52,498 bases of DNA from Candidatus Iainarchaeum sp. (GTDB taxonomy: Archaea > Iainarchaeota > Iainarchaeia > Iainarchaeales > Iainarchaeaceae): the NCBI GenBank assembly GCA_002687735.1, contig NZBD01000015.1:1-52498 (forward strand), in the 5' to 3' direction. The notes beneath the pieces are model-generated. The model was not told the origin of the DNA, did no database searches, and worked only from the letters and a program-made list of their open reading frames with translations. The position numbers and the translations under genes are program-made. Of this stretch, positions 1-52,498 are shown piece by piece. How positions within the stretch are numbered: position 1 is the first letter of the stretch; every line of letters begins with the position of its first letter.

Positions 1-65
1 CAAGAAATATCTATACAACCGCTAAAAAGCAGAAGCAAACCAATTGCAAAAATTATATTTTTCAT
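1..65 (-). CDS. 5' part of a lipoprotein gene (runs off window)
   Basis: Manual translation MKNIIFAIGLLLLFSGCIDIS: signal peptide with FSGC lipobox. Confidence 0.6.
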   Translation of the reverse strand, partial: MKNIIFAIGLLLLFSGCIDIS

Positions 66-232
66 TGTTTAAATAAAGGAAAATCTCATATAAAAACTTA
101 GCTAAAAACACTTCTCGCCTGGAAAAATGCTTTAATCTACAAAAGCCCCACTTCACTACATAAAAAGCAATTTATCTACAAGTCCCTGCACCTAAACAAT
201 TTTATATTCATTAAAATATACTATTTGCTTGT

Positions 233-1447
233 ATGGTTGAAAACAAACAAAGACTGATTGATGCTACAAAGCGACTTATTCATACTGGAACCTCAGAAGA
301 GGAAGCTATGAAAAGTATGACTGATATAGGTATAAATGAAAAAGAAGCAAAGGATATTATGGAGCAAGCAAAAGCCGACCCAAAGCATTCAGAGAATAAA
401 GTTGCAGAAAAAACTGCAGAAAAAAAGCCTCCTAGTGATGGTTTTTGGGACTCGCATGACCCTTTGAGTAAAAGAGAAAATAAAAGTGAAAAAAAAGCAT
501 CTGCAGACAATTTAAGAGGTGATTTTTGGGATTCTTCAGGCAAAAGTTTTTTCACACCGACAAAAAATGAAAAACCCGAAAAGAAGCAAGGATTTTCTAT
601 ATTAGGAAAAGGAGACATTCCTGATTTTGAGGGAGCTGAAGCCTCACTTAAACCCAGAAGCCCTGGACATTATGATTACAAAAAAACAGAATTCAGGGAA
701 ACCGTTCCTGTACTGGTTAGCGATTTTGACAAACTGATTGACAAAGGCGGATTAAAAAGAGGAGATACAATCCTAATTTCGGGGGGAGCAGGAACCGGAA
801 AAACAACTTTTGGAATGCAGTTTATTTATGAAGGTGCCAAGCTGAGAAAGGAAAAAGGAGTTTACTTAACTTTAGAGGAAACATCTGAAAAAATTAAGGA
901 AAATATGATGGAAAATTTTGGGTGGGATCTTGATGCATTAGAAAAGGAAGGATTGCTTGCGATAATTAAAATTGATCCTTTGACAATTGCCAGGGCTGTT
1001 GAGGCAACCTTAACAAAAGAAAGGGGAGGCCTTTACATTGAGTTTGAGAAGTTTGATTTGCCTTTCCAGTTTGATCTTCCTTTTAAGCCGGAAAGGGTTG
1101 TGGTTGATTCATTGTCTGCTTTATCAATTGCTTTTGTTGACAACCACCAAGGGTATAGGCAGTACTTGAGGCATTTGTTTGAAACTCTGGAAGGTTATGG
1201 TTCTGTAAATTTAGTTTTTGGCGAAACAGAACAACTGCCGAATGTTTACTCGCGGTTAGGTATTGAGGAATTCCTTGCGGATGCAGTTGTTGTTTTTTAT
1301 AATATTAAAATCCATAACAACAGAGAAACTGCTTTGGAAATTTTAAAATTAAGAAGCAGTGCGCATGCAAAAAAATTAGTGCCGTATAAAATTACGCCCC
1401 GCGGCTTTGAAATTTACATTGATCAGGAAATATTCAGGGAAGACTAA
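233..1447 (+). CDS. KaiC/RAD55-like RecA-superfamily ATPase with N-terminal helical domain and disordered linker
   Basis: Walker A GAGTGKT, TLEE motif, Walker B VVVDS, LKLRSSAH Arg-finger region; about 150 aa N-terminal extension. Confidence 0.9.
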   Translation: MVENKQRLIDATKRLIHTGTSEEEAMKSMTDIGINEKEAKDIMEQAKADPKHSENKVAEKTAEKKPPSDGFWDSHDPLSKRENKSEKKASADNLRGDFWDSSGKSFFTPTKNEKPEKKQGFSILGKGDIPDFEGAEASLKPRSPGHYDYKKTEFRETVPVLVSDFDKLIDKGGLKRGDTILISGGAGTGKTTFGMQFIYEGAKLRKEKGVYLTLEETSEKIKENMMENFGWDLDALEKEGLLAIIKIDPLTIARAVEATLTKERGGLYIEFEKFDLPFQFDLPFKPERVVVDSLSALSIAFVDNHQGYRQYLRHLFETLEGYGSVNLVFGETEQLPNVYSRLGIEEFLADAVVVFYNIKIHNNRETALEILKLRSSAHAKKLVPYKITPRGFEIYIDQEIFRED

Positions 1448-1491
1448 GAAAAACAAAAGAAATAAATACTATTTTTCTTATATAACACAAT

Positions 1492-1704
1492 ATGAACTTT
1501 GATTACATTAAACCGAACATTTCAAGCATTTCAATTTCTTTAATACTCGTAATTATTGTTCATTTTGCTTCAAAAATTTTTGTTTGTGCTCCCGGCCCTT
1601 GCTTAGCCAATAGCATCTATAATAATTATCTTGTTTATGCTTTAGTATTTGTAATAATATATCTGATTATTAATTTGATTCAAATACGCAGAAAAAAAAA
1701 TTAA
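1492..1704 (+). CDS. Small two-TM membrane protein
   Basis: Two hydrophobic stretches with a CAPGPC loop and basic C-terminus; fills the gap between genes. Confidence 0.65.
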   Translation: MNFDYIKPNISSISISLILVIIVHFASKIFVCAPGPCLANSIYNNYLVYALVFVIIYLIINLIQIRRKKN

Positions 1705-1706
1705 AT

Positions 1707-2147
1707 TTATATATTTTCCATCTGGTTGGAAAGCTGTCTTACTTTGCTTATTCTGGTTTTGACGTTTTCCAGTTTCTTTCTCATTCTTCCTCGTTTAAGG
1801 GTTAATGAGTTTTCAACGGAACTAAGTTTTCTCAGCTGGTCTTTTAACTGAACTTCCTTGTTTTGAGTGGAAGTAATATCTCCAACAACCTCATCCAAGG
1901 TTCCTTCTACATCAGCTTTGGCTTCCCTAAGCTGATTGAGTTCCCTAGCAATATCCTTTAATGCTTCTCTTAAAACAGAATGATGCTCCTCATATCTTCC
2001 TGAAGCTTTTCTTACAGGTTTTTTAGCTGTTTTCCTTTTTGTTCTTCGGGTTGTTTTTTTCTTTCTAGCCGGCTTTTTTGCCCTTGCTTTTTTTACTGGC
2101 TTCTTGGCTCTTCGTACTGTTTTTTTCTTTTTAGGCATTAGATCCAT
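1707..2147 (-). CDS. Lys/Arg-rich tail plus coiled-coil protein
   Basis: KKPVKKARAKK-type N-terminus followed by heptad-rich helix. Confidence 0.75.
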   Translation of the reverse strand: MDLMPKKKKTVRRAKKPVKKARAKKPARKKKTTRRTKRKTAKKPVRKASGRYEEHHSVLREALKDIARELNQLREAKADVEGTLDEVVGDITSTQNKEVQLKDQLRKLSSVENSLTLKRGRMRKKLENVKTRISKVRQLSNQMENI

Positions 2148-2197
2148 CTCAAAATTGTTCTAAAATATAAACTCTTTTTCCTTTTTAAACGTTTCTT

Positions 2198-4519
2198 TTA
2201 CGCTTTCAGCAATTTTTCCAACCTTGATTTTCCTTTTGTGTAGGATTCTTTACTTATTACTCCTGAATCATAAGCTTCATTCAATGCGTCAAGCTTTTTT
2301 TCGAACGAATTCATCTGAGCAGCATGCTTCAAACGCTTCGCTTCCCGCTTTATCCTTCTCTTGCCTTTTGTGTACTTATTTTTTGAAATAATTCCTTTTT
2401 TATAAGCTTTTGTTAAAACTCCTGTTTTGTTGTCAAGATTCTGAACTAATTTTTTGGTCATAACATTTTCAGGGTTGATTTTACTGACGTCTGTTTTATA
2501 GAAGTCGTTCATCATATGCTCTAAATCAATTTGTTTTTTGAAAATAGAAAGTTTCTCCTTGAGCGTTCTTTTTTCATCTTTTGATTTTTTCTCACGCATC
2601 TTTTTTGAAAGCCTTTCTTCCAATGAACCGATTTTCTTCTCAAGTTTGCTTATTTGATTTACTAAACGATTATCAACCGGTTTTGCTTTTTTCATTTCAA
2701 TCTTTTCTGAAAGGCTTTTTACTTTTACTTGTAAACTTGAAAGGTTTTCTATTTTGGTTATTTTTTCATTCAGTGCCTTCAGTGCTTTTTGAATTTCTTT
2801 ATTGGCTTGCTCGTCTTCACTTTTAATTTTCTTTTTCTGGGTTGAATCTATCTTTTTCTCTAATCGAGAAATTTCATTAATCAGGCTTTTATCAATTGTT
2901 TTTTCCGGTTTTTTTTCAAGTTTTTTGGAAATTCCCTTAACCTGTTCCTGAAGGTTTTTCAACTCGTCGATTTTGCTTATTTTACCTTTCAATTCATTAA
3001 GGGATTTTGTAACTTCCTTTGTGTTCTGCATTTCTTGAAGCCTTTGTTTAAGTCCGTCCATTTCTCTGGTAACTATTTTGTTCTGTTCATTCTGAACGCT
3101 TAAACCATTCCGGGAAAGTTTTGGAACAGAAAGTGTTTTTTTAATCTGCGTTGGCTGCAGCCTCATTGAAGACTGCTGATCCGGAAAACCCATTTCCCCA
3201 AGTTCAAATTCGGTTAAAGTATTAACGTGATCAACAAACATTCCAAGATCCTTTATTGATTCGCTCTTATAATCCCCTTCAAGAGCAGTGAAAAACGCAT
3301 CGATTCCCGATGCTTTTATTTTTCCGATTAGAGAATGGATAAATTTTGTTACTGTTGATTCTTTTTCATAAATCAAAAGCGTCGAAAGTGAATCAAAAAG
3401 CAGAGCATCTGCATTCTGAGTGTTCAAAGCCTGAGTGATTCCGAGGCTTAGCTCTATTAATGAATTAGGGCTGCTTACAAAAATAGTGTTTTTTTCCTTT
3501 GTTGTACTTTTATCAGAGGTAAGAGTTACTGCATCAACAAAAAAGAATTTTTCAGGTTTTAAATTAAGACTTTTTAAGTGCTGCATTAAACTTTTATAAA
3601 CCTCATTCAGGTTCACATAAATAATTTTTTTGTAAGAAGCCCCTGCTTTTATCAGCAAAGTGGACATTCCGCGTATGTATTCTTTATTTGGGATTATAAG
3701 AATTGTTACTTCGGAGGTTTTAATCTTTTTTATTGCTTTTTCCTGGGTCATTTCTTTTACTGCAGTTTCAATATTTTTTCCTTTTTCTACCTTTTTTTCC
3801 AAAACATCAAGCCCGCTGGAAAATGAAAAACTTGTAAGACCTTTAGGCGGGTTTGTCTTTTTTTCGAGTTTTTTTATTTCAGAATTAAGCACGGTTTCCT
3901 TTTTCGGCTCATCTTTATTAACTTCTTTCTTTTGAGCAGGTTCTTTTTTTACAGGGGATTTAACAATGGGTTTTTTATCTTGCTTTTTCGGCTGGTTTTT
4001 CTCAAGAGGGGAATCAGCGATTATTTCTTTCACTTTTACTTTTCCGCCTTTTTTGAGTTTTGGAATAAATGTTTTTTTCATTTTTGGGGAGATTTCTCTT
4101 TTACCCAAAAAACCTGAAAATAAACTTTTTTTTCCTGTTTTCGGCTCTTTTTCAAGTTCTTTTGTTTGTTCTTCAACCTGTTTAAACAAATTATCTTTCT
4201 CTGGAGAATCTTTCTTAAGAGGGATTTTGATTTTCTGTTTAGGAATTTTTCTCAGGAGATCTTGTTTTGATTCTACTTTTAACCCAGGGATTGGTTTTTT
4301 TATGAGCTCCGTTTTCTTTTGAGGCACTGATTTTGGCTCAGGTTTAGGGTTTGTTTTTGATGCTGTTGCTTCCTTAACCAGTGCAAGAGCCTCTTGTTTA
4401 GTTACTCCAAATTCCCCTAATGAGTCTAATATTTCTTTTTCCGGGGTTTTACTTTCGAGCAGCTTTTTTGTCGCAACTAAAATAGCTTGTTTTCTTTTAG
4501 CATCCATTTTCAAAACCAA
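2198..4519 (-). CDS. Large protein with inactive KaiC/RecA-like (DUF835-like) domain, coiled-coil repeats and two C-terminal SHOCT-like motifs
   Basis: YVNLN, FFFVDAV, LLFDSLSTLLIY (Walker B-like) but no GKT Walker A; AYKKGIISKNKY and AYDSGVISKESY motifs; probable start MDAKRK at 4507. Confidence 0.75.
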   Translation of the reverse strand: MVLKMDAKRKQAILVATKKLLESKTPEKEILDSLGEFGVTKQEALALVKEATASKTNPKPEPKSVPQKKTELIKKPIPGLKVESKQDLLRKIPKQKIKIPLKKDSPEKDNLFKQVEEQTKELEKEPKTGKKSLFSGFLGKREISPKMKKTFIPKLKKGGKVKVKEIIADSPLEKNQPKKQDKKPIVKSPVKKEPAQKKEVNKDEPKKETVLNSEIKKLEKKTNPPKGLTSFSFSSGLDVLEKKVEKGKNIETAVKEMTQEKAIKKIKTSEVTILIIPNKEYIRGMSTLLIKAGASYKKIIYVNLNEVYKSLMQHLKSLNLKPEKFFFVDAVTLTSDKSTTKEKNTIFVSSPNSLIELSLGITQALNTQNADALLFDSLSTLLIYEKESTVTKFIHSLIGKIKASGIDAFFTALEGDYKSESIKDLGMFVDHVNTLTEFELGEMGFPDQQSSMRLQPTQIKKTLSVPKLSRNGLSVQNEQNKIVTREMDGLKQRLQEMQNTKEVTKSLNELKGKISKIDELKNLQEQVKGISKKLEKKPEKTIDKSLINEISRLEKKIDSTQKKKIKSEDEQANKEIQKALKALNEKITKIENLSSLQVKVKSLSEKIEMKKAKPVDNRLVNQISKLEKKIGSLEERLSKKMREKKSKDEKRTLKEKLSIFKKQIDLEHMMNDFYKTDVSKINPENVMTKKLVQNLDNKTGVLTKAYKKGIISKNKYTKGKRRIKREAKRLKHAAQMNSFEKKLDALNEAYDSGVISKESYTKGKSRLEKLLKA

Positions 4520-4543
4520 TTGTTTTTCATTGTTTAAAATACT

Positions 4544-5764
4544 TTATTTTTCCTGTCGAATCTTATGCTCCATCTGTTTTATTTTCTCATCGAGTTCTAT
4601 TAATTTTGACTTGTATGTTGCCATGTTACTTTTGTAGCTTTTTGCCGGCATCACTGCTTTTTCAAAATACTCTCGCTGTAAATCCTTAATGAGTTCTGTT
4701 GTTTTTGCTTTTTCGTTTTTAAGTTTTAATAATTGCACCGAATAATTTATTTTAGTGTAAAATAATTTCGAAACAACTCCTAAAACAAGAACAACCACCA
4801 ATACAATTAACCCATAATTCTTTACCATACAGGTTGCTGAGCAGGTTACTATTAGTTCTATCTTGTGTTCTGATTCATTTCCGGCATTATCCTTCAGATA
4901 AATCCGATAAATTTGGTTTCCTGTTTCTTTTGGGGCATAAGCCAGAATAAGCTCTCCGTTAGAATTTATTTCAAAAGGGATTTTTTCCTGACCAACTCTT
5001 AGTTCAGCCACTTCAATATTTGTCTGTGTAAGACTTACTCCGTTTGAATATGTTACTTTCGCTTTTATTGGTATTTTGTCACTTTGTTCATATGTTTGGT
5101 TTACCGGCTCTATAATCTGAAAAATAAATGATGCAGGAAGGATTTCAATTTCCAAAAGTCTTTCCCCCCCATAAAGTTTACCATCATCTTCTTTTTGTGC
5201 AACAACAGTTAAACCCCATTTTTCTTCAGGAGCATTAAAAGGAACGCCGTAATTCACATCATAAATTCCGTTGCCCTCTGCTTTGAGGTATATTTTTCTT
5301 CCAAACACATCATACATTACAACCTGTGCATCATTCACAATTTCCCCCGAATCTGTCATTTCAATACTTATGAAAATTGTTTCTCCCCTTTTGAAAGCTA
5401 CTCCTGCAGGACTCAGAAAAGTTATTCTGTAAAATGCTGACTCAGGAATTGGTTTTACTATTACAATTATTTCTGTTTCATTTTCAGGAGTAAAAAGTTT
5501 TATTCTCCAGTTGCCACTTGGATCTAAAAAACTGGTTGGGTATTTGAAATCAAACTTTCCATCACTAAAACAATTAATTTGTTCATCAAAAATTTTTTTA
5601 TTGCCAAGCTCTGCACTTATTCTGTGCATATCCCCTAAATCACAGGAACCGGAAAGGATTATTTCACTTCCTTTTTCATAATTAGTCTGCCCAGATTTTA
5701 GGGTTAATGCGCTAGAAAAGCCAGCTAAAAATAAAACCGCCAAAATAATCATTATTTTTCTCAT
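4544..5764 (-). CDS. Secreted Ig-like surface protein with C-terminal TM anchor and coiled-coil tail
   Basis: Signal peptide, beta-rich repeats (LDPSGNW), TM YGLIVLVVVLVLGVV, tail LQREYFEKAVM. Confidence 0.8.
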   Translation of the reverse strand: MRKIMIILAVLFLAGFSSALTLKSGQTNYEKGSEIILSGSCDLGDMHRISAELGNKKIFDEQINCFSDGKFDFKYPTSFLDPSGNWRIKLFTPENETEIIVIVKPIPESAFYRITFLSPAGVAFKRGETIFISIEMTDSGEIVNDAQVVMYDVFGRKIYLKAEGNGIYDVNYGVPFNAPEEKWGLTVVAQKEDDGKLYGGERLLEIEILPASFIFQIIEPVNQTYEQSDKIPIKAKVTYSNGVSLTQTNIEVAELRVGQEKIPFEINSNGELILAYAPKETGNQIYRIYLKDNAGNESEHKIELIVTCSATCMVKNYGLIVLVVVLVLGVVSKLFYTKINYSVQLLKLKNEKAKTTELIKDLQREYFEKAVMPAKSYKSNMATYKSKLIELDEKIKQMEHKIRQEK

Positions 5765-8223
5765 TTTTTTCCACCTTTCTTTTTCTTAATAGTCTGTAGT
5801 TCTTGCTCATATTTAAGCATTAATCCGTCATACTTAGACCTGGAAAGCAGCCCTGACTTGAAATAACGTTCCTGTATATTTATTATATTAGCCTTGATTT
5901 TTTTCTCTTTATTTTTTAACAATTCGGCTTTCTTATCAGATTTATAGTTCCTAATAACTAAAATTAAACCTATTAATATTGCTAAACCAACCACTAAAAT
6001 AATTAACCCGTATTCAGAAAAATAATAATTCAAAGAATAACCAGAAACACTTGCATTAAAAACCGCAGAACCGCTGTTCCCAAAATTATCCTGGGCATTT
6101 ATTGAAACATTAATTTCTTTTTCGTTTTCAACAACGTATTTTGCAACAAAAGAACCGTTATTTTTTTCTGTTTCAACCTTAACCCCATTGATCGTAACAG
6201 TCAGATCTGCTATTTCTGCATCAGCCCCGCTTTCAAATAGAACTTTAAATTCAAAATCTATTTGTTCCCCGATTGGGAAAAATTTTTTAGTCGGCTTTAT
6301 AATGTTCACAAAAAGATTCTCGGTTTTTACTTCCGATTCAAGAATTTTTTTGCCGATTAAGTCATTTACTTCCGCAATTATAATAACTCTTAGTGAGTTT
6401 CCACTAAAATTAGTTGGAAGATTATATTTCAAACTGTAAGAACCATCGTTTTCAGAAGTGAATTTTATTTCCTCACTTCCGATAAATGCTTTTACCACTG
6501 CAGTATCAGCTAAATCTTCTTCTTCCTTTACATTAACAGAAATGTTGATCTGTTCTCCTCTGGAATATTGTGTGTTTATGCCTTTTACAATTTCTATTTC
6601 TACTTGAGACAAAGATTCCGGATTCATGAATATTACACTTTTTTCTGCACGAGCAATATTTTCGGAATCGTCTTCAGCAACTATTCTTATAACCCATGTT
6701 CCTGTTGGATCTAAGGAAAGTGATTTATAAGAATAATTAAAATTTCCAAATTCATTAAGTTCCTGTTTAGTTTCAAAAATAATTTGACCGTCGTTTTCTG
6801 CGGTTATTGTTACTTCTGCATCTACTGGCGAAGATTTTTTGGAAACAGTTCCTGTTATTTCCAGTGAATCGGTAACAATGAATTCTTCCTGGTTAGTGTT
6901 CAGAATAGTTTCCAGCAAAGGAATTACATTCAGCTGCAAATATTTTTTTTGTGAACCAACACTGATTTCTATTGATTCAATCCCTTCTTCAGCAGGGGCT
7001 GTGAAACTGTTCCCGTATATTCCGTCATTAGGATTTTTGTCATTATGTTTTCCATCATCAAATAATTTAACGATTCCGAAAAATCCAGTGGCGGTTACAT
7101 TTTTTCCTGTACCTGCATTAACAAGGATATTGAATTCTTCTTCTAAGTTTAGATAATCCCCAAACTTTGGTTCAATAATTTCTATTGTATTTCCTGAACA
7201 GTCCTCGCTGCATGTTTCTCCTTGTTCACAAAAATCATTACCGCAACAATTTAATGAAACTGAAACTGTGCAGTTTGTTCCGACACATTCGTTTATTGTG
7301 CAAGATTCCTGGATTATTGTTCCTTCAAAGGGTTCGTTTACACAAGATGCAAAGCAGGTGTCAGCATACTGACAAATATCTTTAGTTTTTGGATTAGTAT
7401 CATTACAATCAGAATTTACAGAACAAAGAGGATTACAAATTATAGAACTGCATTCCGCTAGACAAGTGCCTGAATTTTTACAAACATCTATTGTGAGAGG
7501 GTTTTCATCAGCACAATCAAGGCCATTAATACAGGATGGTTCACATGCACTATAAGAACAAGAAGCGGAACATGCTCCAGGATTATTGCAAATGTCCCGG
7601 GTAAAAGGATCGTTATCATTACATGACAATCCATCTGTACATGCAATCGCTGTAAAATCACACTGATTCAGGAAAAGCAATGCAGTTGATGAAATTCCTA
7701 TTGCTTTGAAATTTTCACCTGACGGAGAGTTCCACTCGGATTTAGTTAATAAATCTCCTTCATCGAGAGTTATTTTTCCGTCTTCAGATTTTAAAACTAC
7801 TTTTAGCCTGCTTCCGGAAGCTAAAGTATATGCTTGTTCTAAATTGATCTCGGATTCATTTTTTCCTGACGCTATAGTTCCTGTTGTGATTAATTCATTT
7901 TTAATCGATTTAAAATTATACTCGTAAAGTTCCCAAGTAAGTGATTTTGATGCATCAATGTTATTTGCCCAGAAAGTTATGCTTGTATGAAGTTGTAATC
8001 CTCTTGGAAAAGAGCTTGTATACCACTTTCCTAAAATGCCTTCATCACCAGAATAAAAAACTGTTTTACTTGAGGATGCATTAGGAGGATTGGCAGTCAT
8101 AAAGTTACTTTGACTCCCTTCAAAAAGACTAGTGAAATCGTCTCCTCTTAACCAATAACCATTGCTTGCAGCTATTGAGACTGTAGAAAAAAGTATTATG
8201 AATAATATCCATGCAATTTTCAT
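5761..8223 (-). CDS. Cys-rich repeat / Ig-like surface protein with C-terminal TM anchor
   Basis: Signal peptide, CnDnDPxTxDxC repeats, DDGKHNDKNPNDGIY Ca-binding-like loop, TM, tail IQERYFKSGLLSRSKY. Confidence 0.8.
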   Translation of the reverse strand: MKIAWILFIILFSTVSIAASNGYWLRGDDFTSLFEGSQSNFMTANPPNASSSKTVFYSGDEGILGKWYTSSFPRGLQLHTSITFWANNIDASKSLTWELYEYNFKSIKNELITTGTIASGKNESEINLEQAYTLASGSRLKVVLKSEDGKITLDEGDLLTKSEWNSPSGENFKAIGISSTALLFLNQCDFTAIACTDGLSCNDNDPFTRDICNNPGACSASCSYSACEPSCINGLDCADENPLTIDVCKNSGTCLAECSSIICNPLCSVNSDCNDTNPKTKDICQYADTCFASCVNEPFEGTIIQESCTINECVGTNCTVSVSLNCCGNDFCEQGETCSEDCSGNTIEIIEPKFGDYLNLEEEFNILVNAGTGKNVTATGFFGIVKLFDDGKHNDKNPNDGIYGNSFTAPAEEGIESIEISVGSQKKYLQLNVIPLLETILNTNQEEFIVTDSLEITGTVSKKSSPVDAEVTITAENDGQIIFETKQELNEFGNFNYSYKSLSLDPTGTWVIRIVAEDDSENIARAEKSVIFMNPESLSQVEIEIVKGINTQYSRGEQINISVNVKEEEDLADTAVVKAFIGSEEIKFTSENDGSYSLKYNLPTNFSGNSLRVIIIAEVNDLIGKKILESEVKTENLFVNIIKPTKKFFPIGEQIDFEFKVLFESGADAEIADLTVTINGVKVETEKNNGSFVAKYVVENEKEINVSINAQDNFGNSGSAVFNASVSGYSLNYYFSEYGLIILVVGLAILIGLILVIRNYKSDKKAELLKNKEKKIKANIINIQERYFKSGLLSRSKYDGLMLKYEQELQTIKKKKGGKK

Positions 8224-11200
8224 TTTTTTACCTTCGAAGCCATTTGTTTTATGGTTTCTCTAATGTCCTGCAATTTTGTTTCATGTTTTTCCATCTGCAC
8301 ATCATAGACTTTCTTATCCATTGTTCCCTCGATAAAATACTGCGTCTGGATTCCTTTGACTGTTTCCAAAACCTGTTTCTCTTTATTTCGCAGAGCATTT
8401 ATCCCTAATCTTTTTTTGAGTAAACCATAACCAAAAACAACTGTGATAATTGCTGCAAATAAAAGCAAACCGATGCTTGTTCCGTAAATCCTTAAATAAT
8501 AAAGATAAGAAATTCCTGAAACATCAACTGAAATTTCTTCGGAAACCGTATTATCAAAACCGTCATCAAGACCAATTGTAACTGAAACCGTTCCTTCATC
8601 AGTTGTTTTCACTAAATAAATTCCTTCATAAACCCCATTCCCTATGCTTTTTAGTTCTATTATTTCGTTTCCAACAATACTGGAAATAGATTCCAGTACT
8701 AAAGGAGTGTCATCTTCATAAACAGCATAAATTTTGACTTTTATTTCTTCCCCTGCTAAGAAATTATCTCTTTTTGGCTCTAGTATTTCCAAATTTATTT
8801 TTGCATCATTAACAGTTATACTTGTTTCCACCGAACCTTGTTTGTTTTGTTTTTGTGCAACGACTTTTATATCCAAGTCACCGCTTTGGGTCTGATACGG
8901 GATTCTGAAAGAACCGACATATTCTGATGAATCGTTTTCTTCGAAAGAAAATTTCAAACCATTTGTCTGGCCTTCAACAATCGCATCTGAAACAATGTTG
9001 CCCTCAATGTTTTTTACTGTCACAGAAACCTCTGCTTCAAATCCTTTTTCGAAAATAGTATTGTTAGTGTCTACAATTTCAACAATCAAAAAATTGGTTG
9101 CTTCCGGACTTAACACAGTTATTGTTTTTTCAAAAACACCTACATTTCCGTTTTCATCAGTTGCTTTAATAGTAACAATATAATCTCCTGATTCATTAAT
9201 CAAAGTTGTCCTGTAATTAGAAGAAAAATTCCCGTTAGCGGAATTAAGATCCTGATTCAGGAGAATTTCTCTGTTAAAAGACAGATTCAAATCAAGAGGG
9301 AGGTTCATGTGCTTATCCTTAAGGGTTAATTTTCCTCCGATATTTATGTTATCTCCAAGGACAAAAAATTCTTTATCAAAATCAACCGAAAAACTGAGTT
9401 TTGGAACAATATTAATGAACGCTGTTTTTTCACTTTTAACTCCTCCAAGCTCAACAATAAAAGTCACAGGATAAAGATTTTCTTCAATCGCAGTGTCAAT
9501 AGTGATAAAGTTTGCGTAAATATTGTCGTTTCTTGTTCCTTCATCATGTTTACCATCATTCAGGAGCGGCACAGTTCCAAAAAACCCAATTGCTTTTACA
9601 CCAGCATCACTAACTTTTTCTCCATCAACAAGTAAAGTAACTTTTAATTGAACAGTTTCTCCTCTAACATAGAAAGTATCAGCAAAGGAAGCATCAATTT
9701 CAATATTCTGCGGAACACAATCTGCTGAACAGGTAAAATAATTCTCTCCTGATTCACACCGGTCATTTCCGCAAACTCCGAGTTTTATTGTTGTTTTACA
9801 TGAATTTCCAATACATGCTAATTCATAAATATCAGAAATACTCTCCCCACAAACACCACAATCAGCAGGAGCAGAACATTCTGTTTCTCCGACATCACAA
9901 ACACCATTGCCGACATCAGGAAGATTTTTACATATAGATGAGCACCTTCCTGCACCTGCACAAACATCTGTTGTTTCTGAATTACCATCATCACAATCAG
10001 AATCAGAAGAACAAACAGGATTACAAGAATTATATACACACCCCGCATCACACAAACCCGCATTAGCGCAAAAGTCTGTTGTTAATGTGTCCCCGTCATC
10101 ACAAGCATCATTGCTAGAACACGCAATATTACACTGGCTATTTTCACAATAAGAAGAAATTGTTCCGGGATTCACACAGGTGTCGGTTGTTATATTGCTG
10201 TTGTCATTACAAACAGAATTAGAACTGCAAATTATTTCTTCGTCAGTATCAACAGGATCAGGATCAACAGGATCAGGATCAACAGGATCAGGATCAACAT
10301 TAACATCAACATAGCTGCATGCTGCTGAACAGGTTCCTGGGTTTAAACAAGAATCTGTTGTACTTGAATTAGTATCGTCACAAACAGAAGCATCATTACA
10401 TGCTATTGTACAGGGAGTATTTGAACAGGAGGAACTTTCGGTTCCTGGGTTTAAACAAGAATCTGTGGTCAAACTATTTGTATCATCACAATCAGAATTA
10501 GAGGAACAGGTTATTTCAACACCAGAATCTATATTCTGGCATGCAGAGTTACAACCACCAGCATTGCTGCAAGTATCAATTGTTGAACTCTCAGAATCAT
10601 CACATGAATTATTTGAGTCACATACAACAGAACAACTTCCCGTGGTGTTCAGCAATAATAATGCTGTACTCAAAGCCTGATTAATAGTATACTGGATTCC
10701 GTTAGAAGATGAATAAACAACTGTTTGAGAATCAGACCCTTCGTCCATTATAGCTTGTAAAGTCCCTCCTCCGTTTGCATTATAATCAACAACTAATTTT
10801 GCATAATTCCCTACAGGTATAGTATAGGATGGTATATTGGCAAATGTTTCATGCGAAGACTCTAATGTTGGCAAAACATACCAATCTGACTGAATAATTT
10901 CTGTTTCTGAATAATCATCCATATTAACATCGTAAATTGTCCATCGATAAGTTCCAGTATCATTAGTTATTCCAATATTTGAAAAATATAAAAATGCTGG
11001 ACCGCTTAATACAAAAGATTGCTCTGTGTAAAATCCGATAGGGTCGGCAGTATACCATGTTCTTAATTCGTGGATTCCGGCTTCAGTGGTAATGTTAATT
11101 GTTTCTTTTACTGAATTAGATGTTGGCGAAACAACACTCATTGCATTAAATGTATTAGAATCGATTGTTACTTGGGAAGAAGAGCCCCTAAGATATATTA

Positions 11201-11279
11201 TTTCGTTTGCCCCAAAAACATTTGGAATAAAAAGAATAAATCCTAAAATAATTGCTAATACTAACCATTTTGAGTGCAT
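8220..11279 (-). CDS. Cys-rich repeat / Ig-like surface protein with C-terminal TM anchor (paralog of 5761..8223)
   Basis: Signal peptide, about six CSSNSxCDDxxxxTxDxC repeats, PDPVD repeat, NDGKHD motif, TM, tail IQTQYFIEGTMDKKVY. Confidence 0.8.
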   Translation of the reverse strand: MHSKWLVLAIILGFILFIPNVFGANEIIYLRGSSSQVTIDSNTFNAMSVVSPTSNSVKETINITTEAGIHELRTWYTADPIGFYTEQSFVLSGPAFLYFSNIGITNDTGTYRWTIYDVNMDDYSETEIIQSDWYVLPTLESSHETFANIPSYTIPVGNYAKLVVDYNANGGGTLQAIMDEGSDSQTVVYSSSNGIQYTINQALSTALLLLNTTGSCSVVCDSNNSCDDSESSTIDTCSNAGGCNSACQNIDSGVEITCSSNSDCDDTNSLTTDSCLNPGTESSSCSNTPCTIACNDASVCDDTNSSTTDSCLNPGTCSAACSYVDVNVDPDPVDPDPVDPDPVDTDEEIICSSNSVCNDNSNITTDTCVNPGTISSYCENSQCNIACSSNDACDDGDTLTTDFCANAGLCDAGCVYNSCNPVCSSDSDCDDGNSETTDVCAGAGRCSSICKNLPDVGNGVCDVGETECSAPADCGVCGESISDIYELACIGNSCKTTIKLGVCGNDRCESGENYFTCSADCVPQNIEIDASFADTFYVRGETVQLKVTLLVDGEKVSDAGVKAIGFFGTVPLLNDGKHDEGTRNDNIYANFITIDTAIEENLYPVTFIVELGGVKSEKTAFINIVPKLSFSVDFDKEFFVLGDNINIGGKLTLKDKHMNLPLDLNLSFNREILLNQDLNSANGNFSSNYRTTLINESGDYIVTIKATDENGNVGVFEKTITVLSPEATNFLIVEIVDTNNTIFEKGFEAEVSVTVKNIEGNIVSDAIVEGQTNGLKFSFEENDSSEYVGSFRIPYQTQSGDLDIKVVAQKQNKQGSVETSITVNDAKINLEILEPKRDNFLAGEEIKVKIYAVYEDDTPLVLESISSIVGNEIIELKSIGNGVYEGIYLVKTTDEGTVSVTIGLDDGFDNTVSEEISVDVSGISYLYYLRIYGTSIGLLLFAAIITVVFGYGLLKKRLGINALRNKEKQVLETVKGIQTQYFIEGTMDKKVYDVQMEKHETKLQDIRETIKQMASKVKK
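10248..10299. repeat. 15-bp tandem repeat (about 3.5 copies) encoding a VDPDP linker
   Basis: atcaacaggatcagg x3 plus atcaaca. Confidence 0.95.
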
Positions 11280-11352
11280 AAAAAAACCTGCTTTTTTTGG
11301 AAAATTCGCCTCTAATATATTAATTTTATACTTTAAATTAATTGAGGTATGC

Positions 11353-12705
11353 TTATTCTTGGATTAGTTTCTCTACTTCCGGTTTTATTTGATTAATTAA
11401 CCGATCTAGTTCTTCCCTTGTTTTTGCTTCAAACCTAAGAATTATTTTGGATTGTGTATTGCTTTGCCTTACTAAAGCCCACCCCGTGTCAAAAACTATT
11501 CTGATTCCGTCAATTGTAACTGATTTGGGGTTACTTCCTGAGTATTTCTTAATCATAGTTTCAACTACTTCCTCTTTTTTTCCCTCGGGGCAATCAACCC
11601 GTAATTCAGGAGAAGAAACATATTGCGGCATTTGACCTACAATTTCGCTGAGGTTTTTATCAGAATGAGAAACAATTTCTAGAATTTTTGCAGCCGCTAG
11701 TAATGCATCGTCAAAACCATACCAGCTTTCTGTAAAAAACATATGCCCTGACATTTCTCCTGCAAGAACAGCATTTTCTTCTTTCATTTTTGCCTTGATT
11801 AAAGAATGACCGGTTTTCCACATTATCGGAATGCCTCCTTTTTCTTTAATCCATTCTTCCAAAGATTGCGAACATTTAACCTCAAAAATTATTTTTGAGT
11901 TTGGTTTTCTTTTCAGTAAATCCTCTGAAAAAATTCCAAGAAGTTTGTCCCCGTAAATAAGAGTTCCTTTTTCATCTAAAACACCAACCCTATCAACATC
12001 GCCATCAAAAGCAATTCCTAAATCGGCTTTTTCTTCCAAAACTTTTTTCTTTAAATCCTGAACGTTTTCTTCTTGAACAGGATCAGGCTGGTGATTTGGA
12101 AAACTTGAATCTTTTTCACAAAATAAACAAATAGGATCAATGCCAAGCTGCTTCAAAAGCTTTGGAGCTAATTCAGAGGCCATTCCGTTTCCCGCATCAA
12201 TAACTACTTTTAGTTTTTTTCCAATCTTCACATTGGAAACAATTTCTTCCAAATAAGTGTCATCCAAAAATTTTTCTTTGATAGTTCCTTCTCCCTGAAC
12301 AAATTTTCCTGATTCAGCAACTTTTCTTAATTCCTGAATTTTTGCTCCATAAATTGCTTCTTTTCCAACCATTACTTTGAAACCATTAAATTCCGGGGGG
12401 TTATGAGAAGCAGTAACACTAATGCCTCCATCCGAATCTAATTTGTGAACAGCATAATACATTAGCGGTGTTGGAATCTCTCCGATAAAAACAATATTAA
12501 TTCCTGTACTCAAAATTCCTTTCTTCAAAGCTTCTAATATTCTGGGGCCGCTTTCTCTGTTATCCTTTCCAACAACAACAGTTTTCCCACCATTGTTATG
12601 TATAAGTGTTCCGTATGCTTTTCCGATAAGTTCAGCATCAGAATCCGGAAGATCGGTATCGGCTATTCCTCTGATATCATATTCTCTAAAAATTTCTGGT
12701 TTCAT
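11353..12705 (-). CDS. Phosphomannomutase/phosphoglucomutase
   Basis: IFREYDIRG, TASHNP, FDGDVDR, GEMSGH motifs. Confidence 0.95.
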   Translation of the reverse strand: MKPEIFREYDIRGIADTDLPDSDAELIGKAYGTLIHNNGGKTVVVGKDNRESGPRILEALKKGILSTGINIVFIGEIPTPLMYYAVHKLDSDGGISVTASHNPPEFNGFKVMVGKEAIYGAKIQELRKVAESGKFVQGEGTIKEKFLDDTYLEEIVSNVKIGKKLKVVIDAGNGMASELAPKLLKQLGIDPICLFCEKDSSFPNHQPDPVQEENVQDLKKKVLEEKADLGIAFDGDVDRVGVLDEKGTLIYGDKLLGIFSEDLLKRKPNSKIIFEVKCSQSLEEWIKEKGGIPIMWKTGHSLIKAKMKEENAVLAGEMSGHMFFTESWYGFDDALLAAAKILEIVSHSDKNLSEIVGQMPQYVSSPELRVDCPEGKKEEVVETMIKKYSGSNPKSVTIDGIRIVFDTGWALVRQSNTQSKIILRFEAKTREELDRLINQIKPEVEKLIQE

Positions 12706-12757
12706 GCATGAAAAAAGCTTGAAAAAGTTTTTATTTGGATAATACTTATTTTGTTTA

Positions 12758-13117
12758 ATGAGTAAAAGAAACCCTCGAGCTATACGAGATACTCTTCTGT
12801 ATTGGCAATCTAAAAGAGGCAGTGGAAAGTCAGGGGATTCTCTTCCTTTAATTCAAGCAGTTCAAAGATATGATAAAATTCAAGGCCCACTAACTAGAAT
12901 AGAAAGACATGTTCTGACTGGTTTAATTTTTCAAATTGCATATCGGGCTAATGAAAGAGAAATACAATCTTTGATAAGAAATAAAAAATTACTTTTTGGA
13001 GATAGGTATGATGAAAGGGAATACTCTGAAGGTCAAACAAAAAAACATTTCGAATCTCTTAGATCGAAATTAAAGCACAAAGATGAATTAAAATTCCCGA
13101 AAAAGAAGAAATTATAA
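12758..13117 (+). CDS. Hypothetical basic protein
   Basis: 119-aa ORF filling an intergenic gap; no motif recognised. Confidence 0.6.
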   Translation: MSKRNPRAIRDTLLYWQSKRGSGKSGDSLPLIQAVQRYDKIQGPLTRIERHVLTGLIFQIAYRANEREIQSLIRNKKLLFGDRYDEREYSEGQTKKHFESLRSKLKHKDELKFPKKKKL

Positions 13118-13124
13118 ACATTCA

Positions 13125-13248
13125 GAATAAGGCGAAGTTTCCGGGAAGAATAGCAAGCTACTCTTCCTTTCCGCTCCAATGGTGTTGTAGAAGGTTAATT
13201 CCGAAGAACCACTTCTCCTGCAGCACCGATAAAGATAACACCTAACCC
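13125..13248 (-). ncRNA. Unassigned structured RNA candidate
   Basis: GC-richer island with C(UUCG)G and G(CUUG)C hairpins on the minus strand; TATA-like TTTAAAAT at 13279-13272. Confidence 0.5.
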
Positions 13249-13368
13249 ATAAATAATTTTTTGTTGTTTTAATTTTAAACCCTGAAATCACTAAAACAAT
13301 GAAATCCGAACCCTGCTTTTTTCACAAAATAATATCCCCTTTTAATGCTTTTAACAGCTAATTTTCTT

Positions 13369-13941
13369 ATGCTTATAGGAATTACAGGAAATTTTGTTAC
13401 AGGGAAAAGTGCATTCATGAATATTATGGATAGCCTAGGTTTTGATACATATGAGGCGGATAAAATTGTACAAGACCTTTACAAAAATGAAGAGATAATT
13501 GAAAAAATCGGAAAAGAATTCGGTTCGACAGTAACACTTGGGGAAATTATTGACCGTGACTTGTTGAGAGTCATAGTTTTTAATGATAAAAAGAAACTTA
13601 AGAAACTTAACTCGATAATGCACCCTATTGTGCTTGAAAAAATAAAAGAAATTGAACATGAAAACAAAATTGTTTTTGTTGAGGTTCCTTTACTTTTTGA
13701 AGCAGGAATGGAAAAAAGCTTTGACAAAATAATTTTGATAAAATCTTCTTACGAAACTGCAAAGCAAAGATCAAAGAGAAGAGGTTTCACAGATATTGAG
13801 TTTGAGCAGATAAGGGAAAGCCAAGAACCTGATCAGAAAAAGGAAAAAAAGGCAGACTGGGTTATAGATACGGAAGGAGACATTTCAGAATTGAGAAAAA
13901 AAACAAAGGAAATTGCAAAGGAACTGGAGGCATTGAAATGA
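13369..13941 (+). CDS. coaE: Dephospho-CoA kinase (bacterial type)
   Basis: IGITGNFVTGKS, LNSIMHP, EVPLLFE motifs. Confidence 0.92.
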   Translation: MLIGITGNFVTGKSAFMNIMDSLGFDTYEADKIVQDLYKNEEIIEKIGKEFGSTVTLGEIIDRDLLRVIVFNDKKKLKKLNSIMHPIVLEKIKEIEHENKIVFVEVPLLFEAGMEKSFDKIILIKSSYETAKQRSKRRGFTDIEFEQIRESQEPDQKKEKKADWVIDTEGDISELRKKTKEIAKELEALK

Positions 13942-14414
13942 AAGCAATATACCCCGGTACATTTGATCCGCTTACAAACGGGCATTTGGATGTAATTAAG
14001 CGCGGCCTCAAAATGTTCAATTCTTTAATAATCGGAGTAGCGGTTAATCCTGCAAAAAAACCTTTATTTTCAACAGAGGAAAGAATTGAAATGATAAAAG
14101 AAAGCGTTAAAGATTTAGAAAATGTAGAAGTAAAAGCTTTTGATTCATTACTTGTTGATTTTATTAAAAAGGAAAATGGGTCTGTTATTCTTCGCGGTTT
14201 AAGGGAAACAAGTGATTTTCCTGCTGAGTTCCAGCACGCTATTGTTAACAGGAAACTTGATCCTGAAATTGAAACTGTTTTTGTTATGACAAATGCTGAA
14301 TATTTTTACATTACTTCTGGTATTGTAAAAGAAGTTGCCATGTATAATGGAAAACTCGACACGTTTGTTCCAAAACAGGTTGAATCAAAATTAAAGGCAA
14401 AATATGCCAAATAG
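13938..14414 (+). CDS. coaD: Phosphopantetheine adenylyltransferase (bacterial type)
   Basis: AIYPGTFDPLTNGHLD, LRGLR, IETVF motifs. Confidence 0.95.
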   Translation: MKAIYPGTFDPLTNGHLDVIKRGLKMFNSLIIGVAVNPAKKPLFSTEERIEMIKESVKDLENVEVKAFDSLLVDFIKKENGSVILRGLRETSDFPAEFQHAIVNRKLDPEIETVFVMTNAEYFYITSGIVKEVAMYNGKLDTFVPKQVESKLKAKYAK

Positions 14415-14512
14415 GGGTGTTTTAAGACCTTATCTTTAAATATAAGCACTTTCTATATTAATACAACTTTTTAGGGCATATGCCAAAAATAAAAAGGAGG
14501 AGTGAGAAAAAC

Positions 14513-14977
14513 ATGTTTTTCAAAGAACAAAAAGGACAGTCCGCTTTGGAATACTTGATGACTTACGGCTGGGCATTAATTGTTATATTAATAGTTATTG
14601 TTGCAGTAATAGTGTTTTGGATTCAACCTTCACAGGTTGGCGGAAACACTTGTTCAACCACATCAGGAATCCTGGTAACAAACCATCAACTTTCGGCAAC
14701 AAGCGACGATTTGAGTTTGATTCTTTCAAACCAGACCGCTGCGTCATTGACAAATGTTGATATCAATGTAACAGGAACAATAGGCGGAGTATCAATAACA
14801 GACTCAAATACTCTAGCAACACTTGGAACAATACAACAAACAGCAGTTGTTGATATAACAGATAATAAAGATGTTGCTACCGGTGAAACCTACTCGTTGC
14901 AGGTTACATTCAACTACAGAGACGCATTGGCAAGAACTGTTACATCAACATGTAACACAACGGGAACAGTAGCATAA
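14513..14977 (+). CDS. Archaeal type IV pilin (class III signal peptide)
   Basis: KGQSALEYLMTYGWALIVI; strong GGAGG ribosome-binding site upstream of ATG 14513. Confidence 0.9.
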   Translation: MFFKEQKGQSALEYLMTYGWALIVILIVIVAVIVFWIQPSQVGGNTCSTTSGILVTNHQLSATSDDLSLILSNQTAASLTNVDINVTGTIGGVSITDSNTLATLGTIQQTAVVDITDNKDVATGETYSLQVTFNYRDALARTVTSTCNTTGTVA

Positions 14978-14992
14978 AATTAATTGTTTGAA

Positions 14993-15030
14993 GATTGGGA
15001 CTTTGGTTCCAATCCAATTCTCTTTTTTTT
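14993..15030 (+). terminator. Hairpin plus T-tract after the pilin gene
   Basis: gattggga...ttccaatc stem followed by a T8 run. Confidence 0.55.
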
Positions 15031-15066
15031 AGAAACTTTAAATACTACTTTGACTATTTATAAAAT

Positions 15067-15510
15067 ATGAATAAGTGGCTGAAAATACTTCTTATAGTTG
15101 CTGCAATTATTGTAGTGCTTTTTATTTTACTTCCAATAATCATTGTTATGATTGCTTCATTAGTATTCTTGATTAATCCTTCAGAAATAGGGGCAACTGG
15201 TTGCACAGGATTTCAGCAATTACCAATTGGAAATTTTCAAATTTCCAATGATAGTTTAACAATAAAAATTACTAACCAAACAGGAAGAAACATGAGTACT
15301 GTTGATATTCAAGGAAGCTTTGACGGAGAAGAATATATAAGTTCTAAAGAATATTCTGGAACAGAAACAATAAATGCCAATTCTGAAGCATACGCAAGTT
15401 GGAGCGGTCAACAATTAGAGCCTGGAAATCATACAATAGATTTAATTATTTCCTACAATAATGGAGATTTTATAAAAACAGCAACTGGATCATGCAGAGG
15501 ACAAACTTAA
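15067..15510 (+). CDS. Pilin-like protein lacking the class III processing site
   Basis: Globular part parallels the upstream pilin (INPSEIG..C, ITNQTGR, terminal C.G); N-terminus is a plain TM helix. Confidence 0.7.
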   Translation: MNKWLKILLIVAAIIVVLFILLPIIIVMIASLVFLINPSEIGATGCTGFQQLPIGNFQISNDSLTIKITNQTGRNMSTVDIQGSFDGEEYISSKEYSGTETINANSEAYASWSGQQLEPGNHTIDLIISYNNGDFIKTATGSCRGQT

Positions 15511-15517
15511 ACTAATT

Positions 15518-16516
15518 TTAAATCAGGTTTCCGAAGAAGCTTGTTAATAGGAAACGTGCTGAAAAGAAAACAATCAGTGCAACAATGGTCAGCGGAATAA
15601 TGTACTTCACACCATTAATTTCTTTTCCTGCATTTATAACCCCTATTGTGAGAGAAGAAAATAATGTTGTAAACACCAGCATCACAATAGAAAACATTAC
15701 AATAAAATCAGGATCTAATGTGGCTCCGTCTCCAGAAGCAAAACCTGATATAGGCCCTAAAGAGCCTGACTGAATACTAGCAGGATCAATACTCGGAACT
15801 GCTGAAATCTGGCTGGATAAAACCTGCACAATGAATGAACTTACTCCAAACAACATAGGCGCACCCATAACTGCTGAAAAAAGGATTAAGAGAACATAAA
15901 TTGAAATATTGGATTTTATCTCATCTTCCAATGCAATCTGTTCTTTCAGATCATCACTTAACTGGAATAGTAAATCTGCAATCTGACCTCCGCTTCTTAT
16001 TCCCTGAGATATTAACCAAAGAGTTTTGTCAAGTATTTTTGAACTTATACCAATACTGATCATTCTCAAAGCATTCTCGGTTCTTTCTCCGGAAGCAATT
16101 CTTTTTGAAGCATTTTTCAGCTCTAATTGTAAAGGCCCAAACTCCGGTCTGCCGGCAACAAATAATGCTCTTTCTGTTGTTAAACCGCTTTTCATGTTTG
16201 ATGCAACAAGTCTCAATGCATCAGGGAGAATACTCTCAACAAATTTCCCTTTTGACTCTGAACCCATTTTCATTAAGAGATATGCAATTCCTACAAATCC
16301 AAAAAATGATACTGAAAAAGCAATTATTGGATTGAATTCAAAAAATACAAAAACGTTAGCTGCTACACCAACTCCAAGAAAAAAACCGTACAGAAACAGG
16401 AAACCAACAAACTTGTTAGCATTCATTTCAATGCCATTATAGATTAGCTGCCTCTGGAATTCCTGTCTTATTGAATTAGGGATAAATGCTGAAACTCTAG
16501 TATACACTTTAATCAC
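15518..16516 (-). CDS. Pilus assembly platform protein (TadB/TadC, T2SSF family)
   Basis: LPDALRLVASNMKSGLTTERAL, RPEFGPL, multiple TMs. Confidence 0.9.
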   Translation of the reverse strand: MIKVYTRVSAFIPNSIRQEFQRQLIYNGIEMNANKFVGFLFLYGFFLGVGVAANVFVFFEFNPIIAFSVSFFGFVGIAYLLMKMGSESKGKFVESILPDALRLVASNMKSGLTTERALFVAGRPEFGPLQLELKNASKRIASGERTENALRMISIGISSKILDKTLWLISQGIRSGGQIADLLFQLSDDLKEQIALEDEIKSNISIYVLLILFSAVMGAPMLFGVSSFIVQVLSSQISAVPSIDPASIQSGSLGPISGFASGDGATLDPDFIVMFSIVMLVFTTLFSSLTIGVINAGKEINGVKYIIPLTIVALIVFFSARFLLTSFFGNLI

Positions 16517-17303
16517 CCAACAACGTTGGTCTTGATGATTTTATTATCCCCAGGAACATGAACTGACCAATAGCAATAAACACAAGCATACCCCAAAAAA
16601 CCTCTTCACCAATCTCAATCTGCGGGAATACCGATAGAATTATCAAAAAAGTAAGGCCAAGCGAAGGAATTATTGCTCCAAGCATCATGTAAAGAAGAGA
16701 AAGTAATTTTAGGGAATTACCATATTTTCTAACTTGATTGCTTTTTTCTTTTGAAAGATCATCGACCAGAGACTGCATTATTTGGCTCACATCTGAACCT
16801 GCTTTCAGACCATTAACTAACTGCCAGATTGTTCTTCTGAAATAAATTGACGGATTATTTTCACCCATTTCTTCAAGAGCAATTTCCTGAAACTTCCCTG
16901 TTTCAATTTTTTCAACTGCTTTTTTGAATTCTACACTTACTTGCCCATTGTCTCCTTCAGCAACAATATTAATCGCGTCAAAAAGAGTTACTCCTGATTT
17001 TATTTCCACAAGAATAGTTCTTAATGCAAAAACAAGATTTCTTTCAATACTTCTTACTTTTTTTTTCAGAATAATTTTCGGGTAAAAGAGTAACTGCACA
17101 GCAACCAATGAACCAAACAAAAAACCAAGCAATGGAGGCATAGTAAGCATCTGTTCAGGGGCAAGCCTTGAAACAAAAACTGCCGCAATAAGGGTTCCAA
17201 AAGCAAAATATAACACAAACATCAGAGCAATTATTGCTCCGTAAGTTTCTCTGCTAAAATCCATTTCAGCCTGTTGTAATTCAGTTTTTAGAAAAGGAAA
17301 CAT
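16509..17303 (-). CDS. Pilus assembly platform protein (TadB/TadC, T2SSF family), 5' end apparently truncated
   Basis: IERNLVFALR, WQLVNGLKAGSDV; frame open about 40 codons upstream with no ATG/GTG/TTG. Confidence 0.85.
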   Translation of the reverse strand: MFPFLKTELQQAEMDFSRETYGAIIALMFVLYFAFGTLIAAVFVSRLAPEQMLTMPPLLGFLFGSLVAVQLLFYPKIILKKKVRSIERNLVFALRTILVEIKSGVTLFDAINIVAEGDNGQVSVEFKKAVEKIETGKFQEIALEEMGENNPSIYFRRTIWQLVNGLKAGSDVSQIMQSLVDDLSKEKSNQVRKYGNSLKLLSLLYMMLGAIIPSLGLTFLIILSVFPQIEIGEEVFWGMLVFIAIGQFMFLGIIKSSRPTLLGD

Positions 17304-17353
17304 CTGACTTATTGTGCTTCCAATTCCTCTGAAATTGTTAGCTAATCCTAGAA

Positions 17354-17752
17354 TTATTTTTGAAGGAAGCTGGCTGAAAGTTTTATTCTTCCTGATTGTA
17401 TAGGGAGCGTTGTGGGGGTAAGGTTAACTTTTGTATAATCAAACACCTGAGTATTGTCAGTGAAAGCAATAGTTGCACTTTTCCCGGTTAGTGAAAAAGA
17501 CTGTACTTCACTAGGAATATCAACCTCAAAAACAATAGTGCTTCCTTCACCAAAAGAAGCAACCAGATCGGCAGTGTTTGTAATTTCAGAAACTGATTTA
17601 GAAGCTTTTACAATTTGGGCGTTCTGGTTAAAAGAAAAAAAAGCAAACCCGACGAGAATTCCCACGATCAGCAACACAAAACCGGTTATAACCAAATATT
17701 CTAAAGCAACCTGCCCCCTTTGAATTGATTTTGTTTGTTTATTTTTCTGCAT
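17354..17752 (-). CDS. Minor pilin with class III signal peptide
   Basis: RGQVALEYLVITGFVLLIV; probable start MQKNKQ at 17752. Confidence 0.85.
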   Translation of the reverse strand: MQKNKQTKSIQRGQVALEYLVITGFVLLIVGILVGFAFFSFNQNAQIVKASKSVSEITNTADLVASFGEGSTIVFEVDIPSEVQSFSLTGKSATIAFTDNTQVFDYTKVNLTPTTLPIQSGRIKLSASFLQK

Positions 17753-17893
17753 GAATAAAACCAATAATAACAACACGTGTTCGATATAAAAATTTAGCGA
17801 AAACATAGCTAAAATCAGGAAAAACCGTCTTTTTAGCGTTTTTTTAGGTTTTAGAAAGATTTTTAGAGGTTTTCAAGCAAATTATGTATAGTT

Positions 17894-18697
17894 ATGGCTT
17901 TTAGTTCCGCAACAGAAACAGGGTTAAAGAAAACTTCCGAAGAAAAACTGATTTTGAGAAATATTAGTGCGCTGGAAAAAAGCATTGCTGAAGAAACCAA
18001 TGAAGAAAGAAAAAAAGAACTGGAAACACAATTAAGCTCTCTGAAAGCTCATTTACAGGGGCCATCAGAACAAACTGTTCTTGAGGTTAACATCAATAAT
18101 TCAAACACTGAAGCCAGATTAAACAAAATATACAAAATACTTTTAGAAAAACATGCGAAACTAATAAGTGAACAGGAAACCAAAACAGTCGGGGAAATAA
18201 AAGCACTTATCAATAAAGACGACTTAAGCACACAGGCGGTTGTGAAAAGTTTTATTAGTGAAAAGTATAATTTCAAAAACCACTTTTTTCAGGCAGCAGA
18301 AAAGGCATACAATTACATTGTTGATGAAATTGATTTTGTTGATGCAGAACTGAATATTTCATTCTGGTTAACTCCTAAAGAAATTATTTCAGAAAAAATC
18401 GGCGATGATGAAGATCAGGCAGTTTTGTTGTGTTCATTCCTTTATGCATTAGGAGACGAAAACGCGGAAGTTGTTATAGCCGAACTAGAAAATGGTAATG
18501 CACATGCATTTGTAATAACTGAGTTTAATAACAAATTTTTATTACTGGATCCGACACAGGGGAAAGAATTCAGAGACTTCTTTGGAGAAAAAAATGAAGT
18601 GTTAGAAAACTATGCCTATAATGAAAGCCACATAAAAAGATTCATGTATAGGTTTAATCACTCAAATTACGAACAGTTTATTACTGATGAAGAATAA
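17894..18697 (+). CDS. Transglutaminase-like fold protein, catalytic Cys absent
   Basis: WLTPKE..GDDEDQAVLLCS, AHAFV, LLDPT. Confidence 0.75.
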   Translation: MAFSSATETGLKKTSEEKLILRNISALEKSIAEETNEERKKELETQLSSLKAHLQGPSEQTVLEVNINNSNTEARLNKIYKILLEKHAKLISEQETKTVGEIKALINKDDLSTQAVVKSFISEKYNFKNHFFQAAEKAYNYIVDEIDFVDAELNISFWLTPKEIISEKIGDDEDQAVLLCSFLYALGDENAEVVIAELENGNAHAFVITEFNNKFLLLDPTQGKEFRDFFGEKNEVLENYAYNESHIKRFMYRFNHSNYEQFITDEE

Positions 18698-19669
18698 TCA
18701 GATTTTCTGTCTTTTTAATTTTGGTCTGCCGTACTTTTTCAGAAAAATTTTTATTCCTTGCTCCGTTGGAAGAACATTTTTCGTGCCCAAATGACTAATC
18801 ACAGAATTTGAATTAACAGTACCGTAAACAAGAGCATCATCAATACCTTTGCCTTTAATTATTGCAGTAGTAAAACCAGAACCAAAAGCATCTCCTGCAC
18901 CTGTAACATCTAATGGTTTGATTTTGAAAGCTTTAATAGAATAAATATACGTGTCATTAGCAGCATGCGCTCCGTGTTTTCCTTCAGTAATAACCGCGGT
19001 TTCAGCAAGTTCCAGAAGTTTTTCCAGATTTCTGTGAATATCGGCAGAACCAGTGAGTTTGAGTGCTTCCTCTTTATTTACAATTAAAATATCCACTGAA
19101 CCAACTATTTTTTTTAATTTTTTAAAACCAAGAGAAAGTTCTTTTTGACCAGGATTCCAAGCAATTCTGGCCCCTGTTTTTTTTGCACGAAGAATAATAT
19201 TTTTTAACAGCTCTGGTTTTGAATGTAGAGAAGTGATGTAAAACCATTTTGCTTTAAGCTTTGTAAAATCCAACTTAGTTTCTCCTAGGGAAGCTGTAGC
19301 TTTGCTGTAACATAAAACAACTCTGTCCTTTCCGAAACCGGTAAGAATAACGGAGTAACTGGTGTTCTTTCCCTGTAGCGTATGAACAAGACTGGTGTTG
19401 ACTTTTTCCTTTCGCAGAACATTCAAAACTTTTATACCGCTGGCATCATCACCAACACTGCAAAGTGCTCCCGCCTTTAAACCAAGCCTTGAAAAAGAAA
19501 CCGAAGTATTGGTAGCTCCTCCCCCCGTAAAATAATCCATTTCCTCAATATCCACCTTGGTACCAGGATGAAAAACACACATATCTTTACTGGAAAAAGT
19601 TTTTGGAATATGAACAAAAACATCCGCGGTTGCTGAACCAATAGAGATGACATCAAACATGAAAATCAA
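18698..19669 (-). CDS. PfkB-family carbohydrate kinase
   Basis: GGGATN, NKEEA, DVTGAGDAF. Confidence 0.93.
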   Translation of the reverse strand: MIFMFDVISIGSATADVFVHIPKTFSSKDMCVFHPGTKVDIEEMDYFTGGGATNTSVSFSRLGLKAGALCSVGDDASGIKVLNVLRKEKVNTSLVHTLQGKNTSYSVILTGFGKDRVVLCYSKATASLGETKLDFTKLKAKWFYITSLHSKPELLKNIILRAKKTGARIAWNPGQKELSLGFKKLKKIVGSVDILIVNKEEALKLTGSADIHRNLEKLLELAETAVITEGKHGAHAANDTYIYSIKAFKIKPLDVTGAGDAFGSGFTTAIIKGKGIDDALVYGTVNSNSVISHLGTKNVLPTEQGIKIFLKKYGRPKLKRQKI

Positions 19670-19700
19670 TTAGGGTTTTGGATTTTATTAATTTGTTGTT

Positions 19701-19919
19701 TCATCTGGGGCGATTATGCTTACGCACAAGCTGTTCCCTCTGCACAAGTTCATTCTTTTTAGCCATAGCAGCCCTTTTATCCCTTAAATGCTGAATTTCA
19801 TCATGGATCCGGTCAATTTGCTCACCAATATCCTTTTTCTGCTCGGTGGTTGCGGATTTATATTTAGAATTCAGCCCAGACAATTTCGCCAACAATTCTT
19901 TTTCATTCACAAAATTCAT
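19701..19919 (-). CDS. Hypothetical helical protein
   Basis: 72-aa ORF; 4-nt overlap with the upstream ORF. Confidence 0.55.
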   Translation of the reverse strand: MNFVNEKELLAKLSGLNSKYKSATTEQKKDIGEQIDRIHDEIQHLRDKRAAMAKKNELVQREQLVRKHNRPR

Positions 19920-20143
19920 CCTTTTATTAGCAGATAAATTGCCGAACCGAGAATTATCAAAGCAGAAATGCTTTTACCGTCAACAAAAGGAACGCCTACA
20001 AAAAGCAGCACCAGTGCAACTAATAGCAGAACTCCAACAAGTTGTTTTGAGGATAGTTTTCCCCTGAAATAAGAACGGGTAGGTCTAATAAAAATGTTTC
20101 CGAAATAGATTGGGAATGCCAATGGCCTAAACAGGACAAACAT
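19916..20143 (-). CDS. Small two-TM membrane protein (start uncertain)
   Basis: Two hydrophobic helices in the C-terminal half. Confidence 0.5.
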   Translation of the reverse strand: MFVLFRPLAFPIYFGNIFIRPTRSYFRGKLSSKQLVGVLLLVALVLLFVGVPFVDGKSISALIILGSAIYLLIKG

Positions 20144-20167
20144 CTTTCGATGGTTCAGACCACTGGC
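20118..20167 (-). other. Strong RNA stem-loop enclosing a GAAA-tetraloop hairpin
   Basis: gccagtggtctgaac/gtttaggccattggc 15-bp stem with G-U pairs around catc-gaaa-gatg. Confidence 0.55.
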
Positions 20168-20350
20168 TAAGAATCATGCATACCACCCCCAATTTCTCAT
20201 GATTTTATCCCCCAATATACACGTTCAATAAAATCACAGGATTCTTAGAACTGAATTACTTTCCAATTACTCTTACGATTTTTTTGTTAAAATAAATCAG
20301 CTTTAGTTATTCAAGTAAACAATGAACAATTCGTCCTAAAATTCGTGTAT

Positions 20351-20527
20351 TCACTTTATTAGTTTGAAATGGTAAACCGCAATAAAATAAAGAAAAATCC
20401 CGGTTACTGAATAAGCAAAAACCTGAAAAGAGATTTCCTCAGAAAGCAGAATAGTTGCTATCAAAAAAAGTGCAAAGACAACTAAAATTAAACCAACCAT
20501 TGATTTTGTCAAATGTAAACCCACCAT
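20351..20527 (-). CDS. Small two-TM membrane protein
   Basis: Hydrophobic hairpin; probable start MVGLHL at 20527. Confidence 0.6.
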   Translation of the reverse strand: MVGLHLTKSMVGLILVVFALFLIATILLSEEISFQVFAYSVTGIFLYFIAVYHFKLIK

Positions 20528-20566
20528 TACACAACATATATTAATCTTGGAATATTTATTCTTATC

Positions 20567-21175
20567 ATGGCACGGGCAAATAATCCGGATGCTTCTTTTC
20601 AAGGAAGGCAAGCAAAAAATAAAACAATGTCAAGAAGAGAAGCACTAAAACGAATAGTTAAGGGTGCAGGAACAGCTGCAGGAGCAACAGGAATCGGAGC
20701 CATAGGAATTAATGCGGCAAGAGCTATTAAAGCCCGCCAAGAAAAGGGCTCTAGTGAACGGGCATTCAGAGCAACACAATACCGTGCAGCCAAAATACCA
20801 AATCCGCAAAAATGGGCACAGTTATCAGAAATTTATAAACTTGATCCAATTAACAATAAAGCAGACGCCCAATTTGTTCAACAAATTAATTCTCTTTCAA
20901 AAAGAACAGGAATTTCCCCGGAAAGAACACTTTACACTATTGAAACTAATGAGATTTCAGAAACTGCCTCAAATGGTCTTCGTGCCCATTTAGGCAAATA
21001 TTCAGGAAAAGAAAAACAAAGAAGAGAAAGAATAATTAGACTTATTAACACTCTAGCAAGCCCTAACTTAAAATATGATGAACAAAAACAGGCTAAAACT
21101 TTAGTTGCCCGCATTCGTAGCACACGCGGAAGCAAAAGACTTGTTGAAGAAATGATAAAAACTTTCGAAAAATAA
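20567..21175 (+). CDS. Hypothetical basic protein with twin-arginine-like motif
   Basis: MSRREALK followed by a Gly/Ala-rich segment. Confidence 0.65.
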   Translation: MARANNPDASFQGRQAKNKTMSRREALKRIVKGAGTAAGATGIGAIGINAARAIKARQEKGSSERAFRATQYRAAKIPNPQKWAQLSEIYKLDPINNKADAQFVQQINSLSKRTGISPERTLYTIETNEISETASNGLRAHLGKYSGKEKQRRERIIRLINTLASPNLKYDEQKQAKTLVARIRSTRGSKRLVEEMIKTFEK

Positions 21176-21240
21176 TTCTAATTTTAATTGCAAATACGCC
21201 AGGGCTAAATCTGGCCTAAAAAAGGATTAGAGATAAGTAT

Positions 21241-21311
21241 AAGAGAATGGGCACATCAAATGAAGGGTAGTACTCTGAAAGCGAGTGTAGCTTTGCCCAT
21301 TCTCTTTTTTT
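21241..21311 (+). other. Long perfect stem with structured loop and T-tract (terminator or small RNA)
   Basis: aagagaatgggca/tgcccattctctt 13-bp perfect stem. Confidence 0.5.
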
Positions 21312-21446
21312 GTTTCAGTTCTTGTGTAACAGATTTGTTCACCTGAATAGCCAAACGCATAACTAGAATAAAACTTTTTAGAGTTAGAAATCTGAACAGT
21401 ACAAAATTAATTACAGGAAATATGTAAGTGGGCCTTTGCAAAAAAA

Positions 21447-21707
21447 TCAGAAAGCAAAACCCAAAAGATCAAGGAGAATAAGAAGAATTATTCCCGGAAT
21501 CCCGCCAAAAGCAGTTATCAGAACACTCCAAATATTTATTTCGATGTGTATAAATGGAAAAAAATTAAGTAAAACCAAAACTACCAAACCAATGAAACTA
21601 TTGATCAGTAAAATAACAATTTTTTTACCTAATTTTAATGCAAAGAAAATCGCAATTATTACTACTATCGCAGTTAAAACAAAACCAAGTATTGGATCTA
21701 AAGCCAT
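21447..21707 (-). CDS. BofA-like (pro-sigmaK processing inhibitor family) membrane protein
   Basis: LLINSFIGLVVL...INIWSVLITAFGGIPGIILL pattern. Confidence 0.8.
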   Translation of the reverse strand: MALDPILGFVLTAIVVIIAIFFALKLGKKIVILLINSFIGLVVLVLLNFFPFIHIEINIWSVLITAFGGIPGIILLILLDLLGFAF

Positions 21708-21765
21708 TAAAGAACCCCAGGATTAAAGTTAATTTAAGTCTAATGTTTAAAATAAATTATCGGAC

Positions 21766-21926
21766 CAGCGCCACAAGAGTGGAGGACTTGCCTCTGTAGA
21801 CTTTACGAGACGCAAAGCCCACCTGAGAGGCCCTCAGTTTCGGGACAGAAACCGAGTCAACTCCTTCTACAAATTTTTTCCAGTTCAATTAAAATCCCCC
21901 ACCTCAGAGGTGAAACCCTGACGCTA
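21766..21926 (-). ncRNA. Unassigned multi-branched structured RNA candidate
   Basis: Closing stem tagcgtca/tggcgctg, three-way junction, G-U pairs favour the minus strand; TTTAAATA at 21971-21964. Confidence 0.55.
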
Positions 21927-21981
21927 AAATTTAATATTCACAGCTACTACCTTACGCCATTGATATTTAAAAACACATAAG

Positions 21982-21994
21982 TATACTAAGTATA
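21982..21994. promoter_or_regulatory. Palindrome upstream of the HxlR gene, candidate operator
   Basis: TATACT-A-AGTATA. Confidence 0.4.
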
Positions 21995-22013
21995 TTAACT
22001 ATATTTTTTATAG

Positions 22014-22331
22014 TTGGTGACTTTTTTGGAACCTGAAAATTTTTTTAAGAAAACAAGCGATTTCGTGGCAAAGAAGCACAATATCGCAATAATAAGGATT
22101 CTGTTGAAAAGCGAACAGGGCCTTGGTTTTAATGCGATAATGAAACAAGTTTCACCAATAACTCCAAGAATGCTTTCAACCAGATTAGCAGAACTTGAAA
22201 AGGAACAACTAATTCAAAAAAATCTTGTATTAGGAGATAAACCTAAAGTTGAATATCGAACGTTACCAAAAGCAATTGGATTGTCAAAAGCTATTTCTGA
22301 ACTTGAAAAATGGGGCAAAAAAGAGCTTTAA
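22014..22331 (+). CDS. HxlR-family winged-helix regulator
   Basis: FNAIMKQVSPITPRMLSTRLAELE, PKVEY. Confidence 0.88.
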   Translation: MVTFLEPENFFKKTSDFVAKKHNIAIIRILLKSEQGLGFNAIMKQVSPITPRMLSTRLAELEKEQLIQKNLVLGDKPKVEYRTLPKAIGLSKAISELEKWGKKEL

Positions 22332-22385
22332 CACACCACAATCTATAAATTACTGAATTGACTCTGATTATTGAAGGCTATGTTT

Positions 22386-22622
22386 ATGGCAAAATTTAAG
22401 ATTATTTACAACCGAACAGATTGTGTTGCAGCCGGGCCATGTGCTGCTGTTGACCCAGACAACTTTGAAATAAATCCGGAAGATGGTAAAGCAGACTTAA
22501 TTGGCGGCAAAGAAACAAGCCCAGGAATCTGGGAACTTGAAATAGAAGATGATGAAAAAGCCAACCAAGCAGTAGAGGTTTGTCCAGCAGCAGTTATTTC
22601 AGTGAAAAAAATCAAAGACTAA
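22386..22622 (+). CDS. Single-cluster ferredoxin (probably 3Fe-4S)
   Basis: CVAAGPC...CPAAVI; second Cys of CxxCxxC replaced by Ala. Confidence 0.85.
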   Translation: MAKFKIIYNRTDCVAAGPCAAVDPDNFEINPEDGKADLIGGKETSPGIWELEIEDDEKANQAVEVCPAAVISVKKIKD

Positions 22623-22709
22623 AAATAATTAGTTTTTCTAAAAGATTTTTTGACTTGTTGGTTAGTTTAATTAATCCAAAAAACACATACTTTATCAGGG
22701 GGCTTGATA

Positions 22710-23027
22710 ATGGATGCAAACAAACTAATCCAAATTACTCATTTACCAAAACAAGATGAAATAAAAAAACAATCTTTAATTAATGCGATTGAAAAAAGTT
22801 ACGGTAAATTAACTAGTTTTTTACCCGGAGAACTAATGCTGGAAATTCATTTCAGGGAAAGCAAAAAACAAGGCAACCGGGAGCAGTTCGAAGTAAAAGC
22901 TAATGCTAATGTAGCTGGGATTTCACTCCACTCAAAATTTATTGATTGGGACTCCGAAAAGGCACTAAAACAAGCACTAACTGCACTTGAAAAGGAAGCA
23001 ATCAAAGCCAAAACACTCAAAAGGTAA
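22710..23027 (+). CDS. HPF/RaiA-like ribosome-associated domain protein
   Basis: LEIHFRE..KQGNREQFEVKA..DWDSEKALKQALTALEKE pattern. Confidence 0.6.
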   Translation: MDANKLIQITHLPKQDEIKKQSLINAIEKSYGKLTSFLPGELMLEIHFRESKKQGNREQFEVKANANVAGISLHSKFIDWDSEKALKQALTALEKEAIKAKTLKR

Positions 23028-23126
23028 GAAAACCTAAGTTCAGCACAAAAAGCGGTTTGGTTTTCCTCTGCGGGTTTAGTATTAACTAGAACGCGGTTTA
23101 TTAATCAGAAATTCGGAGGAACTCAC

Positions 23127-23495
23127 ATGAGCTTAGTAACACTTACATTTGGAAACAAAGCAGCTAATGCATCGCCACACGTGTTTATCTCAACACCCGA
23201 AGAAAGAATAATACAAAAATTAAATCATAGCGGAACAGCAAAAGGCGAGGCAATAATAAAAAAAGCGTGCAGGTTTTACTCAGAGGAAAATGTTTATGTG
23301 GTTGCTGAGGTAACTGAAGGATTTTTATCAAATAATATGACTGCTTTTTACAATGGAAAAACACTAGATATTCTTGATGTCGAATCAAAATACGGACACA
23401 GTGCAAAAAAAGGAATGACTGTCGGACTTACATTAAGAGGAATCTCCGAGGAAGAGTTAGAAAAAGATTCTGTGTTAAGTTTTGAAAAACAATAA
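23127..23495 (+). CDS. EF-Tu domain II-like beta-barrel protein
   Basis: VVAEVTEGFL...AKKGMTVGLTLRGISEEELEKDSVL. Confidence 0.6.
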   Translation: MSLVTLTFGNKAANASPHVFISTPEERIIQKLNHSGTAKGEAIIKKACRFYSEENVYVVAEVTEGFLSNNMTAFYNGKTLDILDVESKYGHSAKKGMTVGLTLRGISEEELEKDSVLSFEKQ

Positions 23496-23583
23496 TTTTT
23501 ACAACATCAACTCTATTAACTTTTTCCCGAATTAACTTTCAGCAAAACTAATTTTTCCTTGATTTTATTTTTCACTGCTCCGT

Positions 23584-23796
23584 TCAGGAAATCGAATTAA
23601 TGCAATTATTTCTAATTTCATCAGTAATTATTTGAGTGCAAAAACTCAAATCGTTTTCATTAAGGGCAGAGGAGGAATAGCATAAATCCCTCTGCTCCGT
23701 TTGTTTGTCTTCACATTCCTGAATAGTGTTGGTTGGTTTTGAAAAACAGCCAGAAAAGACAATAACTAATAAAACCAAAATAAAAAAAATTTTCAT
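23584..23796 (-). CDS. Small Cys-rich lipoprotein
   Basis: FSGC lipobox; RDLCY...C..I...RNNC helical repeat. Confidence 0.7.
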   Translation of the reverse strand: MKIFFILVLLVIVFSGCFSKPTNTIQECEDKQTEQRDLCYSSSALNENDLSFCTQIITDEIRNNCINSIS

Positions 23797-23893
23797 AATC
23801 AGAACAAAGGATGTAACTTATTTTAATTTTTCGGAAATCAAAATCAATTATGTAGCAGTCAAGCTTTTATAGTTGGTTTGTGTTGTTATTTGA

Positions 23894-24223
23894 ATGGCCG
23901 CAACAGTAACACAATTACTTTTACTTCTCAGCAACTAGTTTATGTTAGTGATAACAATGCTCTTAACAGTTAGAGCAATAGCGGTGGTAAAACCGTTTGT
24001 TGAACAGGTTGTTGTTGCTAAGACTATGTGGTATCTTTACATGGCTTTTGGTTATTCGCTTATTTCTGTAACGGTCTTTACTTCTTGGGTAATCTGGACT
24101 TTTCCAGACCTCTGGGGGATGTTAATATTATTCATGAGTTGGTTTATCCTTGTAATAATATTCATCGGACACAGACAAATCAAGGCAAGTACCGTACGGA
24201 AATCGTTCAACATCAAAATGTAA
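23894..24223 (+). pseudogene. Membrane protein interrupted by an in-frame TAG (23936-23938)
   Basis: ATG 23894 is in frame with ORF 23942..24223; MAATVTQLLLLLSN*FMLVITM is a continuous hydrophobic stretch. Confidence 0.5.
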
Positions 24224-24983
24224 TAATAACGGGCTGCTCCCGCTTATGAGAAGTTGACTCGATTATTTTCTTTAGTTTAGCAGCAGCATCTTCTTTCCCT
24301 TTAGGAATTTCCTTATTTTTAAGAATTAAAGGAAGCAACTCATCAATAACAGAGTAACTCAACCCCAATTCTTTTTCGTCTTCTTGGTTTTCCCAGAGCT
24401 CAGCAGACGGAATCTTGTCCAAGAATTCGGGTCCTATATTTAATTGCTCTGCAACTAACCGCACTTCTTTTTTCAGTAAAGCCCCAATCGGAAAAAAGTC
24501 CGCAGCCGCATCTCCGTATTTTGTAAAATAACCCAAATAAAACTCGGATTTGTTTCCTGTTCCTGCTACAATACAATTGTTAGAATTTGCATAATTATAC
24601 AATACAACCGCTCTTGCCCTTGCATTAAGATTTGCTTTTGCAGTATTGTTTTGTTTCCACGGAAGAATTTCAAAAACCTCCAATACAGAATCGATTGACA
24701 CAATAAAATATTCAACGCCTAACTTTTTGGCGAGGTTTTCAGCATCTTTCGTGCTTGAATCTTTCGTGATTTTTGAGTTAGGCATTAGAATAGCTGTAAC
24801 ATTTTCTTTCCCTAATGTATTTACAAGCAGGGCAAGCACAACTGCAGAATCAATACCCCCGCTTAAACCCAAAACTGCTTTTTTGATGCTCCGTTCCTCA
24901 AAATAATTTTTTATTTTACTAATTAACTTTTCGGATAAATTATTTTCATTCGTTTTGTTTTCTTCCATTTTACTTTCACTCAT
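24213..24983 (-). CDS. nadE: NH3-dependent NAD+ synthetase
   Basis: GLSGGIDS, NARAR, GYFTKYGD, PSAELW. Confidence 0.95.
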   Translation of the reverse strand: MSESKMEENKTNENNLSEKLISKIKNYFEERSIKKAVLGLSGGIDSAVVLALLVNTLGKENVTAILMPNSKITKDSSTKDAENLAKKLGVEYFIVSIDSVLEVFEILPWKQNNTAKANLNARARAVVLYNYANSNNCIVAGTGNKSEFYLGYFTKYGDAAADFFPIGALLKKEVRLVAEQLNIGPEFLDKIPSAELWENQEDEKELGLSYSVIDELLPLILKNKEIPKGKEDAAAKLKKIIESTSHKREQPVIITF

Positions 24984-24991
24984 TTTAAGCC

Positions 24992-25654
24992 CTACACAAG
25001 ATTCACTAAATCTGCAATATCTAACAGATCAAAATCTGCTTTAATTCCTTCACTGGGAAAAAGCTGACCATACTTTGCTAATGCTGTTTTCATTCCGCTC
25101 TCCTGCGCCCCTTTAATGTCTCTTCCCGGATTGTCACCAACAAACAAAATTTCCTCTGGCAGACAATCTAACTGTTCCAACGCAGCATTAAATGGAAGTG
25201 CACTTGGTTTTAATTCACCAGTATCATCAAGAGTAACAACAAAATCAAAAAAATCAGTAAGCCCCATTTCAGCCAGCCTCATCCAAGCTTTTAACCTTGG
25301 AGCATCACTAACAATTCCTAATTGTAATCCTTTTTCGCGCAGGGTTATAAGGGTGCTCCGTACATGAGGATAAGGTTCCAAATAACCAGCCTGCATTTTT
25401 CTATAAGCTGCAATTCCTCTTGAAAGAATTTTATAATCAATATCCCCTTTAGTTTCCTCTAAAAATTTCTGGAATATTTCTTGATGTTCGATCCCATGGA
25501 CTCCATAAAGCTCAAATAGTTTTCCGTATGCTTCGTCCTTATTCATTTCTAAACCAGCATCCACCATAGCCGAAATAGCAGCCTCACAGCTAATTTTTTT
25601 CATCCTCATAAAATCTATAAGGGTATTATCAAGGTCAAAAAGCACTGCTTTCAT
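24992..25654 (-). CDS. HAD-superfamily hydrolase
   Basis: FDLDNTL, KP, VGDN..RDI. Confidence 0.92.
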   Translation of the reverse strand: MKAVLFDLDNTLIDFMRMKKISCEAAISAMVDAGLEMNKDEAYGKLFELYGVHGIEHQEIFQKFLEETKGDIDYKILSRGIAAYRKMQAGYLEPYPHVRSTLITLREKGLQLGIVSDAPRLKAWMRLAEMGLTDFFDFVVTLDDTGELKPSALPFNAALEQLDCLPEEILFVGDNPGRDIKGAQESGMKTALAKYGQLFPSEGIKADFDLLDIADLVNLV

Positions 25655-25715
25655 AGATCACTTTTCTTGGAAAGCTGATAAAAAGCTTATATACGAGTTT
25701 GTGCCTTTTCTAAAC

Positions 25716-25949
25716 ATGGAAAAACAAGTAAAAAGCATGTTCACTCAGGCAATTTTCTTCTTTATTATAGGGGTTGTTCTAGCCTCTTTATTCATGTGGA
25801 GTATGATGCAGGGCATTACTATTCATTTTACTGGAAATGACTCATTAGCCTTTTCATATTATTTTGTTGGATGGATCTCGGGAATTGCTGCTTTCAGCCT
25901 TTATTGGCAAGCTAAAAACTTGTTTCATTTTGCCAAAATTTCGAGGTGA
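25716..25949 (+). CDS. Small membrane protein
   Basis: Two TM helices. Confidence 0.65.
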   Translation: MEKQVKSMFTQAIFFFIIGVVLASLFMWSMMQGITIHFTGNDSLAFSYYFVGWISGIAAFSLYWQAKNLFHFAKISR

Positions 25950-26140
25950 GGATAATCCCTAAAAACCGAAGCAAAATTGCTATCAACGCTCAAAGAATGA
26001 TGACCGTCAGCAGATTACGAAGCCAAATAGCTAGAGATAAGGAATTTCTAGCAAATAACCGAGGAAATATGATTACTGAGGTTGCCCAAAAAATAAAAAA
26101 ACAAATAGCGGCCGCTGAAACAAAGCTAAAAGAAGTATAA
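25946..26140 (+). CDS. Hypothetical basic protein
   Basis: 64 aa; 4-nt overlap with the upstream gene. Confidence 0.5.
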   Translation: MRIIPKNRSKIAINAQRMMTVSRLRSQIARDKEFLANNRGNMITEVAQKIKKQIAAAETKLKEV

Positions 26141-26147
26141 TAAAAAT

Positions 26148-26405
26148 TCACTTCTTCTTTGTTTTTTTAGCAGGAGTTTTATCTTTATTTTCTTTCGAAC
26201 CTTCACTTTCTTCCGGGTTTTTGCCCCCTTCAGGAATTTCACCTTTGAAATCCTCATTAAATTCATCAATATCCTCATCGTCTAAACCAAGATTTTTGAG
26301 GATTTTATCATGTTCCTCAATAGACATCTGATCAAAATCTTCTTTCCAGATTTTCATGTCTGCAGTTACAGGAAGAGGTTTTCCTTCTTTTTTCTTTTTA
26401 ATCAT
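26148..26405 (-). CDS. Hypothetical protein with acidic core and basic termini
   Basis: 85-aa ORF. Confidence 0.6.
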   Translation of the reverse strand: MIKKKKEGKPLPVTADMKIWKEDFDQMSIEEHDKILKNLGLDDEDIDEFNEDFKGEIPEGGKNPEESEGSKENKDKTPAKKTKKK

Positions 26406-26486
26406 AACTTCTTTTAGGTTATAAAAGTTTAAAAGCTTTTGATTGAAACCAGAGAGTATTTATTTGAAAAAAACAATTAATTCTAC

Positions 26487-27329
26487 ATGGACTCTCCGGA
26501 ACCCAAAAACGAGCATCTAGAAAAATTCAAACAGGAGCTTATTATTGCGGGTTACAGCCAAAGAACTATTAGTATGTACACGCTTTACGTCAAAAATTTG
26601 TTAAACTCAGCCAAAAAACACCCAAAAGATATGGATAGATCTGATTTAGTTGGTTTTCTTGCTAAAGAAAAGGAAAAAGGATCCTCAAACTCGACTCTTG
26701 CCTTAATCCACGCTGCTTTGAAATTCTTTTTCCATAAATACCTCAAAAGCAAAATTATGGACGAAATTCCAACACCAAAGAAAAACAAATATCTCCCCAC
26801 GACACTTACTAAAGATGAAACAAAAAAACTGATCAAAGCAACAAAAAAAGGCAGAAACCGGTTGCTGTTGCAATTTATTTACTCCTCCGGGGTTCGTGTG
26901 AGTGAAGCGGTTAATATGAAAAATGAGGAAATTAATTTTAAAGAAAGAATCGGAAAAGTAAAATCCGGAAAGGGAGCCAAAGACAGGATTATTATTCTTT
27001 CAAAAAACTGGTGTAAATTAGCAAAAAAATACGTGGAAAAAAAGAAAATCAAGAGTGAATGGCTGTTCTCAAAAAAGAACGGTAAAAAAATCTCAACAGA
27101 TACTGTCCAACGCATTGTAAAAGAAGCCGGGGAAAAAGCAGAAATTGAAAAAATTGTAACTCCCCACGTTCTTAGACACAGTTTTGCCACTCATTTATTG
27201 GAAGCGGGAGAAAATATTAGGAAAATCCAAGAACTTTTAGGCCATTCAAACCTAAACACAACTCAGATTTACACCCATGTTTCTACAGAGCAACTCAAAA
27301 AAGTAAGCAGTCCTTTGGACAATCTGTAA
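26487..27329 (+). CDS. xerA: Tyrosine recombinase, archaeal XerA type
   Basis: SSGVRVSE, GKGAKDR, TPHVLRHSFATHLL, LLGH..TTQIY: intact catalytic residues. Confidence 0.85.
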   Translation: MDSPEPKNEHLEKFKQELIIAGYSQRTISMYTLYVKNLLNSAKKHPKDMDRSDLVGFLAKEKEKGSSNSTLALIHAALKFFFHKYLKSKIMDEIPTPKKNKYLPTTLTKDETKKLIKATKKGRNRLLLQFIYSSGVRVSEAVNMKNEEINFKERIGKVKSGKGAKDRIIILSKNWCKLAKKYVEKKKIKSEWLFSKKNGKKISTDTVQRIVKEAGEKAEIEKIVTPHVLRHSFATHLLEAGENIRKIQELLGHSNLNTTQIYTHVSTEQLKKVSSPLDNL

Positions 27330-27602
27330 CCTCTCGTACACTAATTAATCCACAACTCTCACCAGTAATTAACCTATAACCCAATACTTCCACTACTTCC
27401 AAACAAAAATTGTAATAAAAATCTGAATTTTGATTATGTATATTTGTTTAATTACGTCTTTGGTGTTCTTTCAAAACAGAACAAAAAACAGCGTTTGTTA
27501 TGTAGATGTGTTGTTTTTTGGTGTTTACTGTGGAATTCGACATAAACTTTATATATTTGGTTATATTTATTATTTTAGAATAAATTTTTTGGAGGAATTA
27601 AA

Positions 27603-27896
27603 ATGACCGTTAGATTATCAAAATTATTTGGGATGGACATCTATACTACAGACGCAGAGCATAAAGGGAAGGTTTTTGATTTAGTTATTAACCTTGAAAA
27701 GGGCAAGATTGAAACCATAACTACTGAGGCATTAAAAGCAAGATCTAAGGCTGAAGCAAAGAAAATTATAAGTGAAAAAAGCATACCTTATAACAAAGTC
27801 AGGTCCGCTAAAGACATTATAATTGTTGGTTCAACCGCTAAACAGGAAGAATCAACTAGTGATTCTGGCAGTAAAACAATAATTAGAAGACGATAA
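27603..27896 (+). CDS. PRC-barrel domain protein
   Basis: LSKLFGMDIYT..GKVFDLVINLEKGKI...IPYNKVRSAKDIIIV; GGAGG ribosome-binding site. Confidence 0.85.
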   Translation: MTVRLSKLFGMDIYTTDAEHKGKVFDLVINLEKGKIETITTEALKARSKAEAKKIISEKSIPYNKVRSAKDIIIVGSTAKQEESTSDSGSKTIIRRR

Positions 27897-27979
27897 AAAG
27901 ATGTTTTTACGATCCTTTTTTTATTTTTATGTTTACTAATTATACATAAGGAGATTTTGTTTTATAATATAGGTTATTA

Positions 27980-28576
27980 GTGGAATTGTGGGGTGTTGGT
28001 TTGTTAAAAGGTTATTTTGTTCAGTATAAGTTCATTATTCCAGAGGCAACTAAACATTCGTCATATACTTACCAAAAACTTTTTAGGGCACTATATGGTT
28101 ACACTCAGAATGTTACCAAAGCTAACGGGAAAACCTATCACTATCACAGAAAAGGAATTCTTTCGGAAATCCCATACATCCGCCCAGGAAAGAATTGTGT
28201 TATTATTCCTCCAAAATCTTTTAGTTCTTTAGATTCTTTTTTCAAAACAGGAAAAAACCCAAGTCATTATTGGAGAGTTAAAGGGGACTGGAAAGCTGTT
28301 TTTTATTTAGACGAAAAAAATCTTGATGAAAAACAAGTTGTTACTGCACTTAAGGATCAGATTAAAAGAGGGTTTCAGGGAGATGATCAGGCTGTGCTGG
28401 ATCTTACTTTCTTAGCGGACAAAGTTAAAAATAATGAGCCGATTTCTAAGGACAAAATCAATTTGGCTTTAAATGAAGCCGAACCAATAATTTCAAACCC
28501 TTGGTTTAAGGAAGTTTACCAAAAAGACCCTGGGTTAAAACAGTTTTTTGACGCTTATCGTGCTTTAAAGCCTTAG
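27980..28576 (+). CDS. Hypothetical protein (possible Cas2/VapD-like alpha-beta fold, start uncertain)
   Basis: FRALYGY...YHYHRKGILSEIPYIR; fold is a guess. Confidence 0.6.
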   Translation: MELWGVGLLKGYFVQYKFIIPEATKHSSYTYQKLFRALYGYTQNVTKANGKTYHYHRKGILSEIPYIRPGKNCVIIPPKSFSSLDSFFKTGKNPSHYWRVKGDWKAVFYLDEKNLDEKQVVTALKDQIKRGFQGDDQAVLDLTFLADKVKNNEPISKDKINLALNEAEPIISNPWFKEVYQKDPGLKQFFDAYRALKP

Positions 28577-28578
28577 TT

Positions 28579-28992
28579 TTAGCTATTTTTAACAGTTTCT
28601 TTTTCATTTTCAATTTTCTCTTTTTTACCTTCTAATTTTATTAAAATATCTCGTTTTCTCCATTTTTTCTTCCCTCCGACATTGTTTGTTTCAACAAGGC
28701 CGATATCAACTAATGTTTTGATATAGGGGTACAAACTCCGATCATTCTTATAATCCATTCCAAAAAGCTCTCTGATTCTCCTTAGGATTTCATCCATTGT
28801 AATCCATTCATCAAACCCCAGAATTGCGGCGATATGAGACGCCTGTGAATTATCATTCAATTTAATATAATCCCAAACACTGTGAATTTCTTCAATTAAC
28901 TCTTCTTTTTTTTCATAAATGCTATTCTTGAGAGATGGGGCTTCTTTTTTTTCTATTTTAAATATCTTTTTTAACCAACCAACTAAATCCAT
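28579..28992 (-). CDS. Winged-helix protein
   Basis: WITMDEILRRI...SLYPYIKTLVDIGLVET...KKKWRK; probable start MDLVGW at 28992. Confidence 0.7.
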   Translation of the reverse strand: MDLVGWLKKIFKIEKKEAPSLKNSIYEKKEELIEEIHSVWDYIKLNDNSQASHIAAILGFDEWITMDEILRRIRELFGMDYKNDRSLYPYIKTLVDIGLVETNNVGGKKKWRKRDILIKLEGKKEKIENEKETVKNS

Positions 28993-29224
28993 ATTAGTAA
29001 TTACTCTAAACTCCTTTTTATAATTATTGTTATGCCTACGATTACTCTTTATCAACAAAGTAATGCTTTATTTTGCTGGTAATTACTAGTCTTTTTTTGC
29101 TGATTGCCGTATTTTTAGGCATAATTTCTTGTTTTTAATGTATTTTGGCAATAATATTAACAAAAAGTAAGCGTGTTTTACGTATCATTTCAGGGTTTTT
29201 TGGTATTGGTTGATAAAATTATTT

Positions 29225-29323
29225 TTTTGTGAGTGTATTTTTAGTGCTTTTTATAAATTCGGTTGTTTTGTGAGTGTATTTTTCAGGGTTTTAGAAAAAA
29301 AAGTTTATTTTTGAGTATGATTT
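29225..29323. repeat. Direct repeats phased at 41 bp
   Basis: ttttgtgagtgtattttt exact at 29225-29242 and 29266-29283; TGAGT cores at 29230, 29271, 29312. Confidence 0.8.
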
Positions 29324-29421
29324 ACCGGACTTTGAATTAACTAACTGAAAAGTATCGTATTTTAGCAGTTACTCATAAAACAAGCTATTTTAGGTAAGTC
29401 CTGTTAAATTCAGAATTTGAA

Positions 29422-29496
29422 TAGCGGGGGAAGGATTTGAACCTTCGACCTTCGGGTTATGAGCCCGACGGGCACTCCTGACTGCCCTACCCCGCT
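29422..29496 (-). tRNA. tRNA-Met(CAT), initiator
   Basis: Cloverleaf, CAT anticodon, A1-U72 pair, three consecutive G-C pairs in the anticodon stem. Confidence 0.95.
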
Positions 29497-29698
29497 ATAA
29501 ATCAAATATACTCATTACACGTAAGTTTAATAAACCCAATTATTTTGCCTAATATCCTTTATTTTAGCGTAAAATCCAATTTAAAGCTATTTGTTGCGGT
29601 TTATTGTAGTTTAAAGCTATAATTTGGCTTTGTTTTGGTTTTAACTGGTTTGTTTTATTGTAAATTGCGCTTCGTTCTATGTCCAAGAATTCGTGTAT

Positions 29699-30241
29699 TC
29701 ATATTGCTTTTTCCAGGTCGGTCAACTCGGATTTCATTAAGTCAATTTTCTTTTTCAAGTCTTTGACTCTTTTCTTGTTGTTTATTGCTTTCAGGGGTCT
29801 GCCGGTATCTGGGCATTTAAACCCGTATTCTGCAGCAATTTCAAAAGGGTAAAATGCACTGTCTTTTCCGGCACTGAAAAAAGCATGGGTTCCTTCAAAT
29901 TCAATTTCTTTTTCAAGTTTGGTTATTTCTTCAACCTGTTGTTCCAGTATTAATGTAGCAATCCGGGGGGCTTTAATTTCCCAGGTGTATGAATACCATC
30001 CCGTTTTCACGTTTTTTGTTTTCTGGTAACAGGCAATACCTCGGTAATGAAGCCTGTTCAAAATAGTTCTAATTTCGGTAATTTTTAAAGGTAATTTTTT
30101 GCCAATTTCTTCATCAGTAACTGGCTTTCGTTTGCCTGAACAAATTTTAACTAATTCAATAGCATAATCCCCGGCAACTGAAATCAAAAAGTCTTTGACC
30201 AATAAGTATTCGTAAATTTTTTTCTTTGGGAATTTAGCCAT
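29699..30241 (-). CDS. tfe: Transcription factor E alpha
   Basis: TDEEIG..ITEIRTILNRLH..GWYSYTW winged helix; degenerate Zn ribbon. Confidence 0.9.
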   Translation of the reverse strand: MAKFPKKKIYEYLLVKDFLISVAGDYAIELVKICSGKRKPVTDEEIGKKLPLKITEIRTILNRLHYRGIACYQKTKNVKTGWYSYTWEIKAPRIATLILEQQVEEITKLEKEIEFEGTHAFFSAGKDSAFYPFEIAAEYGFKCPDTGRPLKAINNKKRVKDLKKKIDLMKSELTDLEKAI

Positions 30242-30290
30242 AGTATATTTTTTCACCGTTATTGTTTTTTAAAGTAAAACGAATTTTTGA

Positions 30291-30821
30291 TTACTTTTTG
30301 TTGACTTTTTTCCCTTTTGCAACCGGTTCAATGGAAATTTTTGCCCCACCAAATTTTTTCGCTAGCTCTTTTCCTTCTTGTAGCCTATCCAAAAAAACAG
30401 CCATTGCGGCGATTTCAGAATGCGGTTGAAGCGTTACCGACACATTATAATCGGCCATTTCATAAACTTCCTTTTCCACTTTTTGAGATCCAATAATCAC
30501 AAGTAATTTGTTAAATTTCCTAATTGCTTGCTCCGTTTCCTGAACCGGCAAACCATACATAGTTAAATGTACAGAGGTAAATCCTTTCTTTTTGTAATGC
30601 GTTATTCTTTTTCTCCAGCTATCAAAAAACTCAACTCCTGCGCCTTTACCCCATTGTTTGTTCATAGTGTTAACCGTATTCTCAATACTTTCATCCTTCT
30701 CTCCAATAACCTCTACTTTATCTGCTCCAAAAGCTCTTGCCACTAGACAACAATGACTTGTAACCCTATAATCTCTCACAGGCCTATGTCCGTATCTGAG
30801 AACAATAATTTCCTTAACCAT
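30291..30821 (-). CDS. trm56: tRNA (cytidine-56-2'-O)-methyltransferase
   Basis: VLRYGHR..RDYRVTSH, VHLTMYG, QPHSEIAA. Confidence 0.93.
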   Translation of the reverse strand: MVKEIIVLRYGHRPVRDYRVTSHCCLVARAFGADKVEVIGEKDESIENTVNTMNKQWGKGAGVEFFDSWRKRITHYKKKGFTSVHLTMYGLPVQETEQAIRKFNKLLVIIGSQKVEKEVYEMADYNVSVTLQPHSEIAAMAVFLDRLQEGKELAKKFGGAKISIEPVAKGKKVNKK

Positions 30822-30881
30822 AGTTAAATTTCGTCTAGAGCAGTTTTTATTCTTTATTTTACTTAAATTCACTGTGATTTT

Positions 30882-32159
30882 ATGCTGGATCTTAAATTTG
30901 TAAGGGAAAACCATTCTTTGATTAGAAAAGACCTTGAAAAAAGGAAAGATAAGGAAAAGCTTCCGTGGTTAAACGAATTACTGAAACTGGATGAGCAGTA
31001 CAGGAAAAAGTTACAGGAAGCTGAAAATCTGAGGGCTAAAAGAAATGAAATCACTAATGAAGTAAAGAAATTACTCTCTGAAAAAAAAGACGCTAAAAAA
31101 AAGATCGCGGAAGCAAAAAGTCTTCCGGACAAAATCAAGAAAATTGAAAAAAACACTGCTCCGTTGAAAGAAAAAATTGATTACTATCTGATGCGTCTTC
31201 CTAATGTTTTGGACGAATCTGTTCCTTATGGAAAAGACGATTCTGAAAACGTTGTTGTAAAGGAAGCCGGAAAAAAAATCTCAAGAAAAGATCTTCCTCC
31301 TCATGGCGAGCTTTTGGAAAAGCATGGTTGGGCTGATTTTGATCGTGCCGCAAAAATTGCAGGGTCAGGATTTTATTTTTTAAAAGGTCAGTTTGCGTTG
31401 TTAGATTTTGCTTTACAAAGATTTGCTCTCGACAAACTTGTCAAAAAAGGTTATTCTGTTATTCAGCCTCCTTTGATGATGAATCGCGAGGCTTATTCAG
31501 GGGTTACGGATTTAAACGATTTTGAGAACGTCATGTATAAAATTGACTCTGAGGATCTTTACCTTATTGCAACTTCCGAACACCCAATGGCTGCGATGTT
31601 CAAGGACGAAATTCTTTCTAGTGAAGAGCTCCCGATTAAGTTTGCAGGAATTTCCCCCTGTTTCAGAAAAGAAATAGGCAAGCATGGTATTGACACGAGA
31701 GGTATTTTCAGGGTTCATCAGTTCAACAAAGTTGAACAGTTTGTTTTCTGTAAGCCGGAAGAGTCTGAGAAGTTCCATGAAGAACTTTTAGAAAATGCCG
31801 AGGAAATTTTCAAAGAACTTGGTTTAGCTTACAGGGTTGTAAATATTTGTACTGGCGATATTGGAATAGTTGCGGCTAAAAAATATGATATGGATGTCTG
31901 GATGCCAAGGGAAGAAAAGTACAGAGAAGTTGTTTCAAACAGCAACTGTACAACTTACCAAGCGGTCCGTTCCAATATAAAATTCAGGAACAAAGACGGT
32001 TCAAAAGAATTTGTTCATACTTTAAACAGCACAGCTATTGCAACATCAAGAGCACTAAGAGCTTTGCTTGAAACCCATTATGATAAAGGAGTAATAAAAA
32101 TACCAAAGCCTTTACAACCGTACATGAACGGAGCAAAGGAAATCAAACATGAGAAATAG
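30882..32159 (+). CDS. serS: Seryl-tRNA synthetase (standard type)
   Basis: LIATSEHP, FRKE, RVHQFNKVEQF, HTLNSTA. Confidence 0.96.
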   Translation: MLDLKFVRENHSLIRKDLEKRKDKEKLPWLNELLKLDEQYRKKLQEAENLRAKRNEITNEVKKLLSEKKDAKKKIAEAKSLPDKIKKIEKNTAPLKEKIDYYLMRLPNVLDESVPYGKDDSENVVVKEAGKKISRKDLPPHGELLEKHGWADFDRAAKIAGSGFYFLKGQFALLDFALQRFALDKLVKKGYSVIQPPLMMNREAYSGVTDLNDFENVMYKIDSEDLYLIATSEHPMAAMFKDEILSSEELPIKFAGISPCFRKEIGKHGIDTRGIFRVHQFNKVEQFVFCKPEESEKFHEELLENAEEIFKELGLAYRVVNICTGDIGIVAAKKYDMDVWMPREEKYREVVSNSNCTTYQAVRSNIKFRNKDGSKEFVHTLNSTAIATSRALRALLETHYDKGVIKIPKPLQPYMNGAKEIKHEK

Positions 32160-32160
32160 T

Positions 32161-32448
32161 TTAAGACCCCCAAGCAAGCATTCCGCCTTTCAGGTTGAAT
32201 GCTTCAAATCCGTTTTCATTCAAAAATTTTGTTGCTGTTGCTGACCTGTGTCCGCTTCTGCAAATAACTATAATAGGCCGCTTTGTTGAGAGTTCATTTT
32301 TCCGTTCCGCAAGTTCCCCTAAAGGAATGCACTTATCAGGATTAGCATTTCCTGCATCAATTTCTTTCTTTTCTCTAACATCTAATAAGATAGCTTTTTT
32401 TGCCGTAATGAGCTTTTTTGCTTCTTTCGCAGAAACTTCTTTTACCAT
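32161..32448 (-). CDS. Rhodanese-like sulfurtransferase
   Basis: LDVRE, CRSGHRS, LKGGMLAW. Confidence 0.9.
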   Translation of the reverse strand: MVKEVSAKEAKKLITAKKAILLDVREKKEIDAGNANPDKCIPLGELAERKNELSTKRPIIVICRSGHRSATATKFLNENGFEAFNLKGGMLAWGS

Positions 32449-32527
32449 AGGAAATTTGCTCTGTGCAAAGCTTAAAAAAGCTGTCTTACGCGAATTATAA
32501 TCGTTTAATTGTCCTTATCGGGCGATT

Positions 32528-32601
32528 GGGCCCGTAGCTCAGCCTGGTAGAGCAGCGGACTTTTAATCCGCGTGTCGAGGGTTCAAATCCCTCTGGGCTC
32601 G
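32528..32601 (+). tRNA. tRNA-Lys(TTT)
   Basis: Cloverleaf, anticodon loop CT-TTT-AA, GTTCAAATC T-loop. Confidence 0.96.
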
Positions 32602-32605
32602 TAAC

Positions 32606-32643
32606 CTTTTTCTTTCTTGCGCCCTTTGGGCGGAAAGAAAAAG
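32606..32643. repeat. Inverted repeat hairpin after tRNA-Lys
   Basis: ctttttctttc...cgccc-ttt-gggcg-gaaagaaaaag. Confidence 0.7.
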
Positions 32644-32678
32644 CTTAGCCAAAAAGAAAGAACAAAGGAAAGAAATCC

Positions 32679-34301
32679 ATGGAAGAAAACATTCAGTTTT
32701 GGGCAGAAAAAATAGCAAAAGACATCCAAGAGAGAAAGAAATTTCACTTTTTGGATAAGTCAATTCCTGAGCTAAAAAATCCCACTATAAAAAGCAGTTC
32801 TAGTCTTTCTGGTGTTCTTCACATTGGCCGTCTTAGTGATATAATAAGGGGCGAGGCAGTTTTCCGTGCATTAAAAGAAAACAACTCCAATGCCGAGTTC
32901 ATTTATGTTACTGAGGACATGGATCCTTTAAGGAAAATCCCAAAAGGCGTCCCAAAAGATTTTGAACAATATATAGGAATGCCAGTTAGTAATGTTCCTG
33001 ATCCTGAGGGCTGCCATGCAAGTTATGGTGATCACTTTAAAGAAAAGTTTCTGAAAATCTTTGACGGTTTTCTCACTTATGAGCCAAAGCTTTATTCTAT
33101 GAGTGAAGAATACAAAAAAGGAAATTTCACGCCTTATATTTTAGAGTTAGTAAAGAATACCGAGAAAGCAAAAGAAATCATTTCAAGGTTTCAAGATTCT
33201 CCAGTTTCTGATACCTGGACTTCCTGGAAACCAATTTGTGAAAACTGCGGAAAATTACAAACAACCGTTGTAACAAAAATCAGTGGAACAAAAATTGATT
33301 ATGTTTGTAAGGACTATGATTTTGAAACAACTAAAGCAATTGGGTGCAATCATGAGGGAACATCAGATTTAAAGAAAGCAGTTGGAAAATTGATTTGGAA
33401 GAGCGAGTGGGCTGCTCAGTGGAAACGTTGGCAAGTAGTAAGTGAAGGAGCCGGAAAAGAATACAATGCACCTAACTCTGCGTGGTTTGTGAACGCGGAA
33501 ATTTGCGAAAAAGTTCTTGATTATCCGATGCCGGAACCAATTTTTTATGAACATTTATTCATTGATGGCCAAAAAATGTCTGCATCAGTAGGGAACGTTG
33601 TTTATCCTCATGAATGGCTTGAAGTTGGCAGGCCAGAAGCGTTAAAGCTTTTATACATGAAAAAACTTGCGAAAACCAGGAGCTTTTCCTGGAAAGACTT
33701 ACCTATTCTGGAAAGCGAATTAGATAAAGCTGCTCTAGCGGATACTTTAATTACTGAATTAGGTGACTCGAAAGAGAAGAAACAATTACAAAAACTTTAC
33801 CATTATTCTAAAGTAAAAGGCAGAGAGGCATTCCCGGTTCAAGTTGACTATTCATTAGTTGCATCGCTTGTCACTACTATTCCCGATAATCAACTGTTAT
33901 TTGAGAAATTGGTCGAGATGCAAGAATTTGACAAACAAGGTTTGGAAAAAATGAAAGAGCAAGTATTTGAAAGGATGAACCATGCCAGAAATTGGGTTGA
34001 GAAATATGTTCCAGAGAAGAAATTAGAATTTGTGGAAGAATATTCTGTAGAAGGAATTGATGAAAAAACGAAAAAACTTTTTGCGGATATTGCAAATGAG
34101 TTGGATAAAGATAATAGTGTTGGTGAGGTACAACAAAGGATATTTGAAACAGCAAAAGCTAATGGCATTAAACCACAGGACTTATTCAGGTCTCTTTACC
34201 AAGTTATGATTGGAAAAGAACGTGGGCCAAAAATAGGTACTTTGGTTTTTGCTTTTGGAAAAGAAAAAGTAATTGAACGTTTAAAGGAAATTTCCTCTTA
34301 G
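32679..34301 (+). CDS. lysK: Class I lysyl-tRNA synthetase
   Basis: SGVLHIG, DMDPLRKIP, CENCG, GKE, KMSAS, RGPKIG. Confidence 0.95.
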   Translation: MEENIQFWAEKIAKDIQERKKFHFLDKSIPELKNPTIKSSSSLSGVLHIGRLSDIIRGEAVFRALKENNSNAEFIYVTEDMDPLRKIPKGVPKDFEQYIGMPVSNVPDPEGCHASYGDHFKEKFLKIFDGFLTYEPKLYSMSEEYKKGNFTPYILELVKNTEKAKEIISRFQDSPVSDTWTSWKPICENCGKLQTTVVTKISGTKIDYVCKDYDFETTKAIGCNHEGTSDLKKAVGKLIWKSEWAAQWKRWQVVSEGAGKEYNAPNSAWFVNAEICEKVLDYPMPEPIFYEHLFIDGQKMSASVGNVVYPHEWLEVGRPEALKLLYMKKLAKTRSFSWKDLPILESELDKAALADTLITELGDSKEKKQLQKLYHYSKVKGREAFPVQVDYSLVASLVTTIPDNQLLFEKLVEMQEFDKQGLEKMKEQVFERMNHARNWVEKYVPEKKLEFVEEYSVEGIDEKTKKLFADIANELDKDNSVGEVQQRIFETAKANGIKPQDLFRSLYQVMIGKERGPKIGTLVFAFGKEKVIERLKEISS

Positions 34302-34302
34302 A

Positions 34303-34376
34303 GGGCCCATAGCTCAGCCTGGTAGAGCAGCGGACTCTTAATCCGCGTGTCGAGGGTTCAAATCCCTCTGGGCTCG
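34303..34376 (+). tRNA. tRNA-Lys(CTT)
   Basis: Cloverleaf, anticodon loop CT-CTT-AA. Confidence 0.96.
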
Positions 34377-34444
34377 CATTCTATTTTCGCAGTGGCAATG
34401 TGCCCCTTCGAAATTTGATTATACTAAAAAATTGTTATTTTAGT

Positions 34445-35344
34445 ATGCATTCAATCTCAGTTTCCTTAATTAGGAATTTACAGGAATCTAGACGAAAAGC
34501 AATTTCTTACAAAGCTATCGCGAAAGAGTTTAATTTAAGCCCCGCTACTGTTTTGAAATATTGTAGAAAAGTTGAGCTGAAAGGTTCGGGGAAACGAATT
34601 CTTGAAATAAATGAACAGGTTAACAGAGAAAAATTTGCTGAAGTATATGCTAAGGTTAAGAAAATAAGGAAACCTTTATTTTCCAAAAAATTTTCAAATC
34701 TACTAGGGCATTTGTTTTTTGACGGCTCAGTTAATTTTACACTAGGAAGATATGATTTAACTTATACAAATGCGTCTCAAAAGTTGGTTCATACGTTTAA
34801 CAAAAATATGATTGAATCTTTTGATTTGAAGTCTGGAAAAATATCTAAAATTTCTGGAGTGAATTTTGATTGGTTTGTTTGTCATCATTATTCTAAATCT
34901 GTTTGTGAATTTTTATCAGAGTTATCCGAATCATTTAGTACTTCTGATGGTATTGGTGTCCCCACGCAAATTTTGGAAGGAGATAATGGAATTAAAGCCG
35001 CTTTTTTGGGTGCTTTTTGGGATGATGAAGGAAGCATTTCTGATTCTGGTAAGCTTGAAGGTAGCTTGGTTTCAAAAGAAATGATTGTTGGGCTTTCAAA
35101 ATTGCATTTTGATTTAGGGATTGAAAACAAGGTTTATACAAATAAGAAGAAGGGAGATTTCACTGTTCATATTAACAAAAACGAAGTGAATTACTTGTTG
35201 TTTCAAGAAAAAATCGGGTTTTCTGATTCATTAGTAGTTCATGGAAAAAATAGTGGGAACTTGAAAAAGAACGTGTTGCGTGAAAAAATTAGGGGTTATA
35301 GAAACCATTTAAAACTCTCCCAAACTAACTATTTACGATTGTAG
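34445..35344 (+). CDS. Free-standing double-motif LAGLIDADG endonuclease-like protein with N-terminal HTH
   Basis: SYKAIAKEFNLSPATV HTH; LLGHLFFDGSV and FLGAFWDDEGSI motifs. Confidence 0.85.
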   Translation: MHSISVSLIRNLQESRRKAISYKAIAKEFNLSPATVLKYCRKVELKGSGKRILEINEQVNREKFAEVYAKVKKIRKPLFSKKFSNLLGHLFFDGSVNFTLGRYDLTYTNASQKLVHTFNKNMIESFDLKSGKISKISGVNFDWFVCHHYSKSVCEFLSELSESFSTSDGIGVPTQILEGDNGIKAAFLGAFWDDEGSISDSGKLEGSLVSKEMIVGLSKLHFDLGIENKVYTNKKKGDFTVHINKNEVNYLLFQEKIGFSDSLVVHGKNSGNLKKNVLREKIRGYRNHLKLSQTNYLRL

Positions 35345-35455
35345 GGGTCGTAGCTCAGTCTGGGAGAGCACGGGGCTGAAGGGAATTTTAATTGCTGATT
35401 TGTAATTTTATTCTCAGTTACCTCGGTGTCGCGGGTTCAAATCCCGCCGACCCCA
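35344..35455 (+). tRNA. tRNA-Phe(GAA) with 38-nt intron (35382-35419) at position 37/38
   Basis: Cloverleaf after intron removal; bulge-helix-bulge with ctga/tcag helix and 3-nt bulges. Confidence 0.93.
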
Positions 35456-35520
35456 TTCCCAAAAAGAAAGAGAAAATGCATTCTGATCCTTTTTTCAACT
35501 TTTATATTCTTTATTATATT

Positions 35521-36282
35521 ATGCTGGATTTAAACAAAAAAACGGTAGTTGTTACCGGTGCATCGCGCGGCCTCGGAAGAGCCATTGCTCTGGCTTTTGC
35601 TAAAGAAGGATGTAATTTAGTTTTGAATTTTGTTTCTGATTCAAGCAAAGAAAAAATCGATTCTTTAGAAAAAGAAATTGCGAAGTTAGGCGTGAAGAGT
35701 ATTGCTGTTCAGGCGGATGTTTCTAAAGAAGATGAATGTAAAAAAGTTTTAGATTCTGCAGTAAAAGAATTTAATTCCGTTTTTGTTCTGGCGAATAATG
35801 CCGGAGTTTATTCAGGCAAACCAGGAACCCCAACTTGGGAACTCGACGAACAGGAGTTTGACAAAATTTTTTCCGTTAATGTTAAAGGATTATTTTTTAT
35901 GGTGAAGCATATTGGAAAATGGATGATTGATAATAAAGTTAAAGGCACAATTGTTAACACTGCTTCAGTTGCAGGTTTGGATGCGAGTACTTCCGGAAGT
36001 ATTTACGGTGCGTCAAAATCTGCAGTTTATGGTTTTACAAAAACATGGGCTGTTGAATTTGGCCAGCACGGTATTAGAGTTAACTCTGTTTCTCCTGGGC
36101 CAGTTGACACTGATTTGCTGGAAAAGGTTTCCTTGGAGAAAAAAAAGCAGTTTGCTGAGGAAACCCCGCTTGGGGCTATTGCAAAACCGGAAGATATTGC
36201 TGATGCTGTTGTTTTTATGGCAAAACAGGAAAGAATCAACGGTCAGACCATTGTTGTTGATGGCGGGCGTTTAAGACATTAA
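35521..36282 (+). CDS. Short-chain dehydrogenase/reductase (FabG-like)
   Basis: TGASRGLG, NNAG, YGASK, GIRVNSVSPG. Confidence 0.93.
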   Translation: MLDLNKKTVVVTGASRGLGRAIALAFAKEGCNLVLNFVSDSSKEKIDSLEKEIAKLGVKSIAVQADVSKEDECKKVLDSAVKEFNSVFVLANNAGVYSGKPGTPTWELDEQEFDKIFSVNVKGLFFMVKHIGKWMIDNKVKGTIVNTASVAGLDASTSGSIYGASKSAVYGFTKTWAVEFGQHGIRVNSVSPGPVDTDLLEKVSLEKKKQFAEETPLGAIAKPEDIADAVVFMAKQERINGQTIVVDGGRLRH

Positions 36283-36328
36283 AAGCAAAATTGCGTTGGC
36301 TTTTAATTAGTTTTCGTTCAAATTATTT

Positions 36329-38545
36329 TTGGTTACTTTGTTGTTAAAGCGTATTTTCCCATTGGTTTTAGTGCTTCTTTTTTCAGCTAGTGTATTAGCT
36401 GCAACTCCCACTGTATCTAGTAGCACCCACCCTGAAGGAGAATGGGCTGATGCGCCTTTCATTAAGGTTAATTTTTCTTATTCAGATGCAACAAAATTCG
36501 CCTATGTCGTTAACAAAGAAGCAGACACTGTTCCGGATATAATCGGAGAGATAAGTAAATTTATGGATCCTTCAAGTTCTGAAATTTCTTTGGGGGCAAA
36601 ACTTGATGGAATATATTGGCTGCATGTAAGGGGAAAAAATTCTTCGGGTTGGAGTGATACTAAGCATTATGAAATTAAAGTAGATTCTAATGGTCCAAGA
36701 AGACCTGCCAATCTTACCGCGACTCCATTAGAGGATGGAACTATTCAACTGGCGTGGGATGCTGCGGAAGACGATCTTGCAGGAGTTGGTCATTATACTG
36801 TTTATAGAAGTGTTCTTAGATTTGTTAGTGATGGAGGAATATCCAGAGAATTCACTATTCGGGATGCTGTTGCAAAAAGAATTGCTGAGGAAGTAACAGA
36901 AACAAATTATCTTGATGAGGAAATAAATGAAGGTTATAGATATCATTACAAGATCCAGCCTATTGATAAAGCGGGTAATGGAGGGATCCCGAGTTCTGTT
37001 GCTTCTGCTCGAGCCCATTCTTTTTGTGATTTTACAGTGGTTATTCACACAGAACTTGATGATGAAAACATATCCATTGCAATTGAATCCACAGGAAAAT
37101 TCAAAAAAGGGAATGTGAAAGTTACTGATCCTAATGGCGTTGAAACAGAAATTGTAGAATCGGAATCAAATGTTTTTTCCATCGAGACATCTTACAGCTT
37201 ATCAGACAAACCAAACGGAGACTACAATATTTTCTTTACCTCCATCGATCCTGATTTTGATGAATGTAATGCCGAAAAGATTTTTATTTATGATATTGTA
37301 TTCCCTGAAGTAAAAATAATTTCTCCGTCCTCTACGGGGGTTTTAACAGAACAAGTTAAGTTTGAAATTGAAGCAAGTGATTCCGGGGTTAATCCATCGG
37401 GACTTGTCAGTGTTACGCTTTACCTTGAAAAGGCGGGTGAAGAAATATTAGTTGGCGAGGCTGAAAAGGCGGGTGAAAATTATGTTTATGACTGGAACAC
37501 TATTACTTATGAAAATGGTAGGTTCAAGGTTATTGTAAAAGCAAAAGATAATGCAGGAAACGAATCTGAAGATTCAGCAATTTACAGTTTTGAAAACACA
37601 TTCTTTGCGAGAACTACCGCAAGTTCTGATATTATTTTTTCTGAAGCCGCCAGAACTGAAGCTATAAATTATTTAGCTGATTTAAGAGAGCAGGGCATTA
37701 ATGTACAGGAATTAGAAATGAGACTCGTTAATGCGGATTCTAACTTTAATTATGCTCGTGAGCTTTTTGAACAGGGTTATTATTTTGAATTAGCTTCTGA
37801 ACAAGCGAATTTAGCTAAATTACAGTATGATTCAATCAAAAGCAGTATTAGTTTGGAAGATTATGGTAACAGAGTTTACATTTATGATGCAGAACAGCTT
37901 GATCTTTTCTTAAGTGCGTCAGGATTAGATTCAGGAGTAACAAATAACTCTAAAACTTTAATACAACAATTACAGCCGTTAAGGAGATTAGAACTTGTAA
38001 AGGTCACAAAAGGAATAAACTCTTATTACAAAGCTAATGTTTCAATTTCTTTTTCTAATGCTCAAGATCAAAATATTTCTTTGAGGGTTTTAGAAATAAT
38101 TCCAAAACAATTCACTAACGATGCGAATAATCTATCTTCTACTTTTGCTTTTGAAATTATCCAATCAGACCCTATAATTGTGTTTGAATCCGTTGACTCG
38201 ATCCAGGGAGAAACAATCTCTATAATTTATTCCTTAAAACAAGAGCTTACTAAAGAGCAGGCGGATATTTTGCTTTCATCAAATGTAATGAATTTTTATA
38301 TTTCTCCGCCAATTCTAGTTGATTCTGCAACTGACTTATCTTCAGTTAAACTGTCTTCGCTACTGAACTTTAATTCATTAATATCCTCTCTTCCCCCCAT
38401 TGAATGGAACACAACTAATCTGATAATTGTCGGTCTTGCGATTTTAGCAATTTTATTCATACTTTTGGTAATTGTGTTATTGGCGGTATTTGCGGCATAT
38501 TATTTCTTTATACGGAAAAAAAAAACGATTTACAATGAGCCTTGA
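36329..38545 (+). CDS. Secreted FN3/Ig-like surface protein with C-terminal TM
   Basis: Signal peptide, SSSTHP, LAWDAAED..GVGHYTVYR, DKAGN/DNAGN motifs, long TM. Confidence 0.8.
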   Translation: MVTLLLKRIFPLVLVLLFSASVLAATPTVSSSTHPEGEWADAPFIKVNFSYSDATKFAYVVNKEADTVPDIIGEISKFMDPSSSEISLGAKLDGIYWLHVRGKNSSGWSDTKHYEIKVDSNGPRRPANLTATPLEDGTIQLAWDAAEDDLAGVGHYTVYRSVLRFVSDGGISREFTIRDAVAKRIAEEVTETNYLDEEINEGYRYHYKIQPIDKAGNGGIPSSVASARAHSFCDFTVVIHTELDDENISIAIESTGKFKKGNVKVTDPNGVETEIVESESNVFSIETSYSLSDKPNGDYNIFFTSIDPDFDECNAEKIFIYDIVFPEVKIISPSSTGVLTEQVKFEIEASDSGVNPSGLVSVTLYLEKAGEEILVGEAEKAGENYVYDWNTITYENGRFKVIVKAKDNAGNESEDSAIYSFENTFFARTTASSDIIFSEAARTEAINYLADLREQGINVQELEMRLVNADSNFNYARELFEQGYYFELASEQANLAKLQYDSIKSSISLEDYGNRVYIYDAEQLDLFLSASGLDSGVTNNSKTLIQQLQPLRRLELVKVTKGINSYYKANVSISFSNAQDQNISLRVLEIIPKQFTNDANNLSSTFAFEIIQSDPIIVFESVDSIQGETISIIYSLKQELTKEQADILLSSNVMNFYISPPILVDSATDLSSVKLSSLLNFNSLISSLPPIEWNTTNLIIVGLAILAILFILLVIVLLAVFAAYYFFIRKKKTIYNEP

Positions 38546-39587
38546 AAAATTTCTAAAAGAATCTGCTAAGGATATTGATAAAGAACTGGAAAACTTCTTT
38601 CCTAAAAAAATCACCGCTGAATGGGTTACCGAATCGTTAGGGGAACCAGAATTTAGTTTTGATGAAAATTCTTCACAGAAAGCAGTTGTTGATCCGGTTT
38701 GGGATTTTTTAGACCGGGGCGGAAAACGATGGAGACCTGCTTTGATGCTGCTTGCATGTGAGGCGGTTGGCGGAAATAAAAAAGATGCCATGCCTTTTAC
38801 GGTTATTCCTGAACTTGTTCATAACGGAACAATAATGGTTGATGATGTGGAGGATAATTCTTCTTTAAGGAGAGGTAAAAAATCAACACATCTCATTTAT
38901 GGCGTTGATATTGCAATAAATGCAGGAAATGCAATGTACTTTCTTCCATTAGTAACCTTAATTAATGATGCTAATATTTCCCCCGAACAAAAAGCAACTA
39001 TTTATGATTTGTATGCAAAAGAACTTCTGAAACTTTCTTTTGGGCAGGCAATGGATATTTACTGGCATAAGGGTCATTCTGAGGTAACGGAACAACAATA
39101 CTTGCAAATGACTTCTTACAAGACAGGTTCCTTATCAAGATTAGCTGTTGGTTTAGGAGTAATATTAGGAAAAGGATCAGAAAAACAAATTTCTGTTTTA
39201 TCTGATTTTGCAACCAGCTTAGGAGTGGCTTTTCAGATTCATGATGATGTTCTGAACCTTAAACCTGCTGAGGAGTGGGGTAAAGAAACTGGCGATGATA
39301 TTCAAGAAGGGAAAAGAACCATAATAGTTATTCATTCTTTTTCACTAATTGATTCTAATAAAAAGGATCAACTGACAAAGATTTTGGATGCTAAAGAAAA
39401 TACGGTTGCAGAAATAAAAGAAGCAATTTCTATTTTAGATGGATCCGGTTCTATTGATTATGCTAAAAAATTTGCAAAAGACATTGTTGCTGAAAGCTGG
39501 TCAAATCTTGACAAGGCTCTTGAGGATTCGGATGCAAAAAAAATGCTGAAAGAATTTGCAGATTATGCTATTAATAGGGAAATTTAA
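38535..39587 (+). CDS. Polyprenyl diphosphate (GGPP) synthase
   Basis: GGKRWRP, DDVED..RRG, GQAMD, YKT, FQIHDD. Confidence 0.93.
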   Translation: MSLEKFLKESAKDIDKELENFFPKKITAEWVTESLGEPEFSFDENSSQKAVVDPVWDFLDRGGKRWRPALMLLACEAVGGNKKDAMPFTVIPELVHNGTIMVDDVEDNSSLRRGKKSTHLIYGVDIAINAGNAMYFLPLVTLINDANISPEQKATIYDLYAKELLKLSFGQAMDIYWHKGHSEVTEQQYLQMTSYKTGSLSRLAVGLGVILGKGSEKQISVLSDFATSLGVAFQIHDDVLNLKPAEEWGKETGDDIQEGKRTIIVIHSFSLIDSNKKDQLTKILDAKENTVAEIKEAISILDGSGSIDYAKKFAKDIVAESWSNLDKALEDSDAKKMLKEFADYAINREI

Positions 39588-40330
39588 ACATCATATTCTT
39601 TGTCTACTTTTTTGATGTTCATACCTTTAGAATCAATTTCTATTGGATGTAAATCTTCAGAATGCTTAGTTGCACGCATTTTTCTTATGTGAAGTGTTCT
39701 ATTGCTTCTTGTTCCTATTCCCATGTAGTGCAAGACTATTACTCCGTCAACAACATATTCTTCTATTCCGTATTTTCCGAATTTGTTTTCTCCTTCAGTT
39801 ACCTCTGAAGTTAACAGTGTTGTAACCCCTATTCTCATTAAAAGATAAGAGAGTTTCAGGATCGCGTTTCGGATTTCATTTTCGCTTTCATAATTCATGC
39901 CCATTGCAGGAATAGAGTCAATCACCAGTCTTTTTGCGCCTATTTTTTTTGTGGTGCGCATTATTTCAAGCAAAAGTTTGTCAATATCAAATCCTGTTGC
40001 CGGCATTGCAAATTCTTCTTCACTAGGAATTCCTATTTTTGCAAGGCTTCCATCAATAATCTGAATCATGTTGTCGTCTTCAAGTTTTCTCAAGTCCCAT
40101 CCGAACTTTTGCATATCCTGTCTTATAAGTTCGGGTCGTTCATCTAGTGTTACATAAATGCCCGGTTCCTTATATTTAGAAGCTCCTTCATAGAGATATT
40201 GAGCGCAGAAAATAGTTTTGCCTGTACCGCAAGCTCCTGACACTAACGTTGTTCGGCCTTCTGGAAAACCGCCTTCTATAAGCTTGTCTAATCCGTTTAT
40301 CCCTGTTTGGATTCTATTCATTTTGGCCAA
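39584..40330 (-). CDS. Single-domain KaiC/RAD55-like ATPase
   Basis: GACGTGKT, LVIDS, EEYVVDG, RKMRATKH. Confidence 0.92.
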   Translation of the reverse strand: MAKMNRIQTGINGLDKLIEGGFPEGRTTLVSGACGTGKTIFCAQYLYEGASKYKEPGIYVTLDERPELIRQDMQKFGWDLRKLEDDNMIQIIDGSLAKIGIPSEEEFAMPATGFDIDKLLLEIMRTTKKIGAKRLVIDSIPAMGMNYESENEIRNAILKLSYLLMRIGVTTLLTSEVTEGENKFGKYGIEEYVVDGVIVLHYMGIGTRSNRTLHIRKMRATKHSEDLHPIEIDSKGMNIKKVDKEYDV

Positions 40331-40421
40331 AGTATCACATTATAGTTTGCTTTGAACTTGTATTTATATCTTTTCAAATGCTTAAATTGTATTTATATTA
40401 ATTTATGTTCTAATAAAAATT

Positions 40422-41648
40422 ATGAAAAAATATTTGCTGGCTTTACTGTTAGTTTTGTTTGTACAACCGGCGTTTGCAGGTCAATTGTTAATTTTAGATG
40501 TATCAACCCACACTTCAATTCCTTCAACAATTTATGCAGGTGATTTAGTAGCAGTTAATGTTAATATTGATAATCTAAGCGGTGTCGGACAAGCAGCAAA
40601 TGATATTCATGTTTCATTACAGCTTAATGAAAATGATTTTGAAATAATAGATGTTGAGGAGAATATAGATTCGATAAAAGCTAAAGGATCAAAAACCGTT
40701 TCGGTTAGATTCAGAGTAAAAGAGGGCACTCTTCCAGGAGTTTATAAGCTGCCTGTGTCTATGGATTATTTTTCAGGGACGGATAAATTAAATCAGGTTG
40801 ATACTATCGATCTGCTAATAACTTCTTGCAACACTTTGAACATTTCTGAAATAGATTTAAGCAATTTTAAACCTCACATTAATGATTCACTTGTTGTTAC
40901 TGCAAATATTGAAAACAACTGTTCAACTGCAGCGAGAGACGTTGAAATAAGCCTGCTTCCGGTAACTAATACAACTATCGATCCGTTCATTGTCGCGGCT
41001 GATTCCATAAAAATCGGGGATATTCTTCCGGGAGAAGAGCAAAAAGCCAGATTTAATTTACAGATAACTAATAAGGTTGATACTCAAACATATGTTTTCT
41101 CAATAGATGCTAATTGTGATAGTTGCAAAACAGCATCCAATTCTTTTTCTTTCCAGGTTTTAGGAAGACCTGAACTTGTTTTTTCAAACATAGAGTACTC
41201 AGTTGAAAATGCTTTAGGAAATGATTCGCAAATAATGCAGGGAAGTTTGTTTACATTTTCAGTACAGCTTGATAATATTGGTGAAGAAAAAGCTAAGGCA
41301 GTCAGTATTTCTGTTGATTTTGATGAAGCTATTGTAGGAACCAGTAAATCATTCTTAGGAAACATTGACCCTGATGATTCAGGAGCAGCTATATTTAATT
41401 TAAGTACTGCTTTTGATGCAAACCCCGGAGAAACCCCGGGAACAATTACAGTTAATTATATTGATGAACTAGGTGTTGAGCAATCGTTTACAGAGAATTA
41501 TCCACTTTACATTAATGCAGCCCCTCCGACTAGTCCGATTGTTTGGATTTTCTTGCTTATACTAATTATTGTTGTATTAGCTTTGGTTTATTTCATAATT
41601 AAATTTGTTTTCAGACAATTAGCTCTTAGAAAGGCTCAATCACGATGA
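40422..41648 (+). CDS. COG1361-like secreted Ig/S-layer domain protein accompanying the ABC transporter
   Basis: Signal peptide, IGDILPGE and LGNIDPDDS repeats, C-terminal TM. Confidence 0.8.
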   Translation: MKKYLLALLLVLFVQPAFAGQLLILDVSTHTSIPSTIYAGDLVAVNVNIDNLSGVGQAANDIHVSLQLNENDFEIIDVEENIDSIKAKGSKTVSVRFRVKEGTLPGVYKLPVSMDYFSGTDKLNQVDTIDLLITSCNTLNISEIDLSNFKPHINDSLVVTANIENNCSTAARDVEISLLPVTNTTIDPFIVAADSIKIGDILPGEEQKARFNLQITNKVDTQTYVFSIDANCDSCKTASNSFSFQVLGRPELVFSNIEYSVENALGNDSQIMQGSLFTFSVQLDNIGEEKAKAVSISVDFDEAIVGTSKSFLGNIDPDDSGAAIFNLSTAFDANPGETPGTITVNYIDELGVEQSFTENYPLYINAAPPTSPIVWIFLLILIIVVLALVYFIIKFVFRQLALRKAQSR

Positions 41649-42778
41649 TCAAATTATCCTTCTTTAACTTATTCAGAAGAAAAACCAGGACTTTTTTGTC
41701 ATTGGTTGGTATAGCTATTGGGGTTGCCGCAATAATCGTTCTTGTTTCTCTTGTTGACGGTTTCACGGAAGACTTTAATGATCTTGTAAGCGGTTTTAAA
41801 GCGATTAGTGTTTTTGAAAAAGATGTTCCTGACAATATTTTTTCAAAAATCGATGCTTCTTTTGTACAAAAAATGGAATCTATTTCAGGGGTGAAATACG
41901 CTGTCGCGGAAGTAGTCTTTATTCCGGAAAAGATTGATGGTGTTGCTTTGCTTGCAGCGCCAGGATCTGTTAGTGCTTTTGGGATTGATGCTAGAAAATA
42001 TTATTCCACTCCGCAAAGGGGTTTTATTGGCGATACTGAAAAAGGATTAAACCTTGACGGTTCTGATTTAGGTTATGTGGTTATAGGGAGTCAGCTTGCA
42101 GAGGATTATGGTAAGTTTGTTGGTTCTACAATAAAGATTAATGATACAAAGTTTCGTGTAAAAGGAATTTTAGAGGAAGGTTCTGATTTATTAGGGTCAT
42201 TGATTGTAATGAATATTGAAGATGCTCGTGAGGTAAGCGAGTTTCCAAGTGACAAAATCCAATCAATGTCTGTTTTCCTATCTGACCCCACACAGGATAA
42301 AAAAATAGCTAAGCTAATAGAATTAAAGTATGCTGATGATTTACAAGTTTATACTCAGCAAGACATCTCTGAGGAAATTGGCGGGGTTATGGATAGTTTG
42401 CGATTAATGGCGGTTGTAGTTGCTCTGGTTTCAAGTTTGGTTGCGGGAATTGGTATTGCCAATACTATTCTGATGAGTGTGCTTGAGCGTTTTAAGGAGA
42501 TTGGGGCTCTGAAGGCTGTGGGCTGGACTAACTCAAATGTAATGAAAATGATTCTTTACGAAGCTTTTTTCTTAGGGGTTATTGGAGGAGTATTAGGAAT
42601 AATCTTAGGGTTTATAGTTGATGAATTATTATCTTCTTTAGTAGGAATTAAATATTTAATTAGTCCATCTCTTTTAGTTACTAGTTTTTTGTTTGCAGTT
42701 GCACTCGGTTTAGTGTCAGGATTATATCCTGCTTATCAAGCATCCAAACTTGACCCTATTGAGGCTTTGAGGAGTTGA
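41645..42778 (+). CDS. MacB/FtsX-family ABC permease
   Basis: RRKTRTFLSLVGIAIG, MSVLERFKEIGALKAVG, DPIEALR. Confidence 0.92.
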   Translation: MIKLSFFNLFRRKTRTFLSLVGIAIGVAAIIVLVSLVDGFTEDFNDLVSGFKAISVFEKDVPDNIFSKIDASFVQKMESISGVKYAVAEVVFIPEKIDGVALLAAPGSVSAFGIDARKYYSTPQRGFIGDTEKGLNLDGSDLGYVVIGSQLAEDYGKFVGSTIKINDTKFRVKGILEEGSDLLGSLIVMNIEDAREVSEFPSDKIQSMSVFLSDPTQDKKIAKLIELKYADDLQVYTQQDISEEIGGVMDSLRLMAVVVALVSSLVAGIGIANTILMSVLERFKEIGALKAVGWTNSNVMKMILYEAFFLGVIGGVLGIILGFIVDELLSSLVGIKYLISPSLLVTSFLFAVALGLVSGLYPAYQASKLDPIEALRS

Positions 42779-43497
42779 AAAAAATGAAAACACCCGTGAT
42801 AGAAGCAAAAAAAGTCGTGAAAGAGTATCACTTAGGTGAAACTATTGTGAGTGCTCTTGCAGGAGTCTCTTTAAAAATTTATGAAGGCGATTTTGTTGTT
42901 ATTGTTGGCCCAAGTGGTTCCGGAAAAAGTACGCTTATGCATCTTCTTGGAACTTTAGATCATCCAACAAGAGGAACGGTTTTGATTGACGGAGAGGATA
43001 TTAGTGAGCTTGATGACTGGGACTTAGCAATGCTCAGAAGAAAAAAAATCGGTTTTATTTTCCAGTCTTTTAATTTAATTCCTACTTTAAATTCTTTTGA
43101 GAATGTTATTATTCCAACTGAACCGCTTCCCGGAGACAAAGAGAAATTAGAGGATCGAGGTATTGCACTGCTGAAAAAAGTCGGTCTTGGTGATCGTTTA
43201 TTACATAAACCTGATGAGCTTTCAGGAGGGCAAAGACAAAGAGTTTCTATTTCAAGATCTTTGATTAATAATCCCGAAATTATTTTTGCTGATGAACCAA
43301 CGGGAAATCTTGATTCTGTTACTGGAAGGCAGATAATAGATTTGATGTATGAATTAAACACTAAAGAAAACAAAACATTTGTTCTTGTAACTCACGATGA
43401 AACCCTGCTTAAATATGCTACAAAAAAAGTTTTCATTTTAGACGGTAAAATTACCAAGGTTGTGGAAAATCCCCGATCTAAAAAGGTGTCAAAGTGA
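42775..43497 (+). CDS. ABC ATP-binding subunit (LolD/MacB type)
   Basis: GPSGSGKS, LSGGQRQR, ADEPTGNLD. Confidence 0.95.
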   Translation: MKKMKTPVIEAKKVVKEYHLGETIVSALAGVSLKIYEGDFVVIVGPSGSGKSTLMHLLGTLDHPTRGTVLIDGEDISELDDWDLAMLRRKKIGFIFQSFNLIPTLNSFENVIIPTEPLPGDKEKLEDRGIALLKKVGLGDRLLHKPDELSGGQRQRVSISRSLINNPEIIFADEPTGNLDSVTGRQIIDLMYELNTKENKTFVLVTHDETLLKYATKKVFILDGKITKVVENPRSKKVSK

Positions 43498-44630
43498 TAA
43501 AGTTTAGTTTGGTTAATCTCTCAAGACATAAAGTAAGAACTTTTCTTTCAATTCTTGGAATAATGGTCGGGGTAGCTTCTTTGATTGCTCTTGTTTCAAT
43601 TGTTGATGGTATAAAGTTTGATATTAATGAGGCTTTAAGCAGTGCACAAGGTGCCAGAGTTATGCCAATTAATGCCACTAGCCCTGTTTTTACTTCAATG
43701 GATGAGGATTGGAAAGCTAAGTTAGAAAACATTCGAGGAGTGAAGACTGCTTCTGGAACTATAATCCAGCTCGTCAGTTCCATTGAAGGGGAAAAGACTC
43801 CTCTTACAAGCCAATTGCAGCTTGTTGGTGTTGATGTTAGTGATATTGCCAGTGCAAGCAATTCCGGTTTTGATGGTACGCTTCTTTCAGGAAGAGATTT
43901 GAAAACAACTGATGCAGGAAAAAAAGTTGTCATGCTTGGAGAAGCACTTGCTGATGAGCATGATAAGTTTGCAGGTTCAAAAATAAAAGTTAATGATGTT
44001 CCATTGAGAGTAATAGGCATTTTTACCACTGGCTCTGACTTGCTTGACACCACATTGGTAATGCCTTTAGAAACAGCCAGAGATATTACTGATTTTAGTT
44101 CTGATAAAGTAAGTTTCTTTATTGTTTCAGTAATCAATCCGGCTGATGATAAGATTGTTGTTGAAAAAATAAATCTTCTTTATGGTGATGATTTAAAAGC
44201 TACTTCTTTGAGCGATTTTTCATCTCAGTTCAATACAATTATTGATGGAATAACTCTTCTTGTTATAGTTATTGCGTCCATTGCGTCATTTGTAGCTGCA
44301 ATTGGAATAATCAATACGATGCTGATGAGTGTGCTTGAGCGTTTTAAGGAGATTGGGGCTCTGAAGGCTGTGGGCTGGACCAATTCAAACATAATGAAAA
44401 TGATTGTTTATGAGTCAACATTTATAGGTATATTCGGAGGAATTTTAGGAGTTATTTTAGGAATCATTTCCTCTAATTTTGTACAGGCTTTTGGATTAAC
44501 CACCCTAGTAACCCCGTATTTGTTGTTAGGGTCATTTTTAGGCGCTGTTATTGTTGGTTTGATTGCAGGTATTTATCCTGCAATCAATGCTTCAAGAATG
44601 GATCCGGTTGATGCTTTAAGAGCAGAGTAA
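43494..44630 (+). CDS. MacB/FtsX-family ABC permease
   Basis: Paralog of 41645..42778. Confidence 0.92.
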   Translation: MIKFSLVNLSRHKVRTFLSILGIMVGVASLIALVSIVDGIKFDINEALSSAQGARVMPINATSPVFTSMDEDWKAKLENIRGVKTASGTIIQLVSSIEGEKTPLTSQLQLVGVDVSDIASASNSGFDGTLLSGRDLKTTDAGKKVVMLGEALADEHDKFAGSKIKVNDVPLRVIGIFTTGSDLLDTTLVMPLETARDITDFSSDKVSFFIVSVINPADDKIVVEKINLLYGDDLKATSLSDFSSQFNTIIDGITLLVIVIASIASFVAAIGIINTMLMSVLERFKEIGALKAVGWTNSNIMKMIVYESTFIGIFGGILGVILGIISSNFVQAFGLTTLVTPYLLLGSFLGAVIVGLIAGIYPAINASRMDPVDALRAE

Positions 44631-46481
44631 TTATTCTCTGTAAACGTTAGTAACTCCTTTTACTTTTGAAATTTTTTTAAATAATTTTTCTAATTGAGAA
44701 ATATTTTTTATTTTCAAACTGAATTTACATTGTACTGTATTGTTCGGGGCAATTTTAACATTTGCAGAGCTAACTCCTAGGTTGGTTTTTGAAATAACTT
44801 CAAGTAAATCTTTCAATAATCCCAAGCGATCAGAAGCTTTTACTATTAGTTCTGTTTTATAAGTGCTTTCTGAACCGTGCCACGAAACCCCGATAAGTGT
44901 GCCTTTAGATTCACTAGCTTCTTCACAGTCAATCCTATGAACCGATATTTTTCTTTTAGTTGTTTTCAAACCTACAATATCGTCTCCCGGAACAGGAGAA
45001 CAGCATTTAGCAAGTCTAATTTTTTTATCGCTAATTTTTATTTTCTGTGCAACTTTTTTATCTAGCAATGGTGCTGTTTTAGATTTTTGAATTTGTAGTT
45101 TAGCTCTTATTTTCTGTTTAGCTTTTGAGGTTTTCACAAAACTAAGCCAACTCATTTTCGGGCCTTGTTTTTGAGAAGTAGCTATTTCAACAATATCGCT
45201 ATTTTTTATAATTGCGTGTAAAGAAACAATATCGCCGTTTATTTTTGCGTTTTGACAATGGTTTCCAACATCAGAATGAACTGCGTATGCAAAATCAATT
45301 ACTGTTGCTCCTTCAGGTAACTCAATAACTTGGCCTTTTGGAGTTAGCGCAAAAATTTCTTTATCAAATATGCTAGTTTCGGTTTGATCACTAGATGTTT
45401 TTTGCCAGTCTAAAATCTGTTTTACCCATTCAATTTTTTTGTCAAATTTGGAGTCCTTTTCCCCTCCTTTGTAAAGCCAATGTGAAGCCATTCCATATTC
45501 TGAAGCGTCATGCATTTCTTTTGTTTTTATTTGAATCTCAATAGGATTTCCCATGTGGCTTTGAATCGCGGCATGCAATGCTTTGTAACTATTTCCTTTT
45601 GGTTTTACAATATAATCATCAAATTCTCCGGGAATCGGTTTCCAGGAACTATGGATAATTCCAAGTACCTCATAACAATCTTTTACTGAATCAGTTATGA
45701 CTCTTAATGCAATCAAATCATAGATTTTGTTTAATCCCACTTTCTTTCTTTCCATTTTTTTGTAGGTGCTGTAGATTGTTTTTATTCTGCCGGAAATTTC
45801 GTAATTAATTTTTTCTTTTTTAAGTTCTTTTTCTAATTTTTCTTTTGTTTTTTTAATATCCTGAGTAACACCTTTAACCGTTTTATTAACCGCGTTACTA
45901 ATGAAAGAATAAGTTTTAGGGTCAGAATATTTGAATGCTAGTTCATTTAGTTCAGAACTAATCGGGTATATTCCTATTTTATGTGCTAAAGGTGCAAATA
46001 TTTCCTGTACTTCTAAAATAAAGTTCTCTTTGTCTTCTATTTGGGTTTCAGAAAGTTTTCTAAGAGTAATAAGAATATCTGAAAGAAACAGTATAACAAC
46101 ATTCGGATTTGCCGATACAACCACTAAAAGTTTTTTTCTGGACTCTTCCTTATTTTCCGATTTTACCTGTAATGCTTTTTCAAAACGAATTTCAGAATCC
46201 AGCAGACTTGTAACATTTTCTCCAAATTCTTTTTCTACTTTTTCTATGTATTTTTCGATGTTTTTTGGCGGATGAATCAGACCGGCCAATACAACATCTT
46301 TTTTTTGTTTAAGGCTAAGTAAGAGAGTCGCTAATTCCATGCCTTGGGTTAAACAAATGCTTTTTTTGGGACTTTCATCACAGGCCTTTAAAATAAACTC
46401 TATTCCTTTTTCTGCCTCTTTAACAGAGCCAAATTCAGATTCAAATTTTTTAAGGAAGTCCCTCTTCAAGTCAGATTCCAT
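44631..46481 (-). CDS. relA: Long RelA/SpoT homolog: degenerate HD, synthetase, TGS, Zn-finger, ACT
   Basis: GRIKTIYS, DLIALRV, EFDDY, YKALH, EIQIKT, HWLYK, DFAYAVHSDVG, CCSPVPGD, DRLGLL. Confidence 0.85.
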   Translation of the reverse strand: MESDLKRDFLKKFESEFGSVKEAEKGIEFILKACDESPKKSICLTQGMELATLLLSLKQKKDVVLAGLIHPPKNIEKYIEKVEKEFGENVTSLLDSEIRFEKALQVKSENKEESRKKLLVVVSANPNVVILFLSDILITLRKLSETQIEDKENFILEVQEIFAPLAHKIGIYPISSELNELAFKYSDPKTYSFISNAVNKTVKGVTQDIKKTKEKLEKELKKEKINYEISGRIKTIYSTYKKMERKKVGLNKIYDLIALRVITDSVKDCYEVLGIIHSSWKPIPGEFDDYIVKPKGNSYKALHAAIQSHMGNPIEIQIKTKEMHDASEYGMASHWLYKGGEKDSKFDKKIEWVKQILDWQKTSSDQTETSIFDKEIFALTPKGQVIELPEGATVIDFAYAVHSDVGNHCQNAKINGDIVSLHAIIKNSDIVEIATSQKQGPKMSWLSFVKTSKAKQKIRAKLQIQKSKTAPLLDKKVAQKIKISDKKIRLAKCCSPVPGDDIVGLKTTKRKISVHRIDCEEASESKGTLIGVSWHGSESTYKTELIVKASDRLGLLKDLLEVISKTNLGVSSANVKIAPNNTVQCKFSLKIKNISQLEKLFKKISKVKGVTNVYRE

Positions 46482-46578
46482 AATACTATTTTGCTATGTC
46501 ATTATTATAGGATTAATCCTATTTTTGCCTTCAGGTAATCTTTAAATACTAGCATTCGTTTCCTATAACTGAAACCCT

Positions 46579-47535
46579 ATGATTCAGTCAATAATTGTGC
46601 CAGAGAATGGCAAAGTAAAAAATATTACTTCTGCACAGCTTTCTGATGTAAAAAATAAGACCTTTGTTTGGATAGATGTAGAGGATCCGACAGAGGAAGA
46701 TTTTGAATTTTTAAGGAAGAATTTTCCTTTACATCCTTTAGCATCCGATCCTGTTTTTGAATCAAGGTTAAGGCCTAAAATAATAGATTTTCAACAGCAC
46801 TTATTATTAGTTTTTCATGAGCCACTTATGGAACAGGGAAAACTTTCTTTTTCAAGAGCGATCTTTTTTATCGGAAAAGATTTTCTTATCACAGTACACA
46901 ACCAAAGTTTACCTTCAATTGATGCTATTAAAGAGTTAGTAAACAGCAGCCCGAAAGTTTTGAAAAAAGGATCCTCTTTTTTAGTTTATGATTTGCTTGA
47001 CCAGATTGTTGATAATTATTTTCCGATTTTGGATGAACTTGATGATGAAATTGATAATTTAGAAAGTAAAATGTTTTTAAGAGACGGAAAAGATACTTTG
47101 AGAAAAGTTTTTTCATTAAAACGTAAAATTCTTGAACTAAAAAGAAAAATTTCCCCTGTAAGAGAAGTTCTTTCAGCTCTATCTAGACATGAGTCAAAAA
47201 TAATTGATAAAAACGCATTGATTTATTTTAGAGATGTTTATGATCATGCAATAAGGATTTCTGATACTATTGATATTTATCGAGACCTATTAACCAGTAT
47301 TTTGGAGGTTCACATTTCTTTACAATCAAATAAGTTGAATGAGGTTATGAAAGTTCTTACTGTAATAGCCACAATAATGATGCCGTTAACTCTCATCACT
47401 GGTTTTTATGGGATGAATATTGTTTTTCCAGAGGTTGAGCTCTTTAATGCAGACTCTTACTTTTTTATTTTGTTCCTAATGCTAATAGTTTCAGGTATGC
47501 TGATAATGTATTTTAGAAAGAAAAAGTGGTTATAG
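46579..47535 (+). CDS. corA: CorA Mg2+/Co2+ transporter
   Basis: WIDV, LNEVMKVLT, TGFYGMN. Confidence 0.93.
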   Translation: MIQSIIVPENGKVKNITSAQLSDVKNKTFVWIDVEDPTEEDFEFLRKNFPLHPLASDPVFESRLRPKIIDFQQHLLLVFHEPLMEQGKLSFSRAIFFIGKDFLITVHNQSLPSIDAIKELVNSSPKVLKKGSSFLVYDLLDQIVDNYFPILDELDDEIDNLESKMFLRDGKDTLRKVFSLKRKILELKRKISPVREVLSALSRHESKIIDKNALIYFRDVYDHAIRISDTIDIYRDLLTSILEVHISLQSNKLNEVMKVLTVIATIMMPLTLITGFYGMNIVFPEVELFNADSYFFILFLMLIVSGMLIMYFRKKKWL

Positions 47536-48200
47536 TGAAAAATTATTTATTTGTAAATTTCAAAACTTACGAGGAAGCTTCCGGAGATAAGGCTTTAGCT
47601 CTTGCAAAGCTGATTTCAGGCCAGTTTACCGGAGAAGTAGAAATAATACCGGTTGCCCAGTCTCTTGACTTAAAAGAGATTGCCTCAAATGTTTCGCTTA
47701 AAGTTTTTGCTCAACACATTGACCCAATTTCTTTCGGTTCTAATACAGGGAAAATTCTTCCTGAAGCAGTTAAGTCTGCAGGTGCTGTTGGAACTGTTCT
47801 TAATCATGCGGAAAACAAAGTTGAAAATGATTTTATTGAAAAAGCAGTTCAAAGATGTAAAGAAGTTGGTCTTACAATAATGCTTTGTGCAGAAAATTTA
47901 GAAAGAGCCAAACAATTAGCTACATTTAATCCTGATTTTATTGCTGTTGAACCCCCGGAACTTATAGGCGGAGATATTAGTGTTAGTACCGCTAATCCTG
48001 AGTTGATTTCAGATTCAGTGAAAGCAATTCATGAAGTAAACAAAGAAATAATTGTAATAACCGGAGCCGGCGTAAAAAATTCTGAGGATGTCAAAAAAGC
48101 AGTTGAACTTGGTTGCCAAGGGGTTTTTGTTGCATCAGGAATAGTTTCAGCCAAAGATAAAGAAAAGGCTATTAAAGAATTGTTAAAAGGCTTCAGATAA
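47526..48200 (+). CDS. tpiA: Triosephosphate isomerase, archaeal type
   Basis: NFKTY, LNHAE, AVEPPELIG, GAGV, VASG. Confidence 0.94.
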   Translation: MVIVKNYLFVNFKTYEEASGDKALALAKLISGQFTGEVEIIPVAQSLDLKEIASNVSLKVFAQHIDPISFGSNTGKILPEAVKSAGAVGTVLNHAENKVENDFIEKAVQRCKEVGLTIMLCAENLERAKQLATFNPDFIAVEPPELIGGDISVSTANPELISDSVKAIHEVNKEIIVITGAGVKNSEDVKKAVELGCQGVFVASGIVSAKDKEKAIKELLKGFR

Positions 48201-48603
48201 CAATTCCCTTAATTATTGTGGGTTTACTTTCATTTTTTTCGTAAGCTTCAATACCCTGTTTAAGCACCATAAAACCCAGTAAAGCACATTTTATTCGTGT
48301 TTGAATTATGTTTCCTAATTCATCAAAGAAATCTTCCCTTGAAATTTTTTTAGCCTGTTGAACATTTCTTCCTTTAACCATTTCAGTAATAATGGATGAA
48401 GAAGCAACACTAATAGCGCATCCAGAACCAGTAAACTTGACGTCTTCTATAACATCATCCTTAATTCGCATGGTAAATTCAACCTGATCACCACAGCTAG
48501 GATTACCCCCGCTGACATCTATCTCTGGTTTAGTTATGTTTCCCTTATTTACAGGATTCTTATATAAATCCAGAATTATTTCCGTGTAAATTTCCCCAAC
48601 CAT
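48193..48603 (-). CDS. sufU: SufU/IscU-family Fe-S protein
   Basis: NPSCGD, GCAISVAS, RIKCA; no LPPVK motif. Confidence 0.88.
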   Translation of the reverse strand: MVGEIYTEIILDLYKNPVNKGNITKPEIDVSGGNPSCGDQVEFTMRIKDDVIEDVKFTGSGCAISVASSSIITEMVKGRNVQQAKKISREDFFDELGNIIQTRIKCALLGFMVLKQGIEAYEKNESKPTIIKGIVI

Positions 48604-48605
48604 GT

Positions 48606-49823
48606 TTAAACACCAAATACTTTTTTTGTCTGATCAATTGCATTTACAAACTTTTCAATTTCTTCTTTAGTATTGTAAAGATAAAATGAGATTCTTGCAA
48701 CTCCATCCACTTTTAATTTTTCCATTAAGGGCTGAGCACAATGATTACCTGAACGAATCGCAATAGCATTCTCATCCAAAATTTGTGCGACATCATGAGG
48801 ATGCACATTCTTCAAATTGAAAGAAATTATTCCCGTTCTTGGTTCTTTTTCAGGACCATAAAGATTAATTTTATCAATCTCTTTCAATTTTTTCAAACCA
48901 AACTCAAGAAGCGCTTTTTCATGTTCTTCTATGTTCTCAATCCCGATTTTATTAATGTAATCAATAGCTTCTCCAAAACCTATTGCTCCTGCAATATTAG
49001 GTGTTCCTGCTTCAAATTTCCAAGGAAGCTTATTCCAAGTTGCTTCTTTTAAAGAAACTTTGGAAATCATATCCCCTCCGGTTAAGAAAGGATTCATCTC
49101 CTTCAATATTTCTTCTTTTCCATAAAGAACTCCAATTCCTGTAGGCCCTAACATTTTATGTGCTGAAAAAGCAAAGAGATCTGCATCAATTTTTTTCACA
49201 TTGGTTTTTGTATGAGGAACTGATTGTGCAGCATCAACCACAAAATAAGAACCATTATCTTTTACTGTTTTTGAAATTTTTTCTAATGGATTAATCGTCC
49301 CCAAAATATTTGATGCTTTTGTTAAAGCAACAATTTTTGTTTTTTTATTTAATTTCTTTTCAAAATCATCAAGATCAAGTCTTCCATCGGAAGTAATATT
49401 AACAAAATTAAGTTTAGCTTTTTTTCTTTTCGCAAGCATTTGCCAAGGAACAATATTTGAATGATGTTCCATTACTGAAATAAGAATCTCATCTCCTGAG
49501 GAAATTTTTTCTCCGAGACTATATGCTGCCAGATTTAATGATTCAGAAGCATTTTTTGTAAAAACAATTTCCTTAATTCCTTCAGCATTTATAAATTTTG
49601 CAGTTTTTTCATGAGCCTCTTCATATTTATCAGTGGCTTTCTGACTCAAAAAATTAAGGCCTCTGTGAACATTTGCATTATATTTCTGATAATAATCGGA
49701 AACTGCATCAATAACCTGCTGTGGTTTTTGAGTAGTTGCAGCATTATCAAAGTAAACTAATTCATTGTTATTGAATTTTTGATTCAGAATCGGAAAATCT
49801 TCCCTGATTTTTTTAATATTCAT
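48606..49823 (-). CDS. sufS: Cysteine desulfurase
   Basis: YFDNAATTQKP, SAHKMLGPTG, RSGNHCAQP. Confidence 0.95.
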   Translation of the reverse strand: MNIKKIREDFPILNQKFNNNELVYFDNAATTQKPQQVIDAVSDYYQKYNANVHRGLNFLSQKATDKYEEAHEKTAKFINAEGIKEIVFTKNASESLNLAAYSLGEKISSGDEILISVMEHHSNIVPWQMLAKRKKAKLNFVNITSDGRLDLDDFEKKLNKKTKIVALTKASNILGTINPLEKISKTVKDNGSYFVVDAAQSVPHTKTNVKKIDADLFAFSAHKMLGPTGIGVLYGKEEILKEMNPFLTGGDMISKVSLKEATWNKLPWKFEAGTPNIAGAIGFGEAIDYINKIGIENIEEHEKALLEFGLKKLKEIDKINLYGPEKEPRTGIISFNLKNVHPHDVAQILDENAIAIRSGNHCAQPLMEKLKVDGVARISFYLYNTKEEIEKFVNAIDQTKKVFGV

Positions 49824-49827
49824 AATA

Positions 49828-50931
49828 CTAATCCATATTTTTTTCAATCTGTGATTCGATAGGTTTTCTTATTTCTTCAGGCAGCATAAAAACAACCGAA
49901 TCCAGAAAACTTTTTACAATCATGTTTTTTGCTTCATTTTTAGGAATTCCTCTAGATTCAAGGTAAAAGAGCTCATCCTCATCAATTCTTGCCACAGTAG
50001 CCGAATGAGACGCTTTAACATCGTCTGTTTTTATCTCTAATCCAGGGATTTGGTTACTACTTGCACTTTCCCCTAAAATCATGCTGTGACATTCCAAAAA
50101 TGCATTAGTTCTGGTTCCTGTTGGTTCAATAAGAATCATGCCGTCAAAAACATTCTTGCTTTTTCCTTTCAATGCTCCTTTGAATATGCTCCTGCTGAAA
50201 GTATCTGGAGCTCTATGAATTGCAGTGTAATTTAAATCAAAATACTGTTCATTTTTTGACAGCAAAATAGTATAATCCTCAGACTTTGAGTTTTGGCCTT
50301 CCAATATTTCAAAATTATTAGCCCTTACAAGTTCTCCTTTTGTAAAAATGTTTGCATTCACTATTGATGCACCCTTTCCAATAATGTTCTGCTGATAAGC
50401 GATATTGTTTTTCCCGAAATTATTTATCTTTACATGGTTTAAAACAGAATTGTCCTCAAGATAAATTGTTTGATTGCTCAAAGAATTTTTTTGAGTTGTA
50501 ATTTCTTCAACCAAACTTGCTTTTATTCCTTTTTCAACAATCACAAAATATTTTATTATTGCTTCATCCTCAAAATCAAGTTTTAAATTTATTAATTCCT
50601 CAGAATTTTTTTCAATTAACACTACAAAAGAAGTGTTAAAGTTAGAATTTATAAACGCTTCAAATTGGTCTTTTGCTTTTTGTTCTTTTATAAGAATTTT
50701 TCCGATCTTTTCAGGCATTTCCTTCAATGCTTCTTCCAGAGAAATAACTCTAGCATTCTTATCTAGTTTAACATTGGCTTTTCCTTTAGCTCCTGACAAT
50801 AATTTTTCAAGTTTAGGAATGCTTGTGTATTTGCTTTTTTTCAGCGGTCTTTCAGAAAAAACCTTTTCATTCTGGGTTTTATAATCTGCTAATTCAGTTA
50901 TTTCAGAACTCATAATAGTTTGCATAATCAT
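49828..50931 (-). CDS. sufD: Fe-S assembly protein SufD
   Basis: PGLEIKTDDVKASHSAT, FYLESRGI. Confidence 0.9.
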   Translation of the reverse strand: MIMQTIMSSEITELADYKTQNEKVFSERPLKKSKYTSIPKLEKLLSGAKGKANVKLDKNARVISLEEALKEMPEKIGKILIKEQKAKDQFEAFINSNFNTSFVVLIEKNSEELINLKLDFEDEAIIKYFVIVEKGIKASLVEEITTQKNSLSNQTIYLEDNSVLNHVKINNFGKNNIAYQQNIIGKGASIVNANIFTKGELVRANNFEILEGQNSKSEDYTILLSKNEQYFDLNYTAIHRAPDTFSRSIFKGALKGKSKNVFDGMILIEPTGTRTNAFLECHSMILGESASSNQIPGLEIKTDDVKASHSATVARIDEDELFYLESRGIPKNEAKNMIVKSFLDSVVFMLPEEIRKPIESQIEKNMD

Positions 50932-52340
50932 CCCACCGAGTTTTCCATTTCCATTTCAATTAATCTATTAAGTTCAACAGAATATTCCAAAGGAAGTGTT
51001 TTAGTAAAAGGCTGAATAAAACCAAGAATTATGAGAGTTAAAGCCTCTGCCTCATTAAGTCCTCTTGACATTAAGTAAAATATTTCATCATCATTTATTT
51101 TCCCTACTTTTGCTTCGTGTGCAATAGTAGCTGTCGGTTCATCAATTTCAATATAAGGATAAGTATCACTCCTAGAATTTTTATCCAGAATTAAAGCATC
51201 ACAAACAACACTGCTTTTAACATTCTTGCAACCTTTCACAACTTTAAGAAGCCCTCTGTAACTTCCCCTTCCGGAGTCTTTGCTTACGCTTTTGCTTGTA
51301 ATTTTACTCGTGGTGTTTGAAGCAAGATGAACTATTTTTGCCCCTGCATCCTGATGTTGGCCTTTTCCGGCAAGAGCTATGCTGAGAACTTCTCCCTTGG
51401 CACCTTCTTCCATTAAATAAATTGCAGGGTATTTCATGGTTACTTTGCTTCCTAAGTTCCCATCCACCCATTCAACAGTTGAGTTTCTGTAAGCAAAAGC
51501 CCTTTTTGTAACTAAATTGTAAATATTATTTGCCCAGTTTTGGATTGTCGTGTATCTTAAATGTGAGTTCTCCTTTGCAATTACCTCAACAACAGCAGAA
51601 TGCAAAGACTGACTTGTAAACCTTGGGGCGGTACATCCTTCAATATAATGAACCCGACTTCCAGTATCTCCGATTATAAGAGTTCTTTCGAATTGTCCAA
51701 AACTCTCTGCATTAATCCTGAAATAAGCCTGTAACGGAATCTCAACTTTAACATTTTTTGGAATATAAACAAAAGAACCTCCTGACCATACAGCTGTATT
51801 CAGAGCTGCGAATTTATTATCATTGTAAGGGATAATTTTTCCAAAATGTTCTTTCACAAGTTCAGGGTATTGTTTTAGCCCCTCATCCATTGAAAGAAAA
51901 ACAACTCCATGTTTTTCCAAATCTTCTCTGATGTTATGGTACATAACCTCAGAATCATACTGTGCTCCTACTCCTGCCAAAGATTTTTTTTCTGCTTCCG
52001 GAATTCCAAGCCTGTCAAAAGTATCTTTAACATCTTGCGGAACATCTTCCCATTTATTTTTGTTTGCTTCACTTGCGCGCATGTAATAAATTATATTATT
52101 AAAATCAATCTCGCTTAAGTCAGCTCCCCATTTAGGCATTGGCATTTCATTAAACGCTTTAAGCGCTTTCAGTCTTATGTCAAGCATCCACTTTGGTTCT
52201 TTTTTTATCCCCGAAATTTTTCTGACAACGCTCTCATTAAGGCCTTTGTCAAACTTAACATCATATTTTTTAGTATCGTAATTGAAATCGTACTTTGAAT
52301 AATCTATTTCAGTCAGTTGTCTTTCTTTAATTCTACTCAT
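50928..52340 (-). CDS. sufB: Fe-S assembly protein SufB
   Basis: [31 protein letters not shown]. Confidence 0.96.
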
Positions 52341-52498
52341 CAGTCTTCACTTCTAAAATATTAACTCCTGCTTTTTTTAGGATTTCAGAATAACCTTTTT
52401 CTTCAAGCTCTTCTGCAAGTTCAACCCCGCCGGATTTTATTATTTTTCCGTCATACATCACGTGAACAAAATCCGGCTTTAAATGATTAAGGATTCTT
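52333..52498 (-). CDS. sufC: 3' end of SufC ATPase (partial)
   Basis: Manual translation [36 protein letters not shown]...*. Confidence 0.9.

Follow-up and report, generated by a model that had tools for sequence, protein, structure and literature searches.

The window analyzed here is the entire 52,498-nt stretch of Candidatus Iainarchaeum sp. (GCA_002687735.1, contig NZBD01000015.1), and positions 233..11279 encode a set of surface proteins together with a KaiC-like ATPase and two accessory proteins. The features, with the genes that adjoin them, are as follows:

233..1447, + strand: K404, single-domain KaiC-like ATPase of a cassette-dedicated clade, with an N-terminal helical domain (1-57) and linker
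974..1096, + strand: K404 clade-specific segment (residues 248-288) at the KaiC CI B-loop position, a candidate tail docking site
1707..2147, - strand: B146, basic coiled-coil accessory protein
2198..4519, - strand: S773, accessory cytoplasmic protein with a KaiC-fold domain
4544..5764, - strand: T406, short-family surface protein with signal peptide, three macroglobulin (MG)-type Ig domains, and a transmembrane (TM) helix running into a hairpin tail
4547..4756, - strand: T406 cytoplasmic tail (about residues 337-406; modelled helices 310-368 and 374-405; placed also by conservation)
5761..8223, - strand: T820, second long-family paralogue with jelly-roll-like N-domain, Cys repeats, choice-of-anchor X motif, Ig domains, TM helix, and tail
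5764..5943, - strand: T820 cytoplasmic tail (about residues 761-820; placed by alignment)
8220..11279, - strand: T1019, long-family surface protein with signal peptide, jelly-roll domain (about 19-213), Cys-rich repeats, four MG-type Ig domains (525-921), TM helix, and cytoplasmic hairpin tail
8223..8420, - strand: T1019 cytoplasmic tail (about residues 954-1019; modelled helices 925-983 and 989-1018; placed also by conservation)
11353..17806, no strand assigned: context, not core; phosphomannomutase, CoaE, CoaD, pilin-like genes, and two T2SSF (TadB/TadC-type) genes

In the order T1019-T820-T406-S773-B146-K404, the intergenic gaps are -4, -4, 24, 50, and 259 nt, in agreement with the original prediction of three tightly linked minus-strand surface genes with 4-nt overlaps, and the five sequence motifs it quoted are all present (at residues 977 of T1019, 783 of T820, 362 of T406, and 705 and 749 of S773). 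The ATPase gene lies on the opposite strand from the surface genes, which counts against the joint complex proposed below. A promoter scan returned matches at chance level (40 sites vs 40.3 expected) with a sigma-70 consensus, which is unsuited to an archaeon.

All three surface proteins are paralogous over their full length (BLAST E 1e-11 to 1e-63); T820 and T1019 match at E 9e-64 and have N-domains that are 26% identical. They belong to no Pfam family, and T820 matches NF041940 above cut-off (E 4e-9). The description of all three as secreted Ig/Cys-repeat proteins suits T1019 and T820 (42 and 26 Cys) and fails for T406, which is not a Cys-repeat protein because it has only 4. N-glycosylation sequons fall mostly before the TM helix (before/after counts of 11/0, 11/0, and 3/1 in the three proteins) and the tails are K/R-rich, as expected for an N-out, tail-in topology; the tails are predicted to lie inside the cell. 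In the models of T1019 (pLDDT 85) and T406 (pLDDT 90), the stalks consist of macroglobulin-type Ig domains and the tails fold as helical hairpins, with a distal jelly-roll domain in T1019. In structure searches of these models, which barely covered the Cys-repeat region, the T1019 jelly-roll matched 8yzn (Z 14.0, rmsd 3.3, 158 aligned), its MG domain matched 2p9r (Z 13.4, rmsd 1.7, 93 aligned), and an MG domain of T406 found a comparable match (Z 11.8, rmsd 2.1, 88 aligned). An atlas search placed the T1019 N-domain with unnamed clusters at 0.92-0.93, and that of T406 gave MG2-bearing archaeal clusters below 0.9, taken as leads only.

The tandem MG-type beta-sandwiches (Z 11.8-13.6) recall alpha-2-macroglobulin and complement. 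In the alpha-2-macroglobulin family, the MG domains are followed by a bait region and a thioester domain, whereas here just three or four MG domains lead directly into the TM helix and cytoplasmic tail, and the tandem arrangement also differs (rmsd 11-23); with the modelled MG string ending in this way, membership of that family was rejected. A membrane-anchored Ig stalk is likewise a feature of Sulfolobus SlaB, and SlaB (8qox_B) appears in the fold lists (Z 10.0-10.4), although with an rmsd above 20 and as one of many Ig-string matches. Proteins of this type carry Ig domains and an extracellular coiled coil ahead of a C-terminal TM helix, whereas in the models of T406 and T1019 the coiled coil comes after the TM helix and would be cytoplasmic, so a SlaB-type S-layer anchor was rejected. 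More broadly, the stalks could have a structural role in the envelope, holding an S-layer or surface coat in place, and the ATPase would then act in assembly or turnover and not in signalling. Such a role would fit the sequon-rich stalks, the upstream phosphomannomutase gene on the same strand, and a variable Cys-rich secreted protein that often adjoins the cassette (a cluster of 16 neighbours). However, the strong surface family occurs in only 57 of 215 phylum genomes, in some of them in multiple copies, and a second cassette in this genome is largely deleted, a distribution that is patchy for a core envelope part. We regard this explanation as rather unlikely.

The Gln-x-x-Tyr-Phe motif of the tails is, on the aligned sequences, not a product of chance, because Tyr is kept in 41/44 T406-type and 40/44 T1019-type tails, Gln in 39/44 and 36/44, respectively, and the two tail profiles align at 99.6% probability. 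The tails had been called SHOCT-like. In the T406 and T1019 models they do form two helices joined by a short loop, no more than 50 residues from the C-terminus, as in SHOCT (PF09851), likewise a short helix-loop-helix at the C-terminus whose loop often holds a Gly. The helices here are longer, carry the Gln-x-x-Tyr-Phe signature, and have no Pfam counterpart: PF09851 gave no match at E up to 1 when compared with the last 71 residues of each surface protein. Gly is present in 16/44 T406-type and 26/44 T1019-type tails, and Glu, at the position before the second aromatic that we take to be that of the SHOCT Glu, in 3/44 and 18/44. In SHOCT itself, both residues are described as strongly conserved (PMC3581485). 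Furthermore, SHOCT domains had been invoked as mediators of oligomerisation, which the defining paper's own experiment, as reported there, did not support (PMC3581485). Fold matches of the tails to CdvA, OST1, and ESCRT hairpins (Z about 10) were rejected as common helical arrangements.

K404 matches PF06745 (E 2e-49; 168.6 bits vs a curated cut-off of 26.6) and has a Walker A motif at 184, a Glu pair at 215-216, and a Lys/Arg finger motif at 372. Judged by these motifs only, the convergent gene encodes an active KaiC-like ATPase, as anticipated. Its nearest KaiC relative is the CI domain (E 5e-34 vs 9e-13 for CII), and its clade has SH-aLRT support of 92. K404 shares its fold family and catalytic motifs with the cyanobacterial KaiC CI domain that binds KaiB or SasA, but has one domain only and the CI-type Glu-Glu pair, without the CII Ser/Thr at that position, which are presumably the clock phospho-sites. 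It was rejected as a circadian clock KaiC (single domain; TIGR02655 101 bits vs cut-off 546) and as ArlH/FlaH (NCBIfam 22.7 bits vs cut-off 215), and scores below the cut-off of every NCBIfam KaiC family; no KaiB gene was found among 119 cassette neighbours scanned. The segment that sets the K404 clade apart from sister rows lacking surface genes (L104/L105) aligns with the KaiC B-loop region, and the clade has conserved residues at the B-loop-equivalent face, with a clade-specific Arg/Glu pair at K404 residues 254 and 257. The B-loop is described as the docking site of KaiB and SasA (bioRxiv 10.1101/2020.06.17.158394). Where ATPase homologues carry a source label, it is mostly Diapherotrites or Iainarchaeum; three are labelled Micrarchaeota and one Woesearchaeota, perhaps by misassignment. 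A search at E up to 1e-30 gave 470 representatives, listed without taxonomy.

The conserved unit consists of three parts: a long surface protein, a surface protein of ∼400 aa, and one KaiC clade. Among the 215 phylum genomes, the KaiC clade occurs in 57, as does the strong surface family, and 54 have both (the thresholds are our own, related genomes are not independent counts, and a Fisher P, inflated by kinship, was set aside). The predicted co-conservation of surface proteins and ATPase is therefore strong, whereas the predicted core of three surface proteins reduces to two families, with T820 a duplicate within the T1019 family. In a set of 80 loci, mostly chosen around surface protein matches, 54 of 59 clade ATPase genes lie <3.2 kb from a surface gene, 39 of these on the same strand and within 510 nt, and the remaining five sit within 188 nt of a contig end. 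No tailed surface gene was found at non-clade KaiC control loci (0/72); of three further loci that score above the clade score, L103 has an adjacent tailed surface gene. The three gene trees are congruent across 40 cassettes (distance correlations r 0.70, 0.53, and 0.61), and in only 0, 2, and 1 of 18 cases is the nearest neighbour a copy from the same genome, a pattern of joint duplication; in G015/G017, the short protein groups apart from both partners. The trio is kept together while its neighbours change to unrelated housekeeping genes. Consistent with the linkage of tail and ATPase, genome G053, whose short protein lacks the tail, also lacks the clade ATPase.

Several genomes depart from this pattern. 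In six (G123, G113, G108, G096, G103, and G151), similar proteins with related tails occur although no ATPase of the clade passes the cut-off used, two have tailed pairs on short contigs without it (G095, 90% complete; G112, 73%), and no ATPase lies within 20 kb of the tailed long protein at locus L056. In at least six loci (L057-L061, L099), the long protein and ATPase occur without the short protein, so a heterodimer is not obligatory. The existence of similar tails without the clade ATPase would suit a surface-protein island under shared regulation only, in which the tails mediate self-association or membrane localisation without contacting the ATPase; SHOCT-like helices have been proposed elsewhere as membrane anchors (PMC11237479), and linked genes yield congruent trees without binding. 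Against shared regulation alone stand the single ATPase clade that stays beside the surface genes through changes of order and strand, and its conserved residues at a known docking face, and we consider this explanation improbable.

The S773 protein comprises an N-terminal ∼55-aa helical domain in common with K404, a low-complexity basic linker, a KaiC-fold domain without Walker A (about 270-440), a coiled coil, and two SHOCT-like repeats. The DUF7504/KaiC-fold match (E 7e-9; 36.8 bits vs cut-off 27) confirms the inactive KaiC-like domain proposed for this 773-aa protein. The SHOCT label fits only its last repeat, and that below the Pfam cut-off (E 1.2e-5; 25.3 bits vs 27). The original prediction has all three tails binding the pair of repeats in S773, with S773 as the scaffold of the ATPase; S773 does follow T406 on the same strand at a distance of 24 nt, its repeats look like the tails by eye, and a different SHOCT-ended cytoplasmic protein lies inside the cassette in L039. 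This wiring is nevertheless very improbable: S773-type genes are confined to one locus type (22 genes among 80 loci) and most cassettes do without one, with 19 of 59 KaiC-clade genes having one in the locus at the cut-off used. Their lengths vary from 200 to 808 aa, and 9 of the 22 (one of these truncated at a contig end) have no such repeat, whereas the tails remain conserved. The repeat profile matched just two surface proteins, at 14-16 bits. A single-protein locus search with S773 found one close relative only. S773 is an accessory of one locus type. Homologues of B146 occur in 25 of 215 genomes, and by coordinates the 17 best of them lie at cassette loci; its Pfam matches were rejected as generic coiled coil.

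The surroundings of the cassette in the window include pilus-type genes, with TadB/TadC-type and pilin-like genes 3-6 kb away, and the order phosphomannomutase-CoaE-CoaD-pilin-like-T2SSF recurs in relatives at the same locus type. The surface proteins might accordingly be stator-like anchors or adhesins of a Tad-type pilus, with K404 and S773 acting on the motor ATPase in the manner of ArlH. KaiC families are described as associates of archaeal pilus loci (PMC4858521), ArlH binds ArlI (PMC10983859), and in both settings a KaiC-type ATPase is attached to a membrane-embedded surface machine, as it would be here. The K404 N-terminal domain additionally heads a protein in a MinD/DUF2226 cluster. 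A TadC-like gene accompanies 8 of 58 clade ATPase loci and is absent from 50 of the 58 stretches examined (many of them short); two of the eight (L060, L080) are another cassette type, beside a T2SSE ATPase. Most cassettes instead have unrelated housekeeping neighbours and no nearby pilus gene, and K404 scores far under the ArlH cut-off. ArlH docks on a motor ATPase, whereas the proposed partner of K404 is a receptor tail. We consider a pilus accessory unlikely.

Archaeal KaiC-like ATPases and inactivated KaiC (iKaiC) domains are proposed signalling hubs (Makarova, Galperin, and Koonin, 2017, as cited in PMC5847659 and PMC10983859), and this locus resembles them in that a single-domain KaiC ATPase is encoded next to membrane proteins and a KaiC-fold protein that lacks the P-loop, although the partners here are MG/Ig stalk proteins that cross the membrane once and belong to no Pfam family. 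Because the surface proteins travel with one dedicated KaiC branch, it is likely that the set connects the cell surface with a cytoplasmic switch driven by ATP. Our tentative reading, to which we give slightly less than an even chance, is that the cassette, which recurs across Iainarchaeota, specifies a receptor or adhesin complex spanning the membrane, in which the hairpin tails would dock on the ATPase. Of the surface-sensing or attachment complex originally envisaged, the co-conservation with KaiC and the hairpin tails persist, while docking on S773, SHOCT oligomerisation, the three-protein core, and host attachment by a symbiont are not supported; Iainarchaeota are described as putatively free-living (PMC12892359).

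In the receptor/adhesin complex, the two surface families would pair side by side through TM helix and coiled coil, the long protein bearing the variable binding end and the short protein bracing it. The tails would most likely dock on the active ATPase through the clade segment at the B-loop position: the conserved Gln-x-x-Tyr-Phe hairpin may bind the B-loop-equivalent face of a K404 hexamer, so that a single ring could bring several stalks together. Through its nucleotide state, this ring might then switch clustering, or report ligand engagement inward. At the window locus only, S773 and B146 may serve as add-on adaptors, probably tied to K404 through the common N-terminal domain, and may pass the signal on to the neighbouring pilus system. 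No recurring transcription factor or kinase was found among the cassette neighbours scanned, and thus no signal output was identified.

No description of the cassette was found in the titles or abstract starts searched; it is real and undescribed in that literature, with its mechanism unproven. It names a specific soluble pair, a 65-residue tail and a 250-residue ATPase, and suggests that surface machinery is conserved in an uncultured DPANN phylum of debated host dependence. For most archaeal KaiC-like ATPases, the input partner is described as not known (PMC4858521). In its boldest form, which we think doubtful, the cassette would be an integrin-like archaeal system of paired, single-pass macroglobulin-fold receptors with swappable ligand-binding ends, which a KaiC ring would gather and switch from inside via the face that binds KaiB in the clock. 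If true, this would be the first direct membrane-receptor input to an archaeal KaiC hub, and the cassettes would have been duplicated for the recognition of different surfaces or hosts.

The surface proteins and the KaiC-like ATPase recur together in relatives (80 loci, 215 genomes of the Iainarchaeota), as the original prediction had proposed. In the gene maps of these loci, the core is a cassette of one long-family surface protein, one short-family surface protein, and one KaiC of a single clade, found in several gene orders and in up to four copies per genome. This ATPase clade forms one side of a tree branch (62 rows; SH-aLRT 92), and no surface-protein gene lies near its sister rows (L104 and L105). 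With thresholds chosen after inspecting the match lists (E below 1e-50 for the short family, E up to 1e-55 for the ATPase clade), each component is found in 57 of the 215 genomes and both in 54; weaker surface-protein matches occur in 43 further genomes. Among the fetched loci, 54 of 59 clade ATPase genes are within 3.2 kb of a surface-protein gene and the remaining five are at contig ends, a count biased upward since most loci were fetched around surface-protein hits. The 72 control loci of other KaiC proteins, many on short contigs, contained no tailed surface-protein gene and two weak, tail-less matches. We regard it as improbable that shared regulation only accounts for this recurrence. 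Tree distances of the three genes over 40 cassettes are correlated (0.53-0.70) and same-genome copies are seldom nearest neighbors, which indicates, on phylogenetic grounds, an ancient duplication of the trio as a unit.

Several observations argue against strict coupling: six inspected genomes carry related tails and yielded no clade ATPase at the applied cut-off, tailed pairs are present on short contigs of G095 and G112, which also lack this ATPase, one locus (L056) has a lone tailed protein, and the short protein is absent from at least six loci. In favor of coupling, however, the short protein of G053 is tail-less and that genome is without a clade ATPase. In three genomes without this ATPase (G123, G113, and G108; L064-L066), long-family relatives have a lengthened cytoplasmic part with a tail-like motif at its end.

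The neighbors of the cassette vary and are unrelated housekeeping genes, the sole recurring addition being a variable secreted protein, Cys-rich or Ig-bearing. At L028 and L029 (G017 and G015), the short protein clusters with the window's locus type and its two partners elsewhere, which suggests a recombined cassette. The genome holding the window (G000; 552 kb, 63% complete) also carries a remnant of a second cassette, without the long surface gene and Cys-rich gene present there in G002; these missing genes are consistent with a single deletion.

The window locus is an enlarged cassette in which the long gene is doubled (T1019 and T820), and S773, a cytoplasmic protein with an inactive KaiC-fold domain, and B146, a basic coiled-coil protein, lie between the short-family gene (T406) and the inverted ATPase gene (K404). 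All six predicted open reading frames were present, the surface genes were confirmed to overlap one another by 4 nt, and the five quoted motifs were found at the expected residues. In relatives, the locus extends into genes for a further KaiC, a further inactive KaiC domain, and a coiled-coil protein of 425 aa; in G000, these genes are on contig C17 beside a transposase, a DDE type at the contig break. Pilus platform and pilin-like genes form the opposite flank. Features of the window and genome are as follows.

Window 14480-17806: two T2SSF genes along with pilin-like genes; no pilus ATPase gene adjoins them
Window 26487-27329 (+): XerA-like tyrosine recombinase
Window 36329-44630: single-pass Ig-domain protein (738 aa), CARDB protein (408 aa), apparent ABC permease and ATPase genes
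Window 39584-40330 (-): third stand-alone KaiC-like ATPase, of another clade
G000:C2:20038-20337 (L180): second-cassette remnant, last third of a clade ATPase only, 90% identical to the intact G002 copy (L099)
G000:C8:17999-19528 (L178): 509-aa coiled-coil protein starting with the K404/S773 N-terminal domain, in a MinD/DUF2226 cluster
G000:C15:85005-85658 (L177): 217-aa coiled-coil protein with a hydrophobic C-terminus, starting with the same domain
G000:C17:4157-7411 (L179): second KaiC (238 aa), inactive KaiC-fold protein (201 aa), and 425-aa coiled-coil protein, adjoining K404 in relatives

For the window's pilin-like and T2SSF genes, the closest ATPase homolog is at G000 C15:101349-102926. 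A TadC-like gene is present in 8 of 58 fetched loci, many of them on short contigs; that the cassette acts as a pilus accessory is a reading we consider unlikely.

T1019, T820, and T406 are paralogs across their Ig stalks, beyond the tails alone, and sequon placement and charge fit an N-terminus outside and a tail inside. No Pfam family scored above cut-off for any of the three, and T820 has a choice-of-anchor X motif. The T406 model (pLDDT 90) has three beta-sandwiches and a single long helix (310-368) that includes the transmembrane segment, with a loop of five residues leading into a return helix (374-405). The T1019 model (pLDDT 85, pTM 0.35) has four sandwiches, preceded by an N-terminal beta domain and Cys-rich repeats, and its C-terminus forms the same kind of hairpin. 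In fold searches, sandwiches of both resemble macroglobulin domains (T406: Z 11.8, rmsd 2.1, 88 residues; T1019: Z 13.4, rmsd 1.7, 93 residues), and the T1019 N-terminal domain resembles domains in peptidase/esterase structures (8yzn, Z 14.0; 6nff, Z 12.6), which we take to be galactose-binding-like jelly rolls. Because this domain occurs in only 23 of 66 long-family proteins, all of the window's locus type, the distal end is variable while stalk and tail are constant. That the cassette serves as an envelope anchor seems quite unlikely.

Conservation across 44 short-family and 44 long-family tails covers a Gln, a Tyr-Phe pair, and another aromatic residue eleven positions further along; the two tail profiles align at 99.6% probability. 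The tails had been predicted to be SHOCT-like, and the hairpin of the T406 and T1019 models bears this out in shape. The Pfam SHOCT profile does not match the surface-protein tails, however, and the defining paper describes a strongly conserved Gly and Glu (PMC3581485); by sequence and model, the tail is thus SHOCT-like by shape, yet outside the SHOCT family. The last repeat of S773 does match this profile, at 25.3 bits, below the cut-off of 27. The supposed role of SHOCT in oligomerization is reported to have found no support in that paper's own experiment (PMC3581485).

The tails had also been predicted to dock on S773, the closest named relative of which is a protein in a Candidatus Iainarchaeum MAG (78% identity); this match places G000 in the Iainarchaeales. 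S-type genes (200 to 808 aa) were observed at the window's locus type only, and a SHOCT-like end is present in 13 of 22 and missing from nine, which leaves such docking very improbable. K404 and S773 have in common an N-terminal domain of ∼55 residues, found in 21 of 59 clade ATPases. An S gene is in the locus for 18 of these 21 and for 1 of the 38 ATPases without the domain, that one being cut at a contig end; this co-occurrence associates S773, as far as gene content indicates, more closely with the ATPase than with the tails. A similar unit lies at the end of several surface-protein-like sequences in genomes without a clade ATPase, one of which has a weak match to the RecX first-helix domain, and the domain may be a shared interaction module.

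K404 retains its catalytic motifs and is nearer to KaiC CI than to CII. The conserved segment that most distinguishes it (248-288) lines up with the part of CI bearing the B-loop residues F122 and D123, and the B-loop is where KaiB and SasA dock, according to a preprint (bioRxiv 10.1101/2020.06.17.158394). In the sister rows, the flanking parts of the segment are shared and its central Ala-Arg-x-Val-Glu helix is missing. Both sister-clade ATPases are immediately behind a pilin-like gene, and that of L104 precedes PAS and histidine-kinase-like genes, assigned from sequence alone. Our preferred model, a tentative one built by analogy with KaiC, is that the surface-protein tails would bind the B-loop-equivalent 248-288 face of K404, and that the K404 ring might gather the stalks, or pass on their engagement, under nucleotide control.

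Host attachment or surface sensing had been the suggested function; Iainarchaeota are termed putatively free-living in PMC12892359. Pairings of KaiC-like ATPases with inactive partners next to membrane systems are already known as a predicted kind of module (PMC5847659, PMC4858521, PMC10983859). Literature searches returned no description of the cassette; the 2017 archaeal KaiC family classification and its supplements were outside these searches and may list it. The cassette is real and phylum-wide, an apparently undescribed variant of archaeal KaiC modules.
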